Positions 1 through 64,000 of a stretch of 64,000 nt of DNA are shown piece after piece. The notes below the pieces were generated by a model. It ran no database searches and was not told the origin of the DNA. It saw only the letters and a program-made list of their open reading frames with translations. This DNA comes from Candidatus Syntropharchaeum butanivorans. Its GTDB lineage: Archaea; Halobacteriota; Syntropharchaeia; Syntropharchaeales; Syntropharchaeaceae. Made by a program: the position numbers and the translations under genes. The stretch is taken from NCBI GenBank assembly GCA_001766825.1, contig LYOR01000001.1, forward strand, positions 159,746 through 223,745. Reading direction: 5' to 3'. Positions within the stretch are counted from its first letter, which is position 1. The number at the start of each line of letters is the position of its first letter.

Positions 1-891
1 AACCCCTTCGATACGATAAAAGATCTTTGAGCAGTTTTCAACGATGATCTTCGGTCCCCCGATTGGAACCGGCTTTTTCTCCACCCATCCAAACTCATCC
101 ATCACATCCTGATCAAGTATCTCTGATACTTTTCCGATCGCAGCGATCCCGCCATCCTCAAGGAGAATGCATCTATCCGTGATCCTCAAGGTGTCGAACC
201 ACTTTGATGTGAGTATCATCGTGAGCCCCTCATCGATCTCAGCTCTGAGGGATGCGTTAATCATCTCCATCGTCTTTGGATCGATTGTTCCGGTTGGTTC
301 ATCCGCGAAGAGTATCACCGGCTCCCGCACGAGCTGCCTTGCAAGAACGATTCGCTGCTTCTCGCCTGCACTGAGATCCCTCGCGATATATCTACTCCTA
401 TGTATCATATTTACACGCCTGAGCGTCTGCCGGATGCGCTCTTGCCGCTTATTCTTTGGGTAATTCACAAGTCTCAGCGCCTCCATCAGATTGTCCCAGA
501 CGGTTGCCTCTGAGTAGAGTGAGAACGTGCGCTGAAGCATGATTGCAGTGCGATTGAAGACCTCCTTGAAAGCCTCTGTACCCTCCATCTCCCAGAGATC
601 TAACTCCTCAATCCACCTGCTGGTTGATCCACACCTCGGACAGGGAAGATCAGACATAGATGGTGGATCGAGCCAACCACACCCGCAGAGGGTGAGGCGA
701 TATATCACGGATCCTTTTGTCGGTCTGTACTCTCTGATCCCCTTGAGTGCATTTATCAGGACACTCTTACCCGATCCACTCTTTCCAACTATCCCGACCC
801 CTTCACCCTCCCTTATCCTGAAGCTGACCCCATCAAGCACTCGTTTCCCTGAGAACTCCTTCTCCAACCCCTCAACGATGAGAATATCCAT
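1..891 (-). CDS. atwA: methyl-coenzyme M reductase system component A2 (AtwA-type ABC ATPase), N-terminal 297 codons; ORF runs off the left window edge
   Basis: Own minus-strand translation from the ATG at 891-889 gives MDILIVEGLEKEFSGKRVLDGVSFRIREGEGVGIVGKSGSGKSVL (Walker A). It also shows a Cys-rich insert LCGCGW...CPRCGS, the ABC signature LSAGEKQR and Walker B ILFADEPTG. An ABC domain with a zinc-ribbon-like insert is the AtwA architecture. The ORF is missing from the supplied track because it is open at the edge. Confidence 0.8.
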   Translation of the reverse strand, partial: MDILIVEGLEKEFSGKRVLDGVSFRIREGEGVGIVGKSGSGKSVLINALKGIREYRPTKGSVIYRLTLCGCGWLDPPSMSDLPCPRCGSTSRWIEELDLWEMEGTEAFKEVFNRTAIMLQRTFSLYSEATVWDNLMEALRLVNYPKNKRQERIRQTLRRVNMIHRSRYIARDLSAGEKQRIVLARQLVREPVILFADEPTGTIDPKTMEMINASLRAEIDEGLTMILTSKWFDTLRITDRCILLEDGGIAAIGKVSEILDQDVMDEFGWVEKKPVPIGGPKIIVENCSKIFYRIEGV

Positions 892-894
892 CCT

Positions 895-1566
895 TCAACT
901 CCCTCCATCCCGTTTTATCTTATTTGCAAGAAGATGAGCAATTCTTGTTGGTTCAGGGAGCTTGTATCCTCTGATACAGGATTTAACCAGTTTCAAAGAG
1001 CTTTCAGGGGATATCTTATGCCCTGGTGCAACGATAATCGGTTTACATCCCTTCTTACTCTTGAGGTAGTATCCAACCTCCCTTCCCCTGTAGGTTATGA
1101 TAGATGCATCCCCCTCCTTAACCGGCAGATCCCCCTCGCCACAGAGAATATTCTTTGCAACCCCAACCGTCGGGATATCAAGTGTGACCCCAACATGGGT
1201 TGCAAGCCCTGCAAACCTTGGATGGTTGATACCGCACCCATCAACAAAAAGAACGTCCGGCTTCCTATCAAGCGAAGAGAAAGCCTTAATGATTGAAGGG
1301 GCCTCCCTGAATGTGAGAAGGCCCGGTATATACGGGAAATCAACGCTTAGAATTGCATAGGATGAATCAAGAGGTTTCATCGAGGGATATTCAAGTACCA
1401 CAACCGCGGAAATGATCATCTCCCCCTCATCATCTCCCCCTCTGAGAAATGCCTGATCTACCCCTGCCACAAGCTCAATCTGATCAAGACTTATCCAGTC
1501 CTCGAGAATGGTGCGAGACGCAATCTCCCTCTGTATTCTGTATAACTCCCCCCTGTCCAAGATCAA
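895..1566 (-). CDS. nfi: endonuclease V (deoxyinosine 3' endonuclease)
   Basis: 223-aa ORF. Blocks VAGVDQAF, PYIPGLLTFREAP, DVLFVDGCGINHPR, PTVGVAKN and GYKLPEPTR match Nfi. The stop lies 3 nt before the atwA start. Confidence 0.85.
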   Translation of the reverse strand: MILDRGELYRIQREIASRTILEDWISLDQIELVAGVDQAFLRGGDDEGEMIISAVVVLEYPSMKPLDSSYAILSVDFPYIPGLLTFREAPSIIKAFSSLDRKPDVLFVDGCGINHPRFAGLATHVGVTLDIPTVGVAKNILCGEGDLPVKEGDASIITYRGREVGYYLKSKKGCKPIIVAPGHKISPESSLKLVKSCIRGYKLPEPTRIAHLLANKIKRDGGS

Positions 1567-2735
1567 AAAACCTCCAGGATCTTTTTTAATGCATTGACAA
1601 GCTCGACATTATCTTCATGCCTCCTGATCCCGATCCTGGCAAATTCTGGAAGACCGAATGAGGCACAATCACGGATATAAATCCCCTCCTCGAGAAGTTT
1701 CTCATTGATGGATGCTGCACTTCGTCCGTGAAGATCCACAAGGATGTAGTTTGCATCACTCTCGAAGGGAGTGAGGGACAACCGCTTGAGCTCCCCAAAA
1801 AGATATGCTTTTTCCCGCTCTATCAACCTTACAGATCTGTTCAGGTATTCAATCCCATCTATAAGGCTAACTACGAGCTTCTGGGCGAGGGCATTTACGT
1901 TCCACGGAATCTTAACCGATTTAAGTGCTGATATCACACCTTTATCCGCGATAAGATATCCAATCCTGATTCCCGCACATGCAAATGACTTTGTGAGAGA
2001 TCTGACAATTATCACGTTACCATACCTTATCAGATCGTCTGAGTACCACCTCTTCAGTGAGAGATCTGCATAAGCTTCATCTATGACCAGGAAAGACCCC
2101 GTCTGCTTGCAGCTTTCAACTATCTCCAAAACGTCTTCTCTCCCCAGATACTCACCTGTCGGGTTGTTTGGATTGCAAAGAAAGACGATTTTCGGATTAA
2201 TTACCTCTATCTCACGCTTGAACGATTCAATATCCATCCGGAAGTTGTTAGCTCGGGATAATTGATGATAACAGACCTGTCCACCCATCATAATGACTGT
2301 CCGTCCATATTCACCATAGCTCGGCGACGGAATGAGCGCGACATCTCCTTTCTCGATTGAAATAAGTGGGATCATAAACAGAAGCTCGGATGCCCCGTTT
2401 CCAACGAGAACCTCCTCTTTCAATACCCCTCTTGACTGTGCGATCACGTTGCAGGGGTTGGATGAATCAGAATCCGGATAATGAATGAGGCCTGCTGGAT
2501 CGGATGCGAACCTTCTCAGGGATGCAGCAATCGATGGAGGAGGCCCAAGCGGGTTAAGTGAGATGCTGAAGTCCAGCCTGACCCCTTCAACCCCACCACC
2601 ATGCTTGCATGGTCTGATCCCTCTTATCTCCTCCCTGATGAGGCCCGCTCCCATCATTCCAGCTCCATCAGAATGAAGGAGCTTCTGTTTGATAAATCTA
2701 TACCTGGGGAAGATGGGGCCTGACCACCAGGCCAT
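1563..2735 (-). CDS. class I/II PLP-dependent aminotransferase family, threonine-phosphate decarboxylase (CobD)/HisC-like
   Basis: 390-aa ORF with KHGGG, LDFSISLNPLGPP, GNGASELL, SPSYGEY, NPNNPTG and SLTKSF (PLP-lysine block). It overlaps nfi by 4 nt. The real start may be the internal MMGAGL (near 2660), because 2735 lies only about 45 nt from the 23S 3' processing stem. Confidence 0.6.
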   Translation of the reverse strand: MAWWSGPIFPRYRFIKQKLLHSDGAGMMGAGLIREEIRGIRPCKHGGGVEGVRLDFSISLNPLGPPPSIAASLRRFASDPAGLIHYPDSDSSNPCNVIAQSRGVLKEEVLVGNGASELLFMIPLISIEKGDVALIPSPSYGEYGRTVIMMGGQVCYHQLSRANNFRMDIESFKREIEVINPKIVFLCNPNNPTGEYLGREDVLEIVESCKQTGSFLVIDEAYADLSLKRWYSDDLIRYGNVIIVRSLTKSFACAGIRIGYLIADKGVISALKSVKIPWNVNALAQKLVVSLIDGIEYLNRSVRLIEREKAYLFGELKRLSLTPFESDANYILVDLHGRSAASINEKLLEEGIYIRDCASFGLPEFARIGIRRHEDNVELVNALKKILEVF

Positions 2736-2777
2736 TGAAGAAAAGATCGGTCATAAGCTCTGCGGCCCAGATTACGC

Positions 2778-2787
2778 CTGGATATAG
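2778..2787 (-). other. 3' strand of the 23S processing stem (pairs with 5734-5743)
   Basis: ctggatatag (2778-2787) is the exact reverse complement of ctatatccag (5734-5743). This gives a 10-bp helix enclosing the 23S, as in archaeal pre-rRNA. Confidence 0.65.
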
Positions 2788-2789
2788 CA

Positions 2790-5730
<2,941 letters not shown>

Positions 5731-5733
5731 TCA

Positions 5734-5743
5734 CTATATCCAG
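5734..5743 (-). other. 5' strand of the 23S processing stem (pairs with 2778-2787)
   Basis: See the partner feature; exact 10-bp complementarity. Confidence 0.65.
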
Positions 5744-5842
5744 TTAGCGTCCAGATCTTGGAACTTATGATCGTTTCATTTAGCATCGCATCACGCGTGC
5801 TATCAACACTTCCTCAAACGCTTACGCGCAAGAGTGCATCTA

Positions 5843-5914
5843 TGGACTCGCTGGGATTTGAACCCAGGGCCTTCGCCTCGCAAAGGCGACGATCTTCCAC
5901 TGATCTACGAGCCC
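5843..5914 (-). tRNA. tRNA-Ala (anticodon UGC) in the 16S-23S spacer, no encoded CCA
   Basis: The reverse complement folds by hand into a cloverleaf: GGGCTCG TA GATC AGTGGAA GATC G TCGCC TTTGCGA GGCGA AGGCC CTGGG TTCAAAT CCCAG CGAGTCC A. The anticodon is TGC, and the G3:U70 alanine identity pair is present. Confidence 0.95.
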
Positions 5915-5931
5915 CGTCCCAGCCTTAATGG

Positions 5932-5964
5932 CTCTAATAATTTATCGACGATCCGATCAGCAGT
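5932..5964 (-). other. 3' trailer strand of the 16S processing stem
   Basis: The trailer RNA ACUGCUGAUCGGAU ... AUUAUUAGAG pairs with the leader (7496-7527). The two helices are 14 bp and 10 bp, each with one G-U pair, separated by an 8/9-nt internal loop. Confidence 0.75.
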
Positions 5965-5991
5965 TTGATCTTTATTTTATTTTTTTATTAT

Positions 5992-7472
<1,481 letters not shown>

Positions 7473-7495
7473 TGCGGGGATGACCACACACCAGG

Positions 7496-7527
7496 ACTGC
7501 CGATCGGATTTTGCCGAACTATTAGAG
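7496..7527 (-). other. 5' leader strand of the 16S processing stem
   Basis: The leader RNA CUCUAAUAGU-UCGGCAAA-AUCCGAUCGGCAGU is complementary to the trailer at 5932-5964 (hand-paired). Confidence 0.75.
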
Positions 7528-7591
7528 CCAACGTCGGACAGGAGCCCATCTCACTGTCCCCACTATGTAGTGGATATGGTTAATGGTAAAC

Positions 7592-7676
7592 ACCTATAAA
7601 AAGCTTTCTCAGGATGCTGAGAAAGCGTGATCGACCCACTATCTCCATATATATTAGCGTTCTCCATCTATATAAG
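7592..7676 (-). promoter_or_regulatory. rRNA operon promoter region with three TATA-like elements
   Basis: The minus strand reads GAGAAAGC-TTTTTATAGG (BRE+TATA, 7593-7610), about 120 nt upstream of the 16S 5' end. Two tandem copies of TCTCCAT-N-TATATA lie at 7641-7657 and 7660-7676, and a 10-bp perfect hairpin sits at 7603-7626. Confidence 0.45.
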
Positions 7677-7682
7677 ATTTAC

Positions 7683-8924
7683 TCACCCCTCCTCTCTTGT
7701 TTTTATGAGCTTTGAAATCTCCTTCACGATTGCCTCGGCTATCACCTTCTTTGGACCTTTTGCGTACTTCACACGCCCCCGTGATATGATCCTGACCTCA
7801 TTATCCTCCGTGCCCATCCCGGTTTTTCCCACGTCATTCGCAACAATCATCTCGATATTACACTCCCTCATCTTCTGCTTGGCTCTGTCGATGAGCTCCT
7901 CAACCGTTACATTTGTCTCAGCCTTGAACCCAACGATCATAAGCTCGGGGAATTTAGCGCGAACCTCGTCAATCAGCTTAGCAGTCGGTTTCAGTATGAT
8001 CGATAGCTCCTCCTTTCCCGAGGGGATCTTGGATGATGAGGGTTCACAGGTGTAGTCTGTGATTGCTGCAGCGGATATCAGGAGATCATACCCCTTCTCA
8101 AGCTCCCTGAGGCATGCCTCTGTCATCTCTCTTGCGCTCTCAACGAAAATCTCGTTGATCCCCATGATATCAAGGTGTTTATTGTGGATGATCGTGACAT
8201 CTGCTCCCTGTCTGTAACACTCCTTCGCAAGCTCAACCCCTGTCCTTCCAGAGCTTCGGTTCGTTATGATCCTGATCGGGTCTATCGATTCTGCAGTTGG
8301 ACCTGATGTTATGAGTACACGCTTGCCCCTGAGCGTCTTATCTGAGAGTGTATGCTCAACCGCAAGGACAATGTCATCGATCTCTGCAAACTTTGCCTTC
8401 CCCTCCTCAAATTTCGGACCTACTATCGTAACTCCGAGTTTTTTGAGCCTCTCTACGTGCTCTTTAAGGACCGGATGGTTATACATCGTCTCATGCATCG
8501 CGGGTACAAGCACGATGGGGATGTTTGATCCGAATGCCGTGATTGCGAAGGTTGTGACCGTGGTATCCCCGATCGCACACGCAATCTTCCCAAGTGTATT
8601 TGCAGTACATGGTGCAACGAGAAATAGATCTGCAGACCCCTCCATCCCGAGAAACTCCACATGCTCGATCTTTCCCATCAGCTTTGTGATCACCTCATGC
8701 CCGGTAGCATAGTGCAGGGTGTACGGGTGTATTATCTCCATCGCAGAAGGGGTCATAACGGCATACACATCTGCACCATACCTTATAAGCTCCCTTGCAA
8801 GCTCAACAGTCTTTATTGCAGCTATACTCCCAGTTACACCAAGAACTATCTTTTTCCCAAGGAGAGAATGGCTCTTTGTACCTTTTATCCTGAGTGTGGG
8901 ATGAGGACCTCTTGAATCATCCAT
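7683..8924 (-). CDS. coaBC: bifunctional phosphopantothenoylcysteine decarboxylase / phosphopantothenate-cysteine ligase
   Basis: 413 aa. The N-terminal flavoprotein block GKKIVLGVTGSIAAIKTVELARELIRYGADVYAVMT and the C-terminal DFP ligase-like half (ITSGPT...RFITNRSSG-like ITNRSSGRTG) are both present. Confidence 0.85.
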   Translation of the reverse strand: MDDSRGPHPTLRIKGTKSHSLLGKKIVLGVTGSIAAIKTVELARELIRYGADVYAVMTPSAMEIIHPYTLHYATGHEVITKLMGKIEHVEFLGMEGSADLFLVAPCTANTLGKIACAIGDTTVTTFAITAFGSNIPIVLVPAMHETMYNHPVLKEHVERLKKLGVTIVGPKFEEGKAKFAEIDDIVLAVEHTLSDKTLRGKRVLITSGPTAESIDPIRIITNRSSGRTGVELAKECYRQGADVTIIHNKHLDIMGINEIFVESAREMTEACLRELEKGYDLLISAAAITDYTCEPSSSKIPSGKEELSIILKPTAKLIDEVRAKFPELMIVGFKAETNVTVEELIDRAKQKMRECNIEMIVANDVGKTGMGTEDNEVRIISRGRVKYAKGPKKVIAEAIVKEISKLIKTREEG

Positions 8925-8927
8925 ACG

Positions 8928-9857
8928 TCAAACCTCCAGGAAACGCTTATCTGAAAAATCCTCCCTCATGACGAGGACGACCCTGCTTATCTCAGATTCA
9001 TCCTCGATCGCGTAACCATCCAGTGAATCCACAATTTTCCCGGTAAACTCCCTTATCTCATTGTGTGAAGGCATATTCGATCGATCAAGCCTCATGCGTG
9101 AGTATCCAAGATGCATGTACGACTTAACCTCGATAAAGTCAGGTTCTGCCCGGTGGATGAGCCTCGCATATACGTCTGGGTCAACCATGTTAACGCCCTT
9201 TATCATCGTCAGCCGGATCACCTTTCTTGTCCTGAGCTTTGATAAAGTCTCAAGTGACTCCATGATCCTCTCCCAGTAGTCATCATCTGGATGGCATATA
9301 CGCTCATACAGGTCACGATTGGGCGCGTTAAGCGATAGATAAGCTTGAGTCGGTCTCACTCTCCGAAGCATCTCAGGGTTTGTCCCATTTGTCACAAGAA
9401 ACGTCGTGTACCCGAGTGCGTTAAGCTCATCGATGAAAGCGGGTAAATAGGGGTAAATGGTCGGCTCACCGATGAGCGATATCGCAACGTGCTTGGGCTC
9501 GGCCGCCTCCCTGAGCCGTTTTGTGTCTGTCGTATCAGAACCGCCATACCCGGATAAAATCCTCCTGTGTTCGAGTAAGAGGGCCTGAATCAGCTCTGAT
9601 GGGGTATCCCATACGATATCGTCCTCACTCAATTCGATGAACGGTCGCCAGCAATGGATGCATGCCTGGTTGCAGAGGATTGTGGGCGTCATCTGGATGC
9701 AACGATGTGATGCAACCCCATAAAACCTCCCCTTGTAGCAGAACTCCCCTCCCCTCATCGCTTTTTTTAACCATAGGCAGGGCTTGGTTGCACTGTGCTG
9801 ATGCTCCCCAAAAAGGTGGTATCCCTGCAATTCAAGCCTTCTGATCCAATCATCCAC
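8928..9857 (-). CDS. taw1: tRNA 4-demethylwyosine synthase (TYW1/Taw1), radical SAM
   Basis: 309 aa. The blocks GEFCYKGRFYGVASHRCIQMTP and CNQACIHCWRP (radical-SAM CxxxCxxC) are typical of archaeal Taw1. Confidence 0.8.
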   Translation of the reverse strand: MDDWIRRLELQGYHLFGEHQHSATKPCLWLKKAMRGGEFCYKGRFYGVASHRCIQMTPTILCNQACIHCWRPFIELSEDDIVWDTPSELIQALLLEHRRILSGYGGSDTTDTKRLREAAEPKHVAISLIGEPTIYPYLPAFIDELNALGYTTFLVTNGTNPEMLRRVRPTQAYLSLNAPNRDLYERICHPDDDYWERIMESLETLSKLRTRKVIRLTMIKGVNMVDPDVYARLIHRAEPDFIEVKSYMHLGYSRMRLDRSNMPSHNEIREFTGKIVDSLDGYAIEDESEISRVVLVMREDFSDKRFLEV

Positions 9858-10422
9858 GTGATTTCCCCTCCTCGACCATCCTCAGGAAGTACCTGTATAG
9901 CCTCGTATCATCGACAAGCTCAGGGTGAAATGATGATGCGAGGATGTTCCCCTCTCTTGCAAGAACAACGCCCTCCTTAATCCTTGCAAGAACCTCCACA
10001 CCCTCCCCCACCTGTTCCATCACAGGTGCACGGATGAAAATCGCCTTAAACGGCTCATTTCCAAGAGCAGGTATATCAAGCATCGCCTCAAATGATTCAC
10101 GCTGTCTACCGAATGCATTCCTCTTCACATCGGCATTGATCAACCCCAGTCCATAGCGTGATCTACCAAGCACCACCAGCCCTGCACATGTACCGAATAT
10201 CGCTTTGCCACGATTTTTCGCCTCAATAATCTCCTGATCCACACCTTCCCCTCTCATGAGCCGCATAAATGTTGTGCTCTCCCCACCGGGGATCACAATC
10301 CCGTCACATGAATCTATGACCCCTGCCCGTCTGACAAGTCTCACCTCTGCACCCAGGCTCTCTATCGCCCTCTCATGCTCGGATACATCCCCCTGAAATG
10401 CAAGGAGCGCGATCTTCATCAA
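9850..10422 (-). CDS. pdxT: pyridoxal 5'-phosphate synthase glutaminase subunit PdxT
   Basis: 190 aa. Contains MKIALLAFQGDVSEH, DGIVIPGGESTT, FGTCAG (catalytic Cys) and SFHPEL. Confidence 0.85.
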   Translation of the reverse strand: MMKIALLAFQGDVSEHERAIESLGAEVRLVRRAGVIDSCDGIVIPGGESTTFMRLMRGEGVDQEIIEAKNRGKAIFGTCAGLVVLGRSRYGLGLINADVKRNAFGRQRESFEAMLDIPALGNEPFKAIFIRAPVMEQVGEGVEVLARIKEGVVLAREGNILASSFHPELVDDTRLYRYFLRMVEEGKSRG

Positions 10423-10485
10423 TGATAATTTGATTCTGGTTACTTAAGCCTTGCTCAACGCTGATATCCCACCATGAAAAATCGC

Positions 10486-10497
10486 AATCTTTATATC
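10486..10497 (+). promoter_or_regulatory. TATA-box candidate for the cytochrome operon (apparently leaderless)
   Basis: aatctttatatc ends 23 nt upstream of the ATG at 10520. No Shine-Dalgarno sequence lies in between. Confidence 0.4.
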
Positions 10498-10519
10498 TTC
10501 TCCGGGGGTCATCCGTGAT

Positions 10520-11077
10520 ATGAGTCTCATAAAGAGGGTATGGACGGAGAGGAGAGACCTTATCGTCGGGATCATTGCAGGTATCATTTTGGGCGCGATC
10601 CTCACAGGAGGTGGCATCTTTGCATGGAACTTCAGCAACAGTGACAAGTTCTGTGTGAGCTGCCACAAGGTGATGGGCGGGTATGATGTGAAGCTCAAGC
10701 AGGGTCCCCACTGGAGCAAGCATTGCATAGATTGCCATGGTGAGGAGACCTTTACCGATGCGTTGAAGGTGAAGATGTTCGAGGACCCAAAGCTTCTCAT
10801 GAAGTACATAACAGGTAACTACGAGGTACCACCCCATGCAGAAATAACAAATGAGTTCTGCGAACGCTGCCATGTATCGCCTGAGAAGGGTAACAGGGTG
10901 TACTTTGACGTGAGCTTCGACCACGCGGTCCATGCAGAGAACCTCGAGTGTGAAACATGCCATGGCAGGGTCGCACACGGATACACGCCGATGCCAACCG
11001 GGCATGACCTCTGTGGTAAGTGTCACCTGAATGAGATCAGAGATCCAGCTAAGTGTAGCTTCTGCCATCGTATCTGA
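10520..11077 (+). CDS. membrane-anchored multiheme cytochrome c, NapC/NirT/NrfH-like, six CxxCH motifs
   Basis: 185 aa with an N-terminal hydrophobic helix LIVGIIAGIILGAILTGGGIFAW. The motifs are CVSCH(KVM), CIDCH, CERCH, CETCH, CGKCH and CSFCH at Cys45, 69, 114, 144, 165 and 179. Confidence 0.8.
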   Translation: MSLIKRVWTERRDLIVGIIAGIILGAILTGGGIFAWNFSNSDKFCVSCHKVMGGYDVKLKQGPHWSKHCIDCHGEETFTDALKVKMFEDPKLLMKYITGNYEVPPHAEITNEFCERCHVSPEKGNRVYFDVSFDHAVHAENLECETCHGRVAHGYTPMPTGHDLCGKCHLNEIRDPAKCSFCHRI

Positions 11078-11080
11078 TCG

Positions 11081-11410
11081 ATGACGAAAGTTGTAATCCA
11101 TGGCGGTGCCTGTAAGTTCAAAACCGAGGTGACAGTCCTGCATGAGGGGGAGAACCTGAGGATTGAGACGGTGTCAGAGTGTGAGTACTGCCGCAGTCTC
11201 GGGGATGATCTTGTAAAGGTGAGCTTCTCTGATCTATTTCCAGATACGGCAAGCCCGGCGCTCGGATTTATGGATAATCCCGTTTACAGGAAGGCTGATG
11301 AGCATCTCCCCCATGTCGATTGTCCTGTCCCGTGTGGCATCCTGAAGGCAATTCTTGCTGAGCTTGGCCTGCAGCTTAAGGAGCCACCAAAAATCGAGTT
11401 CACTGAGTAG
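11081..11410 (+). CDS. small soluble Cys/His-containing protein of unknown function, translationally coupled to the cytochrome
   Basis: 109-aa ORF starting 3 nt after the cytochrome stop. Contains GGACKF, SECEYC and HLPHVDCPVPCGILKA motifs, with no TM segment. Confidence 0.55.
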   Translation: MTKVVIHGGACKFKTEVTVLHEGENLRIETVSECEYCRSLGDDLVKVSFSDLFPDTASPALGFMDNPVYRKADEHLPHVDCPVPCGILKAILAELGLQLKEPPKIEFTE

Positions 11411-11413
11411 TTC

Positions 11414-12400
11414 TTATAGCAGGTTGCGCCGTTTAAGTATCTTTTCCTCTGCCTCCTCTCTTTCAATGAGTGTACCGGGGGGAAAGAGTGTGAGGAGTTT
11501 TGCTTCAGCACCGTACAGGATCCTGCTCTCGCGGAAGGTATCAGGATAGGTGTAGGACTCATCCATATACCGGATTCTTGCTTTGATCGTTTCATTCGGT
11601 GTAGGGGGGACTTCCTCAAGCCCTATCTCCTCAAGTATCACCTCTGCATCACTAACAAAGAGATTGGAGTAGTAATTACCCTCATAAAACCATGATGAGA
11701 GTCGTTCTGTAAATATCTCCTTTGATTCAAGCTCTCTAAGTGGTGCTGGCTCTGGCAAAACCCCCTCGTAAGGCCTCTCCCTCCAGCCAAGATCGACAGC
11801 ATGAGTTAGATCAAAATGGCGCGCGAATATCTCAAAGGAACTCCTTTCGCTGACTGCTCTATCCACAAGGGAAGAAAGATGGGCAAAAAAAGGTGTAATT
11901 TCCAGATTCTCTCTTTCCTTCTGGATCTCGCGAAGAAGCGATGATCCTTGAGTGGGGGAGTACTGTCTGCATATATCCATCATGCGATCACCGGTCTTTG
12001 GATGTCTCAGGAAAAGCTCTTCCGGGTCATTCTCATTTATCTCAATGATCTCCCCCCTGCTCACCTTATATCTGAAGAAAAACTCGAGATTGAGGTTATT
12101 GTCATTTAAACAACTCAGTGAGATCGTTGTATCTCCAAAAAGTGCCTGAACAGGTGCTGGATCAAACGAATGCGCGCTGTTAAAGAGATAAACGTAGCTG
12201 AGCCAGCACACACTCCCACTCAAAGAGGGTGAGTCGAGAATATATCTGTTTCTAACCCTGTACTCCTCCCTCATCTCATATAGATATGACTTATATCTGG
12301 CCCTGCTGGGAGTGCATGTAACCCCCCTGTACGTTCGTGACCAGTTCCGTTCAACTGGCCAGTACTCCCATGGTTCGTAAATGATCCGCTGGAGAGGCAC
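11414..12400 (-). CDS. hypothetical protein (328 aa), no recognisable domain
   Basis: Long ORF with a 5-nt gap to the upstream 253-aa ORF on the same strand. I could not recognise any motif. Confidence 0.55.
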   Translation of the reverse strand: MPLQRIIYEPWEYWPVERNWSRTYRGVTCTPSRARYKSYLYEMREEYRVRNRYILDSPSLSGSVCWLSYVYLFNSAHSFDPAPVQALFGDTTISLSCLNDNNLNLEFFFRYKVSRGEIIEINENDPEELFLRHPKTGDRMMDICRQYSPTQGSSLLREIQKERENLEITPFFAHLSSLVDRAVSERSSFEIFARHFDLTHAVDLGWRERPYEGVLPEPAPLRELESKEIFTERLSSWFYEGNYYSNLFVSDAEVILEEIGLEEVPPTPNETIKARIRYMDESYTYPDTFRESRILYGAEAKLLTLFPPGTLIEREEAEEKILKRRNLL

Positions 12401-12405
12401 GGTCT

Positions 12406-13167
12406 CTACTCTATATATTTACATCTTCCCTTGAGGCGTTTCTTCCTGAGAAACTCCTCCATGTAAGAGACCAGTTCATCCCTGAGAACATCAAGCACCT
12501 GTTTCCTCCTCACAATCTCATTGACCTCATCCCTGTGCGTCTCAAATGAGTTCATCAATCCACGGTGAATGTTCTTGAGCATTGCCATATCCTCTGCCTC
12601 TCCTGTGGCGAGGGTGGTGTTTCCGAACCACAGCTCAGACCTCCCCCTTTTATCCCTGATCTGATACTTCATCTCCTCAAAGCCATAGATGCCCATCACA
12701 CGGTAGAACGCGTTCTGATATATAAATCGGACAAAGTTCTCCGTGATTGCGGGTGGCGTTTCTTCTTTTCGTAGATGGCCCATGTTATCTTCAACTTCCT
12801 TCTCGATGCGTTTGTAAAGGGATCTGCAGCTTGAGATATAATCCTCTGCAAGGCTTTTATACTTCAACCATCCTTCTTTGAGCTTTTTAGCCTTTGATCG
12901 CCATCCTCTGAGGTGATTTGTCATCAAATCCTCAAAAAGCCGCTTTTTCTCAACCTCCAGAATGAACTCGCTCTTTGATGTATCATAAAGCCATCGGGAC
13001 CGCTTTGAGATATGTATCTCCATCGAGAGATCGCTGATATGGATGTAGTACGGCTCTGGAAGGCCGATCGTATCTCGCCACTCCTTTATTATCTCATCAA
13101 GTTTCCGCTTATGCTCCCTCACCAGATCTTTTCTGCGACCCATCAGGGGTTTTAAAATCTCCACCAT
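12406..13167 (-). CDS. hypothetical protein (253 aa), charged/helical, no recognisable domain
   Basis: ORF lying 64 nt downstream of proB on the same strand. Lys/Glu/Arg-rich, with no TM segment. Confidence 0.55.
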   Translation of the reverse strand: MVEILKPLMGRRKDLVREHKRKLDEIIKEWRDTIGLPEPYYIHISDLSMEIHISKRSRWLYDTSKSEFILEVEKKRLFEDLMTNHLRGWRSKAKKLKEGWLKYKSLAEDYISSCRSLYKRIEKEVEDNMGHLRKEETPPAITENFVRFIYQNAFYRVMGIYGFEEMKYQIRDKRGRSELWFGNTTLATGEAEDMAMLKNIHRGLMNSFETHRDEVNEIVRRKQVLDVLRDELVSYMEEFLRKKRLKGRCKYIE

Positions 13168-13231
13168 AGATAAACCTATTCTTTCTGGTGTGGTGAAGAA
13201 ATAATGGACTCAGGGGTATGAAATAGATTTT

Positions 13232-14026
13232 TCAGGTCTCATCTACAGAGAATAATGTTCCGATCTCATCGCCCTCAACAATTCTCCTGATCACGTTCGT
13301 CTCTTTACCATTTGCGATCACAAGGTTGCATCCAGCTTCCATACAGATCTTTGCAGCATTGATCTTTGTTTTCATACCCCCGACAGCAAGCTTGGACGCA
13401 GTCATATCGGCCATCTTCTCAATCTCTGGCGTTATCTCTCTGACAGTCCTTATCAATCTCACATCACCTTCATTTCTTGGATTGGCATTGTATAACCCAT
13501 CGACATCAGTCAGGATTATGAGAAGATCTGCATTCATCGCCACTGCAACCATCGCTGATAGCTTGTCGTTATCCCCGAAGGTATCGCCTATCTCGTCTGT
13601 TGCAACCACATCGTTTTCATTGATGATGGGAGTCACATTAAGCCTCAGAAGCTCATTTATCCCATTTCTGAGGTTTTTATACTTCGTTTCATCTCTGAAG
13701 TCATCATAGGTCAGAAGTATCTGAGCAACAATCCCCCCATAGTGCTCAAACGCACGATGATAAGCCTCCATGACCTTGCTCTGTCCAATAGCAGCACAAA
13801 CCTGTCTCATAACAATTTCAGAAGGCCTCTGAGAGAGCGAAAGCTCATTACATCCCAGTCCGATCGCACCTGAGGTAACGACGATAAACTGCCTCCCCCC
13901 TTTCTTAAGCTCACAGATCTGCCCTGCAATATCCTCAATTAGCCCATAGTTAAGCCCGCCATTTTCCCTGGAAAGTGTATTCGTCCCTATCTTTACAACA
14001 ACCCGATCCGTTTTGAGTGACCTCAT
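13232..14026 (-). CDS. proB: glutamate 5-kinase (short form, no PUA domain)
   Basis: 264 aa. Contains VVVKIGTNTL, VVTSGAIGLG and ENDVVATDEIGDTFGDNDKLSA. Overlaps proA by 4 nt. Confidence 0.85.
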   Translation of the reverse strand: MRSLKTDRVVVKIGTNTLSRENGGLNYGLIEDIAGQICELKKGGRQFIVVTSGAIGLGCNELSLSQRPSEIVMRQVCAAIGQSKVMEAYHRAFEHYGGIVAQILLTYDDFRDETKYKNLRNGINELLRLNVTPIINENDVVATDEIGDTFGDNDKLSAMVAVAMNADLLIILTDVDGLYNANPRNEGDVRLIRTVREITPEIEKMADMTASKLAVGGMKTKINAAKICMEAGCNLVIANGKETNVIRRIVEGDEIGTLFSVDET

Positions 14027-15321
14027 ACAAGTCGCCGATGGGTGAACTTTTTCCTGCCCTCTACGTAGTCCTCTACAACCTGTCCATTCCCTATCAACTT
14101 GTACTTATAGATTGTAAGCCCATCAAGCCCCACAGGACCCCTTGCATGGATTTTATTCGTCGATATACCAACCTCTGCCCCAAATCCATACCTGTAGCCG
14201 TCAGAGAACCTGGTGGAGCAGTTCCACATCACCGAAGATGAGTCAACCTCGTTGAGAAATCGTTCAGCCGCACGCTCATCTGCTGTCACAATCGCATCGG
14301 TGTGATGGCTACCGTACCTGTTTATATGATCGATCGCATCATCGAGTGAGTCAACGACCTTTATCGATAGTATGAGATCATTGTATTCGGTAACCCAGTC
14401 CTCATCTGTGGCCTCAGCACACTCGATTATCGCTCTAACGCGCTCATCGCCGCGAATTTCAACCCCCTGCTCATCATATCGAGTCTTGATAGCAGCCAGA
14501 AACGCATCCGCGATGGCACTATGCACAAGGAGCGTCTCCATTGCGTTACACACTGCAGCATACTGGCACTTTGCATCAAAGGCAATATCAACCGCCATCT
14601 TCAGGTCTGCATCCTTGTCCACATAGACATGGCAGATCCCATCTGAATGCCCCAGTACAGGGATCTTCGTGTTCTCCTGGATGTATCTGACGAGCGTATT
14701 CGATCCCCTCGGGATCATGAGGTCGATGTACTCATCAAGCTTCAAAAGCTCACGCACATCCTCTCTTGTCTCAACAAGCTGAATTGCGTCTTTGAAGATC
14801 GCATCCTCCTCGATCGCATCTTTTATCAGGTTGAAAAGGACTCTATTGCTGTTTTTAGCTTCAGAACCCCCTTTAAGGATGGCGGCATTCCCTGATTTCA
14901 GACACAGGGTTGAGATCTGGACGAGTGCATCAGGGCGAGACTCAAAGATTACACCGATTAAACCGATCGGGGTGGATACCTTGTAGAGCGTGAGTGACTC
15001 GTCAAGCTCGGTTGTCATAAGAACCTTCCCGACCGGGTCTTCGAGCCCGATCACAGAACGAACACCCTCAATTATGTCGTCTATCTTCTTATCACTGAGC
15101 TCAAGTCTTTTAATCAACGAAGGAGTGAGGTTTGCCTTCTTAGCCTCCTTGACATCCATCTCGTTAGCCTCAAGTATATCGCCCCTGTTCTCATCCAGAT
15201 TGCGGGCTATACGCTCAAGAGCGTTGTTCTTTGCATCTGTTGAGGCGGACGCAAGCCTCAACGCAGCTTCTCTTCCCAGCTTTGCCTGTTCCTCTATCGA
15301 CATCTCTATCCATCCAATCAA
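14023..15321 (-). CDS. proA: glutamate-5-semialdehyde dehydrogenase
   Basis: 432 aa. Contains FESRPDA, ILKGGSEA, CNAMETLLVH and STRFSDG blocks (aldehyde dehydrogenase fold, ProA pattern). Confidence 0.85.
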   Translation of the reverse strand: MIGWIEMSIEEQAKLGREAALRLASASTDAKNNALERIARNLDENRGDILEANEMDVKEAKKANLTPSLIKRLELSDKKIDDIIEGVRSVIGLEDPVGKVLMTTELDESLTLYKVSTPIGLIGVIFESRPDALVQISTLCLKSGNAAILKGGSEAKNSNRVLFNLIKDAIEEDAIFKDAIQLVETREDVRELLKLDEYIDLMIPRGSNTLVRYIQENTKIPVLGHSDGICHVYVDKDADLKMAVDIAFDAKCQYAAVCNAMETLLVHSAIADAFLAAIKTRYDEQGVEIRGDERVRAIIECAEATDEDWVTEYNDLILSIKVVDSLDDAIDHINRYGSHHTDAIVTADERAAERFLNEVDSSSVMWNCSTRFSDGYRYGFGAEVGISTNKIHARGPVGLDGLTIYKYKLIGNGQVVEDYVEGRKKFTHRRLV

Positions 15322-15357
15322 ACCATCTCGATGCTTAAAAAACTTGCGTAAATAAGA

Positions 15358-15705
15358 TCAATCGAAACCGTCCAGTGCCTCCATAAGCTCTGTGAATGTG
15401 AAAGGCTTCTTCAAAAAGACGGCAGCACCGAGCCTCATCGCCTCATCCTCAATTGATGCGTCTGCACTGGCAAATATTATCTTTGTCCCGGGATGAATAC
15501 GAAGCATCTCCCTCATCACATCAAGCCCATTCTTTCGCGGCATCCGATAATCGATGATGGCAAAATCCGGCTTTGGGTCGAGTGATCGAAAGATCTCCAG
15601 GCCTTCCACGCCATCACTTGCTGCACCGATGACATCATACCCTCCCACCTCAAGCAGATCAATGTAGAGATGCCTGATCATCTCCTCATCATCGATGATG
15701 AGCAC
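15358..15705 (-). CDS. single-domain response regulator (CheY-like receiver)
   Basis: 115 aa. LIIDDEE, the phospho-acceptor context AIIDYRMP, and FLKKPF at the C-terminus. Confidence 0.8.
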   Translation of the reverse strand: MLIIDDEEMIRHLYIDLLEVGGYDVIGAASDGVEGLEIFRSLDPKPDFAIIDYRMPRKNGLDVMREMLRIHPGTKIIFASADASIEDEAMRLGAAVFLKKPFTFTELMEALDGFD

Positions 15706-15874
15706 CGTCGCCGTTATCTTCCCCTCCTGTAATAATACAGGATTTTAGAGGCCTAATAAGTAATATAAAGTGATGATATATATAGTTTTATGTGTAATCG
15801 CCATGAGTGCATGCTGCCTTGATGGGATAAGTATATTAACCAATATGAAGAAAAGTAAGTAAAAGGGGGGAAGA

Positions 15875-16717
15875 ATGGCGAAGCAACGAATTCACACCAC
15901 GATCGATGATGAGGCCTATCGAATTCTCAAGAAGTATGAGGATATATGGGGCGGAAAGAACGTGGTGCTTGAGACCGCACTGAAGCGGCTCGATCAGGGG
16001 TATAGGGCAAAGCTTGATATAAGGTCTTATGAGAAGATCGGGCGCAAGAGCACCGGCATCCCGACGCTTGATGAGATGATCGAGGGAGGTATCCCAAAGA
16101 ACTTCCTCGTTGTCGTGACAGGCCCTCCCGGGACAGGTAAGACCACACTCGGGATGCAGTTTCTGGTTGAAGGTATCAGAAATGGTGAAAGAGGAATATT
16201 CTTCTCCTATGAGGAGGATGCAGAGCAGCTTGCAAATCACTGTCTCAGGTTTGGATGGAACCTCCGGGAATTTGTGGAGGAAGGCCATCTCCAGCTTTTC
16301 GGCCTCACGATGCTCACGGTAAACGATGTCATCGAGGTGGTGGAAGAGTACAGACCCTCAAGGATCGTCATAGATTCAATCAACCTCCTCACCGATTTTG
16401 GCCCATCCCCCGCGGTGAGGGGAAACTCGATGCTCAGAAACCTCGTCAGGCTTTTGAAACGCAAGCGTATCACCACGATCATCACCACGGAAAAATCACA
16501 CGGGCTTGAAAAGAAGGAGTTTGACCAGTACGACTTCATGGGGGATGGTTTGATCTTTCTTGATCGAGTGAGTGTGAACGACCTTGACGTCTTTCTCATC
16601 AAGGTCCAGAAGATGAGGGGGACGAAGATCAATGGACAGACGAAGGTATTTGAGATGACGGATAAAGGGATCGTTATATCACTCGACTTCAGTCCGGGGA
16701 TATTCGATATAAGGTAA
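15875..16717 (+). CDS. KaiC/RecA-superfamily ATPase with an N-terminal ribbon-helix-helix-like segment
   Basis: 280 aa. TGIPTLDEMIEGGIPKNFLVVVTGPPGTGKTTLGMQF is a KaiC-type Walker A. The first ~40 aa (RIHTTIDDEAYRILKKYEDIWGGKNVVLETALKRL) look like an RHH/CopG fold. Confidence 0.7.
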   Translation: MAKQRIHTTIDDEAYRILKKYEDIWGGKNVVLETALKRLDQGYRAKLDIRSYEKIGRKSTGIPTLDEMIEGGIPKNFLVVVTGPPGTGKTTLGMQFLVEGIRNGERGIFFSYEEDAEQLANHCLRFGWNLREFVEEGHLQLFGLTMLTVNDVIEVVEEYRPSRIVIDSINLLTDFGPSPAVRGNSMLRNLVRLLKRKRITTIITTEKSHGLEKKEFDQYDFMGDGLIFLDRVSVNDLDVFLIKVQKMRGTKINGQTKVFEMTDKGIVISLDFSPGIFDIR

Positions 16718-16829
16718 CTGGAACCTTTTTTTTCAGCCTGCCCCCCTATCATGAGCCATCCCGGAAAGCGGGCAAAGTTCATAAACTCCAAAAGCATCTT
16801 CCAGATAGAACCTGGGTGAGGCTTTAAAT

Positions 16830-17966
16830 ATGCTTGGGAACACGTTTGGAAGGGTATTCAGGGTTACAACCTGTGGTGAGTCATATGGAGCTGCGCTTCT
16901 TACTATCGTTGATGGCGTACCACCGGGGCTTAAGCTCACGAATGAGATGATACAGGAGGAGCTTGATAAGCGAAGGCCCGGGCAAAGTGAGCTTGATTCT
17001 CCACGTAAGGAGACAGATAAGGTCGAGATTGTGGCCGGGCTTAACCAGGAGGGGTACACCTCTGGGGCACCGGTTGGTATGGTGGTATACAACGTGGATA
17101 GGCAGGATATCCACATTCAGCAGTACCGGGATGTTAAAGATGTGATAAGACCAGGGCATGCAGAGTACACGTTCTTTGTCAAGTACGGTGGATTTGCGGA
17201 TTGGTGTGGGGCTGGCAGGGCAAGTGGCAGAGAGACTGTTGGAAGGGTTGCAGCCGGTGCTGTTGCAAAACAGATCCTTCTCAGAGAGGGAATCGAGGTA
17301 CTCGGGTATGTCAAGGAGAGTTATGGGATAAGGGCAAGAGAAATGACGTTCGAAGAGATCAAGGCAAACTATCGCAAGAATGAGCTCAACTGTCCTGACC
17401 CTGAGGCAGCCGAGAAGATGATCGAGAAGATTCTTGAGGTCAAAGCAGCAGGTGATACATGCGGTGGAATCGTGGAGGTCATAGCAAGAGGTGTACCACC
17501 GGGGCTTGGTGAACCGGTCTTTGACAAGCTCAAAGCGACGATTGCGCACGGTCTCATCTCGATCGGTGCCGTTATGGGTGTTGAGTTTGGAGCAGGTTTT
17601 GAGGCTGCGAGGATGAAGGGATCTGAGTTCAATGACACACCGTACATCGAAAACGGTAAGGTCAGGTTCAGAACGAACAGGGCCGGTGGATTTTTGGGCG
17701 GCATATCAAACGGCGAGGATATCGTTGTCAGAATCGCTGTTAAGCCCACCCCAACGCTTTCACTTCCACAGGAGACGGTTAATATCAGGACAATGGAGCC
17801 CACAACCCTTGCTGCAATCACAAGAAGGGATGCAACGATCTGCCCGAGGATATACCCTGTTGCAGAGGCGATGGTAAGAATCGCGATAACAGATGCGCTC
17901 ATGATGGCAAGGGGGTATGAAGGGCTGACAGAGAAGGATGAGATCTGGAGGCGGTTGCGAGAATGA
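16830..17966 (+). CDS. aroC: chorismate synthase
   Basis: 378 aa. Contains GNTFGRVFRVTTCGESYG, RRPGQS and GRASGRETV. Confidence 0.9.
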   Translation: MLGNTFGRVFRVTTCGESYGAALLTIVDGVPPGLKLTNEMIQEELDKRRPGQSELDSPRKETDKVEIVAGLNQEGYTSGAPVGMVVYNVDRQDIHIQQYRDVKDVIRPGHAEYTFFVKYGGFADWCGAGRASGRETVGRVAAGAVAKQILLREGIEVLGYVKESYGIRAREMTFEEIKANYRKNELNCPDPEAAEKMIEKILEVKAAGDTCGGIVEVIARGVPPGLGEPVFDKLKATIAHGLISIGAVMGVEFGAGFEAARMKGSEFNDTPYIENGKVRFRTNRAGGFLGGISNGEDIVVRIAVKPTPTLSLPQETVNIRTMEPTTLAAITRRDATICPRIYPVAEAMVRIAITDALMMARGYEGLTEKDEIWRRLRE

Positions 17967-19198
17967 GGGTACGCATCGCCCGTGGAAAGCGGATCTATGA
18001 AGGCATCCTGATGCCAGGTGTCACGGATCATCTTGTGATCAAGCTTGATAACGGGTATAACATAGGTTTGAAGCGGGATAAGGTTGAAATTCTTGCGTCA
18101 TGGGAGGAAAAAGGAGTAAACAGGCCTCCGGATGAAAAGCCAGGGTATGACCCGTCGCTTCCAGATCTTGTAATCCTGTCCACAGGTGGTACAATCGCAT
18201 GCAGGGTGGACTACAGGACGGGCGCGGTAACAAGCCAGTTCACGGCAGATGAGATCCTCAAGGCCATTCCAGAGCTCAAAGAGATTGCAAACTTCGAGGC
18301 AGAGGTTGTCTACAACATTCTCAGCGAGAATATGAGGGCGTCATACTGGATCGAACTTGCCAGAAAGACCTTTGATAAGATCAAGAAAGGTGCAGATGGT
18401 ATCGTTATTACCCATGGGACGGATACACTCGGGTTTACAGCAGCCGCACTCGCGTTCATGGTCCGGACACCGGTTCCGATCGTGCTTGTAGGATCACAGC
18501 GCAGTGCAGATAGGCCATCGAGTGATAGTACGATGAACGCATGCTGTGCTGCGAAGGTTGCCACCTCGGATATCGCAGAGGTCGTCTGTGTGATGCATGG
18601 CTCGACATCTGATGATTTCTGCCTGATACACAGGGGTGTGAAGGTTCGCAAGATGCACACATCCCGCCGGGATGCATTCAGATCGATCAACGCAAACCCG
18701 ATAGGGCGGGTGAGCTACCCTGATCTCAGGATAGAGATATGCGGGCCCCACCTGAAACCGGGTGATGTTGAGCCTGCACTTTATGATGGACTTGAGCAAC
18801 GGTGTGCGCTTGTCAAGTACTACCCCGGGGCAGATCCTGAGATCCTTGACTTTTACAGGGAGAAAGGATACAGGGGGATTGTTATAGAGGGGACCGGACT
18901 TGGTCACACATCAAAGCTCTGGTTTGATCCGATAAAGCGGCTTGTGGATGAGGGAGTTGTGGTCGTGATGACCTCGCAGTGTCTCTATGGAAGGGTCTGT
19001 GACAGGGTCTATGACACCGGTCGTGACCTTCTCAAGCTCGGAGTTATTGAGGGAGAGGATATGCTCCCTGAAGTCGCGCTCATAAAGCTTATGTGGGTCT
19101 TGAATCGAGAAGATGATCCCGAAAAGGTTTCACAGCTGATGAAAACAAACTTGGTTGGGGAGATTACAGATTCAACAGATATCTTTGGAGGGTTTTAA
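17963..19198 (+). CDS. gatD: Glu-tRNA(Gln) amidotransferase subunit D
   Basis: 411 aa. N-terminal GatD-specific domain followed by the asparaginase fold (ILSTGGTIA, ITHGTDTL). Overlaps aroC by 4 nt. Confidence 0.85.
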   Translation: MRVRIARGKRIYEGILMPGVTDHLVIKLDNGYNIGLKRDKVEILASWEEKGVNRPPDEKPGYDPSLPDLVILSTGGTIACRVDYRTGAVTSQFTADEILKAIPELKEIANFEAEVVYNILSENMRASYWIELARKTFDKIKKGADGIVITHGTDTLGFTAAALAFMVRTPVPIVLVGSQRSADRPSSDSTMNACCAAKVATSDIAEVVCVMHGSTSDDFCLIHRGVKVRKMHTSRRDAFRSINANPIGRVSYPDLRIEICGPHLKPGDVEPALYDGLEQRCALVKYYPGADPEILDFYREKGYRGIVIEGTGLGHTSKLWFDPIKRLVDEGVVVVMTSQCLYGRVCDRVYDTGRDLLKLGVIEGEDMLPEVALIKLMWVLNREDDPEKVSQLMKTNLVGEITDSTDIFGGF

Positions 19199-19542
19199 TG
19201 GAGGAGGAAACCAGAGCGCGGGAGAAATCTGAGGTGAGAGCTGTCAGGTTCAGCATATCCGAGGATAAAATGATTGGTGTGTACTCAAACGTCGCGAGGA
19301 TCACACATAGCCTCCATGACTTCACGATCGATTTTGGTACATTCATACCTGAGAAGGATACATTCGAGATCCTGGCGAGGATAAAACTCAGCCCAAGCCA
19401 TGCAAAGGTATTTTTGCAGGCTCTCAGGGAGAACGTGGCGAGTTATGAGAAGAAGTTTGGAGCAATAAATGTAGGCAGTGCCGGTGGGTATGAATCCGGG
19501 CAAGAGGAGCAGAAGAAGGAGGATCTTACCTACATCGGCTGA
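19198..19542 (+). CDS. DUF3467-like small protein
   Basis: 114 aa. The GVYSNVARITHSLHDFTIDFG core matches my memory of DUF3467. The ATG overlaps the gatD stop. Confidence 0.55.
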   Translation: MEEETRAREKSEVRAVRFSISEDKMIGVYSNVARITHSLHDFTIDFGTFIPEKDTFEILARIKLSPSHAKVFLQALRENVASYEKKFGAINVGSAGGYESGQEEQKKEDLTYIG

Positions 19543-19547
19543 AGGGA

Positions 19548-20909
19548 TTGATGAAGCTTCCAAGAATTCTATTTGCAGGATCAGGAAGTGGGGTTGGTAA
19601 AACCGTAATCACAACCGGGATTATGGCAGCCCTGAAAGCGAGGGGGCTTGCGGTTCAGGGATACAAGGTTGGGCCTGATTATATCGATCCCGGGTATCAC
19701 AGGGAGGCCACATCCAATCCCTCGAGAAACCTTGATAGCTACCTGATGAAACCCCAGACGATACGGGAGATATTCCTAAGAAACAGTATAGGAAAGGATA
19801 TATCGATCATAGAGGGGGTAAGGGGCCTTTTTGAGGGGGTTTCTATCCAGGATGAGGTGGGAAGCACATCACACATCGCAAAGATCCTGGAAGCCCCTGT
19901 GATACTGATCGTGAATGCGAGAAGTATCACAAAAAGTGCTGCAGCAATCGTGGAGGGCTTCAGATCTTTTGACAGGGATGTCAGGATAAAGGGTGTGATT
20001 CTGAACAACATCGCGGGAGAGGGGCATAAGAGGAAGGCCGTATCCGCGGTTGAGAATTTCTGTGGAGTTGAGGTCCTGGGTGCAATCCCGAGAGATGAGA
20101 GGATGAAAATGCGTGACAGGCACCTCGGGCTGATACCGATGGTTGAGTCAAGGATCAGACTTGATGGTGTACGCTCGGTGATTGAAGAGTCTGTAGAGCT
20201 TGATCGAATCGTCAGGATCGCAGAAGATGCACCCCCTGTGGAGGTGGACGATCCGGTCATATTTTTAAGACAAAAAGAGGTTGATGATACGGTTTTCAGG
20301 GTGGGTGTTGCATACGATGATGCGTTTAACTTCTACTACGAGGACTCACTCGATCTCCTGCGGATTAACCGTTGTGAGCCGATTTTCTTCAGCCCACTCA
20401 ATGACCAAGAGCCCCCTGAGCTTGATGGACTTTACCTCGGGGGAGGGTATCCTGAGGTCTTTGCAGAGAGGCTTGCATCAAATGAACGAATGCTTAAGGC
20501 CATTAAGAAGCTTCTTGATGATGGAATCCCCACGATCGCTGAGTGTGGTGGGCTGATATACCTTGGAGAACGGCTTTGTGGGTCAAAGGGTGTGGGGTTT
20601 CTCCCTATCGAGTCTAAGATGGGCAGAAGGTATGTAAAACTCACGGAGGCAGAGACGATCCGTGAATCGGTGATACTTGGCCGTGGCGAGAGGGTGCGAG
20701 GGCATGAGTTCCATTACACCGTGATCGAGAACCCTCCAGCCGATCTCAGGTTTGCATACAGGATGCTCAGAGGAGATGGGATCGATGGAGAACACGATGG
20801 CATCCTGCAGGAGAGGGTACTTGCCTCATACATGCACCTTCACTTTGCATCAAAACCTGAGATGGTTCTTCGGTTCAGGAAAGAGATGAGAAGGTTCAGG
20901 AGAAGATAA
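19548..20909 (+). CDS. a,c-diamide synthase (cobyrinate CbiA / Ni-sirohydrochlorin CfbB family)
   Basis: 453 aa. Contains GSGSGVGKTVITTGIMAAL, GPDYIDPGYH and the C-terminal glutamine amidotransferase block ECGGLIYL. CbiA and CfbB cannot be separated by eye. Confidence 0.75.
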   Translation: MMKLPRILFAGSGSGVGKTVITTGIMAALKARGLAVQGYKVGPDYIDPGYHREATSNPSRNLDSYLMKPQTIREIFLRNSIGKDISIIEGVRGLFEGVSIQDEVGSTSHIAKILEAPVILIVNARSITKSAAAIVEGFRSFDRDVRIKGVILNNIAGEGHKRKAVSAVENFCGVEVLGAIPRDERMKMRDRHLGLIPMVESRIRLDGVRSVIEESVELDRIVRIAEDAPPVEVDDPVIFLRQKEVDDTVFRVGVAYDDAFNFYYEDSLDLLRINRCEPIFFSPLNDQEPPELDGLYLGGGYPEVFAERLASNERMLKAIKKLLDDGIPTIAECGGLIYLGERLCGSKGVGFLPIESKMGRRYVKLTEAETIRESVILGRGERVRGHEFHYTVIENPPADLRFAYRMLRGDGIDGEHDGILQERVLASYMHLHFASKPEMVLRFRKEMRRFRRR

Positions 20910-20919
20910 CCGGCAGGAT

Positions 20920-21972
20920 CTATGGGAAAAGACCGGGGACCATAAGCCCCATCCTCTCATCCAGCCCAAACATTAGGTTCATGTTCTGGACCGCCTGACC
21001 GGATGCACCCTTGACAAGGTTGTCAATTGCAGAGATCACAACAAGGCGGTCTGATCCCTCTTCAAGCTCAAAACCAATATCACAGAAGTTGGAGCCCCTG
21101 ACAGATGCAAGGTCAGGAATCCCCCCCACCCTCACAAACGGCTTATCATCGTAGAACCCATCAAAGATTGCCTCCACCTCATCCGGTTCTACCGGTTTTC
21201 TGAGAAGTATATGCGCGGTTGTCAAGATCCCACGGATGGCAGGGATAACATGTGGTGTAAAGCCAATTCTCGCTGGATCCAGCTCTCTCAGTTCCTGGGT
21301 CATCTCTGCATGGTGGCGATGCGTCGTGATCCGATATGGCTTTATGTTCTCTGCAAGGTTCGGGAAGTGAGACGTATTGGTGGGTTCAGCCCCGGCCCCT
21401 GATATGCCTGACTTCGCATCAAATATCACCCGATCAACAACCTCTGCCCTCACAAGCGGTGCTGCTGCAAGTATCGCGCCGGTCGGGTAGCATCCTGGAT
21501 TTGCAACAAGGTCAGCATCCCTTACATCTGGATGAAGCTCACAGAGACCATAAACAGCTCTTCGCCCGGGATCCCTGTGTTTGACACCATACACCTTCTC
21601 GTAAACCCGGGTATTGAGCCTGTAGTCAGCACTGAGATCTATCACCCTGCATCCTCGCCTCAGGATCTCTGGCACATACTCCATCGCTCGTGTATGGGGG
21701 ACTGCTGTGAAAACTATATCAGCACGGTTTGATATCGACTCAAGAGAGACATCCTCGAATTTCAGATCTGTGAGATGCATGAGATGGGGGAAGACGTCAC
21801 CGAGCCTCCTCCCTGCAAACCTCCTTGATGTTACAGCTGTGATCTCAACCTCAGGGTGGCTCAAGAGAATCCTCATAAGCTCAAGACCGGTGTATCCAGA
21901 ACCCCCGATGATACCGACCCTGATCATGTTTCCTCTATCAGACGGAGTAATATTTATATCCTCACGTGCCAA
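20920..21972 (-). CDS. argC: N-acetyl-gamma-glutamyl-phosphate reductase
   Basis: 350 aa. Contains GIIGGSGYTGLELMRILLSHPEV and NPGCYPTG (catalytic Cys). Confidence 0.88.
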   Translation of the reverse strand: MAREDINITPSDRGNMIRVGIIGGSGYTGLELMRILLSHPEVEITAVTSRRFAGRRLGDVFPHLMHLTDLKFEDVSLESISNRADIVFTAVPHTRAMEYVPEILRRGCRVIDLSADYRLNTRVYEKVYGVKHRDPGRRAVYGLCELHPDVRDADLVANPGCYPTGAILAAAPLVRAEVVDRVIFDAKSGISGAGAEPTNTSHFPNLAENIKPYRITTHRHHAEMTQELRELDPARIGFTPHVIPAIRGILTTAHILLRKPVEPDEVEAIFDGFYDDKPFVRVGGIPDLASVRGSNFCDIGFELEEGSDRLVVISAIDNLVKGASGQAVQNMNLMFGLDERMGLMVPGLFP

Positions 21973-21989
21973 GAGGGGGGTAGGTCTGT

Positions 21990-22265
21990 ATGAAGATTAC
22001 CCCTGATAATCTGATATATCATGAGCTTATCGGTCTGGATGTGGTGGTTGAGGATAATACCAACCCATCCATGATTGGAATCGCTGGTAAAGTCGTTGAT
22101 GAGACGCGAAACATGCTTGTGATAGAGGAGAACGGTGTTGAGAAGATGATACCAAAGTCACAATCGACCTTCCTCTTCCGTCTGCCTGATGGGCAGGGTG
22201 TGAGAGTAGAGGGAAGGTTGATTCTCGCAAGACCAGAAGATAGGACTGGAAAGCTGAGGAGATAG
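21990..22265 (+). CDS. rnp1: RNase P protein component 1 (Rpp29/Pop4)
   Basis: 91 aa. [35 protein letters not shown] is the Rpp29 Sm-like core. It sits directly before rps17, as in archaeal spc-type clusters. Confidence 0.8.
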
Positions 22266-22266
22266 T

Positions 22267-22587
22267 ATGCCAAGAGATATAGGAATTGATGTTACCCCAC
22301 CGGAAAAAGAGTGTACAGATCAGAACTGTCCATTTCATGGTAAACTCAGTGTCAGGGGCCAGATACTGGAAGGGAAGGTCATAAGCAGTAAGATGGATAA
22401 GACTGTTGTTGTTGAACGGGAGTATCTCAGGAAGATAGGGAAGTACGAGCGGTATGAGCGGCGTAGATCGACACTTCACGCCCACAATCCTTCCTGCATT
22501 GACGCAAGGGAGGGAGATACTGTCAAGATTGCAGAATGTAGACCCCTGAGTAAGACGAAGAAGTTTGTAGTGATTGAGAGAATATGA
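22267..22587 (+). CDS. rps17: 30S ribosomal protein S17 (uS17)
   Basis: 106 aa. Contains CPFHG...VRG and [19 protein letters not shown]. Confidence 0.9.
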
Positions 22588-22982
22588 AGGCTATAGGCGT
22601 TAAGATCCCAAAAGCACTGCCCACCGGTGCAAGGCTCTCCTGTGTGGATAATACGGGGGCAAGGGTACTTGAGATTATCGCTGTCAAGAAGTACAGAGGT
22701 GTGAAGAACCGTTACCCGAAGGCAGGCATCGGCGATCTTGTGGTCGTCTCTGTCAAGAAGGGGACGCCTGATATGCGAAAGCAGATCATGCATGCGGTTA
22801 TCATACGGCAGAAGAAGGAGTTCAGGAGGGCAAACGGGATGCGAATAAGCTTTGAGGATAATGCAGCGGTCATAACAGATAATAAGGGGGTTCCAAAGGG
22901 AACAGAGATAAAGGGTGCGGTTGCACGAGAGGTTGCAGAGCGATTCCCGAAGATCGGATCTGCGGCAGCGATCATTGTGTAG
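22584..22982 (+). CDS. rpl14: 50S ribosomal protein L14 (uL14)
   Basis: 132 aa. Contains [19 protein letters not shown] and the C-terminal AAAIV. Confidence 0.92.
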
Positions 22983-22991
22983 GTGATTGCG

Positions 22992-23351
22992 ATGGTATCA
23001 AAACAGCCAAGAAAACAGAGAAAGGCGCGCTACACTGCTCCGATGCATGTGAGGCGTAAATTCATGGGCGCACACCTCTCACCAGAGCTGAGAGAAAAGT
23101 ATGGGCGTAGATCACTTCCTGTAAGGAAGGGTGATACCGTCAGGGTCATGCGAGGTAAGGACAGGGGGCATACAGGGGTTGTTCGCTCTGTCGATCTCAA
23201 ACGGTGTAAAATCACGGTGGATGGTGTTGTTTCAACAAAAGCTGACCTGTCGGAGGTGCCCAGACCGCTTGAACCATCGAATGTCATGTTAATCAAGCTT
23301 GATTTGAGTGATAAAGAACGAGTTGCAATATTGGAGAGGAGTAAAGCATGA
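22992..23351 (+). CDS. rpl24: 50S ribosomal protein L24 (uL24)
   Basis: [11 protein letters not shown]... with the KOW motif [21 protein letters not shown]. The track ORF begins at the GTG at 22983, but the ATG at 22992 looks more likely. Confidence 0.9.
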
Positions 23352-24064
23352 GTGGACACCAAAAGCGAGTTGCAGCCCCAAAAAGCTGGAGAATAGAGAG
23401 GAAGAAGCATAAATGGGTGGTAAATCCAAGGCCAGGTCCCCATCCAAAGGATAAATCCATACCATTGCTCCTCATCGTTCGGGATATACTGAAGTTAGCG
23501 GATAACACCCGAGAGGCGAGGCGCATCCTGAAACAGGGGCATATCCTCGTGAACGGAAAGGTGAGAAAGGACCATAGATTCCCTGTGGGCCTCTTTGATA
23601 TTATCTCAATCCCCCTGATGGATCAGCATTACAGGCTCCTGATCGATGATAAGAGTAAACTCTCTCTCACGAGGATTAAAAAGGAAGATGCAGCGACAAA
23701 GCTCTGTCGGGTGAACAACAAGAGGTACGTGAAAGGTGGAAGGATCCAGCTCAATATGCACGATGGTAGGAACATCCTCTCGGATATCGACGTCAAGACC
23801 TATGATTCTGTTGTGCTGAAGCTGGATACAAACGAGATTGTGGACGTCTTCCGGCGAAAGAAGGGGAGCAAGGCGATAGTTATAGGCGGAAGACATTCAG
23901 GCGAGCTGGGGGAGATAGAAGAGGTCAAGGAGGTCAGAAGTTCACAACCAAACAAAGTTATCCTTAAGAATCTCGAAAATGGAGAGATATTCGAGACGAT
24001 TGAGGATTACATCTTTGTCGTCGGAGAAGAGAAGGTAGAACTCGATCTTGAAGGACTCAGGTAG
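23348..24064 (+). CDS. rps4e: 30S ribosomal protein S4e (eS4)
   Basis: 238 aa. Contains [12 protein letters not shown], an S4 RNA-binding segment and a KOW segment. Confidence 0.9.
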
Positions 24065-24072
24065 GTCAGACC

Positions 24073-24591
24073 ATGGAGAATAAGATGCGGGAAGTCCTCA
24101 TAGATAAGGTTGTTGTGAATATGGGCGTTGGCGAAAGTGGCATCCGGCTCAACAATGCTGAACGTGTGCTTGAGGAGATCACAGGTCAGAAGCCTGTGAG
24201 AACGATCTCCAAGCGGACGAGACAACCATTCGGGATAAAGAAGGGAGAGTCGATCGGGTGTAAGGTCACCCTACGTAAGGATCGTGCAGAACGCTTCCTG
24301 AAAGATGCCCTCTCTATCCTCAATAACATGATCTCAGATTACCAGTTTGATGAGACCGGCAGCTTCTCATTCGGGATCGAGGAGCACACGGACTTCCCGG
24401 GGATGGAATATGACCCTGATATCGGAATATTCGGGATGGATATATCAGTCTCTTTGAGAAGGAGGGGTTATAGGGTCTCAAAAAGGAGAAAGAATCGTAA
24501 AAAGATCCCAAAAAGACACAGAGTTACAAGAGAAGATGCAATGGAGTTTTTAAGGTCAAAATTCGGTGTTACAATCGTGGAGTGGGAATAG
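24073..24591 (+). CDS. rpl5: 50S ribosomal protein L5 (uL5)
   Basis: 172 aa. Contains IDKVVVNMGVGESG and FGIEEHTDFPGMEYDPDIGIFGMDI. Confidence 0.9.
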   Translation: MENKMREVLIDKVVVNMGVGESGIRLNNAERVLEEITGQKPVRTISKRTRQPFGIKKGESIGCKVTLRKDRAERFLKDALSILNNMISDYQFDETGSFSFGIEEHTDFPGMEYDPDIGIFGMDISVSLRRRGYRVSKRRKNRKKIPKRHRVTREDAMEFLRSKFGVTIVEWE

Positions 24592-24618
24592 GGCATTGCC
24601 AATGTTTTTGGCCAATAG

Positions 24619-24842
24619 CACCAACTGATCCATGGGGCGAAGACCAGAAAAAGAAGTTTCAAGTGGCTGACCTTAGAAGAGCTGAATGAGGAGATTCGAA
24701 GTCGAAAAGTATGCGCAGAAGTCTTGATGAAACTTTTCTTCATCAAAGAGCTATACAAAGGATCCACAGTTCCCGGGCAGTGAAAGAAGCTGGAGTGAGC
24801 AAAGTTATAGGTTTATCCCCCTCCTCCCCTACCACTCAGTAA
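24619..24842 (+). pseudogene. decayed fragment of a transposase N-terminal HTH (IS630-like), frameshifted
   Basis: One frame reads ...KWLTLEELNEEIRSRKVCAEVLMKLFFIKELYKGSTVPGQ*. The +1 frame continues RAVKEAGVSKVIG...*. The LxFIKxLYKG-x5-AxxxGVSK pattern is typical of archaeal IS HTH domains. There is no catalytic part. Confidence 0.45.
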
Positions 24843-24889
24843 TCTCCTGTAACCTTCCTTTGAATTAAATCCAAGCGAAAGCACTATCC

Positions 24890-25126
24890 CTACCAGAAGT
24901 AGATGCAAACAGACGAGTTTTTTTGACTGAATCCATGATTATGCTCAAAAATCGGTAGATATCCTTCGCTTCTGGAATTTTTACCAGTTTTGTAAATCCC
25001 TTTAGTTCTTCCTCTCTTCTGCAATTCGCTCACTCCCATAGGTGATATACCATACCCTGCTCTGACATCTCCTGCTTGACTCTCCGTGAACTGAGAATAT
25101 TGAGTATTTTTCTTGATAACACCCAT
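24890..25126 (-). pseudogene. possible second orphan HTH fragment of a Tc1/IS630-type transposase
   Basis: The 78-aa ORF MGVIKKNTQYSQFTESQAGDVRAGYGISPMGVSELQKRGRTKGIYK loosely resembles the paired-type HTH of Tc1/mariner-IS630 transposases. It sits in an AT-rich non-coding stretch with no DDE domain. Confidence 0.25.
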
Positions 25127-25443
25127 TTTGGATCTTTCTCATCTATTACCAGCAGAGTATCATTTTTTTCACCAGAAAAGGTTTATGCAGATCCTAATCT
25201 TGGTTATATTTCGGTTAAAATTAGATTTTATGGATTTTTATGGTTGCTTTTAGAATTTGAGAGAAGAATGAGCGTAAATATGCAAGAAATTAATTCAAAA
25301 TTTGGATTATGGGCCGGATTACGGAGGGGGCTAAGAACTTTCTGCCCTTAATACTCACTCCCTGAGACACTGTCATCAGTCAACCTCCTTTAAGTTCAGG
25401 GGATTTTTCGTTATAAAGCCATCCTCACACAATCCGGAAAAGC

Positions 25444-25459
25444 GAAAGCTTTTTAAAAG
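25444..25459 (+). promoter_or_regulatory. BRE/TATA candidate for the fqo operon
   Basis: gaaagc-ttttTAAAag lies about 20-25 nt before the GTG at 25480 and about 45 nt before the ATG at 25501. It shares the string gaaagcttttta with the proximal rRNA promoter. Confidence 0.4.
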
Positions 25460-25479
25460 CATCAACCAGATCCCTGCTT

Positions 25480-25974
25480 GTGGCCGCTATCTCAGAAGAA
25501 ATGGTCTTACTCTTAGCTCTTATTGCTCTTACAATCCTGCTCTCGATGGGAGTTCTTCTTACCCGGGATAACTTCTTCTCTGCCATGTACATGTCTGCAA
25601 CGCTGATCATGGTTGCAAGCATTTACGCATTCTTTGGCATACAACCTCTGTTTATCCTCATCATCTTCATCTTCGTTGGTGTGACCGGTATTGTGACCGT
25701 TGCACTCGCTGCAACATTCAGATCAGAGCCAGAAAAGGCATCTCCGGGGTTCTGGGGGCCTCTTGCATTAACAACAGCTTTAATAGTTGCCATCTCCCTC
25801 AGCACATCACTTAGGCACCATCCAGAATCCGGGATGGGGGCAATCCAGTTTGAACTCGGGGGCTTTCTTGGAAACCCCGGCTACATCCTGCTCATCATAT
25901 CTCTCACATCACTCGGGATACTGCTCATGCTCTCGGTCCTGAAGATGATAGGAGGTGTGAATGAGTGCAGATAG
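25480..25974 (+). CDS. fqoJ: F420H2:quinone oxidoreductase / complex I subunit J-like membrane protein
   Basis: 164-aa hydrophobic ORF (an ATG alternative lies at 25501). The NuoJ-like block is LLTRDNFFSAMYMSATLIMVASIYAFFG, and a NuoK-like gene follows directly. Confidence 0.6.
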   Translation: MAAISEEMVLLLALIALTILLSMGVLLTRDNFFSAMYMSATLIMVASIYAFFGIQPLFILIIFIFVGVTGIVTVALAATFRSEPEKASPGFWGPLALTTALIVAISLSTSLRHHPESGMGAIQFELGGFLGNPGYILLIISLTSLGILLMLSVLKMIGGVNECR

Positions 25975-26282
25975 ATGCACTTACCCTATCAGCGCTCTAT
26001 ATAGCATCGTTTGTACTGCTTTTAATCGGATATCTGACCGTTATATCAAGCAAAGACCTGATTCGAGTACTTATATCACTTGAACTCATGTTTGGTGGCG
26101 TTTTTCTCTCGCTCATCCCACTTTTTACTTCTCTTCCAAACCCTGCATTTGGAATAGCTCTTATCAGTATATTTACAAGCAGTTCTGAGCTTTTAGTACT
26201 TATTGCTGCCATTATAATCTTTGACAGGAAAAATAAAAGCCTCTCCACAGGTCTGGTCAGGGTGGGAGGTGAGAGGACGTGA
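25965..26282 (+). CDS. fqoK: complex I subunit K (NuoK/FpoK/MnhC-like)
   Basis: 105 aa with three hydrophobic helices. Contains SKDLIRVLISLELMFGGVFLSL and SSSELLVLIAAIIIF (NuoK pattern with a conserved Glu in the helix). Confidence 0.65.
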   Translation: MQIDALTLSALYIASFVLLLIGYLTVISSKDLIRVLISLELMFGGVFLSLIPLFTSLPNPAFGIALISIFTSSSELLVLIAAIIIFDRKNKSLSTGLVRVGGERT

Positions 26283-27787
26283 CACTTATGAGTATTGGGC
26301 CCGAGGCAGCGCTTCTTGCGATCATAATCCCTGCTCTCGCATCGCTTTTAATCCTTCTATCAGATAAGCACCCGGATATCAGGGAAGGGTGGACACTCCT
26401 TGCAAGTGTGCTGTGCTTCCTCTCTGTGATCACACTCGTCCCTGTTATCCTAAATGGAGATGATATTGAGTACACACTTTTTAATATCTACCCTGGATTA
26501 AGCATCGCGTATAACGTCGATGCATTCGGTCTTATATTTGCTATCACCTCCTCATCCCTCTGGATTCTCGTATCAATCTATTCAATCGGGTACATGCGAA
26601 CGCTCAATGAACACGCCCAGACGAGGTTCTACTTCTGTTTTGCATGGGCGATATTCGGTGCACTCGGGATTGCATTCTCAAAGAACCTTGTAACGATGTA
26701 TCTTCACTATGAGATCCTCACAATATCGACATACCCCCTTGTTGCACATCTTGAGACCCCGGAGGCGTGTGCTGCGGGTCGTAAGTACCTCTATTATCTC
26801 CTGACCTCTGGTTGCTTCTTCTTTATCGCAATAATAGTAACATACTGGCTTTGTGGAACCACAGACTTTAAACCAGGCGGGATACTCTCGCTTGCATCAG
26901 GCTCGGCACTGCTTTTGCAAGCACTATTTCTCTGTTATCTGCTTGGTTTCATGAAGGCTGCATGGATGCCGTTTCACTCATGGCTCCCAACCGCGATGAT
27001 TGCACCAACCCCGGTGAGCGCACTGCTTCATGCTGTTGCTGTCGTTAAGGCAGGGGTATTCGGTATCATCCGTGTGGTCTGCTACATATACGGGATAGAT
27101 CTCATGCACGCACTCAATCTCGGGATCTTTCTCGCCTCACTTGTCTCGATCACGGTGATCATGGCAAACCTGTTTGCGATTGGTGAGGATAACCTCAAAC
27201 GAAGGCTCGCATACTCAACGATAAACCAGCTCTCATTCATTCTCCTGGGTGTTGCGATGCTTGATCCGATGGGAATAATGGGTGGAATGATGCACATTCC
27301 GTTTCATGGGTACATGAAGATCACTCTCTTTCTCTGTGCCGGTGCAATCATGGCGATAACCGGAAAGGAAAATATAAGCGAGATGGCAGGTATCGGTAGA
27401 AAGATGCCAATAACGATGATCGCATTCACCGTGGGTGCGCTTGGTATGTGTGGATTGCCCCCGGCTGCCGGATTCATAAGCAAGTGGTACATCTGCATGG
27501 GAACGATCGATGCAGGGATGTTGATATTTCTGGCGGTTGCTCTCGTTGCCTCGATCCTGGATGCGGTCTATTTCTTCCCGATCATAAAGACTGCATTCTT
27601 CGATGAAGGGAACTTTGATGAGAGAGATTCAGGGTACATGGAACGATCGAGGGCGATTTACCTCTTCATGATAATCCCACTCGCGATTACGGCCATATTC
27701 TCCGTGATCCTCTGTTTCGCCCCAGATACACTGCATGTATTCGAGCTCGGAAGACTTGCGATGATAAATCTCTTTGGAGGTGTGTGA
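26279..27787 (+). CDS. fqoM: antiporter-like subunit (NuoM/FpoM / MnhD family)
   Basis: 502-aa polytopic protein. WMPFHSWLPTAMIAPTPVSALLHAVAVVKAGVFG is the proton-conducting-membrane-transporter core. Confidence 0.75.
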   Translation: MTLMSIGPEAALLAIIIPALASLLILLSDKHPDIREGWTLLASVLCFLSVITLVPVILNGDDIEYTLFNIYPGLSIAYNVDAFGLIFAITSSSLWILVSIYSIGYMRTLNEHAQTRFYFCFAWAIFGALGIAFSKNLVTMYLHYEILTISTYPLVAHLETPEACAAGRKYLYYLLTSGCFFFIAIIVTYWLCGTTDFKPGGILSLASGSALLLQALFLCYLLGFMKAAWMPFHSWLPTAMIAPTPVSALLHAVAVVKAGVFGIIRVVCYIYGIDLMHALNLGIFLASLVSITVIMANLFAIGEDNLKRRLAYSTINQLSFILLGVAMLDPMGIMGGMMHIPFHGYMKITLFLCAGAIMAITGKENISEMAGIGRKMPITMIAFTVGALGMCGLPPAAGFISKWYICMGTIDAGMLIFLAVALVASILDAVYFFPIIKTAFFDEGNFDERDSGYMERSRAIYLFMIIPLAITAIFSVILCFAPDTLHVFELGRLAMINLFGGV

Positions 27788-28013
27788 GATGGAGAAAAGA
27801 ACTTTATTCCTCATATATTACTCCTCACTCCTTCTGTTTCTTCTCCTTGATATCGCACTCCATCTTCTCCACCATCCTGAGCCACATTTCCCATGGGAAC
27901 GTATCCCTGGATTCCATGCACTATTCGGGTTCATCGGATGCTTCATCCTGATACTCGTATCGAAGTCCCTGGGGCACTATCTGCTGATGCGGGAGGTGGA
28001 TTATTATGATTGA
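27774..28013 (+). CDS. small two-helix membrane protein inserted between the M-like and L-like subunit genes
   Basis: 79-aa ORF (ATG at 27789 gives 74 aa). Two hydrophobic segments flank HHPEPHFPWERIPGFHA. It overlaps both neighbours. Confidence 0.5.
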   Translation: MEVCEMEKRTLFLIYYSSLLLFLLLDIALHLLHHPEPHFPWERIPGFHALFGFIGCFILILVSKSLGHYLLMREVDYYD

Positions 28014-29724
28014 ATGGATACATCCAGGTCTGATACTGATCTTTGGATCGCTTTTCATACCTCTCATCAGTAATAGAAGGGTGAAACAGGCTTATTTTGT
28101 AATTCTACCAGTCTTAGCCCTGATAGATCTTATTCTGATCTCAAAAGGCTTCTTCGGTGGTGTACCATCCTCCCACTGGTCCATAGATATAGTCGGATAC
28201 GATCTGCTCCTCGGGAGGGTTGATAAGCTCAGCATGGTCTTTGCATACGTATTCGTGATCGCCGCACTCTGTATGAACGTCTATGCGCTCCACATCAACC
28301 GCGATTGGGAGCACGTATCAGCGATGCTGTATGCAGGAAGCGGACTCGGGGTCGTATTCGCGGGTGATCTCTTCTCCCTCTACATCTTCTGGGAGATCAT
28401 GGCGTGGTCATCCCTCTTTCTGATCTGGTTCAGGGGTACGCGTTCCGCGCTTGATGCAGGATTCAGGTACATCATGTGGCATCTTACCGGTGGCATCCTT
28501 CTGCTTGCAGGGATCTTGATCCATGTCCAGACGACCGGGTCAATAGAGTTTGTGAGCTTCCTCGATTCATGGGGCTCGTCCATGGCATACTACCTCATAC
28601 TCCTCGGGTTCATCATCAACGCCGCGGTTCCCCCGCTCCACCCCTGGCTCACCGATGCATATCCTGAGGCAACCGTAACCGGAGCGGTCTACATGACTGC
28701 ATTCACGACAAAGAGCGCTGTCTATGTCCTGATAAGGGGATTTGCAGGGCTTGAGTTGATCATGTGGCTCGGTGCGATCATGGCGATGTACGGTGTGATC
28801 TTCGCGATGCTTCAGAACGATGGAAGGAGGCTTTTAGCCTATCACATCGTATCCCAGGTTGGGTACATGGTCTGTGGTGCAGGGATGGGGACTGCGATGG
28901 CGATAAATGGTGCAACCGCACATGCCTTCTGTCACATCCTCTACAAAGCACTCCTGTTCATGGGAATGGGTGCTGTACTTGAGGTAACCGGGAGAAGCAG
29001 GTTCACAGAGCTTGGAGGGCTCTATAGGTACATGCCCCGCACATTCTGGCTCTATATGATCGGTGCATTCTCGATATCGGGTTTCCCGCTCTTCAACGGG
29101 TTTGTAAGCAAGACGATGACCGTTGAAGCATCTGCACTGATCCATCAGCCCATCGTCTGGTTCCTGTTAGAGGGCGCATCAATAGGAACGTTCTTCTGCA
29201 TAGCGCTCAAACTGCCCCGCAATGTCTGGTTCTCGGAGGAAAAGCCAGTTGTTGAAGCAAAGGAACCTCCTATCAATATGCTTGCTGGAATGGGGATGCT
29301 TGCAGCACTCTGTATATTTCTTGGAATCTATCCGAAACCTCTATATGATCTGCTCCCATATCCTGTGGAATTTGTACCATACACCTCGGAACATGTGCTT
29401 GGTATATGCCAGCTCCTTTTCTTCGCATTTATCCCGTTCTGGATAATGCGTGAGAGTTTCAGGGGAGAGGAGAAGATAGTCTTAGATACAGACTGGCTTG
29501 TAAGGATTCCAGGCAGGAGGTTTATCAGATTCTGCGAGGATACCTTGATCAGGTACGCAGAGTTTGATGAGAAGAGGTTCTTTGTGTTTCCTGCTTTACT
29601 TGAGCGGTTGTCAAAGAGCATCAGGGCGATTCAGACCGGATACCTCCAGGACTACCTCAGGATTATCTTTGCGATCGTGATAATCTCCCTGATTTTAGCC
29701 TCAATAGGGGGAATGCTCATATGA
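28006..29724 (+). CDS. fqoL: antiporter-like subunit L (NuoL/FpoL / MrpA-D-like) with a C-terminal lateral-helix-like tail
   Basis: 572 aa. Core PPLHPWLTDAYPEATVTGAVYMTAFTTKSAVY. The C-terminus has an amphipathic stretch (ALLERLSKSIRAIQTGYLQDYL) followed by a final TM helix, as in NuoL. Confidence 0.7.
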   Translation: MIEWIHPGLILIFGSLFIPLISNRRVKQAYFVILPVLALIDLILISKGFFGGVPSSHWSIDIVGYDLLLGRVDKLSMVFAYVFVIAALCMNVYALHINRDWEHVSAMLYAGSGLGVVFAGDLFSLYIFWEIMAWSSLFLIWFRGTRSALDAGFRYIMWHLTGGILLLAGILIHVQTTGSIEFVSFLDSWGSSMAYYLILLGFIINAAVPPLHPWLTDAYPEATVTGAVYMTAFTTKSAVYVLIRGFAGLELIMWLGAIMAMYGVIFAMLQNDGRRLLAYHIVSQVGYMVCGAGMGTAMAINGATAHAFCHILYKALLFMGMGAVLEVTGRSRFTELGGLYRYMPRTFWLYMIGAFSISGFPLFNGFVSKTMTVEASALIHQPIVWFLLEGASIGTFFCIALKLPRNVWFSEEKPVVEAKEPPINMLAGMGMLAALCIFLGIYPKPLYDLLPYPVEFVPYTSEHVLGICQLLFFAFIPFWIMRESFRGEEKIVLDTDWLVRIPGRRFIRFCEDTLIRYAEFDEKRFFVFPALLERLSKSIRAIQTGYLQDYLRIIFAIVIISLILASIGGMLI

Positions 29725-30950
29725 ATGACCTCATACTCATGACCATAGCGGTTGTTCTCCTCCTTCTTGGTTCAGTTGTCTCATACAGGTATCCAAGGGC
29801 AGGATTTTTCAGCGCGGTTGCCGCGGTTATGACCGCATTTTTTGCCTGTGCGTCCCCTGAGTATGGTATCTTCATCCTTCTGATAGGCATACTGAACCTC
29901 ATCTCACTTGATGCTATTCGAAGCAAGATAAGAGGTATCGATTACGGGCTTGTCGGGTTTATGGTGATCGTTACGATGTATATATTCAACACAGCAGAAC
30001 TATCGCTCGTTCTGGCATCCTTTGTTCTTGTATCCGTTCCCACATACATTCTTGTAATGATGCGCGAGGATGAGATGGATGTTGAGGTTGGTGTGAAGTA
30101 CATCGTGTTCATGGTCATTGCCACCGTGCTATTTCTCACAGGTGCCATCATCCTTGCAAAAGGGATTGAGTCACTTTACGTGCTCGGGTATGTGGCACTC
30201 ATACTCGGTCTTGCCCTTGAGCTTGGGATAGCGCCGCTTCATGAGTGGGTCCCTGATATATTTGCGCGGGCAGATCCTGTGCCGCTTTCAATCATTGCAT
30301 CGATTGCAAAGATTGTGCCGTTTGTTGTAGCATTCAGGATACTTTACTCAACTGCAACCGAGCTTACAGGAGCTGTTATGGTATTCACAGCGCTTCTTGC
30401 AGCCACATCGATGTTTATCGGAAATATCGGGGCCCTGACATCCAGGGAGCATGGCAGGGTGCTCGGATACTCGACCGTTGCAAATATGGGTTATCTGATG
30501 TCATCCCTTCTTGCCGTTACAGAACCTGAGTTTCTCCCTCTTGCACTTGCAGGTGGGCTCCTGCTCCTCTTCTCAAATGCATGCGGGAAGATCGGGTTCT
30601 TCAGTGCGATGAAAGGGGAAGATGCCTATTCCCCGTTCACTTACATGCTCTCCTTCTCATTCCTAGGGGTTCCGCCGCTTATTGGTTTCTGGGGAAAGCT
30701 TTTTATCGCAATCACCCTGATAAGGATAGAGTACGTCTGGCTGGCCGTGATACTCCTGATCAACTCCGCTGTATCGATACCGTACTATCTGAGACTTGCG
30801 AAGGAGCTTGGGAAGGCGTGGCATACGAGTCTCACAGGCTTTATCGTGCTTGCTTCTGTCCTGATCACACTCCTTACGATCGCCCCGAACTGGTTTGTCG
30901 ATGGGATTGAGGCGCTTATGCCACTCATCTTGATTGAGATGGGAGGGTGA
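29721..30950 (+). CDS. fqoN: antiporter-like subunit N (NuoN/FpoN-like, short)
   Basis: 409-aa polytopic protein with APLHEWVPDIFARADPVPLSIIASIAK. Confidence 0.7.
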   Translation: MNDLILMTIAVVLLLLGSVVSYRYPRAGFFSAVAAVMTAFFACASPEYGIFILLIGILNLISLDAIRSKIRGIDYGLVGFMVIVTMYIFNTAELSLVLASFVLVSVPTYILVMMREDEMDVEVGVKYIVFMVIATVLFLTGAIILAKGIESLYVLGYVALILGLALELGIAPLHEWVPDIFARADPVPLSIIASIAKIVPFVVAFRILYSTATELTGAVMVFTALLAATSMFIGNIGALTSREHGRVLGYSTVANMGYLMSSLLAVTEPEFLPLALAGGLLLLFSNACGKIGFFSAMKGEDAYSPFTYMLSFSFLGVPPLIGFWGKLFIAITLIRIEYVWLAVILLINSAVSIPYYLRLAKELGKAWHTSLTGFIVLASVLITLLTIAPNWFVDGIEALMPLILIEMGG

Positions 30951-31305
30951 AAAGATGATGGAGAAAGCAGTTGTGATCGGTCTTGTCCTTGCGCTCTGTA
31001 TTCTTACAGATCTTGCCATCCTCACACTTGCAAAGCTTCTTCCAAGATACAACCTGACAGACCTCAAGGTATCAAGGTGGGAGGCCGGAAACTTGCCGGT
31101 GGGGCGCGCAAAGGGTCTGCTACCGATGCAGTATCTCAGCTTCATGTTTCTCTTTATGGCACTTGAACCGATAACCGTGGTCCTCTTCATCTTTGCTGCG
31201 CATCCCACCACCGGCTTCTACATCCTTCTGCTTATATCACTTCTTCTCATCCTGCCCACGGTGTATATCGGTTATAAGGCAGCGACGGAGGGGTTTGAAC
31301 GATGA
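30934..31305 (+). CDS. fqoA: complex I subunit A (NuoA/FpoA)
   Basis: About 116-123 aa (ATG at 30955 is likely). SRWEAGNLPVGRA...MQYLSFMFLFMALEP is the NuoA pattern. Confidence 0.7.
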   Translation: MRWEGEKMMEKAVVIGLVLALCILTDLAILTLAKLLPRYNLTDLKVSRWEAGNLPVGRAKGLLPMQYLSFMFLFMALEPITVVLFIFAAHPTTGFYILLLISLLLILPTVYIGYKAATEGFER

Positions 31306-33605
31306 ATGATGAGAAGAACAGGAACATAGATATCCTTCGCACAGGGCCGTTCTCCTGGCTGAAAAGGTGGTCTGCAAGATGGAGCCTCTGGCCATGCCAC
31401 TTTGTAACCTCGTGCTGTGGTGTTGAGCTTGCCCATGCATCAGGTTGTGGCTATGATATGGAGAGGCTCGGGACCCTGACAATGGGTATATCAAGGCAGA
31501 CGAATACGATCATCGTTGAGGGTACGATAACAAGAAAGATGGCACGAGCGCTCAGAATCGTATGGGAGCAGATGCCAGATCCGAAGTTCGTGAATGTGAT
31601 AGGCGCGTGTGGTCAGCGTGGGGGAATCTTCTGGAACAGCTACCATATCACACATCCACATACGATCGTTCCTGTTGATTTTTTCGTGCCCGGGTGCCCT
31701 GTAACCCCGGAGGCACTTATAAGAGGCGTGAGGGCACTGCAGAAGAAGATAGAGGGAGAGGATAGGGATACAATACGCTTTAAGAAGGCTAACCTGCAAT
31801 TTAAAGAGAGAAAGAAGAATATGCCCCCAACCTCCCCGAAGCTCCTTGCACCAACCCCGCTTATTAGAAACGACATTCCAGGCGGGGTGGGATGGGAGGA
31901 TGGGGATGAGCTTGTTGAGATGGTGAGATCGCGCCTCAAAGGTCTCACAGCTTCAATAACGGTAACAGATGAGAGGCGAATTACTATCAGAACAAGAGAA
32001 GATGAGATCAAGGAAATTGCAAAGAGGCTGTCTGAGATTGGCTTTGATCATGTAAAGAGTGTAAACCTGGTGGATGTACCACATGAGAAGAAGCTCATCC
32101 TTGAGTACGTGATCTCAGGTTACAGCAAGAGCCTCATGCCCATTCTGATCACGCTCACCGCGGATATCAGGGGTAAATATGACCTTCCAGGGCTCTCAGA
32201 TATCTGGCAGAGTGCCGATTACACAGAGCGTGAGCTGCAGGACCTCTTTGGTGTGAGGTTTGAGGGGAACTCATGGAATGAGATCTTCATGCTGGCACCT
32301 GACACCCCTCAATCCCCGCTCAGAAAGAGCTTCAGGCTTGAGGAAGAGGAATACATCCTCAAGGATGGCGTTCCACTTACACCCCACATTGATCCACCCT
32401 CTGACCTTAATGCCCCCCTCCCTTCCGGGGTGCTGGAGGAGGTTGAGGAGATGGGAGAGTACCTCGTCCTTGTAGGGCCCCACCATACAGGAAGCGGGCA
32501 TATGAGGTGGATCATGCGGCTTGATGGGGATATCATCACAGAGATCATCCCTGATCCAGGGTATGTCCACAGATCAATGGAGAAGATTGCAGAAAGCAGG
32601 CTTTACATCCAGAACATCCCGCTCTTTGAGCGGCTCTGCATCGTCGATCCTGTTAACATGAACCTCGGGTATGTACGTGCGATAGAGCGGGCACTCAAGG
32701 TTGATGTGCCTGAGCGGGCAGCATATATAAGAACGATGATGGCAGAACTCTCAAGGATCGGGTGCTTCATATACGACGCAGGGATATTCTCGCTCTTCAT
32801 GGGGCATTCAACAGGTTTCATGTATCTGTGGGCGATAAGGGAGATGCTCCTTGAGACCTTCTTGAGAATAACCGGGTCAAGATGCTCGCCTTCATTCATC
32901 CTGCCAGGGGGTGTGAGAAGAGACGTGGGGGATGATCTGCTTGATCTTATCGGAAACCTCACAACCGCTATTCTACCACGGTTTAAGAAGTTTGAGGATA
33001 TATTTGTGCGAAACCCGGTGCTTTTAGCAAGGGTCAAAGGGGTGGGAGTGCTCTCAAGGGATGAAGCCGTGAGGTATGGGATTGTGGGGCCATTCTTGAG
33101 GGCATCCGGGGTTGAGTATGATATCAGAAAGATTGAGCCGTATGATGCCTATGATAGCCTGGGGTGGGAGATGATAACAGCAGATGATGGCGACTCGCTT
33201 GTAAGGTTTCTTGTGAGGCTTGAGGAGATGCGAGAAAGTCTTGGCATCGTGAGCCAGTGTGTGGATGTGCTCAAAGGTATGAGAAAGGGGGATGTGATAA
33301 GTGAGGAGATACTCGGGGATTATCAGGAAGGCTCCCGGGACATAAGGGGATCTCTTTACAGGGTCTACGGTAACCTCGTTCTTCCAAGGGGTGAGTGGAC
33401 GGTGCTTACAGAGGCAGCAAGGGGGACACTCCTCTTCTCAATTATGAGTGATGGTGAGTCGAATGTGCCGTATCGTGTCAGGGTTATCACGCCAAGCTGG
33501 ATGAACCTGAGGGGGTTGATAGAGGCAGCAAGGGGTGAGAGGATGGCAGACTTCTGGGCGATATATGGTAGCTTTGGATACTTCCCGCCTGAAGCAGACA
33601 GGTGA
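31302..33605 (+). CDS. fused complex I subunits B-C-D (NuoB/NuoC/NuoD domains in one 767-aa polypeptide)
   Basis: The NuoB part has TSCCGVE, IGACGQRGG and VPGCPVTPE (the four N2-cluster Cys). The NuoC part has SADYTERELQDLFGVRFEGN. The NuoD part has VGPHHTGSGHMRWIMRLDGDIITEIIPDPGYVHRSMEKIAE. The reading frame is continuous. Confidence 0.85.
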   Translation: MNDEKNRNIDILRTGPFSWLKRWSARWSLWPCHFVTSCCGVELAHASGCGYDMERLGTLTMGISRQTNTIIVEGTITRKMARALRIVWEQMPDPKFVNVIGACGQRGGIFWNSYHITHPHTIVPVDFFVPGCPVTPEALIRGVRALQKKIEGEDRDTIRFKKANLQFKERKKNMPPTSPKLLAPTPLIRNDIPGGVGWEDGDELVEMVRSRLKGLTASITVTDERRITIRTREDEIKEIAKRLSEIGFDHVKSVNLVDVPHEKKLILEYVISGYSKSLMPILITLTADIRGKYDLPGLSDIWQSADYTERELQDLFGVRFEGNSWNEIFMLAPDTPQSPLRKSFRLEEEEYILKDGVPLTPHIDPPSDLNAPLPSGVLEEVEEMGEYLVLVGPHHTGSGHMRWIMRLDGDIITEIIPDPGYVHRSMEKIAESRLYIQNIPLFERLCIVDPVNMNLGYVRAIERALKVDVPERAAYIRTMMAELSRIGCFIYDAGIFSLFMGHSTGFMYLWAIREMLLETFLRITGSRCSPSFILPGGVRRDVGDDLLDLIGNLTTAILPRFKKFEDIFVRNPVLLARVKGVGVLSRDEAVRYGIVGPFLRASGVEYDIRKIEPYDAYDSLGWEMITADDGDSLVRFLVRLEEMRESLGIVSQCVDVLKGMRKGDVISEEILGDYQEGSRDIRGSLYRVYGNLVLPRGEWTVLTEAARGTLLFSIMSDGESNVPYRVRVITPSWMNLRGLIEAARGERMADFWAIYGSFGYFPPEADR

Positions 33606-33611
33606 TCCGGG

Positions 33612-34703
33612 ATGACTGGAACTGTTGAAGCACTGATAAATCTGATGATGGCAGATCAGGTGGCGATACCGCTTCTTGATCCGATCTTAAATATCCTCTA
33701 CGGGATACCGCTTCTCGGGCATCTACTTGCCCTCATCCTCTGGAAACCTCTCTTTGCCGCTCTGATCTGCCCTGGCTTTGCAACGCTCGGCGGACTTCTC
33801 ATGCTCCTCCCATGGATTGAACGGAAGCTTGTTGCAAGGATACAGTGGCGCATCGGTCCGCATGAGATACTGCCACAGATGGGTGGGGTGATCCAGCTTC
33901 TTGCAGACTCGTTGCGTTTTCTCTTTCAGGAGGTGATCGTGCATAGAGATGCCAAGCAGCCATACTTCCTTCAGTTCCCGGTATTATCCTTTATACCGGC
34001 ACTTCTTCCACTCCTGTTCATCCCTGCAGGTACCATCATCGCGATAGAGTCCCCCTATGGGGCTCAGATAGTACTTGCGATGGTGACCCTCTTCCCGCTC
34101 TTCATCCTGGGTCTTGGCTGGGCCTCAAACTCAAGGTTTGCGTACATTGGAACGGTAAGAGAGGCATTTGTCTATTTTGGTTATGAGATTGCCCTCATAG
34201 TTTCCGCTTTTGCGATGATCGTTCTCTACGGTACATCAGACCCTCTGGCAATCTCAGGTATGCAGCAGGTACCGGGAATAATCCTGAACCCGGTTGCAGC
34301 CCTTGCGTTCTTCATCGCTTCTGCAATGGCAACATCCCGCCTTCCTTTCGAGATTCCTGAGGCAGACCAGGAGCTTGCAGGAGGACCCCACGTTGAATAC
34401 TCAGGGATCCTCTTCGGGCTGATATATGTCATCTCATATGAGAAGGTCTACATCCTGAGCGGTCTTATGACCCTGCTGTTTCTGGGTGGGGGAAGCGGCC
34501 CTGAGATCCGGGTGTTGGGCGATCTTTCAGGTCTTATCTGGTTTATCCTCAAGACACTCCTTGTCATGATAGCCCTCATTGCGCTTCGCGCGATATACCC
34601 GAGATACAGGCTTGATCAGGCGCTCAGGATCGGATGGAACCCGGTCTTCACCTTAAGTACGATTGCAGTTGGGGTATCACTCATGGAGGTTCTACTCCTA
34701 TGA
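33612..34703 (+). CDS. fqoH: complex I subunit H (NuoH/FpoH)
   Basis: 363-aa polytopic protein. Contains ERKLVARIQWRIGP, the LADSLRF..KE-like LADSLRFLFQE, and PFEIPEADQELAGG (NuoH signature PFDxxEAExELxxG). Confidence 0.88.
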   Translation: MTGTVEALINLMMADQVAIPLLDPILNILYGIPLLGHLLALILWKPLFAALICPGFATLGGLLMLLPWIERKLVARIQWRIGPHEILPQMGGVIQLLADSLRFLFQEVIVHRDAKQPYFLQFPVLSFIPALLPLLFIPAGTIIAIESPYGAQIVLAMVTLFPLFILGLGWASNSRFAYIGTVREAFVYFGYEIALIVSAFAMIVLYGTSDPLAISGMQQVPGIILNPVAALAFFIASAMATSRLPFEIPEADQELAGGPHVEYSGILFGLIYVISYEKVYILSGLMTLLFLGGGSGPEIRVLGDLSGLIWFILKTLLVMIALIALRAIYPRYRLDQALRIGWNPVFTLSTIAVGVSLMEVLLL

Positions 34704-35428
34704 GAAAGGTTGTGGCACCAGATTACACCGTCTTTGAGCATGTAAAGCGGCATGTAGAGGCTGTTAAGACTGCAATTAGAGAGGCGATTATTCCAGAGAG
34801 TGTAACATGCTCCTACCCGAAAGAGCGGAGGAAGATGCCGGCATCTTTCAGGGGATATCTCATCTTCGACCCTGATCGATGCATCAGCTGCTTTGGGTGT
34901 GCTTTTATCTGCCCTGCAAATGCGATAAGGATGAAAGAAGCAGAGGATGGGAGGTACTACCCAACGATAGACTATGGAAAGTGCATTTTCTGCCATTTTT
35001 GCCTTGATTCATGCCCGGAGGGTGCGCTTAAACCGACAAAAATCCATGATGTTGCGTATAGAGACCTGGATAGGATGTTGACACTGACGGAGGAGATGAT
35101 CGAGCCTCCCGAGATCATAAGGGAGGATAAGAGGTATGTGGAGTATGTGATAGACGGGAGAGACCTTCATCTCAGGCGGGTGGATGGAGAGGATGAGCTT
35201 CTTGTTGATCTCCCGCCTCCCTCAAAGGTAGAGAGGATCGCCTCATGTATTGATCCTGAAAGCTGTACTGGGTGCAGGATATGTGAGGAGGTCTGTGAGC
35301 ACGGTGTGATCAGATCATCTGTGGAAGAAGATGGTGTGAGAATGGTTATTGACTCTGAACGGTGTACCGGGTGTGGGCTATGTGTTAAGGAGTGCTCGAT
35401 GAGGGTTCTAAGGCTTGTGCGGAGGTAA
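34700..35428 (+). CDS. fqoI: complex I subunit I (NuoI/FpoI) with an extra C-terminal 2x[4Fe-4S] ferredoxin domain
   Basis: 242 aa from an ATG overlapping the fqoH stop (ATGA). The NuoI core has CISCFGCAFICP and CIFCHFCLDSCP. The roughly 120-aa extension carries CTGCRICEEVCE and CTGCGLCVKECS. Confidence 0.8.
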   Translation: MRKVVAPDYTVFEHVKRHVEAVKTAIREAIIPESVTCSYPKERRKMPASFRGYLIFDPDRCISCFGCAFICPANAIRMKEAEDGRYYPTIDYGKCIFCHFCLDSCPEGALKPTKIHDVAYRDLDRMLTLTEEMIEPPEIIREDKRYVEYVIDGRDLHLRRVDGEDELLVDLPPPSKVERIASCIDPESCTGCRICEEVCEHGVIRSSVEEDGVRMVIDSERCTGCGLCVKECSMRVLRLVRR

Positions 35429-35432
35429 TTTG

Positions 35433-36470
35433 ATGGGAGGTTTACTTGAGTGGAAGGTCAGGGCTCCTGATAAGCCCATGAAGGATCGGCTTTACTTCGA
35501 TGGCCTGAAGGCAAATGTGATCGATACAGGGCTCTGTAGCAGGTGTCTCACATGTGCATGCATCTGCCCTGTCGATGGTATAAGGGTGGTGGACGATAAG
35601 GTTGATTTTCCAGACCGTGAGGAGCGATGCAGGGATTGTGGTGCATGTATAAGGGTCTGCCCGAGGTTCGATTATCGACCGAAATATGGGATGGGAGACT
35701 ATCTTGAGTTTACTGCAGCAAGATCTAAGCGTTTCTCAGGGCAGGATGGGGGGATGGTGACAGAGATCATGATCTCTGCAATCGAGATGGGTATGATTGA
35801 CCGTGGACTTTTTGTTGGAAGAGATGAAAGATGGAGGCCCCAGGTTTTCCATCTCCATGACTCCTCACAGCTTGAGGTTGGAACTCTCTCTGGAACAAAG
35901 TACACCTTTGCAACAGTCCTTAAAGAGCTTAAAAAGGCTGTTCTACTCACCAGAAATGGAGTGGGAGTTGTCGGGACGCCATGTATCGTGTCCGGTGTAA
36001 GAAAGCTTCAGATGGAGTTCCCGCTATTCCGTGATCGAGTGAGGCTTGTAATCGGTCTTTTCTGCACCGAGAACTTCCACTATGATGAGCTTATGAGCTT
36101 TCTTGAAAAGAAAGGTATCAAACCGGAGATGCTCATAAAGACAGACATCACAAAGGGCAGGTTCATTGCAACGATGGTCGACGGTGAGGTTAAGTTCAAG
36201 GTGAAGGAGCTTGAAGAGATACTCCCTTCAGGGTGCAGTGTCTGTACAGACTTCACAGCGGTTGAGTCTGATGTAAGCGTTGGGAGTGTGGGGAGTGAGC
36301 CAGGGTTCTCAACGGTTGTTGTGCGGGGAAAGAGTGCAGAGGAGGTTATAGCATACATCAGAGAGAAGGGGTATGCTGAGTTTGGTGAAGGGGATCCAGG
36401 TCAGCTTGACTTTCTTATCGACTACAAGGTTGGGAGGTTCTATGTTAAAACCAAGGATGATAAGGATTAA
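35433..36470 (+). CDS. fqoF: F420H2-oxidising input subunit (FqoF/FpoF, FrhB family) with an N-terminal 2x[4Fe-4S]
   Basis: 345 aa from an ATG preceded by GGAGGT. Contains CSRCLTCACICP and CRDCGACIRVCP, then the FrhB/FdhB blocks SGQDGGMVTEI, GTPCIVSGVRKL and GCSVCTDFTAVESDVSVGSVG. Confidence 0.8.
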   Translation: MGGLLEWKVRAPDKPMKDRLYFDGLKANVIDTGLCSRCLTCACICPVDGIRVVDDKVDFPDREERCRDCGACIRVCPRFDYRPKYGMGDYLEFTAARSKRFSGQDGGMVTEIMISAIEMGMIDRGLFVGRDERWRPQVFHLHDSSQLEVGTLSGTKYTFATVLKELKKAVLLTRNGVGVVGTPCIVSGVRKLQMEFPLFRDRVRLVIGLFCTENFHYDELMSFLEKKGIKPEMLIKTDITKGRFIATMVDGEVKFKVKELEEILPSGCSVCTDFTAVESDVSVGSVGSEPGFSTVVVRGKSAEEVIAYIREKGYAEFGEGDPGQLDFLIDYKVGRFYVKTKDDKD

Positions 36471-36523
36471 ATGAAAAAATCTTTAGTAAGGTGATACAGT
36501 CCCATGTAGGTAGGTGATATAAA

Positions 36524-36970
36524 TTGAAGGTAGATATAGTATATTGGGAAGATGAGATCGGGAAGAGTCTGAATAGAGTCTCAGTCGATGTCCATCCCTT
36601 TGGTATACAGGTTGGAATGAGGGCTGAGTGGCAGATGGCAGTTGCTGCAGAGGATAAAGAAGTGAAGGCACAGATGATGGTTCCGATTGATATAAAGCCG
36701 GTTGATATCCCGGCAAAAGCAATCGTTCTCCCATGCTTTTTCATGAGACACGCACTCGGTATCGTCACATCCTTGGCATCTCTCGGACGACCTCTGAGGG
36801 TTGAAGATGAGCGTAGAATATCTCAGGTCTTATTCTATCCGATTCAGGATGGTCTCATCCGGAAAGATGAGCTTCTGGCCGTGATAAATATCTTCCCTGC
36901 CGCAATGGAAGAACCGTTACCGAATAAAGAGGCTGTATACAGGTGGATGAGCCAGCGATATGGCGATTGA
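36524..36970 (+). CDS. hypothetical 148-aa protein (possibly a split molybdopterin-dinucleotide-binding/FwdD-like barrel)
   Basis: TTG start 7 nt after AGGTGA, with an 11-nt overlap onto mvhD. The pattern VSVDVHPFGIQVGMRAEWQMAV...VDIPAKAIVLPCFF weakly resembles the domain-IV barrel of FdhA/FwdD. Confidence 0.45.
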   Translation: MKVDIVYWEDEIGKSLNRVSVDVHPFGIQVGMRAEWQMAVAAEDKEVKAQMMVPIDIKPVDIPAKAIVLPCFFMRHALGIVTSLASLGRPLRVEDERRISQVLFYPIQDGLIRKDELLAVINIFPAAMEEPLPNKEAVYRWMSQRYGD

Positions 36971-37382
36971 GAGATGGGAGCCGAAGATCCTTGCATTTTG
37001 CTGTAACTGGTGCTCCTATGCCGGGGCAGATGTTGCAGGGGTTGAGCGGCGACAGATGCCCCCTTCCTTCAGGATCATAAGGGTCATGTGCTCGGGAAGT
37101 GTTGACCCATGCTGGGTGCTTGAGGCGTTTCTTGAGGGGGCAGACGGGGTGCTGATAACAGGATGTCACCCCGGGGAGTGCCATTATCTGAACACAAACT
37201 ACCACACAGCAAGGAGATACAGGCTTCTGAGAATATTTATTGAGGAGCTTGGACTCGAACCAGATCGTCTGAGGCTTGAATGGATCTCAGCAACCGAGGG
37301 GATTAAGTTTGCAGAGGTTATAAGGGATATGACAGAGAAGATCAGAGCACTTGGCCCAAGCAGGCTTGGGCCAGAGAGGTGA
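36960..37382 (+). CDS. mvhD: MvhD-type iron-sulfur protein (methyl-viologen-reducing hydrogenase delta subunit family)
   Basis: 140 aa. Contains KILAFCCNWCSYAGAD, VMCSG and ITGCHPGECHY. Confidence 0.85.
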   Translation: MAIERWEPKILAFCCNWCSYAGADVAGVERRQMPPSFRIIRVMCSGSVDPCWVLEAFLEGADGVLITGCHPGECHYLNTNYHTARRYRLLRIFIEELGLEPDRLRLEWISATEGIKFAEVIRDMTEKIRALGPSRLGPER

Positions 37383-37386
37383 GAAA

Positions 37387-38526
37387 ATGGGTAAGTGCTA
37401 CCTTGCATGGGCCAAGGACCCGGAAATCAGGCAAAAAGGTGGATCAGGAGGGTTTGTGACAGCTACACTTCTTGCAGCACTCAAGGAAGGGCTTGTTGAG
37501 AGGGTGCTTATCGTCAGGCGGATCGATGAGTTTGAAGGGGTACCCCTTCTCACAGATGATCCTGAGGAGGTCAAATCATGTAGCAGCGCACATCTTGCAG
37601 CCCCTCTCAACCTCTCATCATACATTCCCCCCGGGGAGAGGGTTGCTGTTACGGTGAAGCCCTGTGATGCAAGGGCGATCATCGAGCGTTCAAAGCGCAG
37701 GCAGATAGATCTTGAGGATATTTACATGGTCGGGCTCAACTGCGGCGGTACCTTCATGCCTGTTCGCACAATGGAGGCTGTTTCTGATCTATTTGGGCTT
37801 GATCCAGGAGATGTTTTGGGGTTTGAGGTGAGTAAGGGGAAGTTTTTAGTTGAGGCCCGAAGTGGGACATACACCCTGCCGATGGTTGAGCTTGAGCGGA
37901 TGGGATATGGTAGGCGTGACCCATGCAGGTACTGCAACATAAATATCCCTGTAATGGCAGACCTTGCATGTGGTGATGCCGGGGTTCCGCCAGGTATGCG
38001 TGCGACGTTCGTTGAGATCTTGACCGATAAGGGTGATGAGCTCTTTGAGGCCGGGATTAAGACCTCAATGATCGAGTTTGAGGAGGCGGGTGAAGAGGAG
38101 ATTGAGACCCGCGTAAGAACGGATCGGCGGATGTCTGAGGATGCGGATATGTGGTGGGACGAGCTATCCAGCATGATTGATGAGGTTGATCATCTCTCCT
38201 ACTACATCAACGAGCTTGGTAGATGCATCCACTGTGGGAGCTGTAAGATCGTATGCCCTGTGTGTGCCTGTAAGGATGATGCGAAGTGCCTTGACATGGG
38301 GCGGGAGGGTTACAGGATATCACTCTATAACCTCATCAGGCTCTTTCATCTCATGGACTCATGTATCGGGTGTGGTCAGTGTGAGGATGTCTGCCCGGCT
38401 GATATCCCGCTCACGATGATCCATCAGCGGTTTGAGAGAAGAATGGAGAAAGAGCTTGGATACAGGCCCGGTTTTGAGATGAGTAAACCGCCTTTACAGG
38501 AGCCTGAGCCTGGAGGTAAGGTTTAA
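37387..38526 (+). CDS. FrhB/FdhB-family F420-binding protein with a C-terminal 2x[4Fe-4S] (FdhB architecture)
   Basis: 379 aa from the ATG at 37387. Contains GGSGGFVTATL, KPCDARAI and ADLACGDAG. The C-terminus has CIHCGSCKIVCP and CIGCGQCEDVCP. Confidence 0.75.
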   Translation: MGKCYLAWAKDPEIRQKGGSGGFVTATLLAALKEGLVERVLIVRRIDEFEGVPLLTDDPEEVKSCSSAHLAAPLNLSSYIPPGERVAVTVKPCDARAIIERSKRRQIDLEDIYMVGLNCGGTFMPVRTMEAVSDLFGLDPGDVLGFEVSKGKFLVEARSGTYTLPMVELERMGYGRRDPCRYCNINIPVMADLACGDAGVPPGMRATFVEILTDKGDELFEAGIKTSMIEFEEAGEEEIETRVRTDRRMSEDADMWWDELSSMIDEVDHLSYYINELGRCIHCGSCKIVCPVCACKDDAKCLDMGREGYRISLYNLIRLFHLMDSCIGCGQCEDVCPADIPLTMIHQRFERRMEKELGYRPGFEMSKPPLQEPEPGGKV

Positions 38527-39620
38527 TGGAGTTCATTCAGAGCGTGTGCCCCGGGTGCTGCATCAACTGTGGCCTCTATATCGTAAGATCCGGTGAAGAG
38601 ATTAAGGTTGATTATCGCAAGCGTTCACCCGTAAATGAGGGAAAACTCTGTAAATTTGGGGTAGATCTTTCAAGATATTACGCAAAAGAGCGGCCTGAGC
38701 CAACTGTTGATGGGAAGGAGGTCGATCTTGAGACGGCGATCGGAGAGGCAGCAGAAAGGTTGAAAATGGCCAGTTCTGCAGAAACAGGCTTTTTGTGCAT
38801 GGGCAATTCGACAAATGAGGAGATACTTGCGTTCAAAAGGCTTGCAGAGAGCTTTGGGATTGAAAATATCGACTGTACCCTATCAAAGCATATTATCTCA
38901 ACCCCAGAAGACTTGAAGCCCACTCTCTCAGTTGGTGTTCCATTTAAGTCAATCGAGGAGGCAGACCGGATCATTCTCATCTCAATCAACCCATCCCTCC
39001 AGTATCCGCTCCTTCTCAGGAGGGTGATTCGTGCAGAAAAGAAGGGTGCTGAGGTGGTCATGCTCAATCCAGCAGAAAGTGAGAGTCTTGAGCTTGAGGG
39101 CGCGGTTGTAATCTCTGAGATCACCCAGAAGACAGATCCCATGCTCATAAAGATGATCCTTGAGGCCGGGAAGGATGCACGCTCAATCTGCTTCATGAAG
39201 CCGCATGCAAACCTCACAGGTGCGATGCTCCTCGGCTTTTACGGTGTTGACATATCTGAGAAGGTAAAGCTCGGTGAGATAAGGTCGCTCTTTCTTTTAG
39301 ATCCTGTGCCAGGTGATATGGATGATCTTCTTTCAGATCTTGATCTTCTCATTGTTCAGGCTGGAATGAAGACCAGGGTCAGTGAGGTTGCTGATATAAC
39401 GATCCCATCACCGCGCTTTTTTGAGCGGGAGGGTACGGTGGTGAATATTGAGGGCAGGGTGCTACCGGTCGGTGGAACGTCGAGAGCCGGTGTTGAATCG
39501 TTATTGAAGATCATGGGTGGAGAAATGGACTTTGAGGATGTGAGGCGCGGAGTATGGGAGGTGCTTGGGGTTGATGGGGCCAATGAGGATCTTATCGCAA
39601 TCACACAGGGGAGGCGTTGA
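38526..39620 (+). CDS. truncated molybdopterin-oxidoreductase-like protein (FdhA/FwdB N-terminal half), apparently without the catalytic Cys/Sec
   Basis: 364 aa. The N-terminal motif CPGCCINCG...(27 aa)...C is the MopB 4Fe-4S domain. The NEEILAFKRLAESFGIENIDCTLSKHI region aligns by eye with the FdhA active-site region but has Lys where Cys/Sec sits. There is no in-frame TGA, and the protein is about half the length of FdhA. Confidence 0.6.
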   Translation: MEFIQSVCPGCCINCGLYIVRSGEEIKVDYRKRSPVNEGKLCKFGVDLSRYYAKERPEPTVDGKEVDLETAIGEAAERLKMASSAETGFLCMGNSTNEEILAFKRLAESFGIENIDCTLSKHIISTPEDLKPTLSVGVPFKSIEEADRIILISINPSLQYPLLLRRVIRAEKKGAEVVMLNPAESESLELEGAVVISEITQKTDPMLIKMILEAGKDARSICFMKPHANLTGAMLLGFYGVDISEKVKLGEIRSLFLLDPVPGDMDDLLSDLDLLIVQAGMKTRVSEVADITIPSPRFFEREGTVVNIEGRVLPVGGTSRAGVESLLKIMGGEMDFEDVRRGVWEVLGVDGANEDLIAITQGRR

Positions 39621-39625
39621 CCCCC

Positions 39626-39949
39626 TCAATCATACTCCCGCCATGTGGCACCACACTCGGTGCACCTGAAAAACCGAACCTCGCTCTCATCAGCAGCTCT
39701 GAGTTGCCTCAGCCACCAGTAAGCGGTCCTGTTCCCGCATTCTGGACATTTAGCGATGGTTGTTGGAAGTCCCGCAGACTCTGAACCCTCGAGAATTGCA
39801 ATATCATCCCCTCTCCTCTCCTCTCTCGATACGAATGTGCCTGAGCCCTCCTCACGCTTCTTTGTGAACCCACACTTCCTGCACCTCATACCATCCGGTG
39901 TCGGGATCATCATGCTCCTGCACTCTGGACAGAACTCCATGATTTTCAC
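39626..39949 (-). CDS. tfs: transcription factor S (TFS / RpoM-like)
   Basis: 107 aa. N-terminal ribbon CPECRSMM...CRKCG. C-terminal ribbon CPECGNRTAYWW..QLRAADESEVRFFRCTECGATW with the acidic DE loop. Confidence 0.88.
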   Translation of the reverse strand: MKIMEFCPECRSMMIPTPDGMRCRKCGFTKKREEGSGTFVSREERRGDDIAILEGSESAGLPTTIAKCPECGNRTAYWWLRQLRAADESEVRFFRCTECGATWREYD

Positions 39950-39952
39950 CTC

Positions 39953-40849
39953 CTATTTACCCATAAACTCGAGTATTCTCCTCTCTGCCAATCGCAGGTA
40001 ATCCTCCTCTACATCATACCCCACAAAGTGTCTACCGGTCTTCAGCGCAGCGATAGCACTCTGTCCGCTACCCATGAAAGGATCCAAAACCACCTCACCT
40101 TCAAAGGTGTAAAGCTGAATCAGCCTGTAAGGAAGCTCAACAGGAAAAGGTGCTGGATGTCCAACTTTATGCGCGGATTCTGCCTGAAATGTCCAGATAC
40201 TCTTCGTAAACTCAAGAAATTCCTCTTTTGTTATCGTGTTCTTCCTCTCGTTGATATTCACTCTTTTAAATGTCTCCTTGGAGAAGACCAGGATATACTC
40301 ATGGACATCTCGCAGGGTCGGATTTGTAGCAGAGAGCCATGAGCCCCACGCGGTCGAGGTACCTGCGCTTGATGCCTTGTTCCATATAATCTCTCCTCTC
40401 ATAAGAAAACCCAGATCAAGCATATCTTTAATTATGAAAGCATGTAAGGGGATATATGGCCTCCTCCCCAGGTTTGCTATATTGATGCAGGCCCTGCCTC
40501 CGGGCACAAGCACCCTGTAGACCTCTCTCCAGACGCTTTTCAGAAAATTCAGGTACTCTTCCAGTGTGAGATTCTCATCGTACTCTTTTCCAGCATTATA
40601 AGGTGGGGAGGTTACCATCAGATGGATGCTACTGTCAGGTAGCTCATCCATCCTTTCAGATGACTTACAAAAGATTTTATCTAAAAACTCTGGTGGCACG
40701 GGGTTTTCAACATAACCTGCCCCCTGCTCCCCGGGTAAACCCTCATACAATCTGCCTGTATAGAACGCGGTGGAGTCATGGTTTACCCTTCCCGAAGACC
40801 CAAATGGGCTTGTTCGTGTGTATTTCTTCCTTACGCCGGTGTTCACCAC
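39953..40849 (-). CDS. DNA methyltransferase, beta-class N4-C/N6-A family (SPPY motif)
   Basis: 298 aa. Motif IV is LMVTSPPYNAGKEY and motif I is VLDPFMGSGQSAIAAL, in the circularly permuted order typical of N6_N4_Mtase. No nuclease gene is adjacent. Confidence 0.8.
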   Translation of the reverse strand: MVNTGVRKKYTRTSPFGSSGRVNHDSTAFYTGRLYEGLPGEQGAGYVENPVPPEFLDKIFCKSSERMDELPDSSIHLMVTSPPYNAGKEYDENLTLEEYLNFLKSVWREVYRVLVPGGRACINIANLGRRPYIPLHAFIIKDMLDLGFLMRGEIIWNKASSAGTSTAWGSWLSATNPTLRDVHEYILVFSKETFKRVNINERKNTITKEEFLEFTKSIWTFQAESAHKVGHPAPFPVELPYRLIQLYTFEGEVVLDPFMGSGQSAIAALKTGRHFVGYDVEEDYLRLAERRILEFMGK

Positions 40850-40850
40850 C

Positions 40851-41615
40851 CTATATCAACCCCAGCCTTTCCATGATCTCTCCAACCGCAAGAACCGCAG
40901 GGGAATCATCCGGGAGGTCTATAAGGGGCTTCCCAACCCTATCAAACGCCTTGACGTTTGGGTCCTCTGGTACAACACCTATGAGCTCAACCCCAATCTC
41001 CCTTATTCTCTCCTCAAAGAAGGCCTTTTCACCCTGATCAGCCTTATTCAGTATGAGGTATATCTTACCGAAGGATATCTCAAGCTTCTCTGCGATCTCC
41101 CTTATCACCCCTGCGGTTTTTATTCCCCGCATCGTCGGGTCGGATATGACGATCAACGTATCCACATCACGCATCGTTCTGCGGCTCAGATGCTCAAGCC
41201 CTGCCTCACAGTCGATTACAACCTTTGAAAACCGCCTTGAAAAGCGATCTATCGCGTGGCGGAGTATATCGTTGATGAGACAGTAACATCCAGGCCCCTC
41301 GCTCCTCCCCATCACAAGGAGCGAGAAGTCAGGGGTGTTGACCAGAAGGTCACCGATCCTTCTCTCAAGCATCAGATCTGTCGGCATCGACTCATCGAAT
41401 GGTATGGCACTTGGACGTGCAACCTCCTCCCTCAGATCACCTATCGTCTGCCTCACCTCAACCCCAAGTGCTGCAGGAAGACTTGAGGCCGGGTCTGCAT
41501 CTATTGCAAGTGGTGTATCCTGCTCTGAGAGAAATCTGATGAAGAGGGTGGAGACCAAGGTCTTACCTGTCCCACCCTTTCCGGTTACAGCAATTATTCT
41601 CCCCTTCTCAGGCAT
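40851..41615 (-). CDS. cooC: CooC-type nickel-insertion ATPase (MinD/ParA superfamily)
   Basis: 254 aa. Contains IAVTGKGGTGKT, IDADPASSL and the metal-binding GPGCYC motif. Confidence 0.7.
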   Translation of the reverse strand: MPEKGRIIAVTGKGGTGKTLVSTLFIRFLSEQDTPLAIDADPASSLPAALGVEVRQTIGDLREEVARPSAIPFDESMPTDLMLERRIGDLLVNTPDFSLLVMGRSEGPGCYCLINDILRHAIDRFSRRFSKVVIDCEAGLEHLSRRTMRDVDTLIVISDPTMRGIKTAGVIREIAEKLEISFGKIYLILNKADQGEKAFFEERIREIGVELIGVVPEDPNVKAFDRVGKPLIDLPDDSPAVLAVGEIMERLGLI

Positions 41616-41624
41616 GGTAAGACC

Positions 41625-43814
41625 TTAACGGGGTAGATAATCGCTTGCCTTTGGAGGCTCTGGCTTCAAACCTTTCCGCTGACGTATTGCCCTGATAATC
41701 TCTGGAACGAGGTTCTGGGGTACCCGCTCAAACCCTGCAAACTCGGTACTCCACAGTGCCCTCCCTTCTGTGGCACTCCTTATATCTCCTGCAAATCCAA
41801 ATAGCTCTGCAACAGGTGCCTTTGCCTTTATCATCGTGAGATCCCCTTCACTTGATATGTCCAGGATCTGCCCCCGCCTTCCCTGGATCACACGCGTTGC
41901 AGACCCCATCATCGCCTGAGGCGTGTTGATGAAGACCTCCTGCATCGGCTCGATGAGCGTCGGGTTTGCAGAGAGAATTGCAGCATAAAGCGCCTGTCTC
42001 ACAGCTGGAATTACCTGTGCAGGACCGCGGTGGACTGAGTCCTCATGAAGCTTCACATCAACAAGCTTCGCATGAATCCCCTCACACCGCTCCTCTGCCA
42101 GTGGACCCCGGGTCATCGCCTCCTCGAACCCCTCCAGAATGAGTTCCATCGTCTCACCCAGATACTGAACCCCTTTTGTCAGGTCAGTGAAGAGGTTTCC
42201 ACCAGAGATGCCCACGACATTTCTCGCATCCTCCTTATCAAGCCCTGCAGCCATCAGCTTCTCCCTGCGCTCAAGCTCAGGCATTCTCATCGAGATCTCA
42301 TCCGACTTCAGGAGGTCGATGACCTCCTGGGGGAGAGGCTCGACCGTGATGTAGAACCTGTTGTGCCTGTTCGGGGACTTACCCTCAACAGGGCCGGCCT
42401 TGGTGGTAACGGTCTCCCGGTATACGACGATGGGTGGGGAGGTTGTGATCGGTATGTTCTTGTCATGCTCTATCCGGTAGGTTATGATCTCCAGGTGAAG
42501 CTCCCCCATTCCGGAGATGAGGTGCTCACCCGTCTCCTCATTTATCTCAACCCTTACGGTCGGGTCCTCCTTTGAGATCTGTCTCAACACCTCGATGAGC
42601 TTTGGCAGATCCTTCATCTGCTTTGCCTCGACCGCAATCGTCATAACAGGCTCACTTATGTGCTTTATACTCTCGAAAGGCTCCATCTCCACGGATGAGA
42701 CCGTTGATCCGACGATTGCATCCTTCAGTCCTGTGACAGCAGCGATGTTCCCTGCAGGGATCCGCTCAACCTCGACACGCTCGGCGCCCATGAAGATTCC
42801 AACCTGCTGTATCCGGTTTGGTTTGGGCATACCCGAGATCTTGAGCTCCATACCCCGCTCAAGCGTCCCAGAAAAGAGTCTTCCCGTTGCAACTTCGCCT
42901 GCATGGGGATCGATGGAGATATCTGTCACCATAAACGCAACCGGTCCATCTGGATCCACGTTGAGCATCGCCCTCCCAACCTCACTCTCCAGATCACCGT
43001 GCCATATCACACCGATACGATCCTTCTGTGCCACAAGCGGGTCTGGAAGGTGCTTTACCACCATATCAAGAACAGTTATGTATAACGGAGACTTCTCAGC
43101 AAGCTCCTTCATATTTCCACTCTTGCAGTACTCATAAACCTCGTTGAACCCGATCCCAGTCCGCTTCATCGATGGCACGCTTATTGCCCAGTTATAGAGG
43201 GCAGATCCAAACGCCACTGACCCATCTGCTGCATCAACCCTCCAGCCAGCCTTGTACTTCTCCTCATGCATCCCCTTGATCAGCTTGTTCACATTGTCAA
43301 TGACCTTCGCAAGCCTGAGCTGCATCTCTTCTTTCTCGACCTTGAGCTCATTTATCAGCCTGTCCACCTTGTTGATGAAAAGAACAGGTCGAACGTTCTC
43401 TTTCAGTGCCTGCCTGAGGACGGTCTCTGTTTGTGGCATCGTCCCCTCAACCGCGTCAACAACGACAATCGCACCATCAACCGCCCTCAGCGCCCTTGTA
43501 ACATCGCCACCAAAATCGACATGCCCTGGTGTATCGATGAGGTTGATCAGAAACTCTTCACCCTCGACCTCGTGCACCATCGAGACATTTGCCGCGTTGA
43601 TCGTGATCCCCCTCACCTGCTCAAGCTCGTAAAAGTCCATGAAGAGCTGTGTACCGGCAAGCTCCATCGAGATCATGCCTGCGCCTGCAAGGAGGTTATC
43701 GCTCAGGGTCGTCTTTCCATGGTCTATATGAGCTACGATTCCGATGTTTCTGATATTTTTCGGCTTGTTCATCAGGTTTTTAACCCGTTCCACCATCTTT
43801 GCACTTCTTGCCAT
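41625..43814 (-). CDS. fusA: translation elongation factor 2 (aEF-2)
   Basis: 729 aa. Contains [23 protein letters not shown] and NKVDR. The diphthamide-loop region reads [11 protein letters not shown]. Confidence 0.95.
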
Positions 43815-43991
43815 CTCTGCACCTATCTAAGCTTTGATGAAACTCGCTTCAAATCTCTTATTAAAGGTTTCGGTGGGAGGAGTTCCCCTTCCACAACAGC
43901 GAATAAGGATCACCAGTTTCGTTTTCTGGAGAAGATATTATTTGCTCACCTGAAGCAAAACTATTAAACCCAATTCTCGTCTAATAAATCT

Positions 43992-45284
43992 GTGAAGTGG
44001 CTGAATAGAATTCTTGGCAGGAAAGAGCTACCATCCACAGTTGCCTTCGATGAGATAGATGCATGGCTTGAGAGCGCATCCAAATCGTTATTTTGGGATC
44101 TGAGCAGAAATGCCGATAGGTTATATGAAGAGATGAGGGCTGTATCTGAGAGGCTTGAGGAGAGCATCAATATCCTCCAGAACGCTGAGCCAGATGGGAG
44201 CATGCCGGCTCATATCACAAAAATAGGGTTGCAAAACCGTGATAAGATGGTAAAACACCTTCATTCGCTGGGTGAGAAAATCTCAATCCCGACACAGACC
44301 GATTACAGGACGATTTTATCCTTTTATAAGGTGGCGGCATCCAGCATAGAGCTTGTTCTCGGCAAGTTATCGAAAAATATCTACTATGTCCGATCACTAT
44401 TTCCTGATGAGGTCAAAGAGGTTACTTCAGATCTTAATCAATTGAAAACAATCCTTAACCAGCTTGTCACACCAATTAAGGGGAAAGAAAGCCGGATTAT
44501 GAGTTTAGAACAGGCGATAGAGTTAGTGCGAGATATAAAGGATCTAAAATCGCGGATAGACAAGGAGCGGGAGAAAGTTTGCGAGCAGGAGGGGGCGTAT
44601 TCCGCACTCAAAAGGAGAATCGAGATGGAAGGCGAAAGACTTAGAAGGATTGAAGAAGGGGAGGAATGGAAGAGGTTCAAAGAGCTTGAAGGGGAGCTAT
44701 CATCATTAGAAATGGAATTAAACGCGCTGGAATTGGAGATTAACCAGTTGTTTTCCCCAATTAACAAAGCGCTGAACCTCTTGAAGAAGCGGGATGAGGC
44801 CGGGCGATATGCGCTCACTCCCGATGAGAGAAGAGCGATATCTTCAATCCTATCCTCTCCAGTTCAAGCGTTTGATGATGAAGAGATCAGGGGGTATCTT
44901 CTCACTGTAAAGCACATCATCGAGAGGGATGCATCCTTTCTGAAGGATAGAAGGAGGGATAAGACACTGAGATGGATAGATCATCTGCTAAATACCGGGC
45001 TTTCCTCTATAAGGGGGAGGCGTGAGATTTTACGATCAAGAGTTGAAGAGCTAAAAGGTGAGCTCTCGGATCTGACGATACTTGAGGATAGAAAGAAGAT
45101 CGAAGAATCAATTCTCTCAGGTGAGGGGCAGCTCATTCAATTGCAGGAAGGGATAGACCGATCAAAAAGATACCTCGTTTCACTGGAGGAGGAGATCAGA
45201 GAGAGGAAAGAGCTGCTGTTAGAGGCTTTGGAAGGTGTTGCAGGCAGGAAGATTGATGTTAAATTTTGGTTTTTCAGATGCTAA
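43992..45284 (+). CDS. coiled-coil protein of unknown function
   Basis: 430-aa ORF (GTG start). Long heptad-like Glu/Lys/Leu-rich stretches, with no catalytic motif. Confidence 0.5.
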   Translation: MKWLNRILGRKELPSTVAFDEIDAWLESASKSLFWDLSRNADRLYEEMRAVSERLEESINILQNAEPDGSMPAHITKIGLQNRDKMVKHLHSLGEKISIPTQTDYRTILSFYKVAASSIELVLGKLSKNIYYVRSLFPDEVKEVTSDLNQLKTILNQLVTPIKGKESRIMSLEQAIELVRDIKDLKSRIDKEREKVCEQEGAYSALKRRIEMEGERLRRIEEGEEWKRFKELEGELSSLEMELNALELEINQLFSPINKALNLLKKRDEAGRYALTPDERRAISSILSSPVQAFDDEEIRGYLLTVKHIIERDASFLKDRRRDKTLRWIDHLLNTGLSSIRGRREILRSRVEELKGELSDLTILEDRKKIEESILSGEGQLIQLQEGIDRSKRYLVSLEEEIRERKELLLEALEGVAGRKIDVKFWFFRC

Positions 45285-45290
45285 CCCGAT

Positions 45291-45434
45291 ATGAGAGGGA
45301 TTGCCCGGAGGGATGAAGCTTATGAGAAGCTTCTTGGCTGGATAATACTCAGGCACATCCTGTCTTTTCTTATCGGGTGCTTAGTTGGTTTTATCCTCGG
45401 CATCCTTGTAGCATTCTGTATCTGGAGGCCCTGA
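45291..45434 (+). CDS. possible 47-aa single-helix membrane peptide
   Basis: Own translation: MRGIARRDEAYEKLLGWIILRHILSFLIGCLVGFILGILVAFCIWRP. It starts 6 nt after the preceding stop and is below the track length cut-off. Confidence 0.25.
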   Translation: MRGIARRDEAYEKLLGWIILRHILSFLIGCLVGFILGILVAFCIWRP

Positions 45435-45558
45435 ATCTGCGATTTTTTGAAGCTATGCTATAGTTGTAATATGAACAAAATCTTATCAGCCATCACTGAT
45501 CCATTGAAAATACCCCCTTCTGACCCATAGGTACTCATACCATGCCACCAAGATTGAA

Positions 45559-45762
45559 TTGGTGGTCTTGATGGAAGTACCGAAGGAATATATCTCAACT
45601 TTTAATCGTAGAATAGAGAAACAGCTATACAGTGAGCTGAGAAGAGATTACTCATTCCCGCAAGCAGTATGCAGATCTTTATCTGAGCTCTTTACATCCT
45701 ACCTGGATCTGTATTCAGTTCAGAGAGATGAGGGGCAGATAATCTTCCATGCAGCATTATGA
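45559..45762 (+). pseudogene. orphan N-terminal fragment of an IS-associated archaeal protein (DUF1670-like, from memory)
   Basis: 67-aa ORF ending prematurely. Another frame downstream reads GEAIMRYIKDCQLAKL. It sits among other transposase debris, and the family assignment is tentative. Confidence 0.3.
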
Positions 45763-46043
45763 GTACACAGATATAGAAAGAAAGACTGAACACAGTGGAG
45801 AAGCTATCATGCGCTACATCAAGGATTGTCAGTTAGCAAAGCTAACAACCTCCTCAGCGAAGCTGAGTGAGTTGCTCGACTGATTATACTTAGGAGAACT
45901 TTGATTTACCCCTCCCCTCACCGGTTGAACCTAAACCAGACCATCTCATGAATAATAAGTGCCACTGACGCCAGTCTCCTTCTCAATCCCCTCTATCACA
46001 CCTGTTTTTTCCTTTCTGATCCGGAATCTGACGATAGCTTACG

Positions 46044-46307
46044 CTAAGCCGCCTCCCGGTGCCTGATCGTACGAAGATGATATAGATCAAAGGCAAACGC
46101 GGTGAATATCATCTTTACCGCAACCCTTGCTCTGGTTGTGACCCTGGCATGACCTGCACTGAAGACTGTCTTCATCACGGCAAAAGCCCGCTCGATCCGG
46201 GCTCTCTTCTTATTTATCCGCCTGTTTCTAAGCTCATCCCTGATATCCAGGGGATGCCCGCGGGTTGCCCGTTTCATCGTAGGCTTTTCCAAAAGCCCAC
46301 ACGGCAA
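46044..46307 (-). pseudogene. C-terminal fragment of an IS5/IS1182-type DDE transposase
   Basis: RRINKKRARIERAFAVMKTVF...RVTTRARVAVKMIFTAFAFDLYHL matches the conserved C-terminal R-x-x-(I/V)-E-R-x-F block of IS5-family transposases. The N-terminal two thirds are missing, and a hairpin cluster lies at their expected position. Confidence 0.6.
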
Positions 46308-46310
46308 AAT

Positions 46311-46399
46311 GTCCTGCCTTCGGCAGGACGAGTCCGATCGAAGATCGGACGCAGGGGTAGAGGGGATGCAATCCCCCTTATGAGGCGGATGCGCCTCAT
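46311..46399. repeat. cluster of four consecutive perfect stem-loops, forming the left boundary of the low-GC cassette
   Basis: H1 gtcctgcc-ttc-ggcaggac (46311-46329). H2 gtccgatc-gaa-gatcggac (46332-46350). H3 ggggat-gca-atcccc (46362-46376). H4 atgaggcg-gatg-cgcctcat (46380-46399). Confidence 0.85.
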
Positions 46400-46470
46400 C
46401 CAGGAGGATTTTTGATCTGCCTGTTAATTTGATGGGCTCTGGGAGTGGGTGGGTTTTTCAAAGTTCTCGA

Positions 46471-47604
46471 TTAATACACTGTATGCTCCTCTATAACTTC
46501 TTTATAAAGACTTAGGATTTTACTCATGAAAACATCAACGCTAAATAAGTTTTCAACTCGCTTTCTCACTTCCTGCCTCCATGTATCAGGATAAGAGAGA
46601 CTCTCTATAGCCTTTTTGAGAGATGTTGATGATCCGGCCCGAAATACAGCACCATATTCCCCGATGGCTTCTACGGATCCACTATTGCTGCTCACAATAC
46701 ATGGTGTCCCACATGCCATCGATTCAAGAACGGTATAAGGAAACGGATCATAGCGAGAAGGCAATATCGTTGCGATCGCATTGGAATAATAGCGCTTTAG
46801 ATCTTCGTCAGATATATTTGACTTGATCATAATGTTATTTTGCTTTTTACTGAGATCACAGAGTGCTCTGGAATATTTGCTGAGCTTCCCATATTTATAA
46901 ATAGAACTTATAACCACGAACTTCTTATCTTGTAACTTCTTCATCACATCAAACAACTCATAAAACCCCTTTCTCTTATCCAATCGTCCAACGTAGAGAA
47001 AATAATCTCCAGTTGGGTCATCTGTCGTTGGCTTGTATAACTCTGTGTCAATACCGTTGTGGATCACTCTAATCTTATCAGCAGGCACGTTATACTCTGA
47101 TTGCAACTCTCTTTTGATCAGATCTGAAACAGCCACTATCTTCGCCAACTTATCGATCTTTTTTGTCAGCACATTTTTCTCTGAGTTAAGTGCATGATAT
47201 TCGGTCCTCATCTTTTCTAAATTTGTTACATACTTACATTCTGTAGCCGCAACCCCATGGAACGTGATCACAGTCGGCTTCTCTGAAACACTCAGGTAGT
47301 CCACTATATGAACAGTGTTAGAATGGATTAGGTCATAAAGAATCTCAAGCAGTTTTACTTTATCCCTGATATGCTTTCTTGTACGGTAATATCTGATCAC
47401 AGGTAGTATCGTTTCATTCAATCCTCTGATGTGTGGCATATTGAGAAGAAAAGAGAAGAAAGTATTTTTGCCCACTCTCATCGCAGGTCCTTTATGCAAG
47501 ACATCTACGTCCAGATTTTCTTGATTCAGAAAATACTCGGCGTATCTTGTTGACCCAGAGGCTCTTTTAGCAACACTATCCTCGTGAATAAGTAGAATTC
47601 TCAT
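46471..47604 (-). CDS. GT4-family glycosyltransferase (glycosyl transferase group 1)
   Basis: MRILLIHEDS... with the C-terminal ILPSRYDPFPYTVLESMACGTPCIVS (the E-x7-E region of GT4). It is AT-rich relative to its neighbours. The track ORF extends to 47628. Confidence 0.8.
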   Translation of the reverse strand: MRILLIHEDSVAKRASGSTRYAEYFLNQENLDVDVLHKGPAMRVGKNTFFSFLLNMPHIRGLNETILPVIRYYRTRKHIRDKVKLLEILYDLIHSNTVHIVDYLSVSEKPTVITFHGVAATECKYVTNLEKMRTEYHALNSEKNVLTKKIDKLAKIVAVSDLIKRELQSEYNVPADKIRVIHNGIDTELYKPTTDDPTGDYFLYVGRLDKRKGFYELFDVMKKLQDKKFVVISSIYKYGKLSKYSRALCDLSKKQNNIMIKSNISDEDLKRYYSNAIATILPSRYDPFPYTVLESMACGTPCIVSSNSGSVEAIGEYGAVFRAGSSTSLKKAIESLSYPDTWRQEVRKRVENLFSVDVFMSKILSLYKEVIEEHTVY

Positions 47605-47605
47605 C

Positions 47606-47926
47606 TTAGCACCCCTTACATTCCACATTCCAATTCCTACACTCTAAAACACACTTTATATTTCTTTTCTGAAAATGGCCATCAAGATTTTTCAACAGGA
47701 CTTTGTTTTTCATACCAAAAAAATTATCTTCAAAATAGACAAAGTCTTCTCCTTCTTTTCCATAGAACCAGAAATCAAGTCTGCTAAGTCCTTCTCTGGA
47801 AAAATCGATATCCTTCTTTACCTCTATCGTTATGTCAGGGTCTGAGACTTCCCCCGGCTTGAAACCTGGAAATGGGAAGTTTGAGTTCACTTTCACTGCA
47901 TCGTGTATGTTCATACAATAGTTCAT
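47606..47926 (-). CDS. 106-aa hypothetical protein coupled to the glycosyltransferase
   Basis: Its stop lies 1 nt before the GT start. The N-terminus (VKVNSNFPFPGFKPGEVSDPDITIEV) vaguely resembles the N-terminus of HPr-kinase-like proteins from polysaccharide loci. It may be truncated. Confidence 0.4.
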   Translation of the reverse strand: MNYCMNIHDAVKVNSNFPFPGFKPGEVSDPDITIEVKKDIDFSREGLSRLDFWFYGKEGEDFVYFEDNFFGMKNKVLLKNLDGHFQKRNIKCVLECRNWNVECKGC

Positions 47927-48096
47927 CTTGCTAACCCCTATTTCTCCATCTTTTCTCCTCGCCTATTTCATTTAAAGTGCACCTTGATAAGTTTTTCACA
48001 TGCTTCAAATACCTCCCTTGCGGCTGAAATAGTATCTTTGGTATCCTCTTTATCGAAGAACTCATTTCAAAACCCTCAGCACCATCCTTATACATA

Positions 48097-48144
48097 ATGA
48101 GGCGCATCCGCCTCATACACCCAATGTCCTACCTGCGGTAGGGC
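48097..48144. repeat. right boundary repeat: an inverted copy of H4 plus a variant of H1
   Basis: 48097-48117 is the exact reverse complement of 46379-46399 (21 nt). Next comes aatgtcctacc-tgc-ggtagggc (48123-48144), which parallels aatgtcctgcc-ttc-ggcaggac at 46308-46329 and carries a compensatory G-C to A-T change in the stem. Confidence 0.85.
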
Positions 48145-48190
48145 TACGCTTTCGAGCAAGTCTTCCGGCTTTTGGCATGAGATTTTGGCA

Positions 48191-48211
48191 ACGCCTTTTA
48201 TAAAAAGGCGT
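48191..48211. promoter_or_regulatory. 9-bp perfect inverted repeat centred on TTTTATAAAA (TATA-like or operator-like)
   Basis: acgcctttt-ata-aaaaggcgt. It lies about 280 nt upstream of the COG1900 gene start. Confidence 0.3.
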
Positions 48212-48487
48212 AAGCTCTCGAAATCAATCCCTATACCTGTTGTAACAGTCAAAGGGCTTCTCTATCTTACCATTCGTCTAGGGGATGCTTTATCCTGGAT
48301 GTTATCAACTTTATACCCAGGGATTCAGGATAACTCTCAAACCTGCCCTCCCTGTTCCTTCTTTCACCTTTCATGTAAGCCCCCAATTCGCTTCCACTAT
48401 TTAAAGTCGAATTTTTCGGGACTATACAGCCATCTTTCCATCGCAAAAGATATAAGGAGGAAGAGGCATACAGAGGGAGAGGTATCG

Positions 48488-49717
48488 ATGAAATCTATCG
48501 CCGAAATAAATGAGAAAATAAAGAAGAGAGAAGCAATCGTGATGACAGCCAGAGAGGTATCTCAGATTGCACGTGAAGGTGGAAGACTCACACTCAATGA
48601 TGTTGACGTTGTCACAACAGCAACAAGAGCACTCATGTCCGGTACTTTTGCGGTTCTCTCAATGCCTGTAACTGAGCGAGGAGTGTTTAAAAGGGCAAAG
48701 AAGGTCTGGTTGAATGGGATCCCTGCTTTTCCCGGACCGTGTCCAAATGAGAGGCTCGGTATAATTGACGTGATTGTTTATGGAACCTCACACAGCGAAA
48801 CGAACCCGAGATACGGGGGTGGACACCTTTTCAGAGATATTGTCCGGGGAGAGAAGATAGAGGTGTGCCTTGAGTCGGATGAGAAAATAATTGAGAAGAG
48901 GGAAGTTGGGATTGAAGAAATGTTTGCAAGAATGATTACCACAAGATCTGCTTTTAGAAACTATATGGGATTTGTGAATACGTCAGACGATGCTGTGAAG
49001 ACAATATTCAATGTCATCCCCATGGAGGGGCCTTACAAACACTTCACTTTCACAGGATGTGGTGAGATAAACCCCATTGAGAACGATCCGACGTTAAGAA
49101 CGATCAGGGTCGGGACAAAGATACTCGTCAACGAAGCCATAGGGTACGTTATGGGAACTGGTACAAGGTCTACTCCAGAAAAGCCAAATCTTTCAGTATT
49201 TGCCGAGATGTATAAGATGAATCCGGAGTATATGGGAGGCTTCCTCACATCAGAGGGGCCAGAGGTTATAAACTCTATCGCAGTCCCAATCCCTGTTATA
49301 GATGAGAAAATTTTGAGAGATGTCATGGTGACCGATGAGCAGGTAGAGCTTCCTGTGGCAGAAATTCACGACAGGATTCCCTTTCATACTGGCAACTACG
49401 GTGAGGTGTGGAAGGATGTGGCAATCAGGTTCTTCCCGGATTTGTGCCTGAAATGTGATGAGTGTGATGTGGAGAGGCTTTGTCCAACCGGGGCCTACCG
49501 CTCTTACATCTTTGATGAAAGGGAGTGTTTTAACTGCGGTCTCTGTGTCAGTATATGCAGGGGAAAGGCATTCAAAGGGGATCTTGGGAAGATAAAGATA
49601 GGAGATAGAGTTATCCCTGTATTTTTGAGGTTCTCAGATAGACTGAGAGCTGAAAGGCTCTCTCAACGATTAAAGGAGATGATAGAAGAAGGAGATTTTT
49701 TCTTAAGCAATGTGTGA
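48488..49717 (+). CDS. homocysteine-biosynthesis protein (COG1900/DUF39, L-aspartate-semialdehyde sulfurtransferase family) fused to a C-terminal 2x[4Fe-4S] ferredoxin domain
   Basis: Starts at MKSIAEINEKIKKREAIVMTAREV after GGAGAGG. Contains DVDVVTTAT, NGIPAFPGPCPNERLG, PRYGGGHLFRD and GCGEINPIENDP. The C-terminus has CLKCDECDVERLCP and CFNCGLCVSIC. The track N-terminal extension (48185-48487) has no homology. Confidence 0.8.
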   Translation: MKSIAEINEKIKKREAIVMTAREVSQIAREGGRLTLNDVDVVTTATRALMSGTFAVLSMPVTERGVFKRAKKVWLNGIPAFPGPCPNERLGIIDVIVYGTSHSETNPRYGGGHLFRDIVRGEKIEVCLESDEKIIEKREVGIEEMFARMITTRSAFRNYMGFVNTSDDAVKTIFNVIPMEGPYKHFTFTGCGEINPIENDPTLRTIRVGTKILVNEAIGYVMGTGTRSTPEKPNLSVFAEMYKMNPEYMGGFLTSEGPEVINSIAVPIPVIDEKILRDVMVTDEQVELPVAEIHDRIPFHTGNYGEVWKDVAIRFFPDLCLKCDECDVERLCPTGAYRSYIFDERECFNCGLCVSICRGKAFKGDLGKIKIGDRVIPVFLRFSDRLRAERLSQRLKEMIEEGDFFLSNV

Positions 49718-49732
49718 TCTACTTGGAAGGAT

Positions 49733-50371
49733 TTGATTTCTATGCCAAAAGTTGAACCATTTGAAAAGTATACGTCCAAGTATGAAGATTGGTTTGAGAG
49801 AAACAAATTTGCTTATGAATCAGAGATCAGAGCAATAAAAATGCTGTTGCCCAGGGGGAAAAGCAGTCTTGAAATCGGTGTGGGAAGTGGAAGATTTGCA
49901 GGGCCTCTGGGCATTGAAATAGGGGTTGAACCATCACGAAAGATGGGAAAGATCGCTCAACAGAGGGGGATTAAAGTGATCTATGCTGTGGCTGAAAACC
50001 TGCCTTTTGCTGATTCTCAGTTTGATTCTGTCTTGATGGTTACTACAGTCTGCTTTTTAGATAATACAAAGGCTGCATTTAGAGAGGCATACAGGGTATT
50101 AAAATCAGGAGGAGGGTTGGTGATAGGGTTTATCGACAAAGAAAGTCCTGTTGGCAGATTATATCGAGTACATAAGAATGAGAGTGTGTTTTACAGGGAA
50201 GCAACTTTCTATTCGGTAAAGGAGATCGTATCTTACCTAAAAGAAATAGGCTTTAAAGATTTTAGTTTTATGCAAACAATTTTCAATAATTTATCAGAGA
50301 TAAAAGAAATTGAACCGATAAAAGAGGGATATGGTGAAGGATCATTCGTTGTTGTGAGAGCTATGAAATGA
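49733..50371 (+). CDS. class I SAM-dependent methyltransferase
   Basis: About 209-212 aa (ATG at 49742). Motif I is SLEIGVGSGRFA, with an acidic post-I region. Confidence 0.7.
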   Translation: MISMPKVEPFEKYTSKYEDWFERNKFAYESEIRAIKMLLPRGKSSLEIGVGSGRFAGPLGIEIGVEPSRKMGKIAQQRGIKVIYAVAENLPFADSQFDSVLMVTTVCFLDNTKAAFREAYRVLKSGGGLVIGFIDKESPVGRLYRVHKNESVFYREATFYSVKEIVSYLKEIGFKDFSFMQTIFNNLSEIKEIEPIKEGYGEGSFVVVRAMK

Positions 50372-50477
50372 AGGGAAGTCTCTAACAAACCAAAAGTCCA
50401 AAAATGAGAAAATATAGGGATAATCGTAAAAGATATAAACAGGGCAAAAGGAGGTAGGCAGGAGCGGAGGCGTTTCT

Positions 50478-52232
50478 TTGAGTCGGAAGATGACAGGTGC
50501 TGAGGCCGTCCTGAAGGGGCTTGAGACAGAAGGGGTTGAGGTCGTCTTTGGCTATCCCGGTGGGGCAGTTTTACCGCTCTATGACGTCTTATACACCTCT
50601 AAGATACGACACATACTCGTTCGCCACGAGCAGGGGGCAGCTCATGCGGCTGATGGATATGCGAGGGTAACAGGCAGGGTGGGGGTATGTATAGCAACAT
50701 CAGGACCGGGTGCAACAAACCTCGTCACAGGGATCGCGAATGCATACATGGACTCAATCCCGGTCGTGGCGATAACAGGACAGGTGCCAACCACCTCAAT
50801 CGGGAATGATGCATTCCAGGAGGTAAACATAACCGGCATCACACTACCGATCACGAAGCACTCCTACCTTGTCAAGCGGGCAGAGGAGATCCCGCATGTG
50901 ATAAGAGAGGCGTTTTACATTGCATCCACCGGTAGAAAAGGCCCTGTGCTCATAGATCTCCCGAAGGATGTCCAGGTAGAGGAGTTTGAGGTGGATGAGC
51001 GGGCCTTCACACGAGCCGTAAGGCTCAGGGGTTACAAACCCACGATAAAGGGACACGCACTCCAGATCAAGAAGGCAGCAGCGCTTATCCAGGCCTCAAA
51101 GAGGCCGGTCATCTATGCTGGGGGGGGTGTTATCGCGTCTGATGCCTCACCGGAGCTGAGGGAGCTTGCAGAGATGATCGGGGCACCGGTCACAACGACG
51201 CTCATGGGTATTGGTGCATTCCCAAAGGATCACTTTTTATCACTGGGGATGCTCGGGATGCATGGGACAAGGTATGCGAACTATGCGATCTGTGAGGCAG
51301 ATCTCATCATCGCTGTAGGGGTCAGGTTCGATGATCGCGTTGCAACAGATCCTTCCACATTTGCAAGAAATGCAAAGATCATCCACATCGACATCGACCC
51401 TGCTGAGATCGGGAAGATCATAAGACCAGATGTTCCGATCGTTGGGGATGCAAAGAATGTCTTGAGGGCACTGATCGAGCGGCTCAAGGGTGTGGACCTT
51501 GACTTCAGTGATTGGCTTGAGGTAATTGAATCATGGAAGGAGCGATATCCACTCAGATACAACCCGAAAGATGGGTTGAAGCCGCAGTTTATTATCGAAA
51601 AGATCAACGAGCTTGCACCTGATGCGATCATCGTTACTGAGGTGGGGCAGAACCAGATGTGGGCTGCACTCTACTTCAACTATAAAGAGCCCAGGACTCT
51701 TATCACATCAGGGGGACTTGGGACGATGGGATTTGGACTCCCTGCTGCAATCGGTGCAAAGGTCGGTGCACCTGAGAGGACGGTGATAGATATAGCAGGA
51801 GATGGGAGCTTCCTCATGAAATGTCAGGAGCTTGCAACCGCGGTTGAGAATCATATCCCGATCAAGGTGATGATCCTGAACAACCAGTACCTTGGGATGG
51901 TTCGCCAGTGGCAGGAACTCTTCTACGAGGGGCGCTATTCCCACACCGATCTTGCGTCAAGGACAGACTTTGTTAAGCTCGCAGAGGCGTTTGGTGCCTG
52001 TGGGATGCGAGTTGAGAGGATAGAGGATGTTGCCCCCGCTATCAGGAAGGCACTTGAGATCGATGAGGTGGTTGTGATCGATTTCAGGATCGATCGAGAG
52101 GAGAACGTCTATCCGATGGTAAAAGCCGGCTCGCCACTTGATGAGATCATCGAGGATGAGGAGGGGGTCGTGGAGGATTCAGGAGATCTCTGTGGGATGG
52201 AGAAGGAGGGGGTCGTGGAGGTGGTGGATTGA
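50478..52232 (+). CDS. ilvB: acetolactate synthase large subunit
   Basis: 584 aa (ATG alternative at 50490). Contains [11 protein letters not shown], the TPP motif [17 protein letters not shown]...GDGSF...NN, and a roughly 25-aa acidic C-terminal tail. Confidence 0.9.
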
Positions 52233-52233
52233 G

Positions 52234-52734
52234 ATGGTGAAGCACACGCTTACCGTTCTTGTTGAGAACAAGCCAGGTGTTGCAGCAAGGGTTACAGGAC
52301 TATTCACCCGGCGAGGATTTAACATTGACAGTATAAATGCGGCGATAACCGATAAACCAGATATATCAAGGCTCACGATCGTGATCACAAGTGAGCGGGA
52401 GGGGGGAGAGAGACAGCTTGAGCAGATCACAAAGCAGCTCAACAAGCTGATAGATGTGATAAAGATCAGTGATATCACAGCTTATGACTCGATTGAGCGT
52501 GAACTTGTCCTTGTAAAGGTAGATGCAAAACCTGAGAGAAGGACCGAGATCCTGCAGATCGTTGAGGTATTCAGGGCAAAGATCGTCGACATCGCGTCAG
52601 AATCGATGATCATCGAGGTCACGGGTGATGAAGATAAGATATCAGCGATGCTCACGATGCTTGCAGACTTCGGTATACGGGAGGTTGCCAGAACAGGGAA
52701 GGTCGCGATGATAAGAGGTGCGAAGACGCTGTAG
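52234..52734 (+). CDS. ilvN: acetolactate synthase small (regulatory) subunit
   Basis: 166 aa from the ATG at 52234 after GGAGGTGG. HTLTVLVENKPGVAARVTGLFTRRGFNIDS is the ACT domain. The track ORF start (52138) lies inside ilvB. Confidence 0.88.
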   Translation: MVKHTLTVLVENKPGVAARVTGLFTRRGFNIDSINAAITDKPDISRLTIVITSEREGGERQLEQITKQLNKLIDVIKISDITAYDSIERELVLVKVDAKPERRTEILQIVEVFRAKIVDIASESMIIEVTGDEDKISAMLTMLADFGIREVARTGKVAMIRGAKTL

Positions 52735-52818
52735 CGCCGGGTAAATCTGTGCCTGAGATCATAACCTTGATAATGCTTATTGCAGATAGTTACGTGGTGG
52801 ATCTAAAGAGGTGATCTG

Positions 52819-54048
52819 ATGACAGAAGAAACGAGGATAGCCCAGGTGTCATGCGGAACCGAGTACAGCGGGGTGCAGGGCAAGCTCAATGAGGTTGCAG
52901 CACGATCCGGTATAAAGCTCATATTTCCGGAGGTTGAGCTTGATGATGTTGCACATGCGGTCAGTGAGTTTGGTTATCGGGCCAAAAGCCCGGGGCTGAA
53001 CCTCCTGATTGCACGTGCCCGTTCGATCGTGAAGAATCCAGAGGGTGTGGATGGTGTCTTTCTCCTTACATGCTTCAAGTGTGCAGAGGGCTCTATCGTG
53101 AAAAACGAGGTCCGGAAGTACCTCCAGAAGAATACAGACCTCCCGGTTGTGACCTATTCAACCGTGGACAAGGTGAAGGAGGGGGGGCTTATGATCAGGT
53201 TCGAAGCCTTGAAGACACTTGTTACAAGAAAAACACTCCTCATGCGCACCCGGCAGGAAGGGACCACGATGGGAATTGATAGCGGCTCATCAACCACAAA
53301 GTGTGTGATAATGAGGGAGAATGAGATCGTTGGGACAGGCTGGGTTCCAACAACAGAGATCCTTCAGAGCGCAAGAAAAGCGATGGACCTTGCACTTGAG
53401 TCCGCAGGTATGAGTGAGAAGGATATTGATGCCACAGCAGTCACAGGATACGGAAGGCATATAATCGGGGATGCGATCAAGGCAGATCTCGTCCAGGAAG
53501 AGCTGACCGTGAACTCAAAGGGTGCCGCATTCCTTGCAGACAGGCAGCGGGGGGAGGCAACCGTGCTTGATATCGGGGGAATGGATAACAAGGCACTGAC
53601 GCTGAACAACGCGATACCGGATGATTTCACGATGGGGGGTGTCTGTGCAGGTGCATCAGGGAGGTTTCTTGAGATTACGGCAAGACGCCTTGGGGTAGAT
53701 ATATCAGAGCTTGGTGAGCTTGCATTGAAGGGAAATGCTGAGAGCATACAGATGGATAGCTACTGCTCGATATTTGGGATACAATCACTCGTATCTGCAC
53801 TTGGTGGGGGTGCGTCGAAAGAGGATGTTGCAGCGGCAGCGTGTTATAGCGTTGCAGAGCAGGTGCATGAGCAGCAGCTTCAGGAGATCGATCTCAGAGA
53901 ACCAATCATCGAGGTTGGTGGGACTGCATTGATTGAAGGGCTTAAAGTGGCATTTGAAAAGATACTTGGGTTTGATATCATTGTGCCACCATATCCACAG
54001 TTTGCAGGTGCGGTTGGAGGCGCACTCATTGTATCTGCATTTGTGTGA
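52819..54048 (+). CDS. methanogenesis marker protein 15-like (BadF/BcrA/HgdC-type ATPase with an N-terminal extra domain)
   Basis: 409 aa. The C-terminal approximately 260 aa carry the acetate/sugar-kinase-type ATPase blocks GIDSGSSTTKCV, DIGGMDNKAL and EVGGTA. The size and N-terminal domain match my memory of marker 15. Confidence 0.55.
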   Translation: MTEETRIAQVSCGTEYSGVQGKLNEVAARSGIKLIFPEVELDDVAHAVSEFGYRAKSPGLNLLIARARSIVKNPEGVDGVFLLTCFKCAEGSIVKNEVRKYLQKNTDLPVVTYSTVDKVKEGGLMIRFEALKTLVTRKTLLMRTRQEGTTMGIDSGSSTTKCVIMRENEIVGTGWVPTTEILQSARKAMDLALESAGMSEKDIDATAVTGYGRHIIGDAIKADLVQEELTVNSKGAAFLADRQRGEATVLDIGGMDNKALTLNNAIPDDFTMGGVCAGASGRFLEITARRLGVDISELGELALKGNAESIQMDSYCSIFGIQSLVSALGGGASKEDVAAAACYSVAEQVHEQQLQEIDLREPIIEVGGTALIEGLKVAFEKILGFDIIVPPYPQFAGAVGGALIVSAFV

Positions 54049-54140
54049 GGGTAGAAAGATGTCTGATCTGAGAAAAAGGCCAGGGGAACCAAAAACTTCT
54101 TTTACCCATAGAATGAAAGGAATGTGGGCGTGATCTCAGG

Positions 54141-56972
54141 ATGGAGCGATATGATTTCAAGGCTGTAGAGGGCAAATGGCAGAAGATATGGGAAGATGAG
54201 GGGATATATGAGGCAAACCCGGGGGAAGGTGAGAAATTCTATCTAAACGTTGCATACCCGTACCCCTCAGGGGCAATGCATGTTGGTCATGGTAGAACCT
54301 ATACTGTACCGGACGTTATAGCGAGATTCAAGCGAATGCGAGGATACAATGTCCTCTTTCCGATGGGGTTCCATGTGACAGGAACACCCGTCATAGGTGT
54401 CTCAAACAGGATTGCAAGGGGAGATCAGGAGGCTATAAGGCTCTATCGGGACGTGTACAAGGTCCCAAAAGAGGTCATGGAGCGTTTCACCGATCCACAT
54501 GAGATCGTTCGCTACTTCAGCAATGATTACACAGAGATCATGAGATCGATGGGGCTCTCGATCGATTGGAGGAGGAGGTTTACAACTGTTGACCCCCAGT
54601 ACAGCAAGTTTATTGCGTGGCAGTTCAACCAGCTGAGGAAGAAGGGGCTTGTGGCAAAAGGCGAGCATCCTGTTAAGTTCTGTCCAAACTGCGATAATCC
54701 GGTGGGGGATCACGATCTGCTTGAGGGAGAAAAGGCTACAATCAATGAGTTTACCCTGATAAAGTTTCGTCTGGCTGATGGGACGGTGGTTCCAACTGCA
54801 ACCCTCCGCCCTGAGACGCTCTATGGTGTTACAAACCTGTGGATGAAGCCTGATGGGGATTACGTAATCGCAGAGCTTAAAGATAAGAATGAACGATGGC
54901 TTCTGAGCAGGGAAGCAGCGGAAAAGCTCAGGTATCAGGACTTTGACCTTGAGATTGACTCCTTCGTGAAGGGCTCAAGGTTCATAGATAGGGTGGCAAA
55001 GAACCCTTTGAACGATGAGATGGTTAATATCCTTCCTGCAACGTTTGTTGAGATGGATATGGGCACAGGGATTGTGATGAGTGTCCCTGCACATGCCCCG
55101 TTTGATTACATCGCACTCCGTGATCTCCACCGTTGTGGGAAATACAGAAATATTCGCCCGATTCCGGTGATTAAACTCGAGGGATATGGTAAGATACCTG
55201 CTGCTGATGTCATAGATCGGATGGAGATACGTGATCAGCACGATGAGCGACTCGAGGATGCAACAGAGGAGCTGTACACTGCGGAGTTCAACAGAGGTGT
55301 GATGCTGCAGGAGTTCGGCGGGGATAGTGTGGGAGAGGCACGCAAGAGGGTCAGATCCGAGCTTCTTGGAAGGGGTGATGCTGCAGTGATGTATGAGTTC
55401 AGTGAGCGCCCTGTTATATGCAGGTGCAACACACCCGCGGTCATCAAGCTACTCAAGGACCAGTGGTTCCTGAGATACAGTGATCCTGAGTGGAAGGATG
55501 CTGTGAAGTCGTGTATCCGTGAGATAACGAGGTTCATCCCGCCTGAGCTTGAGAGCGAGTTTTTGAGAACTGTTGACTGGCTCAACGATTGGGCATGTAC
55601 CAGGAGAGTCGGGCTTGGAACACCGCTGCCATGGGATCCTGCATGGATCATCGAGCCTTTAAGCGATTCAACAATCTACATGGCATACTATACGATCGCA
55701 CACTACCTCAAAGAGCTTAATCCAGACCTCATCGATGATGGCGTCTTCGATGCGATATTCCTCCAGAAAGACTCTCAATCTTCGCTTGATCCTGAAATCA
55801 TCTCGAGGATGCAGGATGAGTTTCTATACTGGTATCCGTATGACTACAGGTTATCTGCAAAGGATCTCATCTCGAATCATCTCACGTTCCAGCTCTTCCA
55901 CCATGCATCCATATTCCGGAGGGAGCATATACCACGTGGGATCGTTGTCTTCGGTATCGGGCTTCTTGAAGGAGAGAAGATGAGCTCATCAAAGGGAAAT
56001 GTCATCCTCCTGAAAGATGCGATCGAGAGGTTTGGGGCAGATACGATCAGGTTCTTCCTCATGGGTTCCGCCGAGCCATGGCAGGATTTTGACTGGCGCG
56101 ATGAGCAGGTTACAGCAAGCAAACGTCACCTTGAGAGGTTCTGGAATACCGTGAATGAGATCATAGAGATGGGAGAAGGAGAGAAAGACCTTGAGGCCAT
56201 AGATTACTGGCTTCTTAACCGGCTACAGGACCGGATAAGGATGACAATAAATGCGCTTGAGGGTTTCCTCACAAGAAGCGCACTTCAGCAGGCCTTCTTC
56301 GGCATAGAAAGTGATCTAAGATGGTATAGGCGGCGAACCGAAACCACAAGACCTGGTGCCATATGGACGATGAGATACCTTGCAGACTGCTGGGTCCGGT
56401 TACTTGCACCTTTCATCCCGCACATGACATCAGAGCTTCTGGCCAGGATGGGAAAAGATGCAACCCATGTGCTTTATCCAGAGGTCGATGAAGAGTTTAT
56501 CAACCCGAGGTTTGAGCTTGAGGAGAGGCTTATCGAGGCTACATACAACGATATAAACGAGATCCTCAGGGTGACAAAGATCACACCAAGACGGATAATC
56601 CTCTACGCAGCTCCTGAGTGGAAGCAGGAGGTTAAAAAAGTAATACTCACAAAACGCAGGCAAGGTAGGGTTGAGATGAGTGACGTTATGCGTGAAGTGA
56701 TGGAGAACCCTGAGATACGGAGACACGCCAAGGAGGTTCCACGGCTCGTCAAGCGGTTGATCGATGATTTCAGAGGAATGGAGAAGAACGAGCTTGATCT
56801 GCTTCTTTCAGCGAATCTCAACGAGTATAAAGTGCTTGAAAGCGCAAAGGAGTTTTTTGAGCAGGAGTTTGGAGCAAAGGTCCTCATCTTTGATGCACTG
56901 GATGCCGCGTATGATCCTGCGGGAAAGAGTGCACTTGCATATCCGATGAAGCCTGCAATCTTCGTGGAGTGA
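54141..56972 (+). CDS. leuS: leucyl-tRNA synthetase
   Basis: 943 aa. Has the HIGH-type HVGHGRTY and the KMSKS-type KMSSSKGN, with an archaeal-type length. Confidence 0.95.
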
Positions 56973-57880
56973 TCGTTATGTATGAGAACTACATATTTGA
57001 AGGGGGGTCCTACCGCCATCGTGAGCTCCTTGAGCTCATCGAGGATCTTGGAGGGTACATCATCACCAAGCGGATATTTGCACAGGAGGCACAGATCACC
57101 TTCACAGCCCCTGCAGAGGATTATGATAGGATAAAAGAGGTTGCAGCAGATATCCAGGGTCAGATCAGGGAGGCCCCACTTCTCGGGACAGAAATCGCAA
57201 TCGTGACCCCCACGATCACAAGACATCATCTCCCCCACCCGGTGTGTGATGTCGCAGAGATCATGCGGAGAAGAGGGGCGCAAACGAACGTGATAGGGCT
57301 TGCAAGGGGAGTTGGCAGGCGCATCGCTCAGCTTACTGCCAGAGAGCGTCAGATCATCGAGGAGCACGACGTCTGTGTCGTTGGCCTCGGTAACTTCAAG
57401 CGGTGTATAGAGGAGAAGCTTGAGATCTTCAAGCAGCTTAATGTTCCGGTCGTTGCATATGGGCTCCCCGAGGTTGAAGTATCGGGAATAAGGTATGTTT
57501 CAACTCTTGGGCGGCTTCCATACACATTCAAGCGGTTAAATGAGATTGATATCCTCAAAAAAATCTCAGATGAAGTTGCAGAGGCTGTAAAGGCAAAAAA
57601 AGAGGAGATTGCAATCGATCCGCCATTTGTCCCACCATGGGTCGTTAAAGAGGAGCTTCTCGATCAGATAGAGGATATCAGGTACTCACTCGCTCCAGGG
57701 CCGATTGTCCAGCGGATAAATGGTGTCAGGATAAAGATACCCTATGATGATTACCATGAGGCGGTTGAGAATGTGATGATAAGCGACCGGAGGCTTGCAG
57801 AGATTGCGATAATTAAAAAATCCCCCAACCGTGGGAGAATTATCGTTGAGCTCCTCCCAATGTCGCTTCTTAAGATGTGA
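56969..57880 (+). CDS. methanogenesis marker protein 7-like (MCR activation-associated)
   Basis: About 300 aa (ATG at 56978: [29 protein letters not shown]). The N-terminal pattern and length match my memory of marker 7. It overlaps the leuS stop. Confidence 0.5.
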
Positions 57881-58473
57881 GGGGGGAAGGTGTGATGTTG
57901 AGTGAAGAGGACGGCCAACAGGCCCTTCGGCTTGCAAGAGATGCGATAGAGGCATACATCAGAGGTGGGAAGCGAATTGACCCCGATGAGTATGAGCTGA
58001 GCAGGGTGTTTGATGAGAAGCGTGGGGTATTTGTCACGATAAAAAAGCAGGGGATGCTGAGAGGCTGTATCGGGTTCCCGTATCCGGTGATGAGGCTTAA
58101 AGAGGCCATCGTTGAGGCAGCGATAAGCGCGGCATCGAGTGACCCGCGCTTCCCGGTGCTCTCACCGGATGAGCTTGAAGAGATTGAGATTGAGGTTACG
58201 ATCCTCACAGAGCCTGTTAAGCTTGATGTAAAGCCAAGAGATCGTGTTAAGGAGGTTATCGTCGGTAAACACGGGCTTATTGTTAGAAGAGGTCCATATC
58301 AGGGTCTCCTCCTCCCGCAGGTTGCGGTTGAGTGGGGATGGGATGCAGAGACATTCCTGGAGCAGACGTGCCTCAAGGCAGGACTTACGCCGGATATGTG
58401 GCTCGATGAACAGACTGAGGTCAGTGTATTTGAGGGCCAAATCTTCAATGAAGAGCGGGATAGATCGGTCTGA
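57877..58473 (+). CDS. AMMECR1-domain protein
   Basis: RGVFVTIKKQGMLRGCIGFPYP, DPRFPVL and GLLLPQV match the AMMECR1 signature blocks. The likely start is the ATG at 57895. Confidence 0.85.
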   Translation: MRGEGVMLSEEDGQQALRLARDAIEAYIRGGKRIDPDEYELSRVFDEKRGVFVTIKKQGMLRGCIGFPYPVMRLKEAIVEAAISAASSDPRFPVLSPDELEEIEIEVTILTEPVKLDVKPRDRVKEVIVGKHGLIVRRGPYQGLLLPQVAVEWGWDAETFLEQTCLKAGLTPDMWLDEQTEVSVFEGQIFNEERDRSV

Positions 58474-58474
58474 A

Positions 58475-58999
58475 ATGATAAGACGGCTCTTCCTTCAGGA
58501 GAAGCCGGTGGAGATACTCATCTCGATATCAAGGATGGAAACCCCCTATGCCTCAAGGATCTTAAGAGAGGTTGATACAACCTTTGCTCACGCTGTCAAG
58601 ATACTCTCAACGATGGAAGATCTCGGAATAATAGAATCTGAGAGATCAGGACGAATAAAGGCCCTTAAACTCACCCCCCACGGGGAGGTGCTTGCAGAAT
58701 CGTTGAATAACTTTCTTGAAGCTTGCAAGGTGGACCCTGATGCAGAAGCGGAGAAGATTCGGGGTATTGCAGAGAGAATTCTCTCAAGGCTTGATCAGAT
58801 ATACAGGGAGGAGATTGAGGGTAAAAAACGGCTGAAACACAGAGACATGGTACGAATCTCAAGAAGGATTGCACCTTATGAACGTGAGCTGAAGCGGCTT
58901 GAGAGGATGTCTGGCGGTGATAAAGAGACCTATATTCTCGAAATAAAGGAAAAAATAGCGTGGATAAAGAGGGAAAAAGAACAGATTACATCATCTTGA
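58475..58999 (+). CDS. winged-helix transcriptional regulator with a coiled-coil tail
   Basis: 174 aa from the ATG 1 nt after the AMMECR1 stop. PVEILISISRMETPYASRILREVDTTFAHAVKILSTMEDLGIIESERSGRIKALKLT is a wHTH pattern. The longer track ORF (58244) overlaps AMMECR1 out of frame. Confidence 0.6.
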   Translation: MIRRLFLQEKPVEILISISRMETPYASRILREVDTTFAHAVKILSTMEDLGIIESERSGRIKALKLTPHGEVLAESLNNFLEACKVDPDAEAEKIRGIAERILSRLDQIYREEIEGKKRLKHRDMVRISRRIAPYERELKRLERMSGGDKETYILEIKEKIAWIKREKEQITSS

Positions 59000-60314
59000 A
59001 CGTCTCTTCAGTGAGGACCTTCAAGTTAACCGGAATCTTGATGACGCTACCCAGCTTACCACCAAGGAGATACTCCACACCTTTATCAGCCGCAATATCG
59101 ATGATCCGTTGGGTGATCACGCCATCAAAGACCACCCCTCTTATATCTTCAGCATCTTTCAGTGCCTGCGCGAGTTCCCTGATAGAGACCTCCTTTATCA
59201 CCTCGTCATCCTTACCAATGAGCCTGGCACTCCTTGTTCCAAGCAGCTGGTTGAAATGTGTAAGCGGGGTCTTATCAGATATGACGAGCTTTGCACCCTC
59301 CTCCTCAGTGGGTGTCACATTCTCATCCTTCTTTGACGTGGGAGCAAGCGTCCTCCGCTTTACGATTACCTCCCGTCTTGAGGTTTTTCTCCCTGCTGAA
59401 TGGTGATGGCTTGCTCCATGATGGCTATTCACGTGGTTTCTACCCTCTGCCTTTCTATCTCGCATAATCTCCCACTGCTCTGCCGGTAGCTTATTTCTCA
59501 ACGCCTTCACGATCTCTTTGTATGTCAGCTCCTCAACGCCTTTGCCCTCCGGCGCTCTCGCGATGTAATCGATCTCTGCGACCTGCATCAGCTCCCTGAG
59601 TATCAGCTCTCCGCCCCTATCTCCGTCTGTAAATGCGGTGACGGTCTTTGTCTTGCTCAGTTCTCCGATGCTCGGGGGTATGTTTGTACCCTCAACCGCG
59701 ATCACGTTCTTTATCCCGTGCCTCAGGAGGTTCAGTACATCAGCTCTCCCTTCCACAACGATTATCGCATCAGAACTATCGATATGTGGCCCAGCTGGAA
59801 GCTTATCTGGCCCATACTGCGTTATCTCTTCTATTCTCACAGCCTGCTTTACCTCCTCTGTGATCTCCTGACTTTCAGGGCTGCCATGCTCGATCATAGC
59901 CTTCAGAAGCTCTTTTGCCCGTGCGATTATCTGCAGTCTCTTTGCTGCACGAACGTCCTCGATCCGATCGAGTGTTATCTTTGCATTACAGGGACCTACC
60001 CTATCAATCGTCTCAAGCGATGCTGCGAGTATCACAGTCTCGATCCGATCAAGGCTCGAGGGAATGACGATCTCTCCTATTGATTTTCCACCTTTCGACT
60101 CGATATTTACCTCAATCCTTCCGATTCTACCAGTCTTCTGGAGATCTCGTAAATCGAGCTCATCGCCGATGAGACCTTCGGTCTGACCAAAAATCGCACC
60201 AACTACATCAGGCCTTTCCACGATCCCATCTGCTATGATCTTCGCATATATATTATACTTCGTGGTATCACTACTGTTCTGCATCTCTTCTCCTCCAGTT
60301 TTTTGATTCATCAA
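58986..60314 (-). CDS. dnaG: archaeal DnaG primase / exosome-associated Toprim protein
   Basis: 442 aa. Contains IADGIVERPDVVGAIFGQTEGL, the Toprim block IIVVEGRADV and FTDGDRGGELI. Confidence 0.9.
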   Translation of the reverse strand: MMNQKTGGEEMQNSSDTTKYNIYAKIIADGIVERPDVVGAIFGQTEGLIGDELDLRDLQKTGRIGRIEVNIESKGGKSIGEIVIPSSLDRIETVILAASLETIDRVGPCNAKITLDRIEDVRAAKRLQIIARAKELLKAMIEHGSPESQEITEEVKQAVRIEEITQYGPDKLPAGPHIDSSDAIIVVEGRADVLNLLRHGIKNVIAVEGTNIPPSIGELSKTKTVTAFTDGDRGGELILRELMQVAEIDYIARAPEGKGVEELTYKEIVKALRNKLPAEQWEIMRDRKAEGRNHVNSHHGASHHHSAGRKTSRREVIVKRRTLAPTSKKDENVTPTEEEGAKLVISDKTPLTHFNQLLGTRSARLIGKDDEVIKEVSIRELAQALKDAEDIRGVVFDGVITQRIIDIAADKGVEYLLGGKLGSVIKIPVNLKVLTEETFKMM

Positions 60315-60653
60315 TACAAACCCCTTTTCAGCTTCAACATCTAAAAACAGTCAGATGTCTGCCTGTCAAACCGCAGAGACCCGCTCTTATCCTTTCCCTA
60401 CTGTCCCCATCTTACTTACCGATCGCTCAGGACCCACTTTATCTGATCGAACCCGATATGATGAGTACATGAGTGAATGATGAACTGTATCTGACTTATG
60501 ATCTTGAAGCTTGCATAACGTTTATCTCCCGTTACTTAAGAAGTTTACGGTTGAGCCGAGCACACCTAATCAAACATGATGGGGCGCTGCGGGAGTATTG
60601 AGATGACCTCAATCCCCCTCACTTTTATATCCAGATGCCGGAAGTAGAGTATT

Positions 60654-61394
60654 ATGGTGTATCTTCTCCTCTCACCTACCATATTTGAGGCAAAAGAGCT
60701 CTTGGCATGGATTAATATCCGGGATAGATGGACATTCAGGAGTTTTGAGGCTTTTTCCGGGGAGGTATGTGGCAAGGAGGTTGTACTTGCGATTTCAGGC
60801 GTTGGAAAGGTGAATACAGCACATGCACTCACGATACTGCTTGAGAGGTGCCCTGTAGAGCTTTTAGTCCTCTTTGGATGTGGCGGGGCTTACAGGGGGA
60901 GTGGCGGATCTATCGGGGATGTCATGATTGCAACAGAGGAGGTTTATGGTGATGAGGGTGTTTTAACAGAGGATGGATGGTTATCTATGGAGGAGATCCG
61001 GATCCCACTCCTTAAGAAGGGGGATAAAACCTGCTTCAACTCCTTCGATCTTGAAGGAAAGGTTCTTGAACAGGTTAGAAGAATTACTGAGGGGATTTCT
61101 GAGCCAAATATCTTTTATGGGAGGTTTTTGACAGTTTCAACCTGCTCTGGAAGCTTGAAAGCTGGGGATACGCTATATGACAGGTTTGGTGCTATATGCG
61201 AGAACATGGAGGGGGCAGCAGCGGCGCATGTTGCCCGGATCTATGATCTTGATATGATAGAGATCCGGGGTATCAGCAACCTCATCGAGGATCGAGTGTT
61301 TGAGAGGTGGGATATACAGAGGGCTGTTAAAAGCTGCAGCAAGGTCGTTATTGAGGTCCTTGGAGGATTGGGGGAGGGAAAGGAGGATGGATAA
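60654..61394 (+). CDS. mqnB: futalosine hydrolase-like nucleosidase (MqnB / PNP-UDP-1 family)
   Basis: 246 aa. Contains ISGVGKVNTA, FGCGGAY and ENMEGAAAAHVA. A role in the futalosine pathway is inferred from the family pattern only. Confidence 0.55.
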   Translation: MVYLLLSPTIFEAKELLAWINIRDRWTFRSFEAFSGEVCGKEVVLAISGVGKVNTAHALTILLERCPVELLVLFGCGGAYRGSGGSIGDVMIATEEVYGDEGVLTEDGWLSMEEIRIPLLKKGDKTCFNSFDLEGKVLEQVRRITEGISEPNIFYGRFLTVSTCSGSLKAGDTLYDRFGAICENMEGAAAAHVARIYDLDMIEIRGISNLIEDRVFERWDIQRAVKSCSKVVIEVLGGLGEGKEDG

Positions 61395-61475
61395 GAGGGT
61401 TTTGGCGCATGCAGTCCTTTGAAAGCTCCTCAACCAAATTCAGTTGTGAAGGATAAACCTCTGGCGTTTGAGCCA

Positions 61476-61928
61476 TCACAGCTCCACCATGAGCGCAACC
61501 TCATCGCAATCTGGAAACTTCGGGCACTTAACGCACCATCCCCAGACCTTCTGTGGCAGTCTTTCCTTGGCAACCTCACGGAATCCGTGCTGCTTGAAAA
61601 ACTCTGGAGTCAGTGTGAGGGTGAATACCCGCTCAAGTCCGAGATCCTTTGCCTCCTTCAGGGCGGCATCAAGCAGCTTCGAGCCCACCCCTTCCCCGGT
61701 CACGCCCTCCTTTACAGCAAGCGAACGGATCTCACCAAGGTCTTTCCAGATAATATGAAGTGCACAACAACCCAGTACCTCCTCTTCAGGGGTAACATAT
61801 ACAAAAAAGCTCCTCAGATTCTCATATATATCGCTCAAAGACCTTTGTAATATGATATTTTTCGCTGCATAAGCATCAATCAGCTCTTTTATCGCCGGAA
61901 CATCCCCCACCCTCGCTTTCCTGATCAT
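61476..61928 (-). CDS. GNAT N-acetyltransferase (short ArgA-like amino-acid acetyltransferase type)
   Basis: 150 aa. Contains EIRSLAVKEGVTGEGVGSKLL (acetyl-CoA motif A) and the C-terminal PQKVWGWCVKCPKFPDCDE. Confidence 0.75.
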   Translation of the reverse strand: MIRKARVGDVPAIKELIDAYAAKNIILQRSLSDIYENLRSFFVYVTPEEEVLGCCALHIIWKDLGEIRSLAVKEGVTGEGVGSKLLDAALKEAKDLGLERVFTLTLTPEFFKQHGFREVAKERLPQKVWGWCVKCPKFPDCDEVALMVEL

Positions 61929-61989
61929 GTGGAATTTTTAAATAAGAGAGTATTTAAAGATTCTCAAGGAGTATAGGATTGGAGCAGGC

Positions 61990-63171
61990 ATGTTATCCAT
62001 TGCAATCGCTGGAAAACCAAACGCAGGCAAATCTACATTCTTTAAGGCGGCAACCCTCGCAGATGTCCAGATCGCAAACTACCCATTCACAACGGTTGAT
62101 GCGAACAAAGGGGTGGGGTATGTAAGGGTCGACTGTCCATGCCTTGCGCTTGATGCCAGGTGTGGGATGTGCCATGAGGGTGTACGATACATACCTGTTG
62201 AGCTTATCGATGTCGCCGGCCTTGTACCAGATGCTCACAAGGGAAGAGGGCTTGGAAATGAGTTTCTGGATAATCTGAGGCAGGCTCAGGCCATCATTCA
62301 TATAGTGGATGCCTCTGGGGGAACAGATGAGGAGGGGAATCCTGTAGGAGTGGGGAACCATGATCCACTTGAAGATGTGAGGTTTCTTGAACGAGAGATC
62401 ACGATGTGGATCGCAGGAATACTCATTCGAAACTGGAGCAGACTCTCGAAGAAAGCCTCTGCAGAGAGAAAGGGCATCGAGGAGCTCATCCTGAACCAGC
62501 TTCGCGGCGTGGGGGTTGACGAGCTTGATGTCAAACGAGCCCTGCATAATGCAGGTGTTGATCGTGAGCATCCCGGTTCATGGGATGAGGATGATCTCAT
62601 AACACTCGCTGACTGGATACGCAAGGAGAGCAAACCGCTTCTTATTGTCGCAAACAAGATAGATATAGCCCCCAGAGATAACATAAGACGTCTCATGAAG
62701 CTTGATTACATTGTTGTGGCTGCAAGCGCGGAGGCAGAACTTGCATTGAGGATGGCATCAAAGAATGGGCTTATATCATACCTTCCTGGAGATAGTGACT
62801 TTTCGATAGTAGCAGATGGGCTCAAACCCCCTCAACTACGTGGGCTTGAGAAAATTAGAGAGCTTTTAAGGGAGTTTGGATCTACAGGGGTTCAGGAAGC
62901 GGTAAACCGTGCAGTCTTTGACCTTCTTGGATATATCACGGTCTTCCCGGTCGAGGATGAGAACAAGCTTACGGATTCAAATGGTAGGGTCCTGCCTGAT
63001 GCATACCTCATGAGACGAGGAAGCACCGCACACGATCTCGCATACATGGTTCACACCGATATTGGAAGGGGTTTTCTGTATGCAGTAGATGCCAGGAGCA
63101 AGATGAGGCTCTCTGAGCGGTATGAACTTGAGAATGGTGATATCATAAAGATCGTTGCTGTTAAAAGGTGA
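61990..63171 (+). CDS. ychF: YchF/OLA1-type P-loop GTPase/ATPase with a TGS domain
   Basis: 393 aa. Contains IAIAGKPNAGKSTFF, NYPFTT, DVAGLV and NKID. The C-terminal TGS-like motif is GDIIKIV. Confidence 0.85.
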   Translation: MLSIAIAGKPNAGKSTFFKAATLADVQIANYPFTTVDANKGVGYVRVDCPCLALDARCGMCHEGVRYIPVELIDVAGLVPDAHKGRGLGNEFLDNLRQAQAIIHIVDASGGTDEEGNPVGVGNHDPLEDVRFLEREITMWIAGILIRNWSRLSKKASAERKGIEELILNQLRGVGVDELDVKRALHNAGVDREHPGSWDEDDLITLADWIRKESKPLLIVANKIDIAPRDNIRRLMKLDYIVVAASAEAELALRMASKNGLISYLPGDSDFSIVADGLKPPQLRGLEKIRELLREFGSTGVQEAVNRAVFDLLGYITVFPVEDENKLTDSNGRVLPDAYLMRRGSTAHDLAYMVHTDIGRGFLYAVDARSKMRLSERYELENGDIIKIVAVKR

Positions 63172-63889
63172 TCGATTGGTTCATATCAGAGTCATCCTGC
63201 TTGAACCGATCTATGGTGGAAACATAGGTGCTGTTGCACGTGTGATGATGAATTTCGGGTTCAGAGATCTCGTTCTCGTGAACCCGCCTCCAATCGATGA
63301 TGAGGCGAGGGCTTTTGCATCGAATGCGATCGCCCTTCTTGAGTCTGCCAGAATCTGTGAGCGCCTTGAGGATGCAACCCTCGATTCAAATCTACTTGTC
63401 GGAACAACCTCAAAGGCAGGACTCACCGAGAACAGGCACGTGAGAATGCCGGTCTTCTCTCCAAAGGAGCTTAAAAGGAAGCTTGAAGGTAAAAAGGGGA
63501 TAGTATCACTTATATTTGGCAGGGAGAGCAGTGGTTTGAGGGTGGATGAGCTTTCAAGATGTGACCTCATCGCGGTGATACCTGCAAGCGCTGAGTACCC
63601 GGTGATGAACCTCTCCCATGCTGTCGCGATATTTCTCTATGAGCTCCAGGACCTGAGACCGGGTTCATATCCCCTTGCCGGACGTCTCGATCTCGATCTC
63701 CTGTATGAACATATCCATGAGTTTCTCCATAAGATACCTTATCCACCACATAAAAGGGAGAAGACGAGTCTGATGATAAGAAGAATCCTTGGGAGAGCTG
63801 AACTCACGGGCAGGGAAGTTCAAACGTTGAGAGGTATCCTGAAAAAAGCTGAGATTGCGATTGAGGGGGGAGAGAGATCAAAAGGATAA
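63155..63889 (+). CDS. SpoU/TrmH-family RNA 2'-O-methyltransferase (TrmJ-like)
   Basis: IRVILLEPIYGGNIGAVARVMMNFGF, LIFGRESSGL and NLSHAVAI. The start is uncertain: TTG at 63155 or at 63175, which lies after the ychF stop. Confidence 0.75.
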   Translation: MLLKGDRLVHIRVILLEPIYGGNIGAVARVMMNFGFRDLVLVNPPPIDDEARAFASNAIALLESARICERLEDATLDSNLLVGTTSKAGLTENRHVRMPVFSPKELKRKLEGKKGIVSLIFGRESSGLRVDELSRCDLIAVIPASAEYPVMNLSHAVAIFLYELQDLRPGSYPLAGRLDLDLLYEHIHEFLHKIPYPPHKREKTSLMIRRILGRAELTGREVQTLRGILKKAEIAIEGGERSKG

Positions 63890-63892
63890 GGA

Positions 63893-64000
63893 TGGTTGCA
63901 TACGACCTTGAAGGTGTGCTTGTGGATGATATAAGTATCTGGGTCAAGCTGAGCCGTGCATTCGGGACAGATGGGATTGACCCCGGGCTCAGGGAGGAGT
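63893..64000 (+). CDS. start of an ORF, possibly a HAD-superfamily hydrolase; runs off the right edge
   Basis: Own translation gives MVAYDLEGVLVDDISIWVKLSRAFGTDGIDPGLREE. The YDLEGVL at the N-terminus loosely resembles HAD motif I. It is too short to judge. Confidence 0.3.

Follow-up and report, generated by a model that had tools for sequence, protein, structure and literature searches.

Quinol dehydrogenases of the NapC/NirT/NrfH superfamily are cytochromes with anchored topology, and in NrfH and CymA a methionine and a lysine beside heme 1 form the (mena)quinol site. In NrfH the heme-1 ligand is Met49 of a CxxCHxM motif; the quinol-site lysine is Lys82 in NrfH and Lys91 in CymA. The closest characterised relative of the protein described here is Desulfovibrio vulgaris NrfH (PDB 2j7a, 2vr0), which serves cytochrome c nitrite reductase as its menaquinol dehydrogenase subunit. 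CymA of Shewanella, the tetraheme NapC/NirT proteins and the pentaheme TorC/DorC proteins belong with it to Pfam family PF03264. TorC shows that a further heme domain can be accommodated at the C-terminus in this family, and a systematic search located homologues of CymA, CbcL and ImcH only in Bacteria (PMC6295460). Among archaea, a precedent with more than four hemes, likened here by description, is the putative decaheme quinol dehydrogenase GAH_01256 (NapC/NirT family) from Geoglobus ahangari, which has been proposed to lead from the quinol pool to extracellular electron transfer in archaeal Fe(III) respiration (PMC8280799).

The step that carries electrons from the quinone pool to extracellular cytochromes is an acknowledged gap in alkane- and methane-oxidising Syntrophoarchaeia. 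In the metabolic model of Ca. S. butanivorans the enzyme passing electrons from MQH2 to an acceptor is entered as '? MHCs' (PMC11543930 Table 1), and an obvious quinol:cytochrome c oxidoreductase is not known from the sister ANME-1 either (PMC9012536). In this work we analyze a locus of the butane-oxidising archaeon Ca. Syntrophoarchaeum butanivorans, contained in a 64-kb stretch of DNA (the window), that encodes a membrane-anchored six-heme cytochrome and a small DUF6951 protein, and we put the cytochrome forward as a candidate for this step.

Structure of the locus and of its cytochrome

The two genes (Table 1) would constitute a small operon under a conserved archaeal BRE/TATA promoter. A TATA-like box ending 23 nt before the cytochrome ATG had been noticed in an earlier, sequence-only reading of this DNA, and we recover it as TTTATAT, enclosed in a block (AAAAATCGYAATCTTTATAWCT) shared without change by the window and four orthologous loci, whose remaining intergenic sequences differ. 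Given this TATA-to-ATG distance, the cytochrome transcript probably has little or no leader. We took the ORFs that overlap the locus on the opposite strand (10373..11143, 10444..10809 and others) for antisense shadows and not for genes, the first of them (256 aa) being the shadow of the cytochrome gene.

Table 1. Coordinates of the features of the locus, in window positions.
Feature	Position	Strand	Basis
BRE/TATA promoter block	10477..10498	+	A-rich BRE-like stretch and TATA box TTTATAT at 10490-10496 (sequence read)
Cytochrome gene, 185 aa	10520..11077	+	ORF calling, profile matches
NrfH-like tetraheme core (aa 13-153), heme sites 1-4	10556..10978	+	TIGR03153, PF03264, 2j7a_C, Foldseek
Predicted N-terminal transmembrane anchor (aa 14-36)	10559..10627	+	Hydropathy, AlphaFold helix, alignment to NrfH membrane helix
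Heme motifs 1-4	10652-10666, 10724-10738, 10859-10873, 10949-10963	+	
c7-like triheme stretch (aa 128-184): heme site 4 and additional sites 5, 6	10901..11071	+	PF14522, 1ehj_A
Heme sites 5, 6	11012-11026, 11054-11068	+	
DUF6951 gene, 109 aa	11081..11410	+	Starts 3 nt past cytochrome TGA

The cytochrome is the sole ORF with at least two CxxCH motifs in all six frames of the window. ORF translation, motif scanning and hydropathy bear out its original description as a protein with a single helix near the N-terminus and six CxxCH motifs, starting at C45, C69, C114, C144, C165 and C179. The resulting density in the extracytoplasmic part, about one heme per 25 residues, is far above chance. We infer covalent attachment of six c-type hemes, which would bring the apoprotein mass of 20.9 kDa to a calculated ~24.6 kDa. 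The protein contains a single hydrophobic stretch (approximately aa 14-36; best Kyte-Doolittle 19-mer from aa 15, score 2.3), and the AlphaFold model shows a helix at aa 12-39 with pLDDT values of 85-96. Basic residues upstream of this stretch (K5, R6, R11 and R12) are compatible with an N-in/C-out orientation, and the basic cytoplasmic tail to which they belong (aa 1-13) is conserved, with I4, K5, R6, E10 and R11 invariant within the clade of close Syntrophoarchaeum relatives. The predicted product is a type-II membrane protein with a cytoplasmic basic tail, one helix and approximately 150 residues outside the membrane.

In sequence the product shares 99% identity with a Ca. S. butanivorans protein, and it matches contig DRIE01000007.1 exactly. 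Six heme sites and the 109-aa neighbour are retained in all four orthologues examined; two of these show a CX3CH variant at site 1, and a single-contig sequence has CXCH at site 5.

Family placement, putative quinol site and relatives

Membership of the cytochrome in the NapC/NirT/NrfH superfamily, which the sequence-only reading had suspected, is well supported by profile and model comparisons. Pfam PF03264 (Cytochrom_NNT) scores 33.7 bits against a gathering cutoff of 24.1, with aa 13-95 aligned to positions 7-94 of the 174 in the profile, so that the Pfam model is covered in its N-terminal half only, and the precomputed Pfam label of the orthologues agrees with this assignment. The best match by sequence to a solved structure in a profile search of the PDB is NrfH (2j7a_C, E 2.6e-6, aa 18-120), and Foldseek against the PDB returns only NrfH chains (2vr0_F and 2j7a_C; probability 1.00, TM 0.53-0.54, 141-144 columns). 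Subfamily placement by relative HMM scores yields the order NrfH > TorC > NapC/NirT > NapC. The NrfH equivalog TIGR03153, to which aa 22-153 align on profile positions 8-138 of 138, scores 38.4 bits (cutoff 134.2), TIGR02162 (TorC) 25.2 bits (cutoff 478), TIGR02161 (NapC/NirT) 25.1 bits (cutoff 310.6) and NF007906 (NapC) 15.1 bits (cutoff 349). These scores fall far under the cutoff of every named subfamily, and the cytochrome is the orthologue of no characterised enzyme; from the NapC/NirT and TorC models, against which it reaches only about 15-26 bits, it also differs in having six hemes and not four or five.

With NrfH of D. vulgaris (~22-23% identity) the cytochrome shares the single N-terminal helix directly before heme 1, the order and spacing of hemes 1-4, and the positions of the methionine past the heme-1 motif, of His61 and of Lys82, to which M52, H64 and K85 respectively align. 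Among 140 relatives the M52 column is 83% Met, H64 is present in 100% and H135 in 98%, the K85 column is 84% Lys and 7% Arg (and invariant Lys in the clade), and heme motifs 1-4 occur in ~100%. The first heme motif does read CVSCHKVM, as initially reported, but its equation with the hallmark CxxCHxM does not hold: the clade motif is CxxCH-K/E/D-V-M, placing the methionine three residues past the histidine as opposed to two, and profile alignments bring M52 into the family Met column through a one-residue insertion (V51) specific to the clade. Unlike NrfH, the cytochrome possesses two additional C-terminal hemes and an archaeal host, and it shows no clear equivalent of Asp89, for which the profile alignments and the 140 relatives likewise reveal no clear counterpart outside the clade. 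Six non-motif histidines (64, 106, 135, 138, 153 and 162) are invariant in the clade and would be enough in number for bis-His ligation of the remaining hemes.

The C-terminal hemes fall in a region for which similarity to cytochrome c3/c7 families had been worth checking. Pfam PF14522 (cytochrome c7) scores 31.1 bits on aa 131-184, above its gathering cutoff of 24.8, the PDB c7 entry 1ehj_A is matched at E 1.6e-5, and this half of the protein also matches cytochrome c3 and TmcA models; AlphaFold confidence is low here (pLDDT 42-58). Of the 140 relatives, 88% have site 5 and 67% have site 6. Like c7/PpcA of Geobacter and Desulfuromonas, aa 128-184 carry three hemes in ~55 residues. Whereas c7 proteins are small soluble periplasmic carriers, the c7-like unit reads as a domain of a larger anchored protein, the tail of an NrfH-like cytochrome whose heme 4 provides its first heme.

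The nearest relatives outside the clade are bacterial six-heme proteins (E 1e-40 to 1e-18), and six motifs with this spacing are seen in numerous bacterial proteins, chiefly of Bacillota, that already bear the annotation NapC/NirT family cytochrome c, as well as at the N-terminus of 21-30-heme Bacillota proteins. WP_089748812.1 (Candidatus Frackibacter, 173 aa) and MCR4426372.1 (Bacillota bacterium, 174 aa) have the same length and anchor. Bacterial six-heme proteins share with the cytochrome the motif spacing (0, +23/24, +67-69, +97-99, +120, +134) and the Met, His and Lys positions; they are 24-32% identical to it and carry CxxCHxM where the archaeal clade has CxxCHxxM. With the six-motif module so common in bacteria, the two C-terminal hemes, previously described as unexplained by the canonical family, are not unusual. 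One bacterial homologue lies between UbiE/MenG and polyprenyl synthase genes on one side and heme-biosynthesis/cytochrome-assembly genes on the other, a second lies downstream of polyprenyl synthase and Rex, and a third downstream of Rex; these menaquinone/polyprenyl, heme and Rex neighbours point to quinone and redox roles for the six-heme family. A search of the available literature on six-heme NapC/NirT proteins returned nothing relevant.

Homologue searches revealed no archaeal relatives outside the clade, the gene being absent from ANME-1 and other archaea, and GAH_01256, with ten hemes versus six, is not among the close relatives found. An ancient acquisition from bacteria is therefore probable. 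The GC content (51%) and GC3 of both the cytochrome and DUF6951 genes fall inside the range of neighbouring genes, so that any transfer must be old and a recent horizontal transfer is ruled out.

Proposed function and competing explanations

We propose that the cytochrome is a reversible electron exchanger connecting the menaquinone pool with multiheme cytochromes outside the cytoplasm, a reading that we place slightly above even odds (roughly 0.55) and that would give it the role proposed for CymA, that of a hub passing electrons from menaquinol to cytochromes of the extracytoplasmic space. Its quinol oxidation, acceptor and physiological role are inferred as follows. The Fqo/Nuo-type complexes of Ca. 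S. butanivorans would feed the menaquinone pool, and residues 1-153 would act as an NrfH-like tetraheme quinol-dehydrogenase core with heme 1 at the membrane surface, beside M52 and K85. Two more hemes, contributed by the last 30 residues, would combine with heme 4 into a unit resembling triheme c7 and carry the heme wire further from the membrane. The cytochrome would constitute the first step in passing electrons outwards to the sulfate-reducing partner, and quinol protons would be released on the outside.

The host context agrees with the earlier expectations. The F420H2:quinone oxidoreductase operon anticipated in the window is present as an Fqo/Nuo-like operon with an FrhB-type subunit, and the futalosine-pathway-like gene is a true futalosine hydrolase, MqnB (TIGR03664, 205 bits versus a cutoff of 125). 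The PMC11543930 supplements annotate CcmE, CcmF and mqnABCDEX for the Ca. S. butanivorans genome and list PGF-CTERM multiheme cytochromes elsewhere in it; the parts covered here mention neither PF03264 nor DUF6951. The family similarity, the conserved heme motifs, and the cytochrome c maturation and menaquinone genes on which the sequence-only reading depended are thus all present. Several observations count against the proposal: menaquinol oxidation coupled to a partner at ~-220 mV is unfavourable by +27 kJ/mol under standard conditions (PMC11543930 Table 1), and the window contains no acceptor cytochrome or reductase gene adjoining the cytochrome. The subfamily scores far under their cutoffs, the displaced methionine, the want of a clear Asp89 counterpart outside the clade, the absence of the gene from ANME-1 and other archaea, and the low model confidence in the C-terminal half weigh against it as well.

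The c7, c3 and TmcA matches of the C-terminal half are what would be expected of a membrane-tethered (or cleaved, soluble) c7/c3-like relay between redox proteins, devoid of a quinol reaction of its own. The one-residue shift of the methionine past heme 1 and a possible peptidase site (IFA|WN) past the hydrophobic stretch fit this explanation too, and related archaea contain many small anchored multiheme cytochromes whose quinol reactivity is not inferable from genomes (Chadwick et al., PMC9012536). However, the N-terminal half, including the helix, aligns with NrfH and with nothing else in the PDB, and in the model the 23-residue hydrophobic stretch forms a single long helix that runs on into the heme-1 region, just as it does in NrfH. 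Conservation of the quinol-site lysine and methionine in the 140 relatives and the menaquinone-biosynthesis genes adjoining bacterial homologues also speak against a relay, which we regard as unlikely.

Specific reductases are the usual clients of NapC/NirT proteins, and the closest characterised relative of the cytochrome by sequence and fold is NrfH, which would suit the quinol-oxidising small subunit of a dedicated extracytoplasmic reductase or oxidoreductase encoded elsewhere, in NrfH-NrfA style. Such a pairing would serve a side reaction (nitrogen- or sulfur-oxoanion reduction, detoxification) and not interspecies electron transfer. Yet nrfA is co-located with characterised nrfH genes, whereas neither the window nor the four orthologous loci hold an adjoining reductase gene, an nrfA neighbour or a second multiheme ORF; moreover, the NrfA-dependent heme-4 environment is replaced by the two extra hemes, and the NrfH equivalog score lies far under its cutoff. 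An HAO-like multiheme protein could be the partner, and HAO-like 'seven times multi-haem' PGF-CTERM cytochromes are annotated in the genome (PMC11543930 supplement), but on balance we consider a dedicated reductase subunit distinctly improbable.

The DUF6951 neighbour

The cytochrome had also been described as coupled to a small Cys/His protein encoded 3 nt past its stop codon. That ORF is confirmed, and its 3-nt spacer predicts translational coupling to the cytochrome. The product contains HLPHVDCPVPCG and matches Pfam PF22263 (DUF6951), its aa 2-107 covering the full profile from position 1 to 101 (E 1.2e-24, 87 bits versus a cutoff of 27), with an AlphaFold pLDDT of 90.8. A 58-sequence alignment shows G9, C11, C34, N66, H78, C81, G86, K89 and F107 to be invariant, with C11/C34/H78/C81 making up an invariant Cys3-His site. 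Hydropathy and sequence reveal no hydrophobic segment, signal peptide or transmembrane helix; the protein is predicted to be soluble and cytoplasmic, and is most likely a Cys3-His metal- or Fe-S-binding protein. Its best Foldseek matches are IscU chains, at only E 0.55-1.6 and TM 0.37-0.49, and hhalign against E. coli IscU gave a probability of 0.04 (with an approximate IscU sequence). An IscU/NifU-like Fe-S scaffold was consequently rejected, and the IscU likeness of the model is a lead only. A PDB profile search with DUF6951 and a search of the available literature on it yielded nothing relevant.

Each of the five close lineages has the cytochrome-DUF6951 pair, its genes separated by 3 nt or overlapping by 1-4 nt and lying in one or other of two different genomic neighbourhoods; the pair is limited to close Syntrophoarchaeum relatives. 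Archaeal DUF6951 genes at a greater distance (45-50% identity), from other Syntrophoarchaeia and from ANME-1, lie downstream of an ABC ATPase or a signal-peptidase-like gene and lack cytochrome linkage, and no DUF6951 neighbour occurs at the examined loci of bacterial six-heme homologues. DUF6951 is widespread in Nitrospirota, near corrinoid-activase and HdrD-like genes. A genome-collection scan evaluated 48 bacterial and archaeal loci, with 32 further loci left out because the small gene was lost in greedy ORF calling. Neighbours comprised RACo corrinoid activase (31 loci), an HdrD-like protein (27) and a membrane protein (26), and in none of the 48 was there a multiheme cytochrome, so DUF6951 was rejected as a general cytochrome partner. 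The coupled Cys/His partner put forward at the outset is thus overstated: a role of DUF6951 as extracytoplasmic redox partner is unlikely, since the protein lacks an export signal or transmembrane helix and is beside a cytochrome neither in the 48 loci nor in the more distant archaeal ones.

A physical two-subunit complex, with DUF6951 docking on the cytoplasmic tail or exported by an unrecognised route and either supplying a metal or Fe-S centre in the electron path or regulating that path, draws on the retention of the pair in all five lineages and both neighbourhoods, the strongly conserved tail, the invariant Cys3-His site and the adjacency of Nitrospirota DUF6951 to another membrane redox module (a membrane protein and an HdrD-like CCG protein), but we deem it rather improbable given the localisation and the neighbourhoods just described, the inability of a cofactor-free single helix to carry electrons across the membrane, and a pairing that could stem from shared ancestry in one genus-level clade. 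In our main reading, DUF6951 would be co-expressed with the cytochrome in the Syntrophoarchaeum lineage only and would not be its extracytoplasmic acceptor.

A bolder reading joins two parts: (a) the cytochrome is the missing menaquinol:multiheme-cytochrome oxidoreductase starting direct interspecies electron transfer in butane-oxidising Syntrophoarchaeum, and (b) DUF6951 is a new cytoplasmic Cys3-His metalloprotein that specifically accompanies membrane quinone-interacting redox modules (a NapC-type cytochrome here, an HdrE/D-like pair beside corrinoid activase in Nitrospirota) and docks on the conserved tail that the cytochrome extends into the cytoplasm, assembling or regulating it. Taken jointly these parts are very doubtful, with (a) more likely than (b).

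These results leave knowledge of the NapC/NirT/NrfH family itself unchanged. Judging from its absence from ANME-1 and other archaea, the gene cannot be a general solution for Syntrophoarchaeia. It does offer a small, clonable candidate for the quinone-to-cytochrome step in one cultured consortium, with putative quinol-site residues that can be mutated, and, if the proposal is true, the solution to this step would be lineage-specific and probably borrowed from bacteria.

Family, fold and gene context of the cytochrome

The 185-aa ORF with its six CxxCH positions and single N-terminal helix, the 109-aa ORF 3 nt beyond its stop codon and the TATA-like box 23 nt ahead of its ATG, all described in the sequence-only reading, were reproduced from the window sequence (table). 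Across all frames of the 64-kb window, this cytochrome ORF is the only one to carry at least two CxxCH motifs, and its single hydrophobic segment (aa 14-36) is preceded by basic residues. The CVSCHKVM context reported for heme 1 is present, but its pattern is CxxCH-x-x-M and not the CxxCH-x-M ascribed to it.

Coordinates of features in the window
Feature	Position	Strand	Remarks
rRNA operon	2792-7472	-	complete, archaeal
23S rRNA	2792-5727	-	rRNA operon
tRNA-Ala(TGC)	5843-5914	-	rRNA operon
16S rRNA	5992-7472	-	rRNA operon
TATA-like TTTATAT	10490-10496	+	23 nt ahead of cytochrome ATG
Cytochrome gene	10520..11077	+	185 residues; CxxCH motifs begin at C45, C69, C114, C144, C165, C179
DUF6951 gene	11081..11410	+	109 aa; starts 3 nt past cytochrome stop codon
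Convergent ORF	11414-12400	-	328 aa
Convergent ORF	12406-13167	-	253 aa
Fqo/Nuo-like operon	25480-36470	+	three antiporter-type subunits, fused NuoB-C-D, NuoH, FrhB-type subunit
Fused NuoB-C-D	31302-33605	+	767 aa; Fqo/Nuo-like operon
FrhB-type subunit	35415-36470	+	Fqo/Nuo-like operon
Futalosine hydrolase MqnB	60654-61394	+	TIGR03664, 205 bits vs cutoff 125

Since a convergent gene ends at 11414, the unit comprises exactly two genes. Five diverged loci share, without a change, the 22-nt block (AAAAATCGYAATCTTTATAWCT) that contains the TATA-like element, and their spacers differ elsewhere; this supports a real BRE/TATA promoter and, as a prediction, a leaderless or near-leaderless cytochrome mRNA. 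Neither of the two convergent ORFs immediately beyond the pair belongs to a Pfam family; other Ca. S. butanivorans assemblies have both in the same position, whereas relatives lack them at their orthologous loci and carry TldD/PmbA genes there. Upstream lies the rRNA operon; an Rfam search found no 5S gene anywhere in the window.

The proposed NapC/NirT-family similarity proved significant. Pfam Cytochrom_NNT, the NapC/NirT N-terminal region, matches aa 13-95 (33.7 bits, cutoff 24.1) and Cytochrome_C7 matches aa 131-184 (31.1 bits, cutoff 24.8), whereas the NCBIfam NrfH model can be aligned over its full length (aa 22-153 on positions 8-138 of 138) but scores 38 bits, below its cutoff of 134, and the NapC/NirT, NapC and TorC models yield 15-26 bits. 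With a profile of four orthologues, the best solved structure is D. vulgaris NrfH (2j7a_C, E 2.6e-6, aa 18-120); ActA-like and c7 cytochromes come next, over aa 128-184. The AlphaFold model (mean pLDDT 68.5; good for aa 1-110, poor beyond aa 120) retrieves only two PDB chains, both NrfH (probability 1.00, TM 0.53-0.54, 141-144 columns). The domain and NrfH alignments thus define an NrfH-like tetraheme core with a two-heme C-terminal extension, which together with heme 4 looks, from its sequence, like a c7 unit. We hold this assignment of family and fold to be secure with high confidence.

In the NrfH alignment, M52, H64 and K85 of the cytochrome correspond to NrfH Met49, His61 and Lys82; in the NrfHA structures, Met49 is the heme 1 ligand and Lys82 lines the menaquinol/HQNO site. 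The CymA equivalent of Lys82, Lys91, is reported to be essential for quinol oxidation (PMC2762525).

Distribution and origin of the six-heme module

An exhaustive profile search returned 1261 relatives at E <= 1e-3 and 162 at E <= 1e-10. Many are proteins of 170-220 aa with a single helix and identical six-motif spacing, so that the six hemes, initially seen as a departure from the family, are not unusual; others are 21- to 30-heme proteins with the module at their start. Over 140 module alignments, heme motifs 1-4 are about 100% conserved, motif 5 88% and motif 6 67%, with H64 at 100%, H135 at 98%, K85 at 84% and M52 at 83%. Those relatives that bear a taxon name all come from bacteria (Candidatus Frackibacter, Desulfosporosinus, Bacillus, Anaerobacillus, Pseudoneobacillus, Desulfobacteraceae, Magnetomorum), and their entries already carry the label "NapC/NirT family cytochrome c" or "cytochrome c3 family protein". 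Outside the archaeal clade, the nearest sequences are two very large Bacillota proteins (P0065, 683 aa, 30 CxxCH; P0066, 494 aa, 21 CxxCH), in each of which the anchored six-heme module makes up the first ~175 residues; in Gram-positive bacteria the module would therefore also root long heme wires in the membrane.

The archaeal clade, with four known orthologues (64-99% identity), is set apart by one extra residue behind the heme-1 His (V51) and another behind K85 (M86). The cytochrome is 99% identical to a Candidatus Syntrophoarchaeum butanivorans entry and matches contig DRIE01000007.1 (GCA_011052865.1) exactly. All four orthologues keep six heme sites, with variants at sites 1 and 5. Two of them have CX3CH at site 1, on several independent contigs (CTAFCH and CVEPCH; P0002 and P0003, loci L003 and L008), as does a more distant bacterial homologue (P0067, locus L091; CGLTCH). 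Site 5 is CXCH (C-A-CH) in P0004, on a single contig (L010), and could reflect an assembly error or a lost heme. Similarity and profile searches found no archaeal relatives outside this clade, which points to acquisition of the gene from bacteria; because the composition of both genes is not anomalous, such a transfer would be old.

The neighboring DUF6951 gene

The second gene product belongs to Pfam DUF6951 (E 1e-24), of which we found no mention in the literature searched. It has no signal peptide or membrane segment. When 58 members are aligned, G9, C11, C34, N66, H78, C81, G86, K89 and F107 prove invariant, and these include a Cys3-His constellation. Its AlphaFold model is confident (pLDDT 90.8) and shows four helices and a three-stranded sheet. 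Nothing in the PDB matches it significantly, the best of the weak matches being IscU scaffolds (E 0.55-1.6), and profile comparisons with IscU and the PDB were likewise not significant. The protein is best described as a presumably co-expressed, predicted cytoplasmic and putative metal- or Fe-S-binding protein.

Scanning the genome collection identified 80 DUF6951 loci, mostly in Nitrospirota/Thermodesulfovibrionales and otherwise in Thermoleophilia, Methanofastidiosa and Firmicutes. No multiheme gene neighbors DUF6951 in any of the 48 loci open to evaluation. A RACo-type corrinoid activase is encoded nearby in 31 of them, in most cases with genes for an MtaA-like methyltransferase, a corrinoid protein and an Fe-S protein ahead of it; 27 loci have an HdrD-like CCG protein and 26 a multi-helix membrane protein. 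DUF6951 occurs mainly in this conserved bacterial cluster, which resembles a membrane-coupled methyl-transfer system. In two Nitrospirota loci (L019, 1584-10621, and L014) the order methyltransferase, corrinoid protein, Fe-S protein, RACo and DUF6951 continues with, sometimes, FolD, a multi-helix membrane protein without Pfam family and the HdrD-like protein, then a threonine-synthase-type PLP enzyme and a further ORF (L019, 9467-10621, 384 aa).

All examined archaeal copies of at least 59% identity lie directly behind the cytochrome gene, separated from it by 3 nt or overlapping it by 1-4 nt. Two different neighborhoods are represented, one in the window (PdxT, unknown genes) and one in the relatives (a B12-radical-SAM gene, TldD/PmbA). 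More distant copies overlap the end of a 561-aa double ABC-ATPase gene (50% identity; L092, a Syntropharchaeia MAG) or follow a 182-aa signal-peptidase-I-like membrane protein and not a cytochrome (45%; L094, an ANME-1 MAG, 3358-3906). The pairing described in the sequence-only reading is real but confined to one narrow lineage. As a predicted cytoplasmic protein, DUF6951 would be separated by the membrane from the heme domain and is unlikely to take up electrons from it.

Quinone context and proposed role

Three neighborhoods of bacterial six-heme homologues were examined. On a Candidatus Frackibacter-like contig (L097, 3155-10522) the homologue has menaquinone genes (UbiE/MenG, polyprenyl synthase) on one side and, on the other, a block for heme synthesis (HemA, cytochrome-assembly protein, siroheme synthase, HemC, HemD); the second lies downstream of polyprenyl synthase and Rex, and the third downstream of Rex. 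In the window, subunit matches confirm the F420H2:quinone-type operon postulated at 25.5-36.5 kb as Fqo/Nuo-like, its FrhB-type subunit scoring 154-156 bits, well under the FpoF/FqoF equivalog cutoffs (444-475), and the futalosine-pathway-like gene near 60.6 kb is a true MqnB, probably SBU_000247 of the published annotation. For the host genome, the published annotation (supplements of PMC11543930) lists mqnABCDEX, CcmE, CcmF and PGF-CTERM multiheme cytochromes. With a family match, heme sites kept and Ccm and mqn genes annotated, nothing found contradicts the original proposal on these points.

On the grounds of homology, conservation of the site residues, the gene context of the family and the physiology of the host, a candidate reversible menaquinol:cytochrome c oxidoreductase feeding an outward electron chain is the best-supported reading, to which we assign a probability slightly above one half (about 0.55). 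The cytochrome would exchange electrons reversibly between menaquinol and cytochrome c and would pass them to that chain. The published metabolic model lists the enzyme for MQH2 + X as '? MHCs' and computes the step at +27 kJ/mol for a partner potential of -220 mV (PMC11543930). Chadwick et al. could identify no clear quinol:cytochrome c oxidoreductase in ANME-1 and considered CymA-like action possible for small anchored cytochromes (PMC9012536). In a genomic survey, homologues of CymA, CbcL and ImcH occurred in Bacteria only (PMC6295460); a decaheme NapC/NirT-type protein proposed in Geoglobus (PMC8280799) provides an archaeal precedent for the quinol-dehydrogenase idea. The cytochrome is a new archaeal addition to an already known protein family, and its chief value is that it offers a testable candidate for a step acknowledged to be missing.

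Follow-up and report, generated by a model that had tools for sequence, protein, structure and literature searches.

The mvhD, fdhB-like and short elpA-like genes that follow the fqo operon of Candidatus Syntrophoarchaeum butanivorans probably encode an electron arm of the Elp type for soluble HdrABC, free of molybdenum and dependent on F420, judging from their homology with solved complexes. They form a module with a preceding DUF22-family gene in the 64,000-nucleotide stretch of contig LYOR01000001.1 that we analyzed (hereafter the window; Table 1). Each of the three proteins matches its counterpart chain in the Elp–Hdr (8rvu_D/E/F) and Fdh–Hdr (7bkb_D/E/F) complexes. The association of MvhD with an FdhB-like subunit and a molybdopterin-free FdhA-like subunit is an already characterized composition, that of the ElpCBA arm of Elp–Hdr; the initial annotation of this DNA, which knew of no characterized complex so composed, had overlooked ElpABC–HdrABC of Methanothermobacter marburgensis, which has been purified and assayed and whose structure is solved (PMC12350162; Nature 2025; PDB 8RVU, 8RVV, 8RVY).

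Table 1. Features of the fqo operon and the adjoining module (window coordinates).
Feature	Position	Strand	Details
Upstream fqo operon	25480-36470	+	Pfam and NCBIfam; public contigs with identical gene calls
fqoF–DUF22 spacer	36471-36523	+	53 nt; Shine–Dalgarno-like GGTGAT 5 nt 5' of the TTG start
DUF22-family ORF (ORF1)	36524-36970	+	148 aa, TTG start, first gene of the module
MvhD/ElpC-like [2Fe–2S] connector subunit (ORF2)	36960-37382	+	140 aa
FdhB/ElpB-like F420-binding flavoprotein with Fe–S clusters (ORF3)	37387-38526	+	379 aa
Short ElpA-like protein (ORF4)	38526-39620	+	364 aa, FdhA-derived

An ORF check of the window reproduced the four same-strand genes described initially after fqoF, together with their junctions: the 53-nt spacer separates the fqoF stop from the DUF22 ORF, which overlaps mvhD by 11 nt (36960-36970), and a 4-nt gap (37383-37386) and a 1-nt overlap (at 38526) follow. 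A Shine–Dalgarno-like GGTGA/GGAGGT motif lies 5' of all four starts, which are identical in public gene calls; the length of the FdhB-like protein is counted from an ATG, and a TTG at 37351 would yield 391 aa. The operon upstream comprises fqoJ-like, fqoK, three antiporter-like subunits, fqoA, a fused fqoBCD (767 aa), fqoH, fqoI and fqoF. In the supplements of PMC11543930, the locus tags run from SBU_000209 (fqoJ) through SBU_000220 (DUF22) to SBU_000221 (MvhD) and SBU_000222 (FdhB).

The second gene encodes an MvhD, as initially proposed: the protein matches Pfam FlpD over its full length (5e-54, positions 1-123 of 123) as well as MvhD (5odc_D, 2.7e-53), 7bkb_F (3.3e-47) and ElpC (8rvu_F, 6.5e-47), and is, like ElpC, an MvhD homologue carrying the [2Fe–2S] connector cluster. 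Among the rows listed in the PMC11543930 table, which covers alkyl-CoM-reductase-enriched families only, SBU_000221 is the sole S. butanivorans entry in its MvhD protein family. Pfam also agrees with the assignment of the third gene to the FrhB/FdhB type with two C-terminal ferredoxin motifs (FrhB_FdhB_N, FrhB_FdhB_C and two C-terminal Fer4 motifs). Its product scores alike against true FdhB (9t1s_M, 7.5e-75) and ElpB (8rvu_E, 1.6e-74), with 7bkb_E at 8e-72, all over nearly the full length. The 8rvu_E match spans residues 4-373, and the protein is, in common with ElpB, homologous to FdhB, with a predicted F420/FAD site and Fe–S clusters.

Our alignments support the view that the 364-aa FdhA-like protein is a non-catalytic, molybdopterin-free scaffold, because it has no Mo ligand and no domain IV and its MGD-binding inserts are deleted, in line with the loss of catalysis suspected initially. 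Pfam detects Molybdop_Fe4S4 and a partial Molybdopterin domain (two fragments) and no match to Molydop_binding (PF01568). The cluster motif reads C8-x2-C11-x3-C15-x26-C42, so that the initial annotation had recognized the 4Fe–4S motif correctly and misjudged its last spacing by one residue (x27); all four cysteines of this N-terminal site are invariant. In three independent alignments made with HMMER to the FdhA structures 9t1s_L, 7qv7_S and 7bkb_D, and in two made with MAFFT, Lys121 falls in the Mo/W-ligand Cys/Sec column, which corroborates the earlier by-eye alignment, and His122 is retained: K121-H122 lies opposite the (Sec/Cys)-His of these structures and the C-H of full-length FdhA-type proteins. 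The Cys/Sec-His-Arg active site is not intact, since K225 also replaces the catalytic Arg, the RGQNNVQGA motif here being K225-P-H-A-N229-L-T-G232-A. Some 300 residues that would belong to the pterin-binding fold are absent along with the entire domain IV, the C-terminal barrel (columns 207-300, 350-385 and all past column 560 of alignment A4). The ORF holds no internal TGA, as stated before, and its stop is itself TGA (39618-39620). The protein thus resembles ElpA in apparently keeping the [4Fe–4S] site and losing both the molybdopterin site and the Fdh catalytic residues.

These data bear on the GenBank label of the module genes, 'formate dehydrogenase subunit alpha/beta'. A genuine F420-dependent formate dehydrogenase, which could support interspecies formate transfer, would account for this label, for the partial NCBIfam Fdh-alpha match (85.7 bits versus a cutoff of 666) and for an FdhB-like subunit indistinguishable in score from true FdhB. 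We regard it as extremely improbable given that the 364-aa protein has neither the Cys/Sec-His ligand (K121) nor the catalytic Arg (K225) nor a complete bis-MGD fold with domain IV, that a ligand-column Cys is absent from every aligned member of its clade, and that the homologous ElpAB is devoid of Fdh activity and molybdopterin. The genes are therefore mislabelled.

The AF2 model of the 364-aa protein has a pLDDT of 94.1 and matches NuoG, NfnC, FdhA and ElpA (8rvy_D; E 1.3e-15, TMt 0.74) in Foldseek. The best matches are complex-I NuoG/75-kDa and NfnC/StnC (E 3e-19 to 1e-17, TMq 0.75-0.81), with TMq values of 0.77-0.81 for complex-I NuoG versus 0.68 for ElpA. The fold is hence at least as NuoG-like as ElpA-like and fqo is the immediate neighbour, two observations that count against an Elp-type arm. 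NuoG/75-kDa (C-terminal domain) and NfnC/StnC of the bifurcating Nfn-ABC/Stn-ABC (9bov_A, 8oh5_C) are likewise cofactor-less MopB scaffolds of Fe–S electron-transfer complexes, but they are only 15-19% identical to the 364-aa protein, which starts with Molybdop_Fe4S4, is without their N-terminal 2Fe–2S/4Fe–4S domains and derives from FdhA/ElpA-like proteins by phylogeny. The NCBIfam NuoG match (87 bits versus a cutoff of 470) covers model positions 212-413 only.

In a neighbour-joining tree, the 364-aa protein nests in an 'ElpA-like' clade (200/200 bootstraps) hosted by Methanosarcinales, ANME and alkane oxidizers, and canonical ElpA of class I methanogens forms a separate clade (181/200). It shares 22% identity with the ElpA-type protein P0127, and its best PDB sequence match is a true FdhA rather than ElpA; the match to 7bkb_D is at 2.3e-17 and that to 8rvu_D at 4.7e-11. 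Non-orthology to canonical ElpA and this best match also weigh against an Elp-type arm. The true orthologous clade corresponds to the hdrCBA-mvhD-fdhB-like-'FdhA/ElpA-like' clusters of Methanosarcinales, ANME-2, ANME-3, GoM-Arc1 and Methanolobus (PMC9012536, Chadwick et al. 2022), termed 'ElpA-like' in Nomura et al. 2025. These share the mvhD-fdhB-elpA-like order, the invariant cluster cysteines and the lack of a ligand-column Cys; unlike the Syntrophoarchaeum form, which sits behind fqoF and is missing domain IV and an internal segment, their proteins are mostly 440-600 aa with a reduced domain IV, most of the loci directly follow hdrA, and a DUF22 gene is absent.

Our reference set comprised 72 loci, 66 of them with a called ElpA-like ORF. 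The strict mvhD-fdhB-elpA-like order occurs in 48/66; hdrA lies within six genes upstream of the trio in 44/66 and hdrC-hdrB-hdrA upstream in 27/66. Linkage to fqo was found in 1/66 and in the genus Syntrophoarchaeum only, where it is complete on the three contigs that extend far enough upstream (the window, L005 and L077); the conservation that the initial annotation had asked for thus holds, but within this genus. The trio of ANME-1 relatives is isolated, adjoining neither hdr nor fqo. The traits specific to Syntrophoarchaeum are the position of the trio behind fqo rather than hdr, the DUF22 gene ahead of it and the loss of domain IV.

The module could instead be an accessory peripheral arm of Fqo, in which the ElpA-like protein would substitute structurally for the molybdopterin-like domain of NuoG and the FdhB-like and MvhD subunits would provide a second electron entry or exit, possibly linking Hdr chemistry directly to quinone reduction. 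The same-strand position 53 nt after fqoF without a terminator-like site, the complete linkage on three contigs, the NuoG/75-kDa structural matches and the lack of a NuoEFG module in Fqo speak for this arrangement. We nevertheless consider it unlikely, as the linkage is confined to one genus, the proteins have their origin in a clade linked to Hdr, MvhD joins donor modules to HdrA in solved complexes, F420H2 input already occurs via FqoF, and the N-terminal NuoG Fe–S domains are missing; no Fqo or Fpo structure is on record as a docking template. We know of no complex I-type enzyme that uses MvhD. Of the two roles put forward initially, working with the Fqo complex therefore has syntenic support confined to Syntrophoarchaeum, and docking on HdrA is favoured by the comparative evidence, namely homology to Hdr donor arms and the trio lying behind hdrA in 44/66 related loci.

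The spacer also argues against an Fqo arm, since it contains an A-rich, TATA-like stretch suggesting that the module may be transcribed from a promoter of its own. An AAAA-TTTATAAT-like element is conserved in the alignment of the three spacers (weaker in the window). We found no oligo-T or hairpin terminator in the 53-nt spacer and no plus-strand terminator-like site; given the TATA-like element, the module may or may not be co-transcribed with fqo.

The short elpA-like gene might be taken for a decaying pseudogene of a longer ElpA-like/FdhA gene, as its product falls 110-230 aa short of most clade members and ends in the linker preceding domain IV, at the TGA codon. This explanation is effectively refuted: the short trio is found in no fewer than five Syntrophoarchaeum lineages, at a protein identity of 54-62%, and its reading frames are intact and its cluster cysteines invariant, which indicates maintenance by selection; the predicted fold is also very confident. 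Readthrough of the stop adds 33 codons that lie antisense to the TFS gene and are unrelated, yielding nothing homologous, and no domain IV remnant was found in the window. Because 54-62% identical orthologues share it, the truncation is old, which disposes of the recent truncation considered initially; the loss of domain IV in Syntrophoarchaeum is secondary.

The 148-aa ORF, initially listed as unknown, belongs to DUF22 (PF01629, 3.5e-29) and is no orphan. Its orthologues are 148 aa long and 61-69% identical with many invariant columns, and the gene overlaps mvhD on all three contigs. AF2 gives a poor model (pLDDT 56, mainly beta strands), which yields weak dUTPase-like fold matches only. The suggestion that this protein supplies the missing beta-barrel did not hold, as no profile similarity was found to domain IV of longer relatives (hhalign probability 0.5%) and family members elsewhere lie in unrelated neighbourhoods, with radical SAM and kinase genes or with ATP-grasp and hydantoinase-like genes. 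The DUF22 gene is an addition particular to the Syntrophoarchaeum lineage; although it is conserved and translationally coupled, nothing in the Elp system corresponds to it, a further observation against an Elp-type arm.

The lineages in which DUF22 was inserted are, at the loci examined, also those that lost domain IV, as they would be if the module were a free-standing soluble F420-dependent oxidoreductase (for example, a ferredoxin:F420 oxidoreductase or an enzyme with some other partner or substrate) that recruited DUF22 as a new subunit when domain IV was lost. The isolated trio of ANME-1 relatives, the conservation of DUF22 and its gene overlap, and the elution of M. marburgensis ElpAB by itself as a 0.2-MDa fraction (PMC12350162) agree with such an enzyme. 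It is improbable in our view, because that fraction has neither Hdr nor Fdh activity, and DUF22 has homologues in unrelated neighbourhoods and is dissimilar to domain IV. To our knowledge, MvhD has no role outside HdrA-containing complexes.

We thus return to an arm for HdrABC. Most likely, it would reduce F420 or oxidize F420H2 while docked on HdrABC in trans; docking would have to be in trans because no hdr gene adjoins the trio in Syntrophoarchaeum or ANME-1 relatives, which counts against the assignment. Profile scans (Pfam/NCBIfam) revealed no Hdr gene among the window ORFs that they covered, in accordance with the absence of HdrA noted initially. By homology with Elp–Hdr and Fdh–Hdr, the FdhB-like subunit would exchange hydride between F420 and its own FAD, and electrons would pass via its [4Fe–4S] clusters and the MvhD [2Fe–2S] cluster to HdrA's bifurcating FAD, in either direction, with the FdhA-derived subunit acting as a non-catalytic scaffold that retains its N-terminal [4Fe–4S] cluster alone. 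In a butane oxidizer, confurcation would convert HS-CoM, HS-CoB and reduced ferredoxin to CoM-S-S-CoB and 2 F420H2, and the F420H2 would then be reoxidized by Fqo, which would explain why the module adjoins, and is perhaps co-expressed with, the fqo operon. The analysis establishes the homology, the catalytic-site loss, the position in the tree and the synteny pattern; we infer that HdrABC, whose genes lie elsewhere in the genome, is the physical partner, which way the electrons flow and why the module is linked to fqo.

The S. butanivorans models presented in PMC11543930 contain an F420-reducing HdrABC–FrhB confurcation step followed by Fqo, and the same source lists hdrABC elsewhere in the genome with an FrhB4 gene adjoining it. 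FrhB4 could alternatively fill the role of F420 arm, which counts against the Elp-type assignment. An Elp-like arm might also be tethered to the Fqo peripheral arm, perhaps via DUF22 and the scaffold lacking domain IV, or bridge HdrABC to Fqo. Although decidedly unlikely, this would wire CoM-SH/CoB-SH oxidation to menaquinone reduction and proton pumping. The arm would then stand in functionally for HdrDE, which is missing, and serve a complex I-like enzyme as an input module of a new type.

ElpABC–HdrABC of M. marburgensis couples F420H2 oxidation to Hdr bifurcation with an ElpA free of molybdopterin (PMC12350162). It shares with the module an MvhD homologue, an FdhB-like F420/FAD subunit, a molybdopterin-free FdhA homologue keeping its [4Fe–4S] cluster, and a fourth small gene (ElpX). 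The gene order differs, X-A-B-C versus DUF22-C-B-A, as do the fqo neighbour and the butane-oxidizing host, in which electron flow is presumably reversed. A canonical Elp-type cluster, L079 (its ElpA matches 8rvu_D at 1.6e-32), encodes at the ElpX position a protein of 121 aa that has no Pfam match and is unrelated to DUF22 by profile (hhalign probability 0.5%). In hydrogenotrophic methanogens, Elp co-occurs with Hmd and is induced under nickel limitation (PMC12350162), which is not expected in a butane oxidizer. Methanospirillum hungatei FdhAB-MvhD-HdrABC(-Fmd) (PDB 7BKB-7BKE) has the same donor-arm architecture, but its FdhA is full length, contains molybdopterin and a Cys-His active site, and oxidizes formate; the complex can also use F420H2, via FdhB.

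The four genes downstream of fqoF lie as the initial annotation described them: the ORF coordinates place the first 53 nt after fqoF, the first and second overlap by 11 nt, the second and third lie 4 nt apart, and the third and fourth overlap by 1 nt. Every start is preceded by a Shine–Dalgarno-like motif and is identical to that used in public gene calls; GenBank OFV66927–OFV66930 (Candidatus Syntrophoarchaeum butanivorans) are the exact four module proteins, and published supplementary tables (PMC11543930) list fqoJ as SBU_000209 and the DUF22, MvhD and FdhB genes as SBU_000220, SBU_000221 and SBU_000222. The upstream fqo operon is complete, with a J-like subunit, K, three antiporter-like subunits, A, a fused BCD, H, I and F. 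The single FqoBCD polypeptide also occurs in two other Syntrophoarchaeum loci, L005 and L077, and one gap separates two antiporter-like genes of the otherwise tightly packed operon. Downstream, the elpA-like gene converges with a TFS/RpoM-type gene, beyond which lie DNA methylase, CbiA-family ATPase and EF-2 genes. The 5 nt between the elpA-like TGA and the TFS/RpoM-type stop leave essentially no space for a terminator of either transcript.

Features of the window discussed in the text
Feature	Coordinates	Strand	Evidence
16S site of FISH probe pSBU699	6811-6828		perfect match
Gap within fqo operon, 218 nt	27788-28005		no ORF ≥90 aa
FqoBCD fusion, 767 aa	31302-33605	+	Oxidored_q6, Complex1_30kDa and Complex1_49kDa domains
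Spacer before DUF22 ORF	36471-36523
DUF22 ORF (ORF1), 148 aa, TTG start	36524-36970	+	Pfam PF01629, 3.5e-29
FlpD/MvhD ORF (ORF2), 140 aa	36960-37382	+	Pfam full-length match, 5e-54
FdhB-like ORF (ORF3), 379 aa	37387-38526	+	Pfam FrhB_FdhB_N, FrhB_FdhB_C; two ferredoxin motifs
FdhA-like (elpA-like) ORF (ORF4), 364 aa	38526-39620	+	Pfam Molybdop_Fe4S4, Molybdopterin-domain fragments
TGA of ORF4	39618-39620	+
TFS/RpoM-type gene	39626-39949	-
430-aa ORF	43992-45284		no Pfam match
Low-G+C stretch	44000-50000		G+C 0.42-0.44 vs about 0.50
GT4 glycosyltransferase	46471-47628	-
BcrAD/BadFG-family ATPase	52819-54048	+	9.5e-67
McrC homologue	56969-57880	+	MCR_C, 2.9e-97

HMMER alignments of the 364-aa protein to three solved FdhA chains place Lys121 on the Sec/Cys ligand column and His122 on the conserved His, in agreement with the alignment first made by eye, and a MAFFT alignment with full-length FdhA-type proteins (C-A-R-L-C-H) gives the same position for K121. 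MAFFT further indicates that the catalytic-Arg motif RGQNNVQGA is replaced with K225-PHANLTGA and that the protein is devoid of two large internal segments and of the entire C-terminal domain IV, the Molydop_binding barrel of FdhA; the Pfam scan of the protein found no Molydop_binding domain. The 4Fe-4S motif reported earlier is present, but its last spacing is x26 rather than x27; its cluster cysteines C8, C11, C15 and C42 are invariant across the aligned relatives. As judged from these alignments, the protein is predicted to be non-catalytic. The deposited annotation reads 'formate dehydrogenase alpha/beta', yet with Lys at the ligand column a true formate dehydrogenase is highly improbable. 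Selenocysteine readthrough of the terminal TGA was also considered and rejected, as it leads through 33 junk codons to a stop. Studies of alkane-oxidising consortia weigh formate as an interspecies electron carrier via annotated fdh genes (for example PMC10322722); a set unable to oxidise formate would leave one candidate route fewer in Ca. S. butanivorans, and this reading corrects a misleading annotation.

AlphaFold2 modeled the 364-aa protein with very high confidence (pLDDT 94.1, pTM 0.93), and Foldseek matched this model to molybdopterin-oxidoreductase folds only. Among the matches are cofactor-less NfnC/StnC, complex-I NuoG (TMq 0.77–0.81), FdhA of an Hdr complex (0.73) and ElpA, which is the best size-matched match (8rvy_D, E 1.3e-15, TMq 0.68, TMt 0.74).

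The resemblance to ElpA extends to the whole trio formed by the MvhD, FdhB-like and FdhA-like proteins. The initial annotation knew of no characterised complex with this composition; structures of the purified Methanothermobacter marburgensis ElpABC–HdrABC complex already exist (8RVU, 8RVV and 8RVY; Nomura et al., Nature 2025, PMC12350162) and show the same make-up, the 'FdhA', 'FdhB' and MvhD-related chains being 342, 380 and 136 aa long. The Elp chains match the window FdhA-like, FdhB-like and MvhD proteins at 4.7e-11, 1.6e-74 and 6.5e-47, respectively. F420H2 is oxidised at the FAD of ElpB, and ElpA, a shortened FdhA, has neither molybdopterin nor Fdh activity; phylogeny and length tell apart 'ElpA', the class II methanogens' 'ElpA-like' proteins and FdhA (PMC12350162). 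The composition of the trio is thus already known, and the Syntrophoarchaeum form is a variant of it.

When 1.84 billion representative proteins were searched exhaustively by HMMER with the 364-aa protein, only 25 relatives scored below 1e-30, all 25 missing the ligand-column Cys. One is 332 aa long and 62% identical, and the rest (418–563 aa, 35–46% identical) carry an additional C-terminal domain of ~100 aa that aligns with FdhA domain IV and weakly matches Molydop_binding. In a neighbour-joining tree built on 442 columns and bootstrapped 200 times, the short Syntrophoarchaeum proteins and the ElpA-like clade that includes them were each recovered in 200/200 replicates and canonical ElpA in 181/200, the long forms alone being monophyletic in 12/200. 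The short form is therefore nested among long ElpA-like proteins, and we infer that its loss of domain IV was secondary and took place independently of canonical ElpA. Its identity to an ElpA-type protein is only 22%. FdhA would thereby have been reduced to a cofactor-less scaffold a second time and independently, within the ElpA-like clade, in parallel with canonical ElpA and NuoG. The truncation is not recent, as it is common to orthologues of 54–62% identity in at least five lineages, which makes a decaying pseudogene a very remote prospect; no domain IV remnant was detected in the window (tblastn gave nothing below E 0.1 and hmmsearch nothing). Chadwick et al. 2022 (PMC9012536) stated that ANME FdhA homologues of Hdr clusters keep the Mo-ligating cysteine. 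Across the sampled clade, ANME-2 and Methanolobus loci included, Cys is missing from the K121 column in every member (alignment A1), and a nearby Cys (C117 in the window protein) is conserved in some members only; the published statement might concern another paralogue or this neighbouring Cys.

We scanned gene neighbourhoods in one genome per species, yielding 72 loci from Methanosarcina, Methanolobus, Methanimicrococcus, ANME-1, ANME-2, GoM-Arc1/Ethanoperedens/Argoarchaeum, Methanofastidiosia and Syntrophoarchaeum, and counted on the 66 in which an ElpA-like ORF was called. The strict order mvhD–fdhB–elpA-like occurs in 48/66 loci, hdrA lies at most six genes upstream in 44/66 and hdrC–hdrB–hdrA is found in 27/66, with Hdr identities checked by Pfam (CCG domains; double Pyr_redox_2 plus Fer4). 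ANME-1 loci hold the trio by itself, and Fqo core subunits occur only in L005 among these 66. The fqo linkage is kept in Syntrophoarchaeum relatives, the order fqo...F–DUF22–mvhD–fdhB–short elpA-like being found in S. butanivorans, L005 and L077, the last a second lineage from the S. butanivorans culture metagenome; two further Syntrophoarchaeum loci contain DUF22 and the trio at a contig end (L086) or the trio (L085). As noted before, HdrA is missing from the window, with no Hdr gene among the ORFs scanned. The Hdr-linked clade and the Syntrophoarchaeum pattern therefore indicate that the module descends from an Hdr-associated operon, and we infer from gene order that it was relocated behind fqo in the genus Syntrophoarchaeum only.

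In other Syntrophoarchaeum lineages, a block of genes follows the module (L005 11077-14664; L085 2755-5566; L086 2989-6175). Its conserved proteins of 374 and ~182 aa gave no Pfam match at E ≤ 1e-5 in L005, where the next gene is McrA-like (alkyl-CoM reductase alpha), divergent and 627 aa long. The TFS, methylase, CbiA and EF-2 genes stand in place of this block in S. butanivorans. An archaeal-type pair of fdhB-like and elpA-like genes (549 aa, 37% identity) in a contig binned as 'Desulfobacteria bacterium' (DATKXZ010000053.1) probably reflects misbinning from an ANME–SRB consortium, a transfer being less likely.

These homologies and neighbourhoods suggest that the trio is probably an Elp-type F420-linked arm, docking via MvhD on an HdrABC encoded elsewhere. 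In a butane oxidiser, the Hdr–Elp arm would run as a confurcation yielding F420H2, which Fqo would then oxidise. A published model of butane oxidation assumes exactly an 'Hdr-FrhB' step and an Fqo step, but assigns the former to a different FrhB paralogue encoded beside hdrABC (PMC11543930); this hypothetical confurcation thereby gains a homology-based candidate with a structurally characterised homologue. Genomic coupling of F420H2 production (Hdr–Elp) and consumption (Fqo) is also suggested. We consider direct docking of the module on Fqo unlikely; a search for a solved Fqo/Fpo structure for a docking test found none, returning just complex I/NDH and soluble enzymes of the FrhB family.

The module may be transcribed via fqo readthrough, from its own promoter, or both, as judged from three sequences. 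Aligned across the window, L005 (7955-7990) and L077 (7824-7879), the spacer holds a conserved, A-rich and TATA-like element, AAAA-TTTATAAT in L005 and L077, ~35 nt upstream of the DUF22 start and degenerate or weaker in S. butanivorans; this element could act as an internal archaeal promoter. No terminator-like feature was found in the 53-nt spacer. Hairpin-terminator and sigma-70-type promoter scans are uninformative for an archaeon.

The 148-aa DUF22 protein is strongly conserved within the genus. The earlier proposal that it supplies the missing beta-barrel finds no support: hhalign of the DUF22 profile against domain IV of 21 long relatives gave a probability of 0.5%. AlphaFold2 modelled it poorly (pLDDT 56), largely as beta strands with a C-terminal helix, and Foldseek on this model yielded weak dUTPase-like matches only (E 0.07–0.4, TM about 0.33), with no molybdopterin-binding barrel among them. 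Nor is it ElpX, as it has no similarity to the ElpX-position protein of L079, a canonical Elp-type cluster. Near Elp-like or Hdr genes, hmmsearch of six-frame translations of 79 loci found DUF22 in Syntrophoarchaeum only. ANME-1, Methanolliviera and ANME-2 have more distant DUF22 proteins, whose genes neighbour either radical-SAM plus kinase genes or ATP-grasp, hydantoinase-like and PRK genes, with no Hdr, Elp or Fqo genes adjacent. A radical-SAM gene and an AAA_17 kinase gene flank DUF22 in ANME-1 (L080, L081); in Ca. Methanolliviera (L082 8001-9307, L083 6649-7955), a tandem DUF22 pair directly follows PRK-family kinase, ATP-grasp and Hydantoinase_A-family genes. These neighbours and the weak dUTPase-like folds hint at a nucleotide- or cofactor-related family role; a literature search on DUF22, PF01629 and COG1417 found nothing relevant. 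A free-standing F420 oxidoreductase that includes DUF22 has a low probability. DUF22 may be a newly recruited accessory subunit, because its insertion and domain IV loss share lineages among the loci examined; this uncharacterised protein deserves testing as such, and together with the fqo linkage it is a testable oddity of the module.

The window also holds a 16S–tRNA(Ala)–23S operon, whose 16S gene perfectly matches the published species-specific FISH probe pSBU699 and shows two mismatches to the Ca. S. caldarius probe. The BcrAD/BadFG-family ATPase and McrC homologue flank leucyl-tRNA synthetase and could function in the activation or assembly of Mcr/Acr, at a distance from any mcr operon. 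The low-G+C stretch, which holds the 430-aa ORF, the GT4 glycosyltransferase and a homocysteine-biosynthesis gene, may be a variable or acquired region.

Follow-up and report, generated by a model that had tools for sequence, protein, structure and literature searches.

A glycan-gene relic between two dead IS derivatives that carry arrays of hairpin modules in the archaeon Syntrophoarchaeum

In sum, our data show that the low-GC interior of this locus (46470-48056; positions refer to the window, i.e., the whole stretch of 64,000 nucleotides that was analysed) is the decayed remnant of a larger surface-glycan gene cluster, bordered by two unrelated dead derivatives of insertion sequences (IS). 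Each IS derivative has a GC-rich array of perfect mini-hairpins beside its relic-facing terminus, and we estimate a probability of about three in four that this picture of the locus holds together with its second part, namely, that the arrays are passenger cassettes which disable transposase genes. The locus itself is ordinary debris, one surviving glycosyltransferase (GT) gene of a broken glycan cluster between dead IS. The arrays, for their part, apparently constitute an archaeal repeat family that is undescribed so far; a full-text literature search retrieved no description of these hairpin repeats in Syntrophoarchaeum or Ethanoperedens.

RESULTS

Two unrelated IS derivatives border the interior

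The left element (45894..46469, minus strand, 576 bp) was delimited by BLAST and a census of terminal repeats and is a nonautonomous, MITE-like deletion derivative of an IS5-family element. It has inverted ends of its own, with the IS5-type inverted repeat GAGAACTTTGA at 45894 and 46469; the inverted repeat of the 3′ end, GAGAACTTTGATTTACCCC, starts at 45894, and that of the 5′ end, GAGAACTTTGAAAAACCCAC as read on the minus strand, ends at 46469. The GAGAACTTTGA... ends are shared with the near-full copy C2:246110-247322 and, as in IS5-family MITEs, with an autonomous element, the intact metagenome IS L068 that encodes a 314-aa transposase. Over 586 bp, the left element is 90% identical to C2:233804-234384 (BLAST), and many partial copies exist besides; the census counted ~22 3′-type and 12 to 17 5′-type IS5 ends in the genome. 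The IS5-family transposase fragment without N terminus that the initial annotation had placed beside the left repeat was confirmed (DDE_Tnp_1, 3e-8): the C-terminal remnant (46044..46307, minus strand; Pfam DDE_Tnp_1, 3.2e-8) has homology to the last ~78 residues only, the rest of the gene including the N terminus being gone, and is 98.7% identical to residues 97-174 of a C-terminal query from the C2 copy (tblastn). On the other side of the hairpin array, directly after module D, lies the 70-nt segment "alpha" (46400..46469, minus strand), a 5′ untranslated IS5 end that includes the terminal inverted repeat. Alpha follows D at ~9 loci and is equivalent to the stretch that precedes the transposase start in the near-full copy (C2:247255-247322). 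Small, multicopy, and without a functional transposase, the left element has the anatomy of a MITE, which supports the earlier view of the repeats as nonautonomous, MITE-like mobile DNA. Like IS5-family MITEs, it has lost most of the transposase gene and has ~20 relatives in the genome; unlike them, its deleted interior is "filled" by imported hairpin modules that are common to unrelated IS families, it has no clear target duplication, and many copies are chimeric with the ends of other IS families. It can be derived from a C2-type copy by two deletions, each with one endpoint at the edge of the array and one of them with an ACGATG microhomology. The sequences at its two flanks (TACTTAG| and |GATTAAT) disagree; an imperfect repeat exists at an offset (GATTATAC / GATTAATAC), but no consistent target duplication was seen among ~10 other complete IS5-type copies.

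The right element (48057..48432, minus strand, 376 bp; BLAST, tblastn) is a chimeric IS481-family remnant. It begins at the relic with a "gamma" end (48057-48096), which recurs five times and is present in other genera as well, and continues with module D (48097-48116), a linker, module C (48126-48144), a palindrome P (48191-48211), decayed codons of an rve transposase (48197-48401), and an IS481-type terminal repeat (48398-48432). The element matches residues 218-285 of the IS481-family transposase (tblastn) and is 86% identical over 317 bp to C3:153681-153992 (BLAST); other IS481-type copies match too.

Neither hairpin block marks an element end

On the left, the array F-B-A-E-D (46279..46399, plus strand; sequence and DNA fold) consists of the GTAG-tagged hairpin F, GGCTTTT-CC-AAAAGCC (46279-46297), hairpin B, GTCCTGCC-TTC-GGCAGGAC (46311-46329), hairpin A, GTCCGATC-GAA-GATCGGAC (46332-46350), hairpin E, GGGGAT-GCA-ATCCCC (46362-46376, with GTAG at 46357-46360), and hairpin D, ATGAGGCG-GATG-CGCCTCAT (46380-46399). 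The four perfect stem-loops first noticed at this boundary, with stems of 8 (B), 8 (A), 6 (E), and 8 (D) bp, are borne out; folded as DNA, the left stretch reaches −31 kcal/mol (z = −5.8), a value that was equalled by 0 of 200 shuffles. On the right, the hairpin AATGTCCTACCTGCGGTAGG (48123-48142; fold z = −3.8) matches 46308-46327 at 85%, and its stem indeed has the compensated change from G-C to A-T and the single T·G pair, on the plus strand only, that had been read from it. Likewise, the inverted repeat of 21 nt (46379-46399 and 48097-48117) is 100% complementary. It is, however, not a pair of matched ends but merely the recurrent module D, and the "compensatory variant" beside it is a different module, C.

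From these repeats, the initial annotation had proposed that the two blocks may form the ends of a single MITE-like or composite element by which a GT cassette was mobilised. The perfect 21-nt inverted repeat with a related second hairpin on each side would fit this proposal, as would the low GC of the interior, which has no DNA match in 20 relatives. Nevertheless, we consider it extremely improbable. Each block is set back by 40 to 70 nt from the true, interior-facing terminus of its element, and the two elements differ; the real ends are 45894 and 46469 (IS5-type), 48057 (gamma), and 48432 (IS481-type). Since these termini point toward the interior, the interior is outside both elements. The outer ends of an IS5-derived element on the left (IS5 3′ end, 45894) and of an IS481 chimera with a gamma end on the right (IS481 end, 48432) are unrelated and make an incompatible pair, and the order of modules is not mirrored, with F-B-A-E-D on the left and D (reverse complement) followed by C in direct orientation on the right. 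Target-site duplications were found neither at 46308/48144 nor at 45894/46469, 48057/48432, or 45894/48432, no target duplication surrounds the whole unit, and in the assemblies of the species the unit occurs at this locus only. Furthermore, the 48-nt D/C form is present at three other loci that have no cassette, and the interior holds two truncated genes and a deletion junction. With different elements, no shared ends, and no target duplications, the interior was therefore not movable as a unit, and what had been taken for a mobilised cassette is the truncated remainder of a more extensive gene cluster.

The interior is a glycan-gene relic

The suspicion that the interior is compositionally foreign was upheld: its GC content of 38.6% (genome mean, 48.75 ± 3.2%) is in the 1.3rd percentile of equal-length windows, and GC3 of the GT gene, 39.9% versus 53.7 ± 6.0% in 603 long ORFs, is in the 3.5th percentile. 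The earlier hand counts of G+C, 27/90 (46471-46560) and 45/90 (50521-50610), were exact. The intact gene (46471..47628, minus strand, 39% GC) encodes a GT4 glycosyltransferase of 385 aa (377 aa if the start is at 47604), an assignment made before and now secured by both Pfam domains, Glycos_transf_1 (1.5e-25, 90.2 bits; cut-off, 26.4) and Glyco_transf_4 (1.7e-16, 61.2 bits; cut-off, 28.5). Only 1 nt separates its stop codon from the IS5 end. Orthologues with 96, 88, 80, and 69% identity were found in metagenomes inside a large glycan gene cluster, in the context GT384 - GT377 - ScmC-like - NTP_transf_5/Tmk - PMT_2 at 34 to 38% GC.

The 106-aa ORF (47606-47926) that had been described as coupled to the GT gene does exist, but it is not a coupled gene: it consists of 84 codons of an ScmC-like gene plus a read-through into 22 unrelated codons. 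This 5′ fragment (47679..47926, minus strand; blastp, blastn) retains the first 84 codons of a gene whose full length is 328 to 340 aa, has no Pfam match, and is 87% identical in residues 1-84 (blastp), or 87 to 90% identical in DNA (blastn), to the gene downstream of the GT in the metagenome clusters L061 and L058. At the deletion junction J (47669..47678, minus strand; located by blastn against L061 and L058 and from junction sequences), codon ~84 is fused to the 40 nt upstream of the GT gene, with a short A/G-rich microhomology. At the right border, the gamma end cuts a third gene, of which the last 28 codons (...AAREVFEACEKLIKVHFK*) are left (47968..48054, minus strand; frame translation); no similarity of this tail to the GT 3′ end, to L058, L059, or L061, or to sequence elsewhere in the genome was detected. 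Hence, the 106-aa ORF is not to be annotated as a gene, nor the locus as a mobile cassette.

A tandem duplication or the integration of a small circle was considered as the origin of the interior. The ScmC-like fragment precedes the GT gene here and follows it in the relatives, the breakpoints map to adjacent bases (6119|6120 in L058), and the gene order is a circular permutation of that in L058 and L061, with the microhomology at junction J. This origin is highly improbable, and it was rejected on account of the 127 nt upstream of the ScmC-like start, which are the tail of another gene and not GT 3′ sequence, which leaves the "adjacent" breakpoints as nothing more than gene boundaries. Fewer events are needed if a single internal deletion occurred in a cluster of another gene order. 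Neither an empty site nor the predeletion state was found among 20 relatives or the assemblies of the species; an empty site is missing because synteny is broken in the congeners. A second assembly of the species is 100% identical over 7.2 kb on the HcyBio side up to 46469, where its contig breaks exactly at the repeat; look-ups with exact proteins showed the same arrangement only in this assembly, with a further contig break inside the left element. Indeed, the genome assembles poorly because contigs break at the hairpin repeats.

Hairpin modules are confined to IS-derived DNA

The genome-wide search for the motifs that had been proposed revealed their recurrence at 24 array loci, with 96 modules of types A to E in addition to F (28 copies), G (9), and H (11). 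All of the ~150 modules of the Syntrophoarchaeum genome are in IS elements, and every array locus (24/24) adjoins IS5, IS481, or gamma ends; the hairpin family is confined to IS-derived DNA in this organism. Module D is absent from viral contigs. The family is modular, comprising the GTCC-NNNN-triloop-NNNN-GGAC types A, B, and C as well as D, E, F, and others. D is a near-palindrome with 27 genome copies, and C, with 12, is a separate recurrent module; the 92-nt block B-A-E-D is found at nine other loci with 0 to 9 substitutions. Three termini abut D at a sharp junction, alpha with 70 nt, beta with 113 nt, and gamma with 40 nt. Tandem units of 94 nt occur among the arrays, chimeras are seen in which, for example, an IS5 3′ end is joined via an array to the IS481 beta end, and contigs of a 99%-identical strain have other element configurations at the same sites. 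Low-GC surroundings are overrepresented, with a flank of <42% GC at 7 of 24 array loci, compared to 1.7 expected (P about 0.0005).

The stems are strictly conserved in pairing. Among 16 distinct variants of the GTCC type from three species, pairing was kept in 100% of the cells, and double-sided changes affect five of eight stem pairs, a value reached by 0 of 500 shuffles. This full compensation would also be expected if the arrays were structured RNAs that serve as 3′-end stabilisers or insulators of flanking transcripts (e.g., the GT mRNA, which ends 1 nt from the element) or as antisense or small RNAs that regulate the transposase. One-sided changes are in line with this idea, since all seven give G·U-type pairs, six of them on the D+ strand, which is the transposase sense strand in the IS481 copies. 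However, the arrays are oriented one way with respect to the transposase in IS5 and the other way in IS481, and no Rfam family was matched: a search of Rfam 15 gave nothing above the gathering threshold, the sole hit being Clostridiales-2 with 24.7 bits versus 58.6. In addition, the loops of several hairpins are GAA or GCA triloops with a closing C-G pair; such loops form unusually stable DNA mini-hairpins, and therefore, a role at the DNA level fits as well. Archaeal termination is not known to need hairpins. An RNA function of the arrays is, taken together, very unlikely.

Arrays stand in for internal pieces of transposase genes

Comparison with intact metagenome IS of 97 to 99% identity revealed that the arrays stand in for size-matched internal pieces of the transposase gene of ~86 to 99 nt. 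In IS5, the intact copy L068 and C2:246110-247322 are 99.0% and 97.3% identical on the two sides of a 99-nt native segment, in place of which C2:246110-247322 has a 101-nt array, D-C-B-F. In IS481, ~86 nt of the intact copy L069 correspond to ~97 nt of P-B-A-D in C10. A third DDE family is affected in Syntrophoarchaeum as well. We tested whether the array in the IS5 transposase could be a programmed frameshift or an in-frame insertion and rejected both, as 33 native codons are gone and the frames are broken; descent from the native segment by mutation was also rejected, the identity of 49.5% being at chance level.

One array-affected IS is common to Syntrophoarchaeum and an ethane-oxidising archaeon of another order. 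The same array occupies the same site in IS backbones of only 81 to 85% identity, whereas a 99%-identical backbone is without it. That the array is conserved to 93% and the backbone to 81 to 85% between two such distant hosts hints at constraint on the array or at an array that may move independently. In an Ethanoperedens-type genome, analogous AT-rich hairpin pairs are present in IS5, IS630-like, and IS200-like transposase genes, and two of these inserts are bordered by 5-bp direct repeats.

DISCUSSION

How could such arrays shape a locus like this one? In our model, the arrays act as passenger cassettes that knock out transposase genes: replacement of ~86 to 99 nt of coding sequence would make the IS nonautonomous, and intact relatives would then mobilise the array-bearing copies in trans. 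In this assembly, which is 79% complete, neither an intact IS5 nor an intact IS481 transposase was found, and therefore, the proposed mobilisation in trans rests on intact copies in metagenomes and another genome. Arrays may furthermore be hot spots of slippage and illegitimate recombination. Recombination at arrays could produce further internal deletions, by which an IS shrinks to a MITE-like element, tandem 94-nt units and chimeras between IS families, and deletions in the neighbouring DNA, such as those by which the glycan cluster at this locus was trimmed. What keeps the stems perfect may be selection acting on the formation of hairpins or cruciforms, or template-switch correction within the hairpin. 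The insertion histories of both elements are unreadable because no target-site duplications were found for either.

It may be mentioned separately that the replaced and the replacing DNA are of nearly equal size, which the slippage model does not account for.

A more far-reaching reading, rather unlikely at present, may be offered tentatively. The arrays could be a distinct, very small type of mobile cassette that parasitises parasites, or else the trace of a host process by which IS are disabled; in either case, a size-matched swap of ~90 to 100 bp would take place at defined sites in transposase genes of unrelated IS families, and the arrays would ride on crippled IS, even across archaeal orders, through an as yet undescribed mechanism.

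Clustered palindromes that are able to fold as hairpins are known from the REP, BIME, and REPIN elements, which are bacterial and built from palindromes of 20 to 40 nt (PMC3733652, PMC3116915, PMC2817692), and a GTAG tag is a hallmark of REPs (PMC3733652). The conserved tetranucleotide of such elements, GTAG or CGTC, stands at one end of the palindrome. It is imaginable, if rather unlikely, that the modules described here are miniature elements of this kind in their own right, travelling in the form of single-stranded hairpins with the help of a tyrosine (HUH/Y1, RAYT-like) or another hairpin-specific enzyme, preferentially invading or surviving in IS, with arrays that grow by insertion beside existing hairpins. 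Consistent with this, the modules are palindromes of 19 to 20 nt that are variable in order and number, the boundary of D is sharp against three different flanks, and GTAG is found directly before F in 12 of 14 copies and before C in 6 of 9, and one base upstream of E in 17 of 17, always on the same strand. The identical array and site in diverged IS backbones, its absence from a near-identical one, and the Ethanoperedens-type inserts, two with direct repeats, point in the same direction. On the other hand, modules A, B, and D are without the tag, native sequence is exchanged for the arrays and not just interrupted by them, and the copy number is far under that of REPs, with all 24 loci within IS-derived repeats instead of a high extragenic copy number and no copy outside IS DNA. 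Moreover, searches for Y1 (PF01797), TnpB (PF07282), and IS110-type (PF01548) genes, of which the PF01797 search detected the control genomes, gave no match in the genome; in a 79%-complete assembly, this absence is not proven. As neither PF01797 nor PF07282 was matched, the genome also gives no sign of IS200/IS605-derived palindrome-associated elements, for which TnpA (Y1) and/or TnpB would be expected together with hairpins at the element ends. The passenger-cassette reading remains our preferred one. With REPs, BIMEs, and REPINs, the modules have in common that they are GC-rich palindromes of ~20 nt whose order and orientation vary within mosaic clusters, and that they form tandem arrays and compensated stem variants ("sequence types"); three module types carry GTAG here. 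The Syntrophoarchaeum family differs in being archaeal, in its ~150 modules versus hundreds to thousands for REPs, in its lack of copies in ordinary extragenic DNA and of a detectable RAYT gene, and in the replacement of coding sequence.

Rickettsia palindromic elements insert in frame, and their host genes stay functional. Pneumococcal BOX elements and cyanobacterial small dispersed repeats consist of a few short hairpin modules in variable number and have been reported to nest in other mobile elements. The likeness of the latter two to our arrays in this modular build is a lead only; their sequences and hosts are unrelated to the Syntrophoarchaeum arrays. Cyanobacterial small dispersed repeats are cited in PMC3116915. 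With the Rickettsia palindromic elements and other intragenic palindromic repeats (mentioned in PMC3733652), the arrays share the location of small palindromic repeats inside protein-coding genes; the arrays, by contrast to the Rickettsia elements, affect transposase genes alone, take the place of native codons, and leave a frame broken by stop codons.

REP/BIME-like modular palindromes have so far been essentially bacterial, and with Syntrophoarchaeum, an archaeon joins with ~150 modules. The before-and-after pairs of intact and array-bearing copies make a concrete, testable case of the conversion of IS into nonautonomous MITE-like elements and chimeras. Furthermore, an IS is documented to have passed between alkane-oxidising archaea that belong to different orders.

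Two IS derivatives border the glycosyltransferase region

Repeated DNA, as identified by BLAST against the genome, reaches well past the hairpins on both sides of the glycosyltransferase (GT) region. The left repeat (45894-46469) is bounded on each side by IS5-type terminal inverted repeats (GAGAACTTTGA...) and contains, in this order, a remnant of the last ~78 transposase residues, a row of hairpin modules (F-B-A-E-D, referred to as an array), and a 70-nt IS 5' end, alpha; an IS5-type transposase fragment had rightly been recognized here in the initial annotation. The right repeat (48057-48432, minus strand) starts with an IS481-type terminal repeat followed by decayed rve-transposase codons (residues ~218-285), and continues on the minus strand with palindrome P, modules C and D, and a 40-nt end of a third IS type, gamma, which follows a DDE transposase gene in a congener.

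The initial annotation had suggested that the hairpin repeats may be the ends of a MITE-like or other nonautonomous element that mobilized or delimits the GT cassette. In both flanking elements, the array-adjacent terminus faces the GT region, which therefore lies outside both of them. Since, in addition, the outer ends of the two elements are unrelated and no target duplications were found, either at the flanking elements or around the hairpin-bounded unit, a composite or MITE-borne cassette is unsupported. The two hairpin copies at the locus belong to different elements, and the left element taken singly has the features of a MITE, target duplication excepted. The reading that we favor, a GT relic bordered by two different IS derivatives, has in our estimate a probability of roughly three in four. 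Upstream of the IS5 derivative, DUF1670-like gene fragments (45503-45830) are themselves repeated, with matches at C1:121126-121379 (98%; C numbers denote contigs of this genome) and at both ends of contig C7, and thus represent a further family of repeats in this "graveyard."

The left block consists of four perfect stem-loops in a row, B (46311-46329), A (46332-46350), E (46362-46376), and D (46380-46399), as the initial annotation had described, and a fold of the block as single-stranded DNA reproduced all four and no others (-31 kcal/mol, z = -5.8). The 21-nt inverted repeat was also found as described, with 46379-46399 and 48097-48117 perfectly complementary, and, relative to B, the right hairpin (48126-48144) has an A-T pair in place of G-C, a compensated change, and an altered loop, with one T.G pair on the plus strand only. 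As for structured RNA, the only Rfam match, at 48043-48130 (minus strand) to the Clostridiales-2 sRNA, was below threshold (24.7 versus 58.6 bits); it overlaps with both the gamma end and module D and almost certainly reflects a hairpin matched by chance.

The interior is a relic of a glycan cluster

The GT4 assignment of the interior gene (46471-47628, minus strand) and both hand counts of G+C in the initial annotation were correct. The interior (46470-48056) has 38.6% GC, which is the 1.3rd percentile of genome windows, and GC3 of the GT gene is at the 3.5th percentile among long ORFs. Metagenomic orthologues of the GT are 96, 88, 80, and 69% identical, and on two informative metagenome contigs (34-38% GC) the gene sits within a large glycan cluster with the order NTP-transferase, two B12 radical-SAM genes, GT(384), this GT, ScmC-like, NTP_transf_5/thymidylate kinase, and PMT_2. 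The class relatives have only generic GT4 paralogues with ≤33% identity, and at the DNA level none of them matches the interior. The 106-aa ORF, previously regarded as a gene coupled to the GT, corresponds to the first 84 codons of the ScmC-like gene (87% identity); it is joined by a microhomology junction (47669-47678) to the 40 nt upstream of the GT, and beyond the fragment lie 127 nt with the final 28 codons of a different gene, which is truncated by the gamma end. The IS5 end lies 1 nt past the GT stop codon, and the orthologues have other codons at the final two positions of the GT. Because the ORF and the tail are truncated, a junction is present, and no other glycan-cluster genes are found near the GT, the interior is a relic of one intact gene and two stumps. 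Taken by itself, the locus is IS debris of an ordinary kind.

Low-GC flanks (<42% GC) were found at 7 of the 24 array loci of the genome versus 1.7 expected (P ~0.0005), which fits variable, foreign-looking islands whose edges accumulate ISs and undergo IS-associated deletion. Among several larger low-GC islands, in which GC falls as low as 32%, is C1:225701-250888, ~2-27 kb past the window end, and many are edged by hairpin-array or IS loci (e.g., C1:244832, C4:81987, C6:6580, and C10:4883). In the window, 43992-45284 encodes a 430-aa coiled-coil-like protein without a Pfam family that adjoins EF-2; the gene has 64-72% DNA identity across several genera of the class.

Hairpin modules recur throughout the genome

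The genome (1.46 Mb, 16 contigs, 48.7% GC, 79% complete) contains 96 occurrences of modules A, B, C, D, and E over 24 loci, so that the motifs extend far beyond the locus studied here, as well as modules F (28 copies), G (9), and H (11) and palindrome P. The canonical B-A-E-D block (89 nt) recurs about 10 times, the right-hand form D(rc)-linker-C (48 nt) is present at three other loci, and longer mosaics also occur. In view of this census, the inverted repeat, suggested as possible element ends, is module D, a near-palindrome present 27 times in this genome, and the compensatory variant, described as a related second copy, is module C, a recurrent type in its own right. Module D has two copies and one copy in the two congeners, and none were found when 76 further members of the class were scanned. 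Several contigs begin or end within hairpin arrays, and tandem 94-nt units (B-A-partial E-F) reach the contig end at C3:218877-219218 (compare C2:1-352 and C8:785-876); the hairpin-array repeats are probably a main cause of the fragmented assembly.

Arrays replace transposase sequence

The arrays sit inside IS derivatives. There they take the place of transposase sequence, as two clean before-and-after comparisons with intact metagenome ISs demonstrate. In the IS5 family, the intact IS on metagenome sequence L068 (314-aa transposase, P0130) and the near-full copy at C2:246110-247322 are 99.0 and 97.3% identical on the two sides of a 101-nt array, D-C-B-F, which stands in place of 99 native nt (ERLIETGKD...KKGVIQ); the two middles are only 49.5% identical and therefore unrelated. 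Intact homologues in ANME-1-like relatives have this native segment as well. In the IS481 family, the intact IS on L069 (314 aa, P0010) matches C10:3990-5090 except for one segment, where ~97 nt of P-B-A-D replace ~86 nt encoding DDFVYWYNNIRFHESLDTKHYLQTPEDAF. In each family, the segment lost and the segment gained are of similar size. The reading frame is broken in both array-bearing copies, which are therefore nonautonomous. Arrays also vary by module: copies of the one IS481 site carry P-B-A-D, P-B-A-E-D, or P-x-C-E-D.

Arrays also mark the points at which deletions and chimeras are joined. Two further deletions, each with an endpoint at the array edge and one with ACGATG microhomology, can turn a C2-type copy into the left element, and many array loci are chimeras in which ends of different IS families are joined through the array. 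Metagenome contigs of a 97-99% identical strain (Ga0116200_*; L049, L050, and L051) have other IS/array configurations at the sites corresponding to C3:76214-82544, C3:88580-89550, C10:1-4028, and C8:42561-49528, which indicates recent rearrangement at these elements; one of these contigs links C10 and C8.

Structure of the hairpins and a possible mechanism

In 16 distinct GTCC-NNNN-loop-NNNN-GGAC variants from three Syntrophoarchaeum genomes, 128 of 128 cells are paired (100%), a percentage inflated because the variants were collected in part with palindromic probes. The double-sided changes, seen in 5 of 8 pairs (22 cells) and reached by 0 of 500 shuffles, are not inflated by this. Seven changes are one-sided, and every one yields a G.T pair; in six cases this pair is on the strand bearing D as ATGAGGCG-GATG-, a weak hint at a preferred folded strand. 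Template-switch correction within quasi-palindromes is an established mutational mechanism and can keep stems perfect without selection.

Among the closest known things to the arrays are IS-derived MITEs and bacterial REP/BIME/REPIN repeats. In contrast to REPs, the arrays have neither the copy number nor the extragenic location, and no cognate RAYT gene was found: Y1/RAYT, TnpB, and IS110 genes all gave no match in the assembly (79% complete). The likeness in GTAG, a REP hallmark (PMC3733652), is partial: it directly precedes F and most C copies, lies one base upstream for E, and is absent at A, B, and D.

In our model, which we hold with less confidence than the reading of the locus, intact relatives would move array-bearing IS copies in trans, and the arrays would promote slippage and illegitimate recombination. 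Such recombination may shrink ISs to MITE-like elements, fuse the ends of different ISs, and delete adjacent DNA, here including the rest of the glycan cluster. A full-text literature search found no description of these hairpin-array repeats, and the family merits a short dedicated study.

Occurrence beyond the genus

A scan for module D across ~186,000 species genomes returned scattered single matches at chance level in unrelated bacteria and one real case, the chromosome of "Candidatus Methanoperedenaceae archaeon GB37" (GoM-Arc1_E37, LR991653.1), an archaeon of a different order. GB37 has the same IS5-family element as C2:246110-247322 (L016 1400-2700, L016 being LR991653.1), with the D-C-B-F array at the identical position; the backbone is 81-85% and the array 93% identical to the S. 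butanivorans copy. Since the 99%-identical backbone on L068 has no array, array presence does not track backbone phylogeny, and the array has either passed from one IS lineage to another, through gene conversion or some other route, or been lost via conversion from intact copies. The GB37 genome also has an annotated IS481-family transposase (P0014) that is 88% identical to the query; the occurrence of these elements in GB37 implies insertion-sequence exchange between alkane-oxidizing archaea.

GB37 has other, AT-rich hairpin pairs within transposase genes of IS5, an IS630-like element, and an IS200-like Y1 gene (L016 1975-2100; L041-L046; L066, G079:C1:1161050-1161100), composed of CCTTGATTAC-TCT-GTAATCAAGG and variable partners. 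Their stems include compensated variants (CTGATTAT versus CTGCTTAT), again with variable partners, and two sites in the GB37 IS5 transposase genes have inserts of 45 and 52 nt flanked by the 5-bp direct repeats CAGCC and AACAT.
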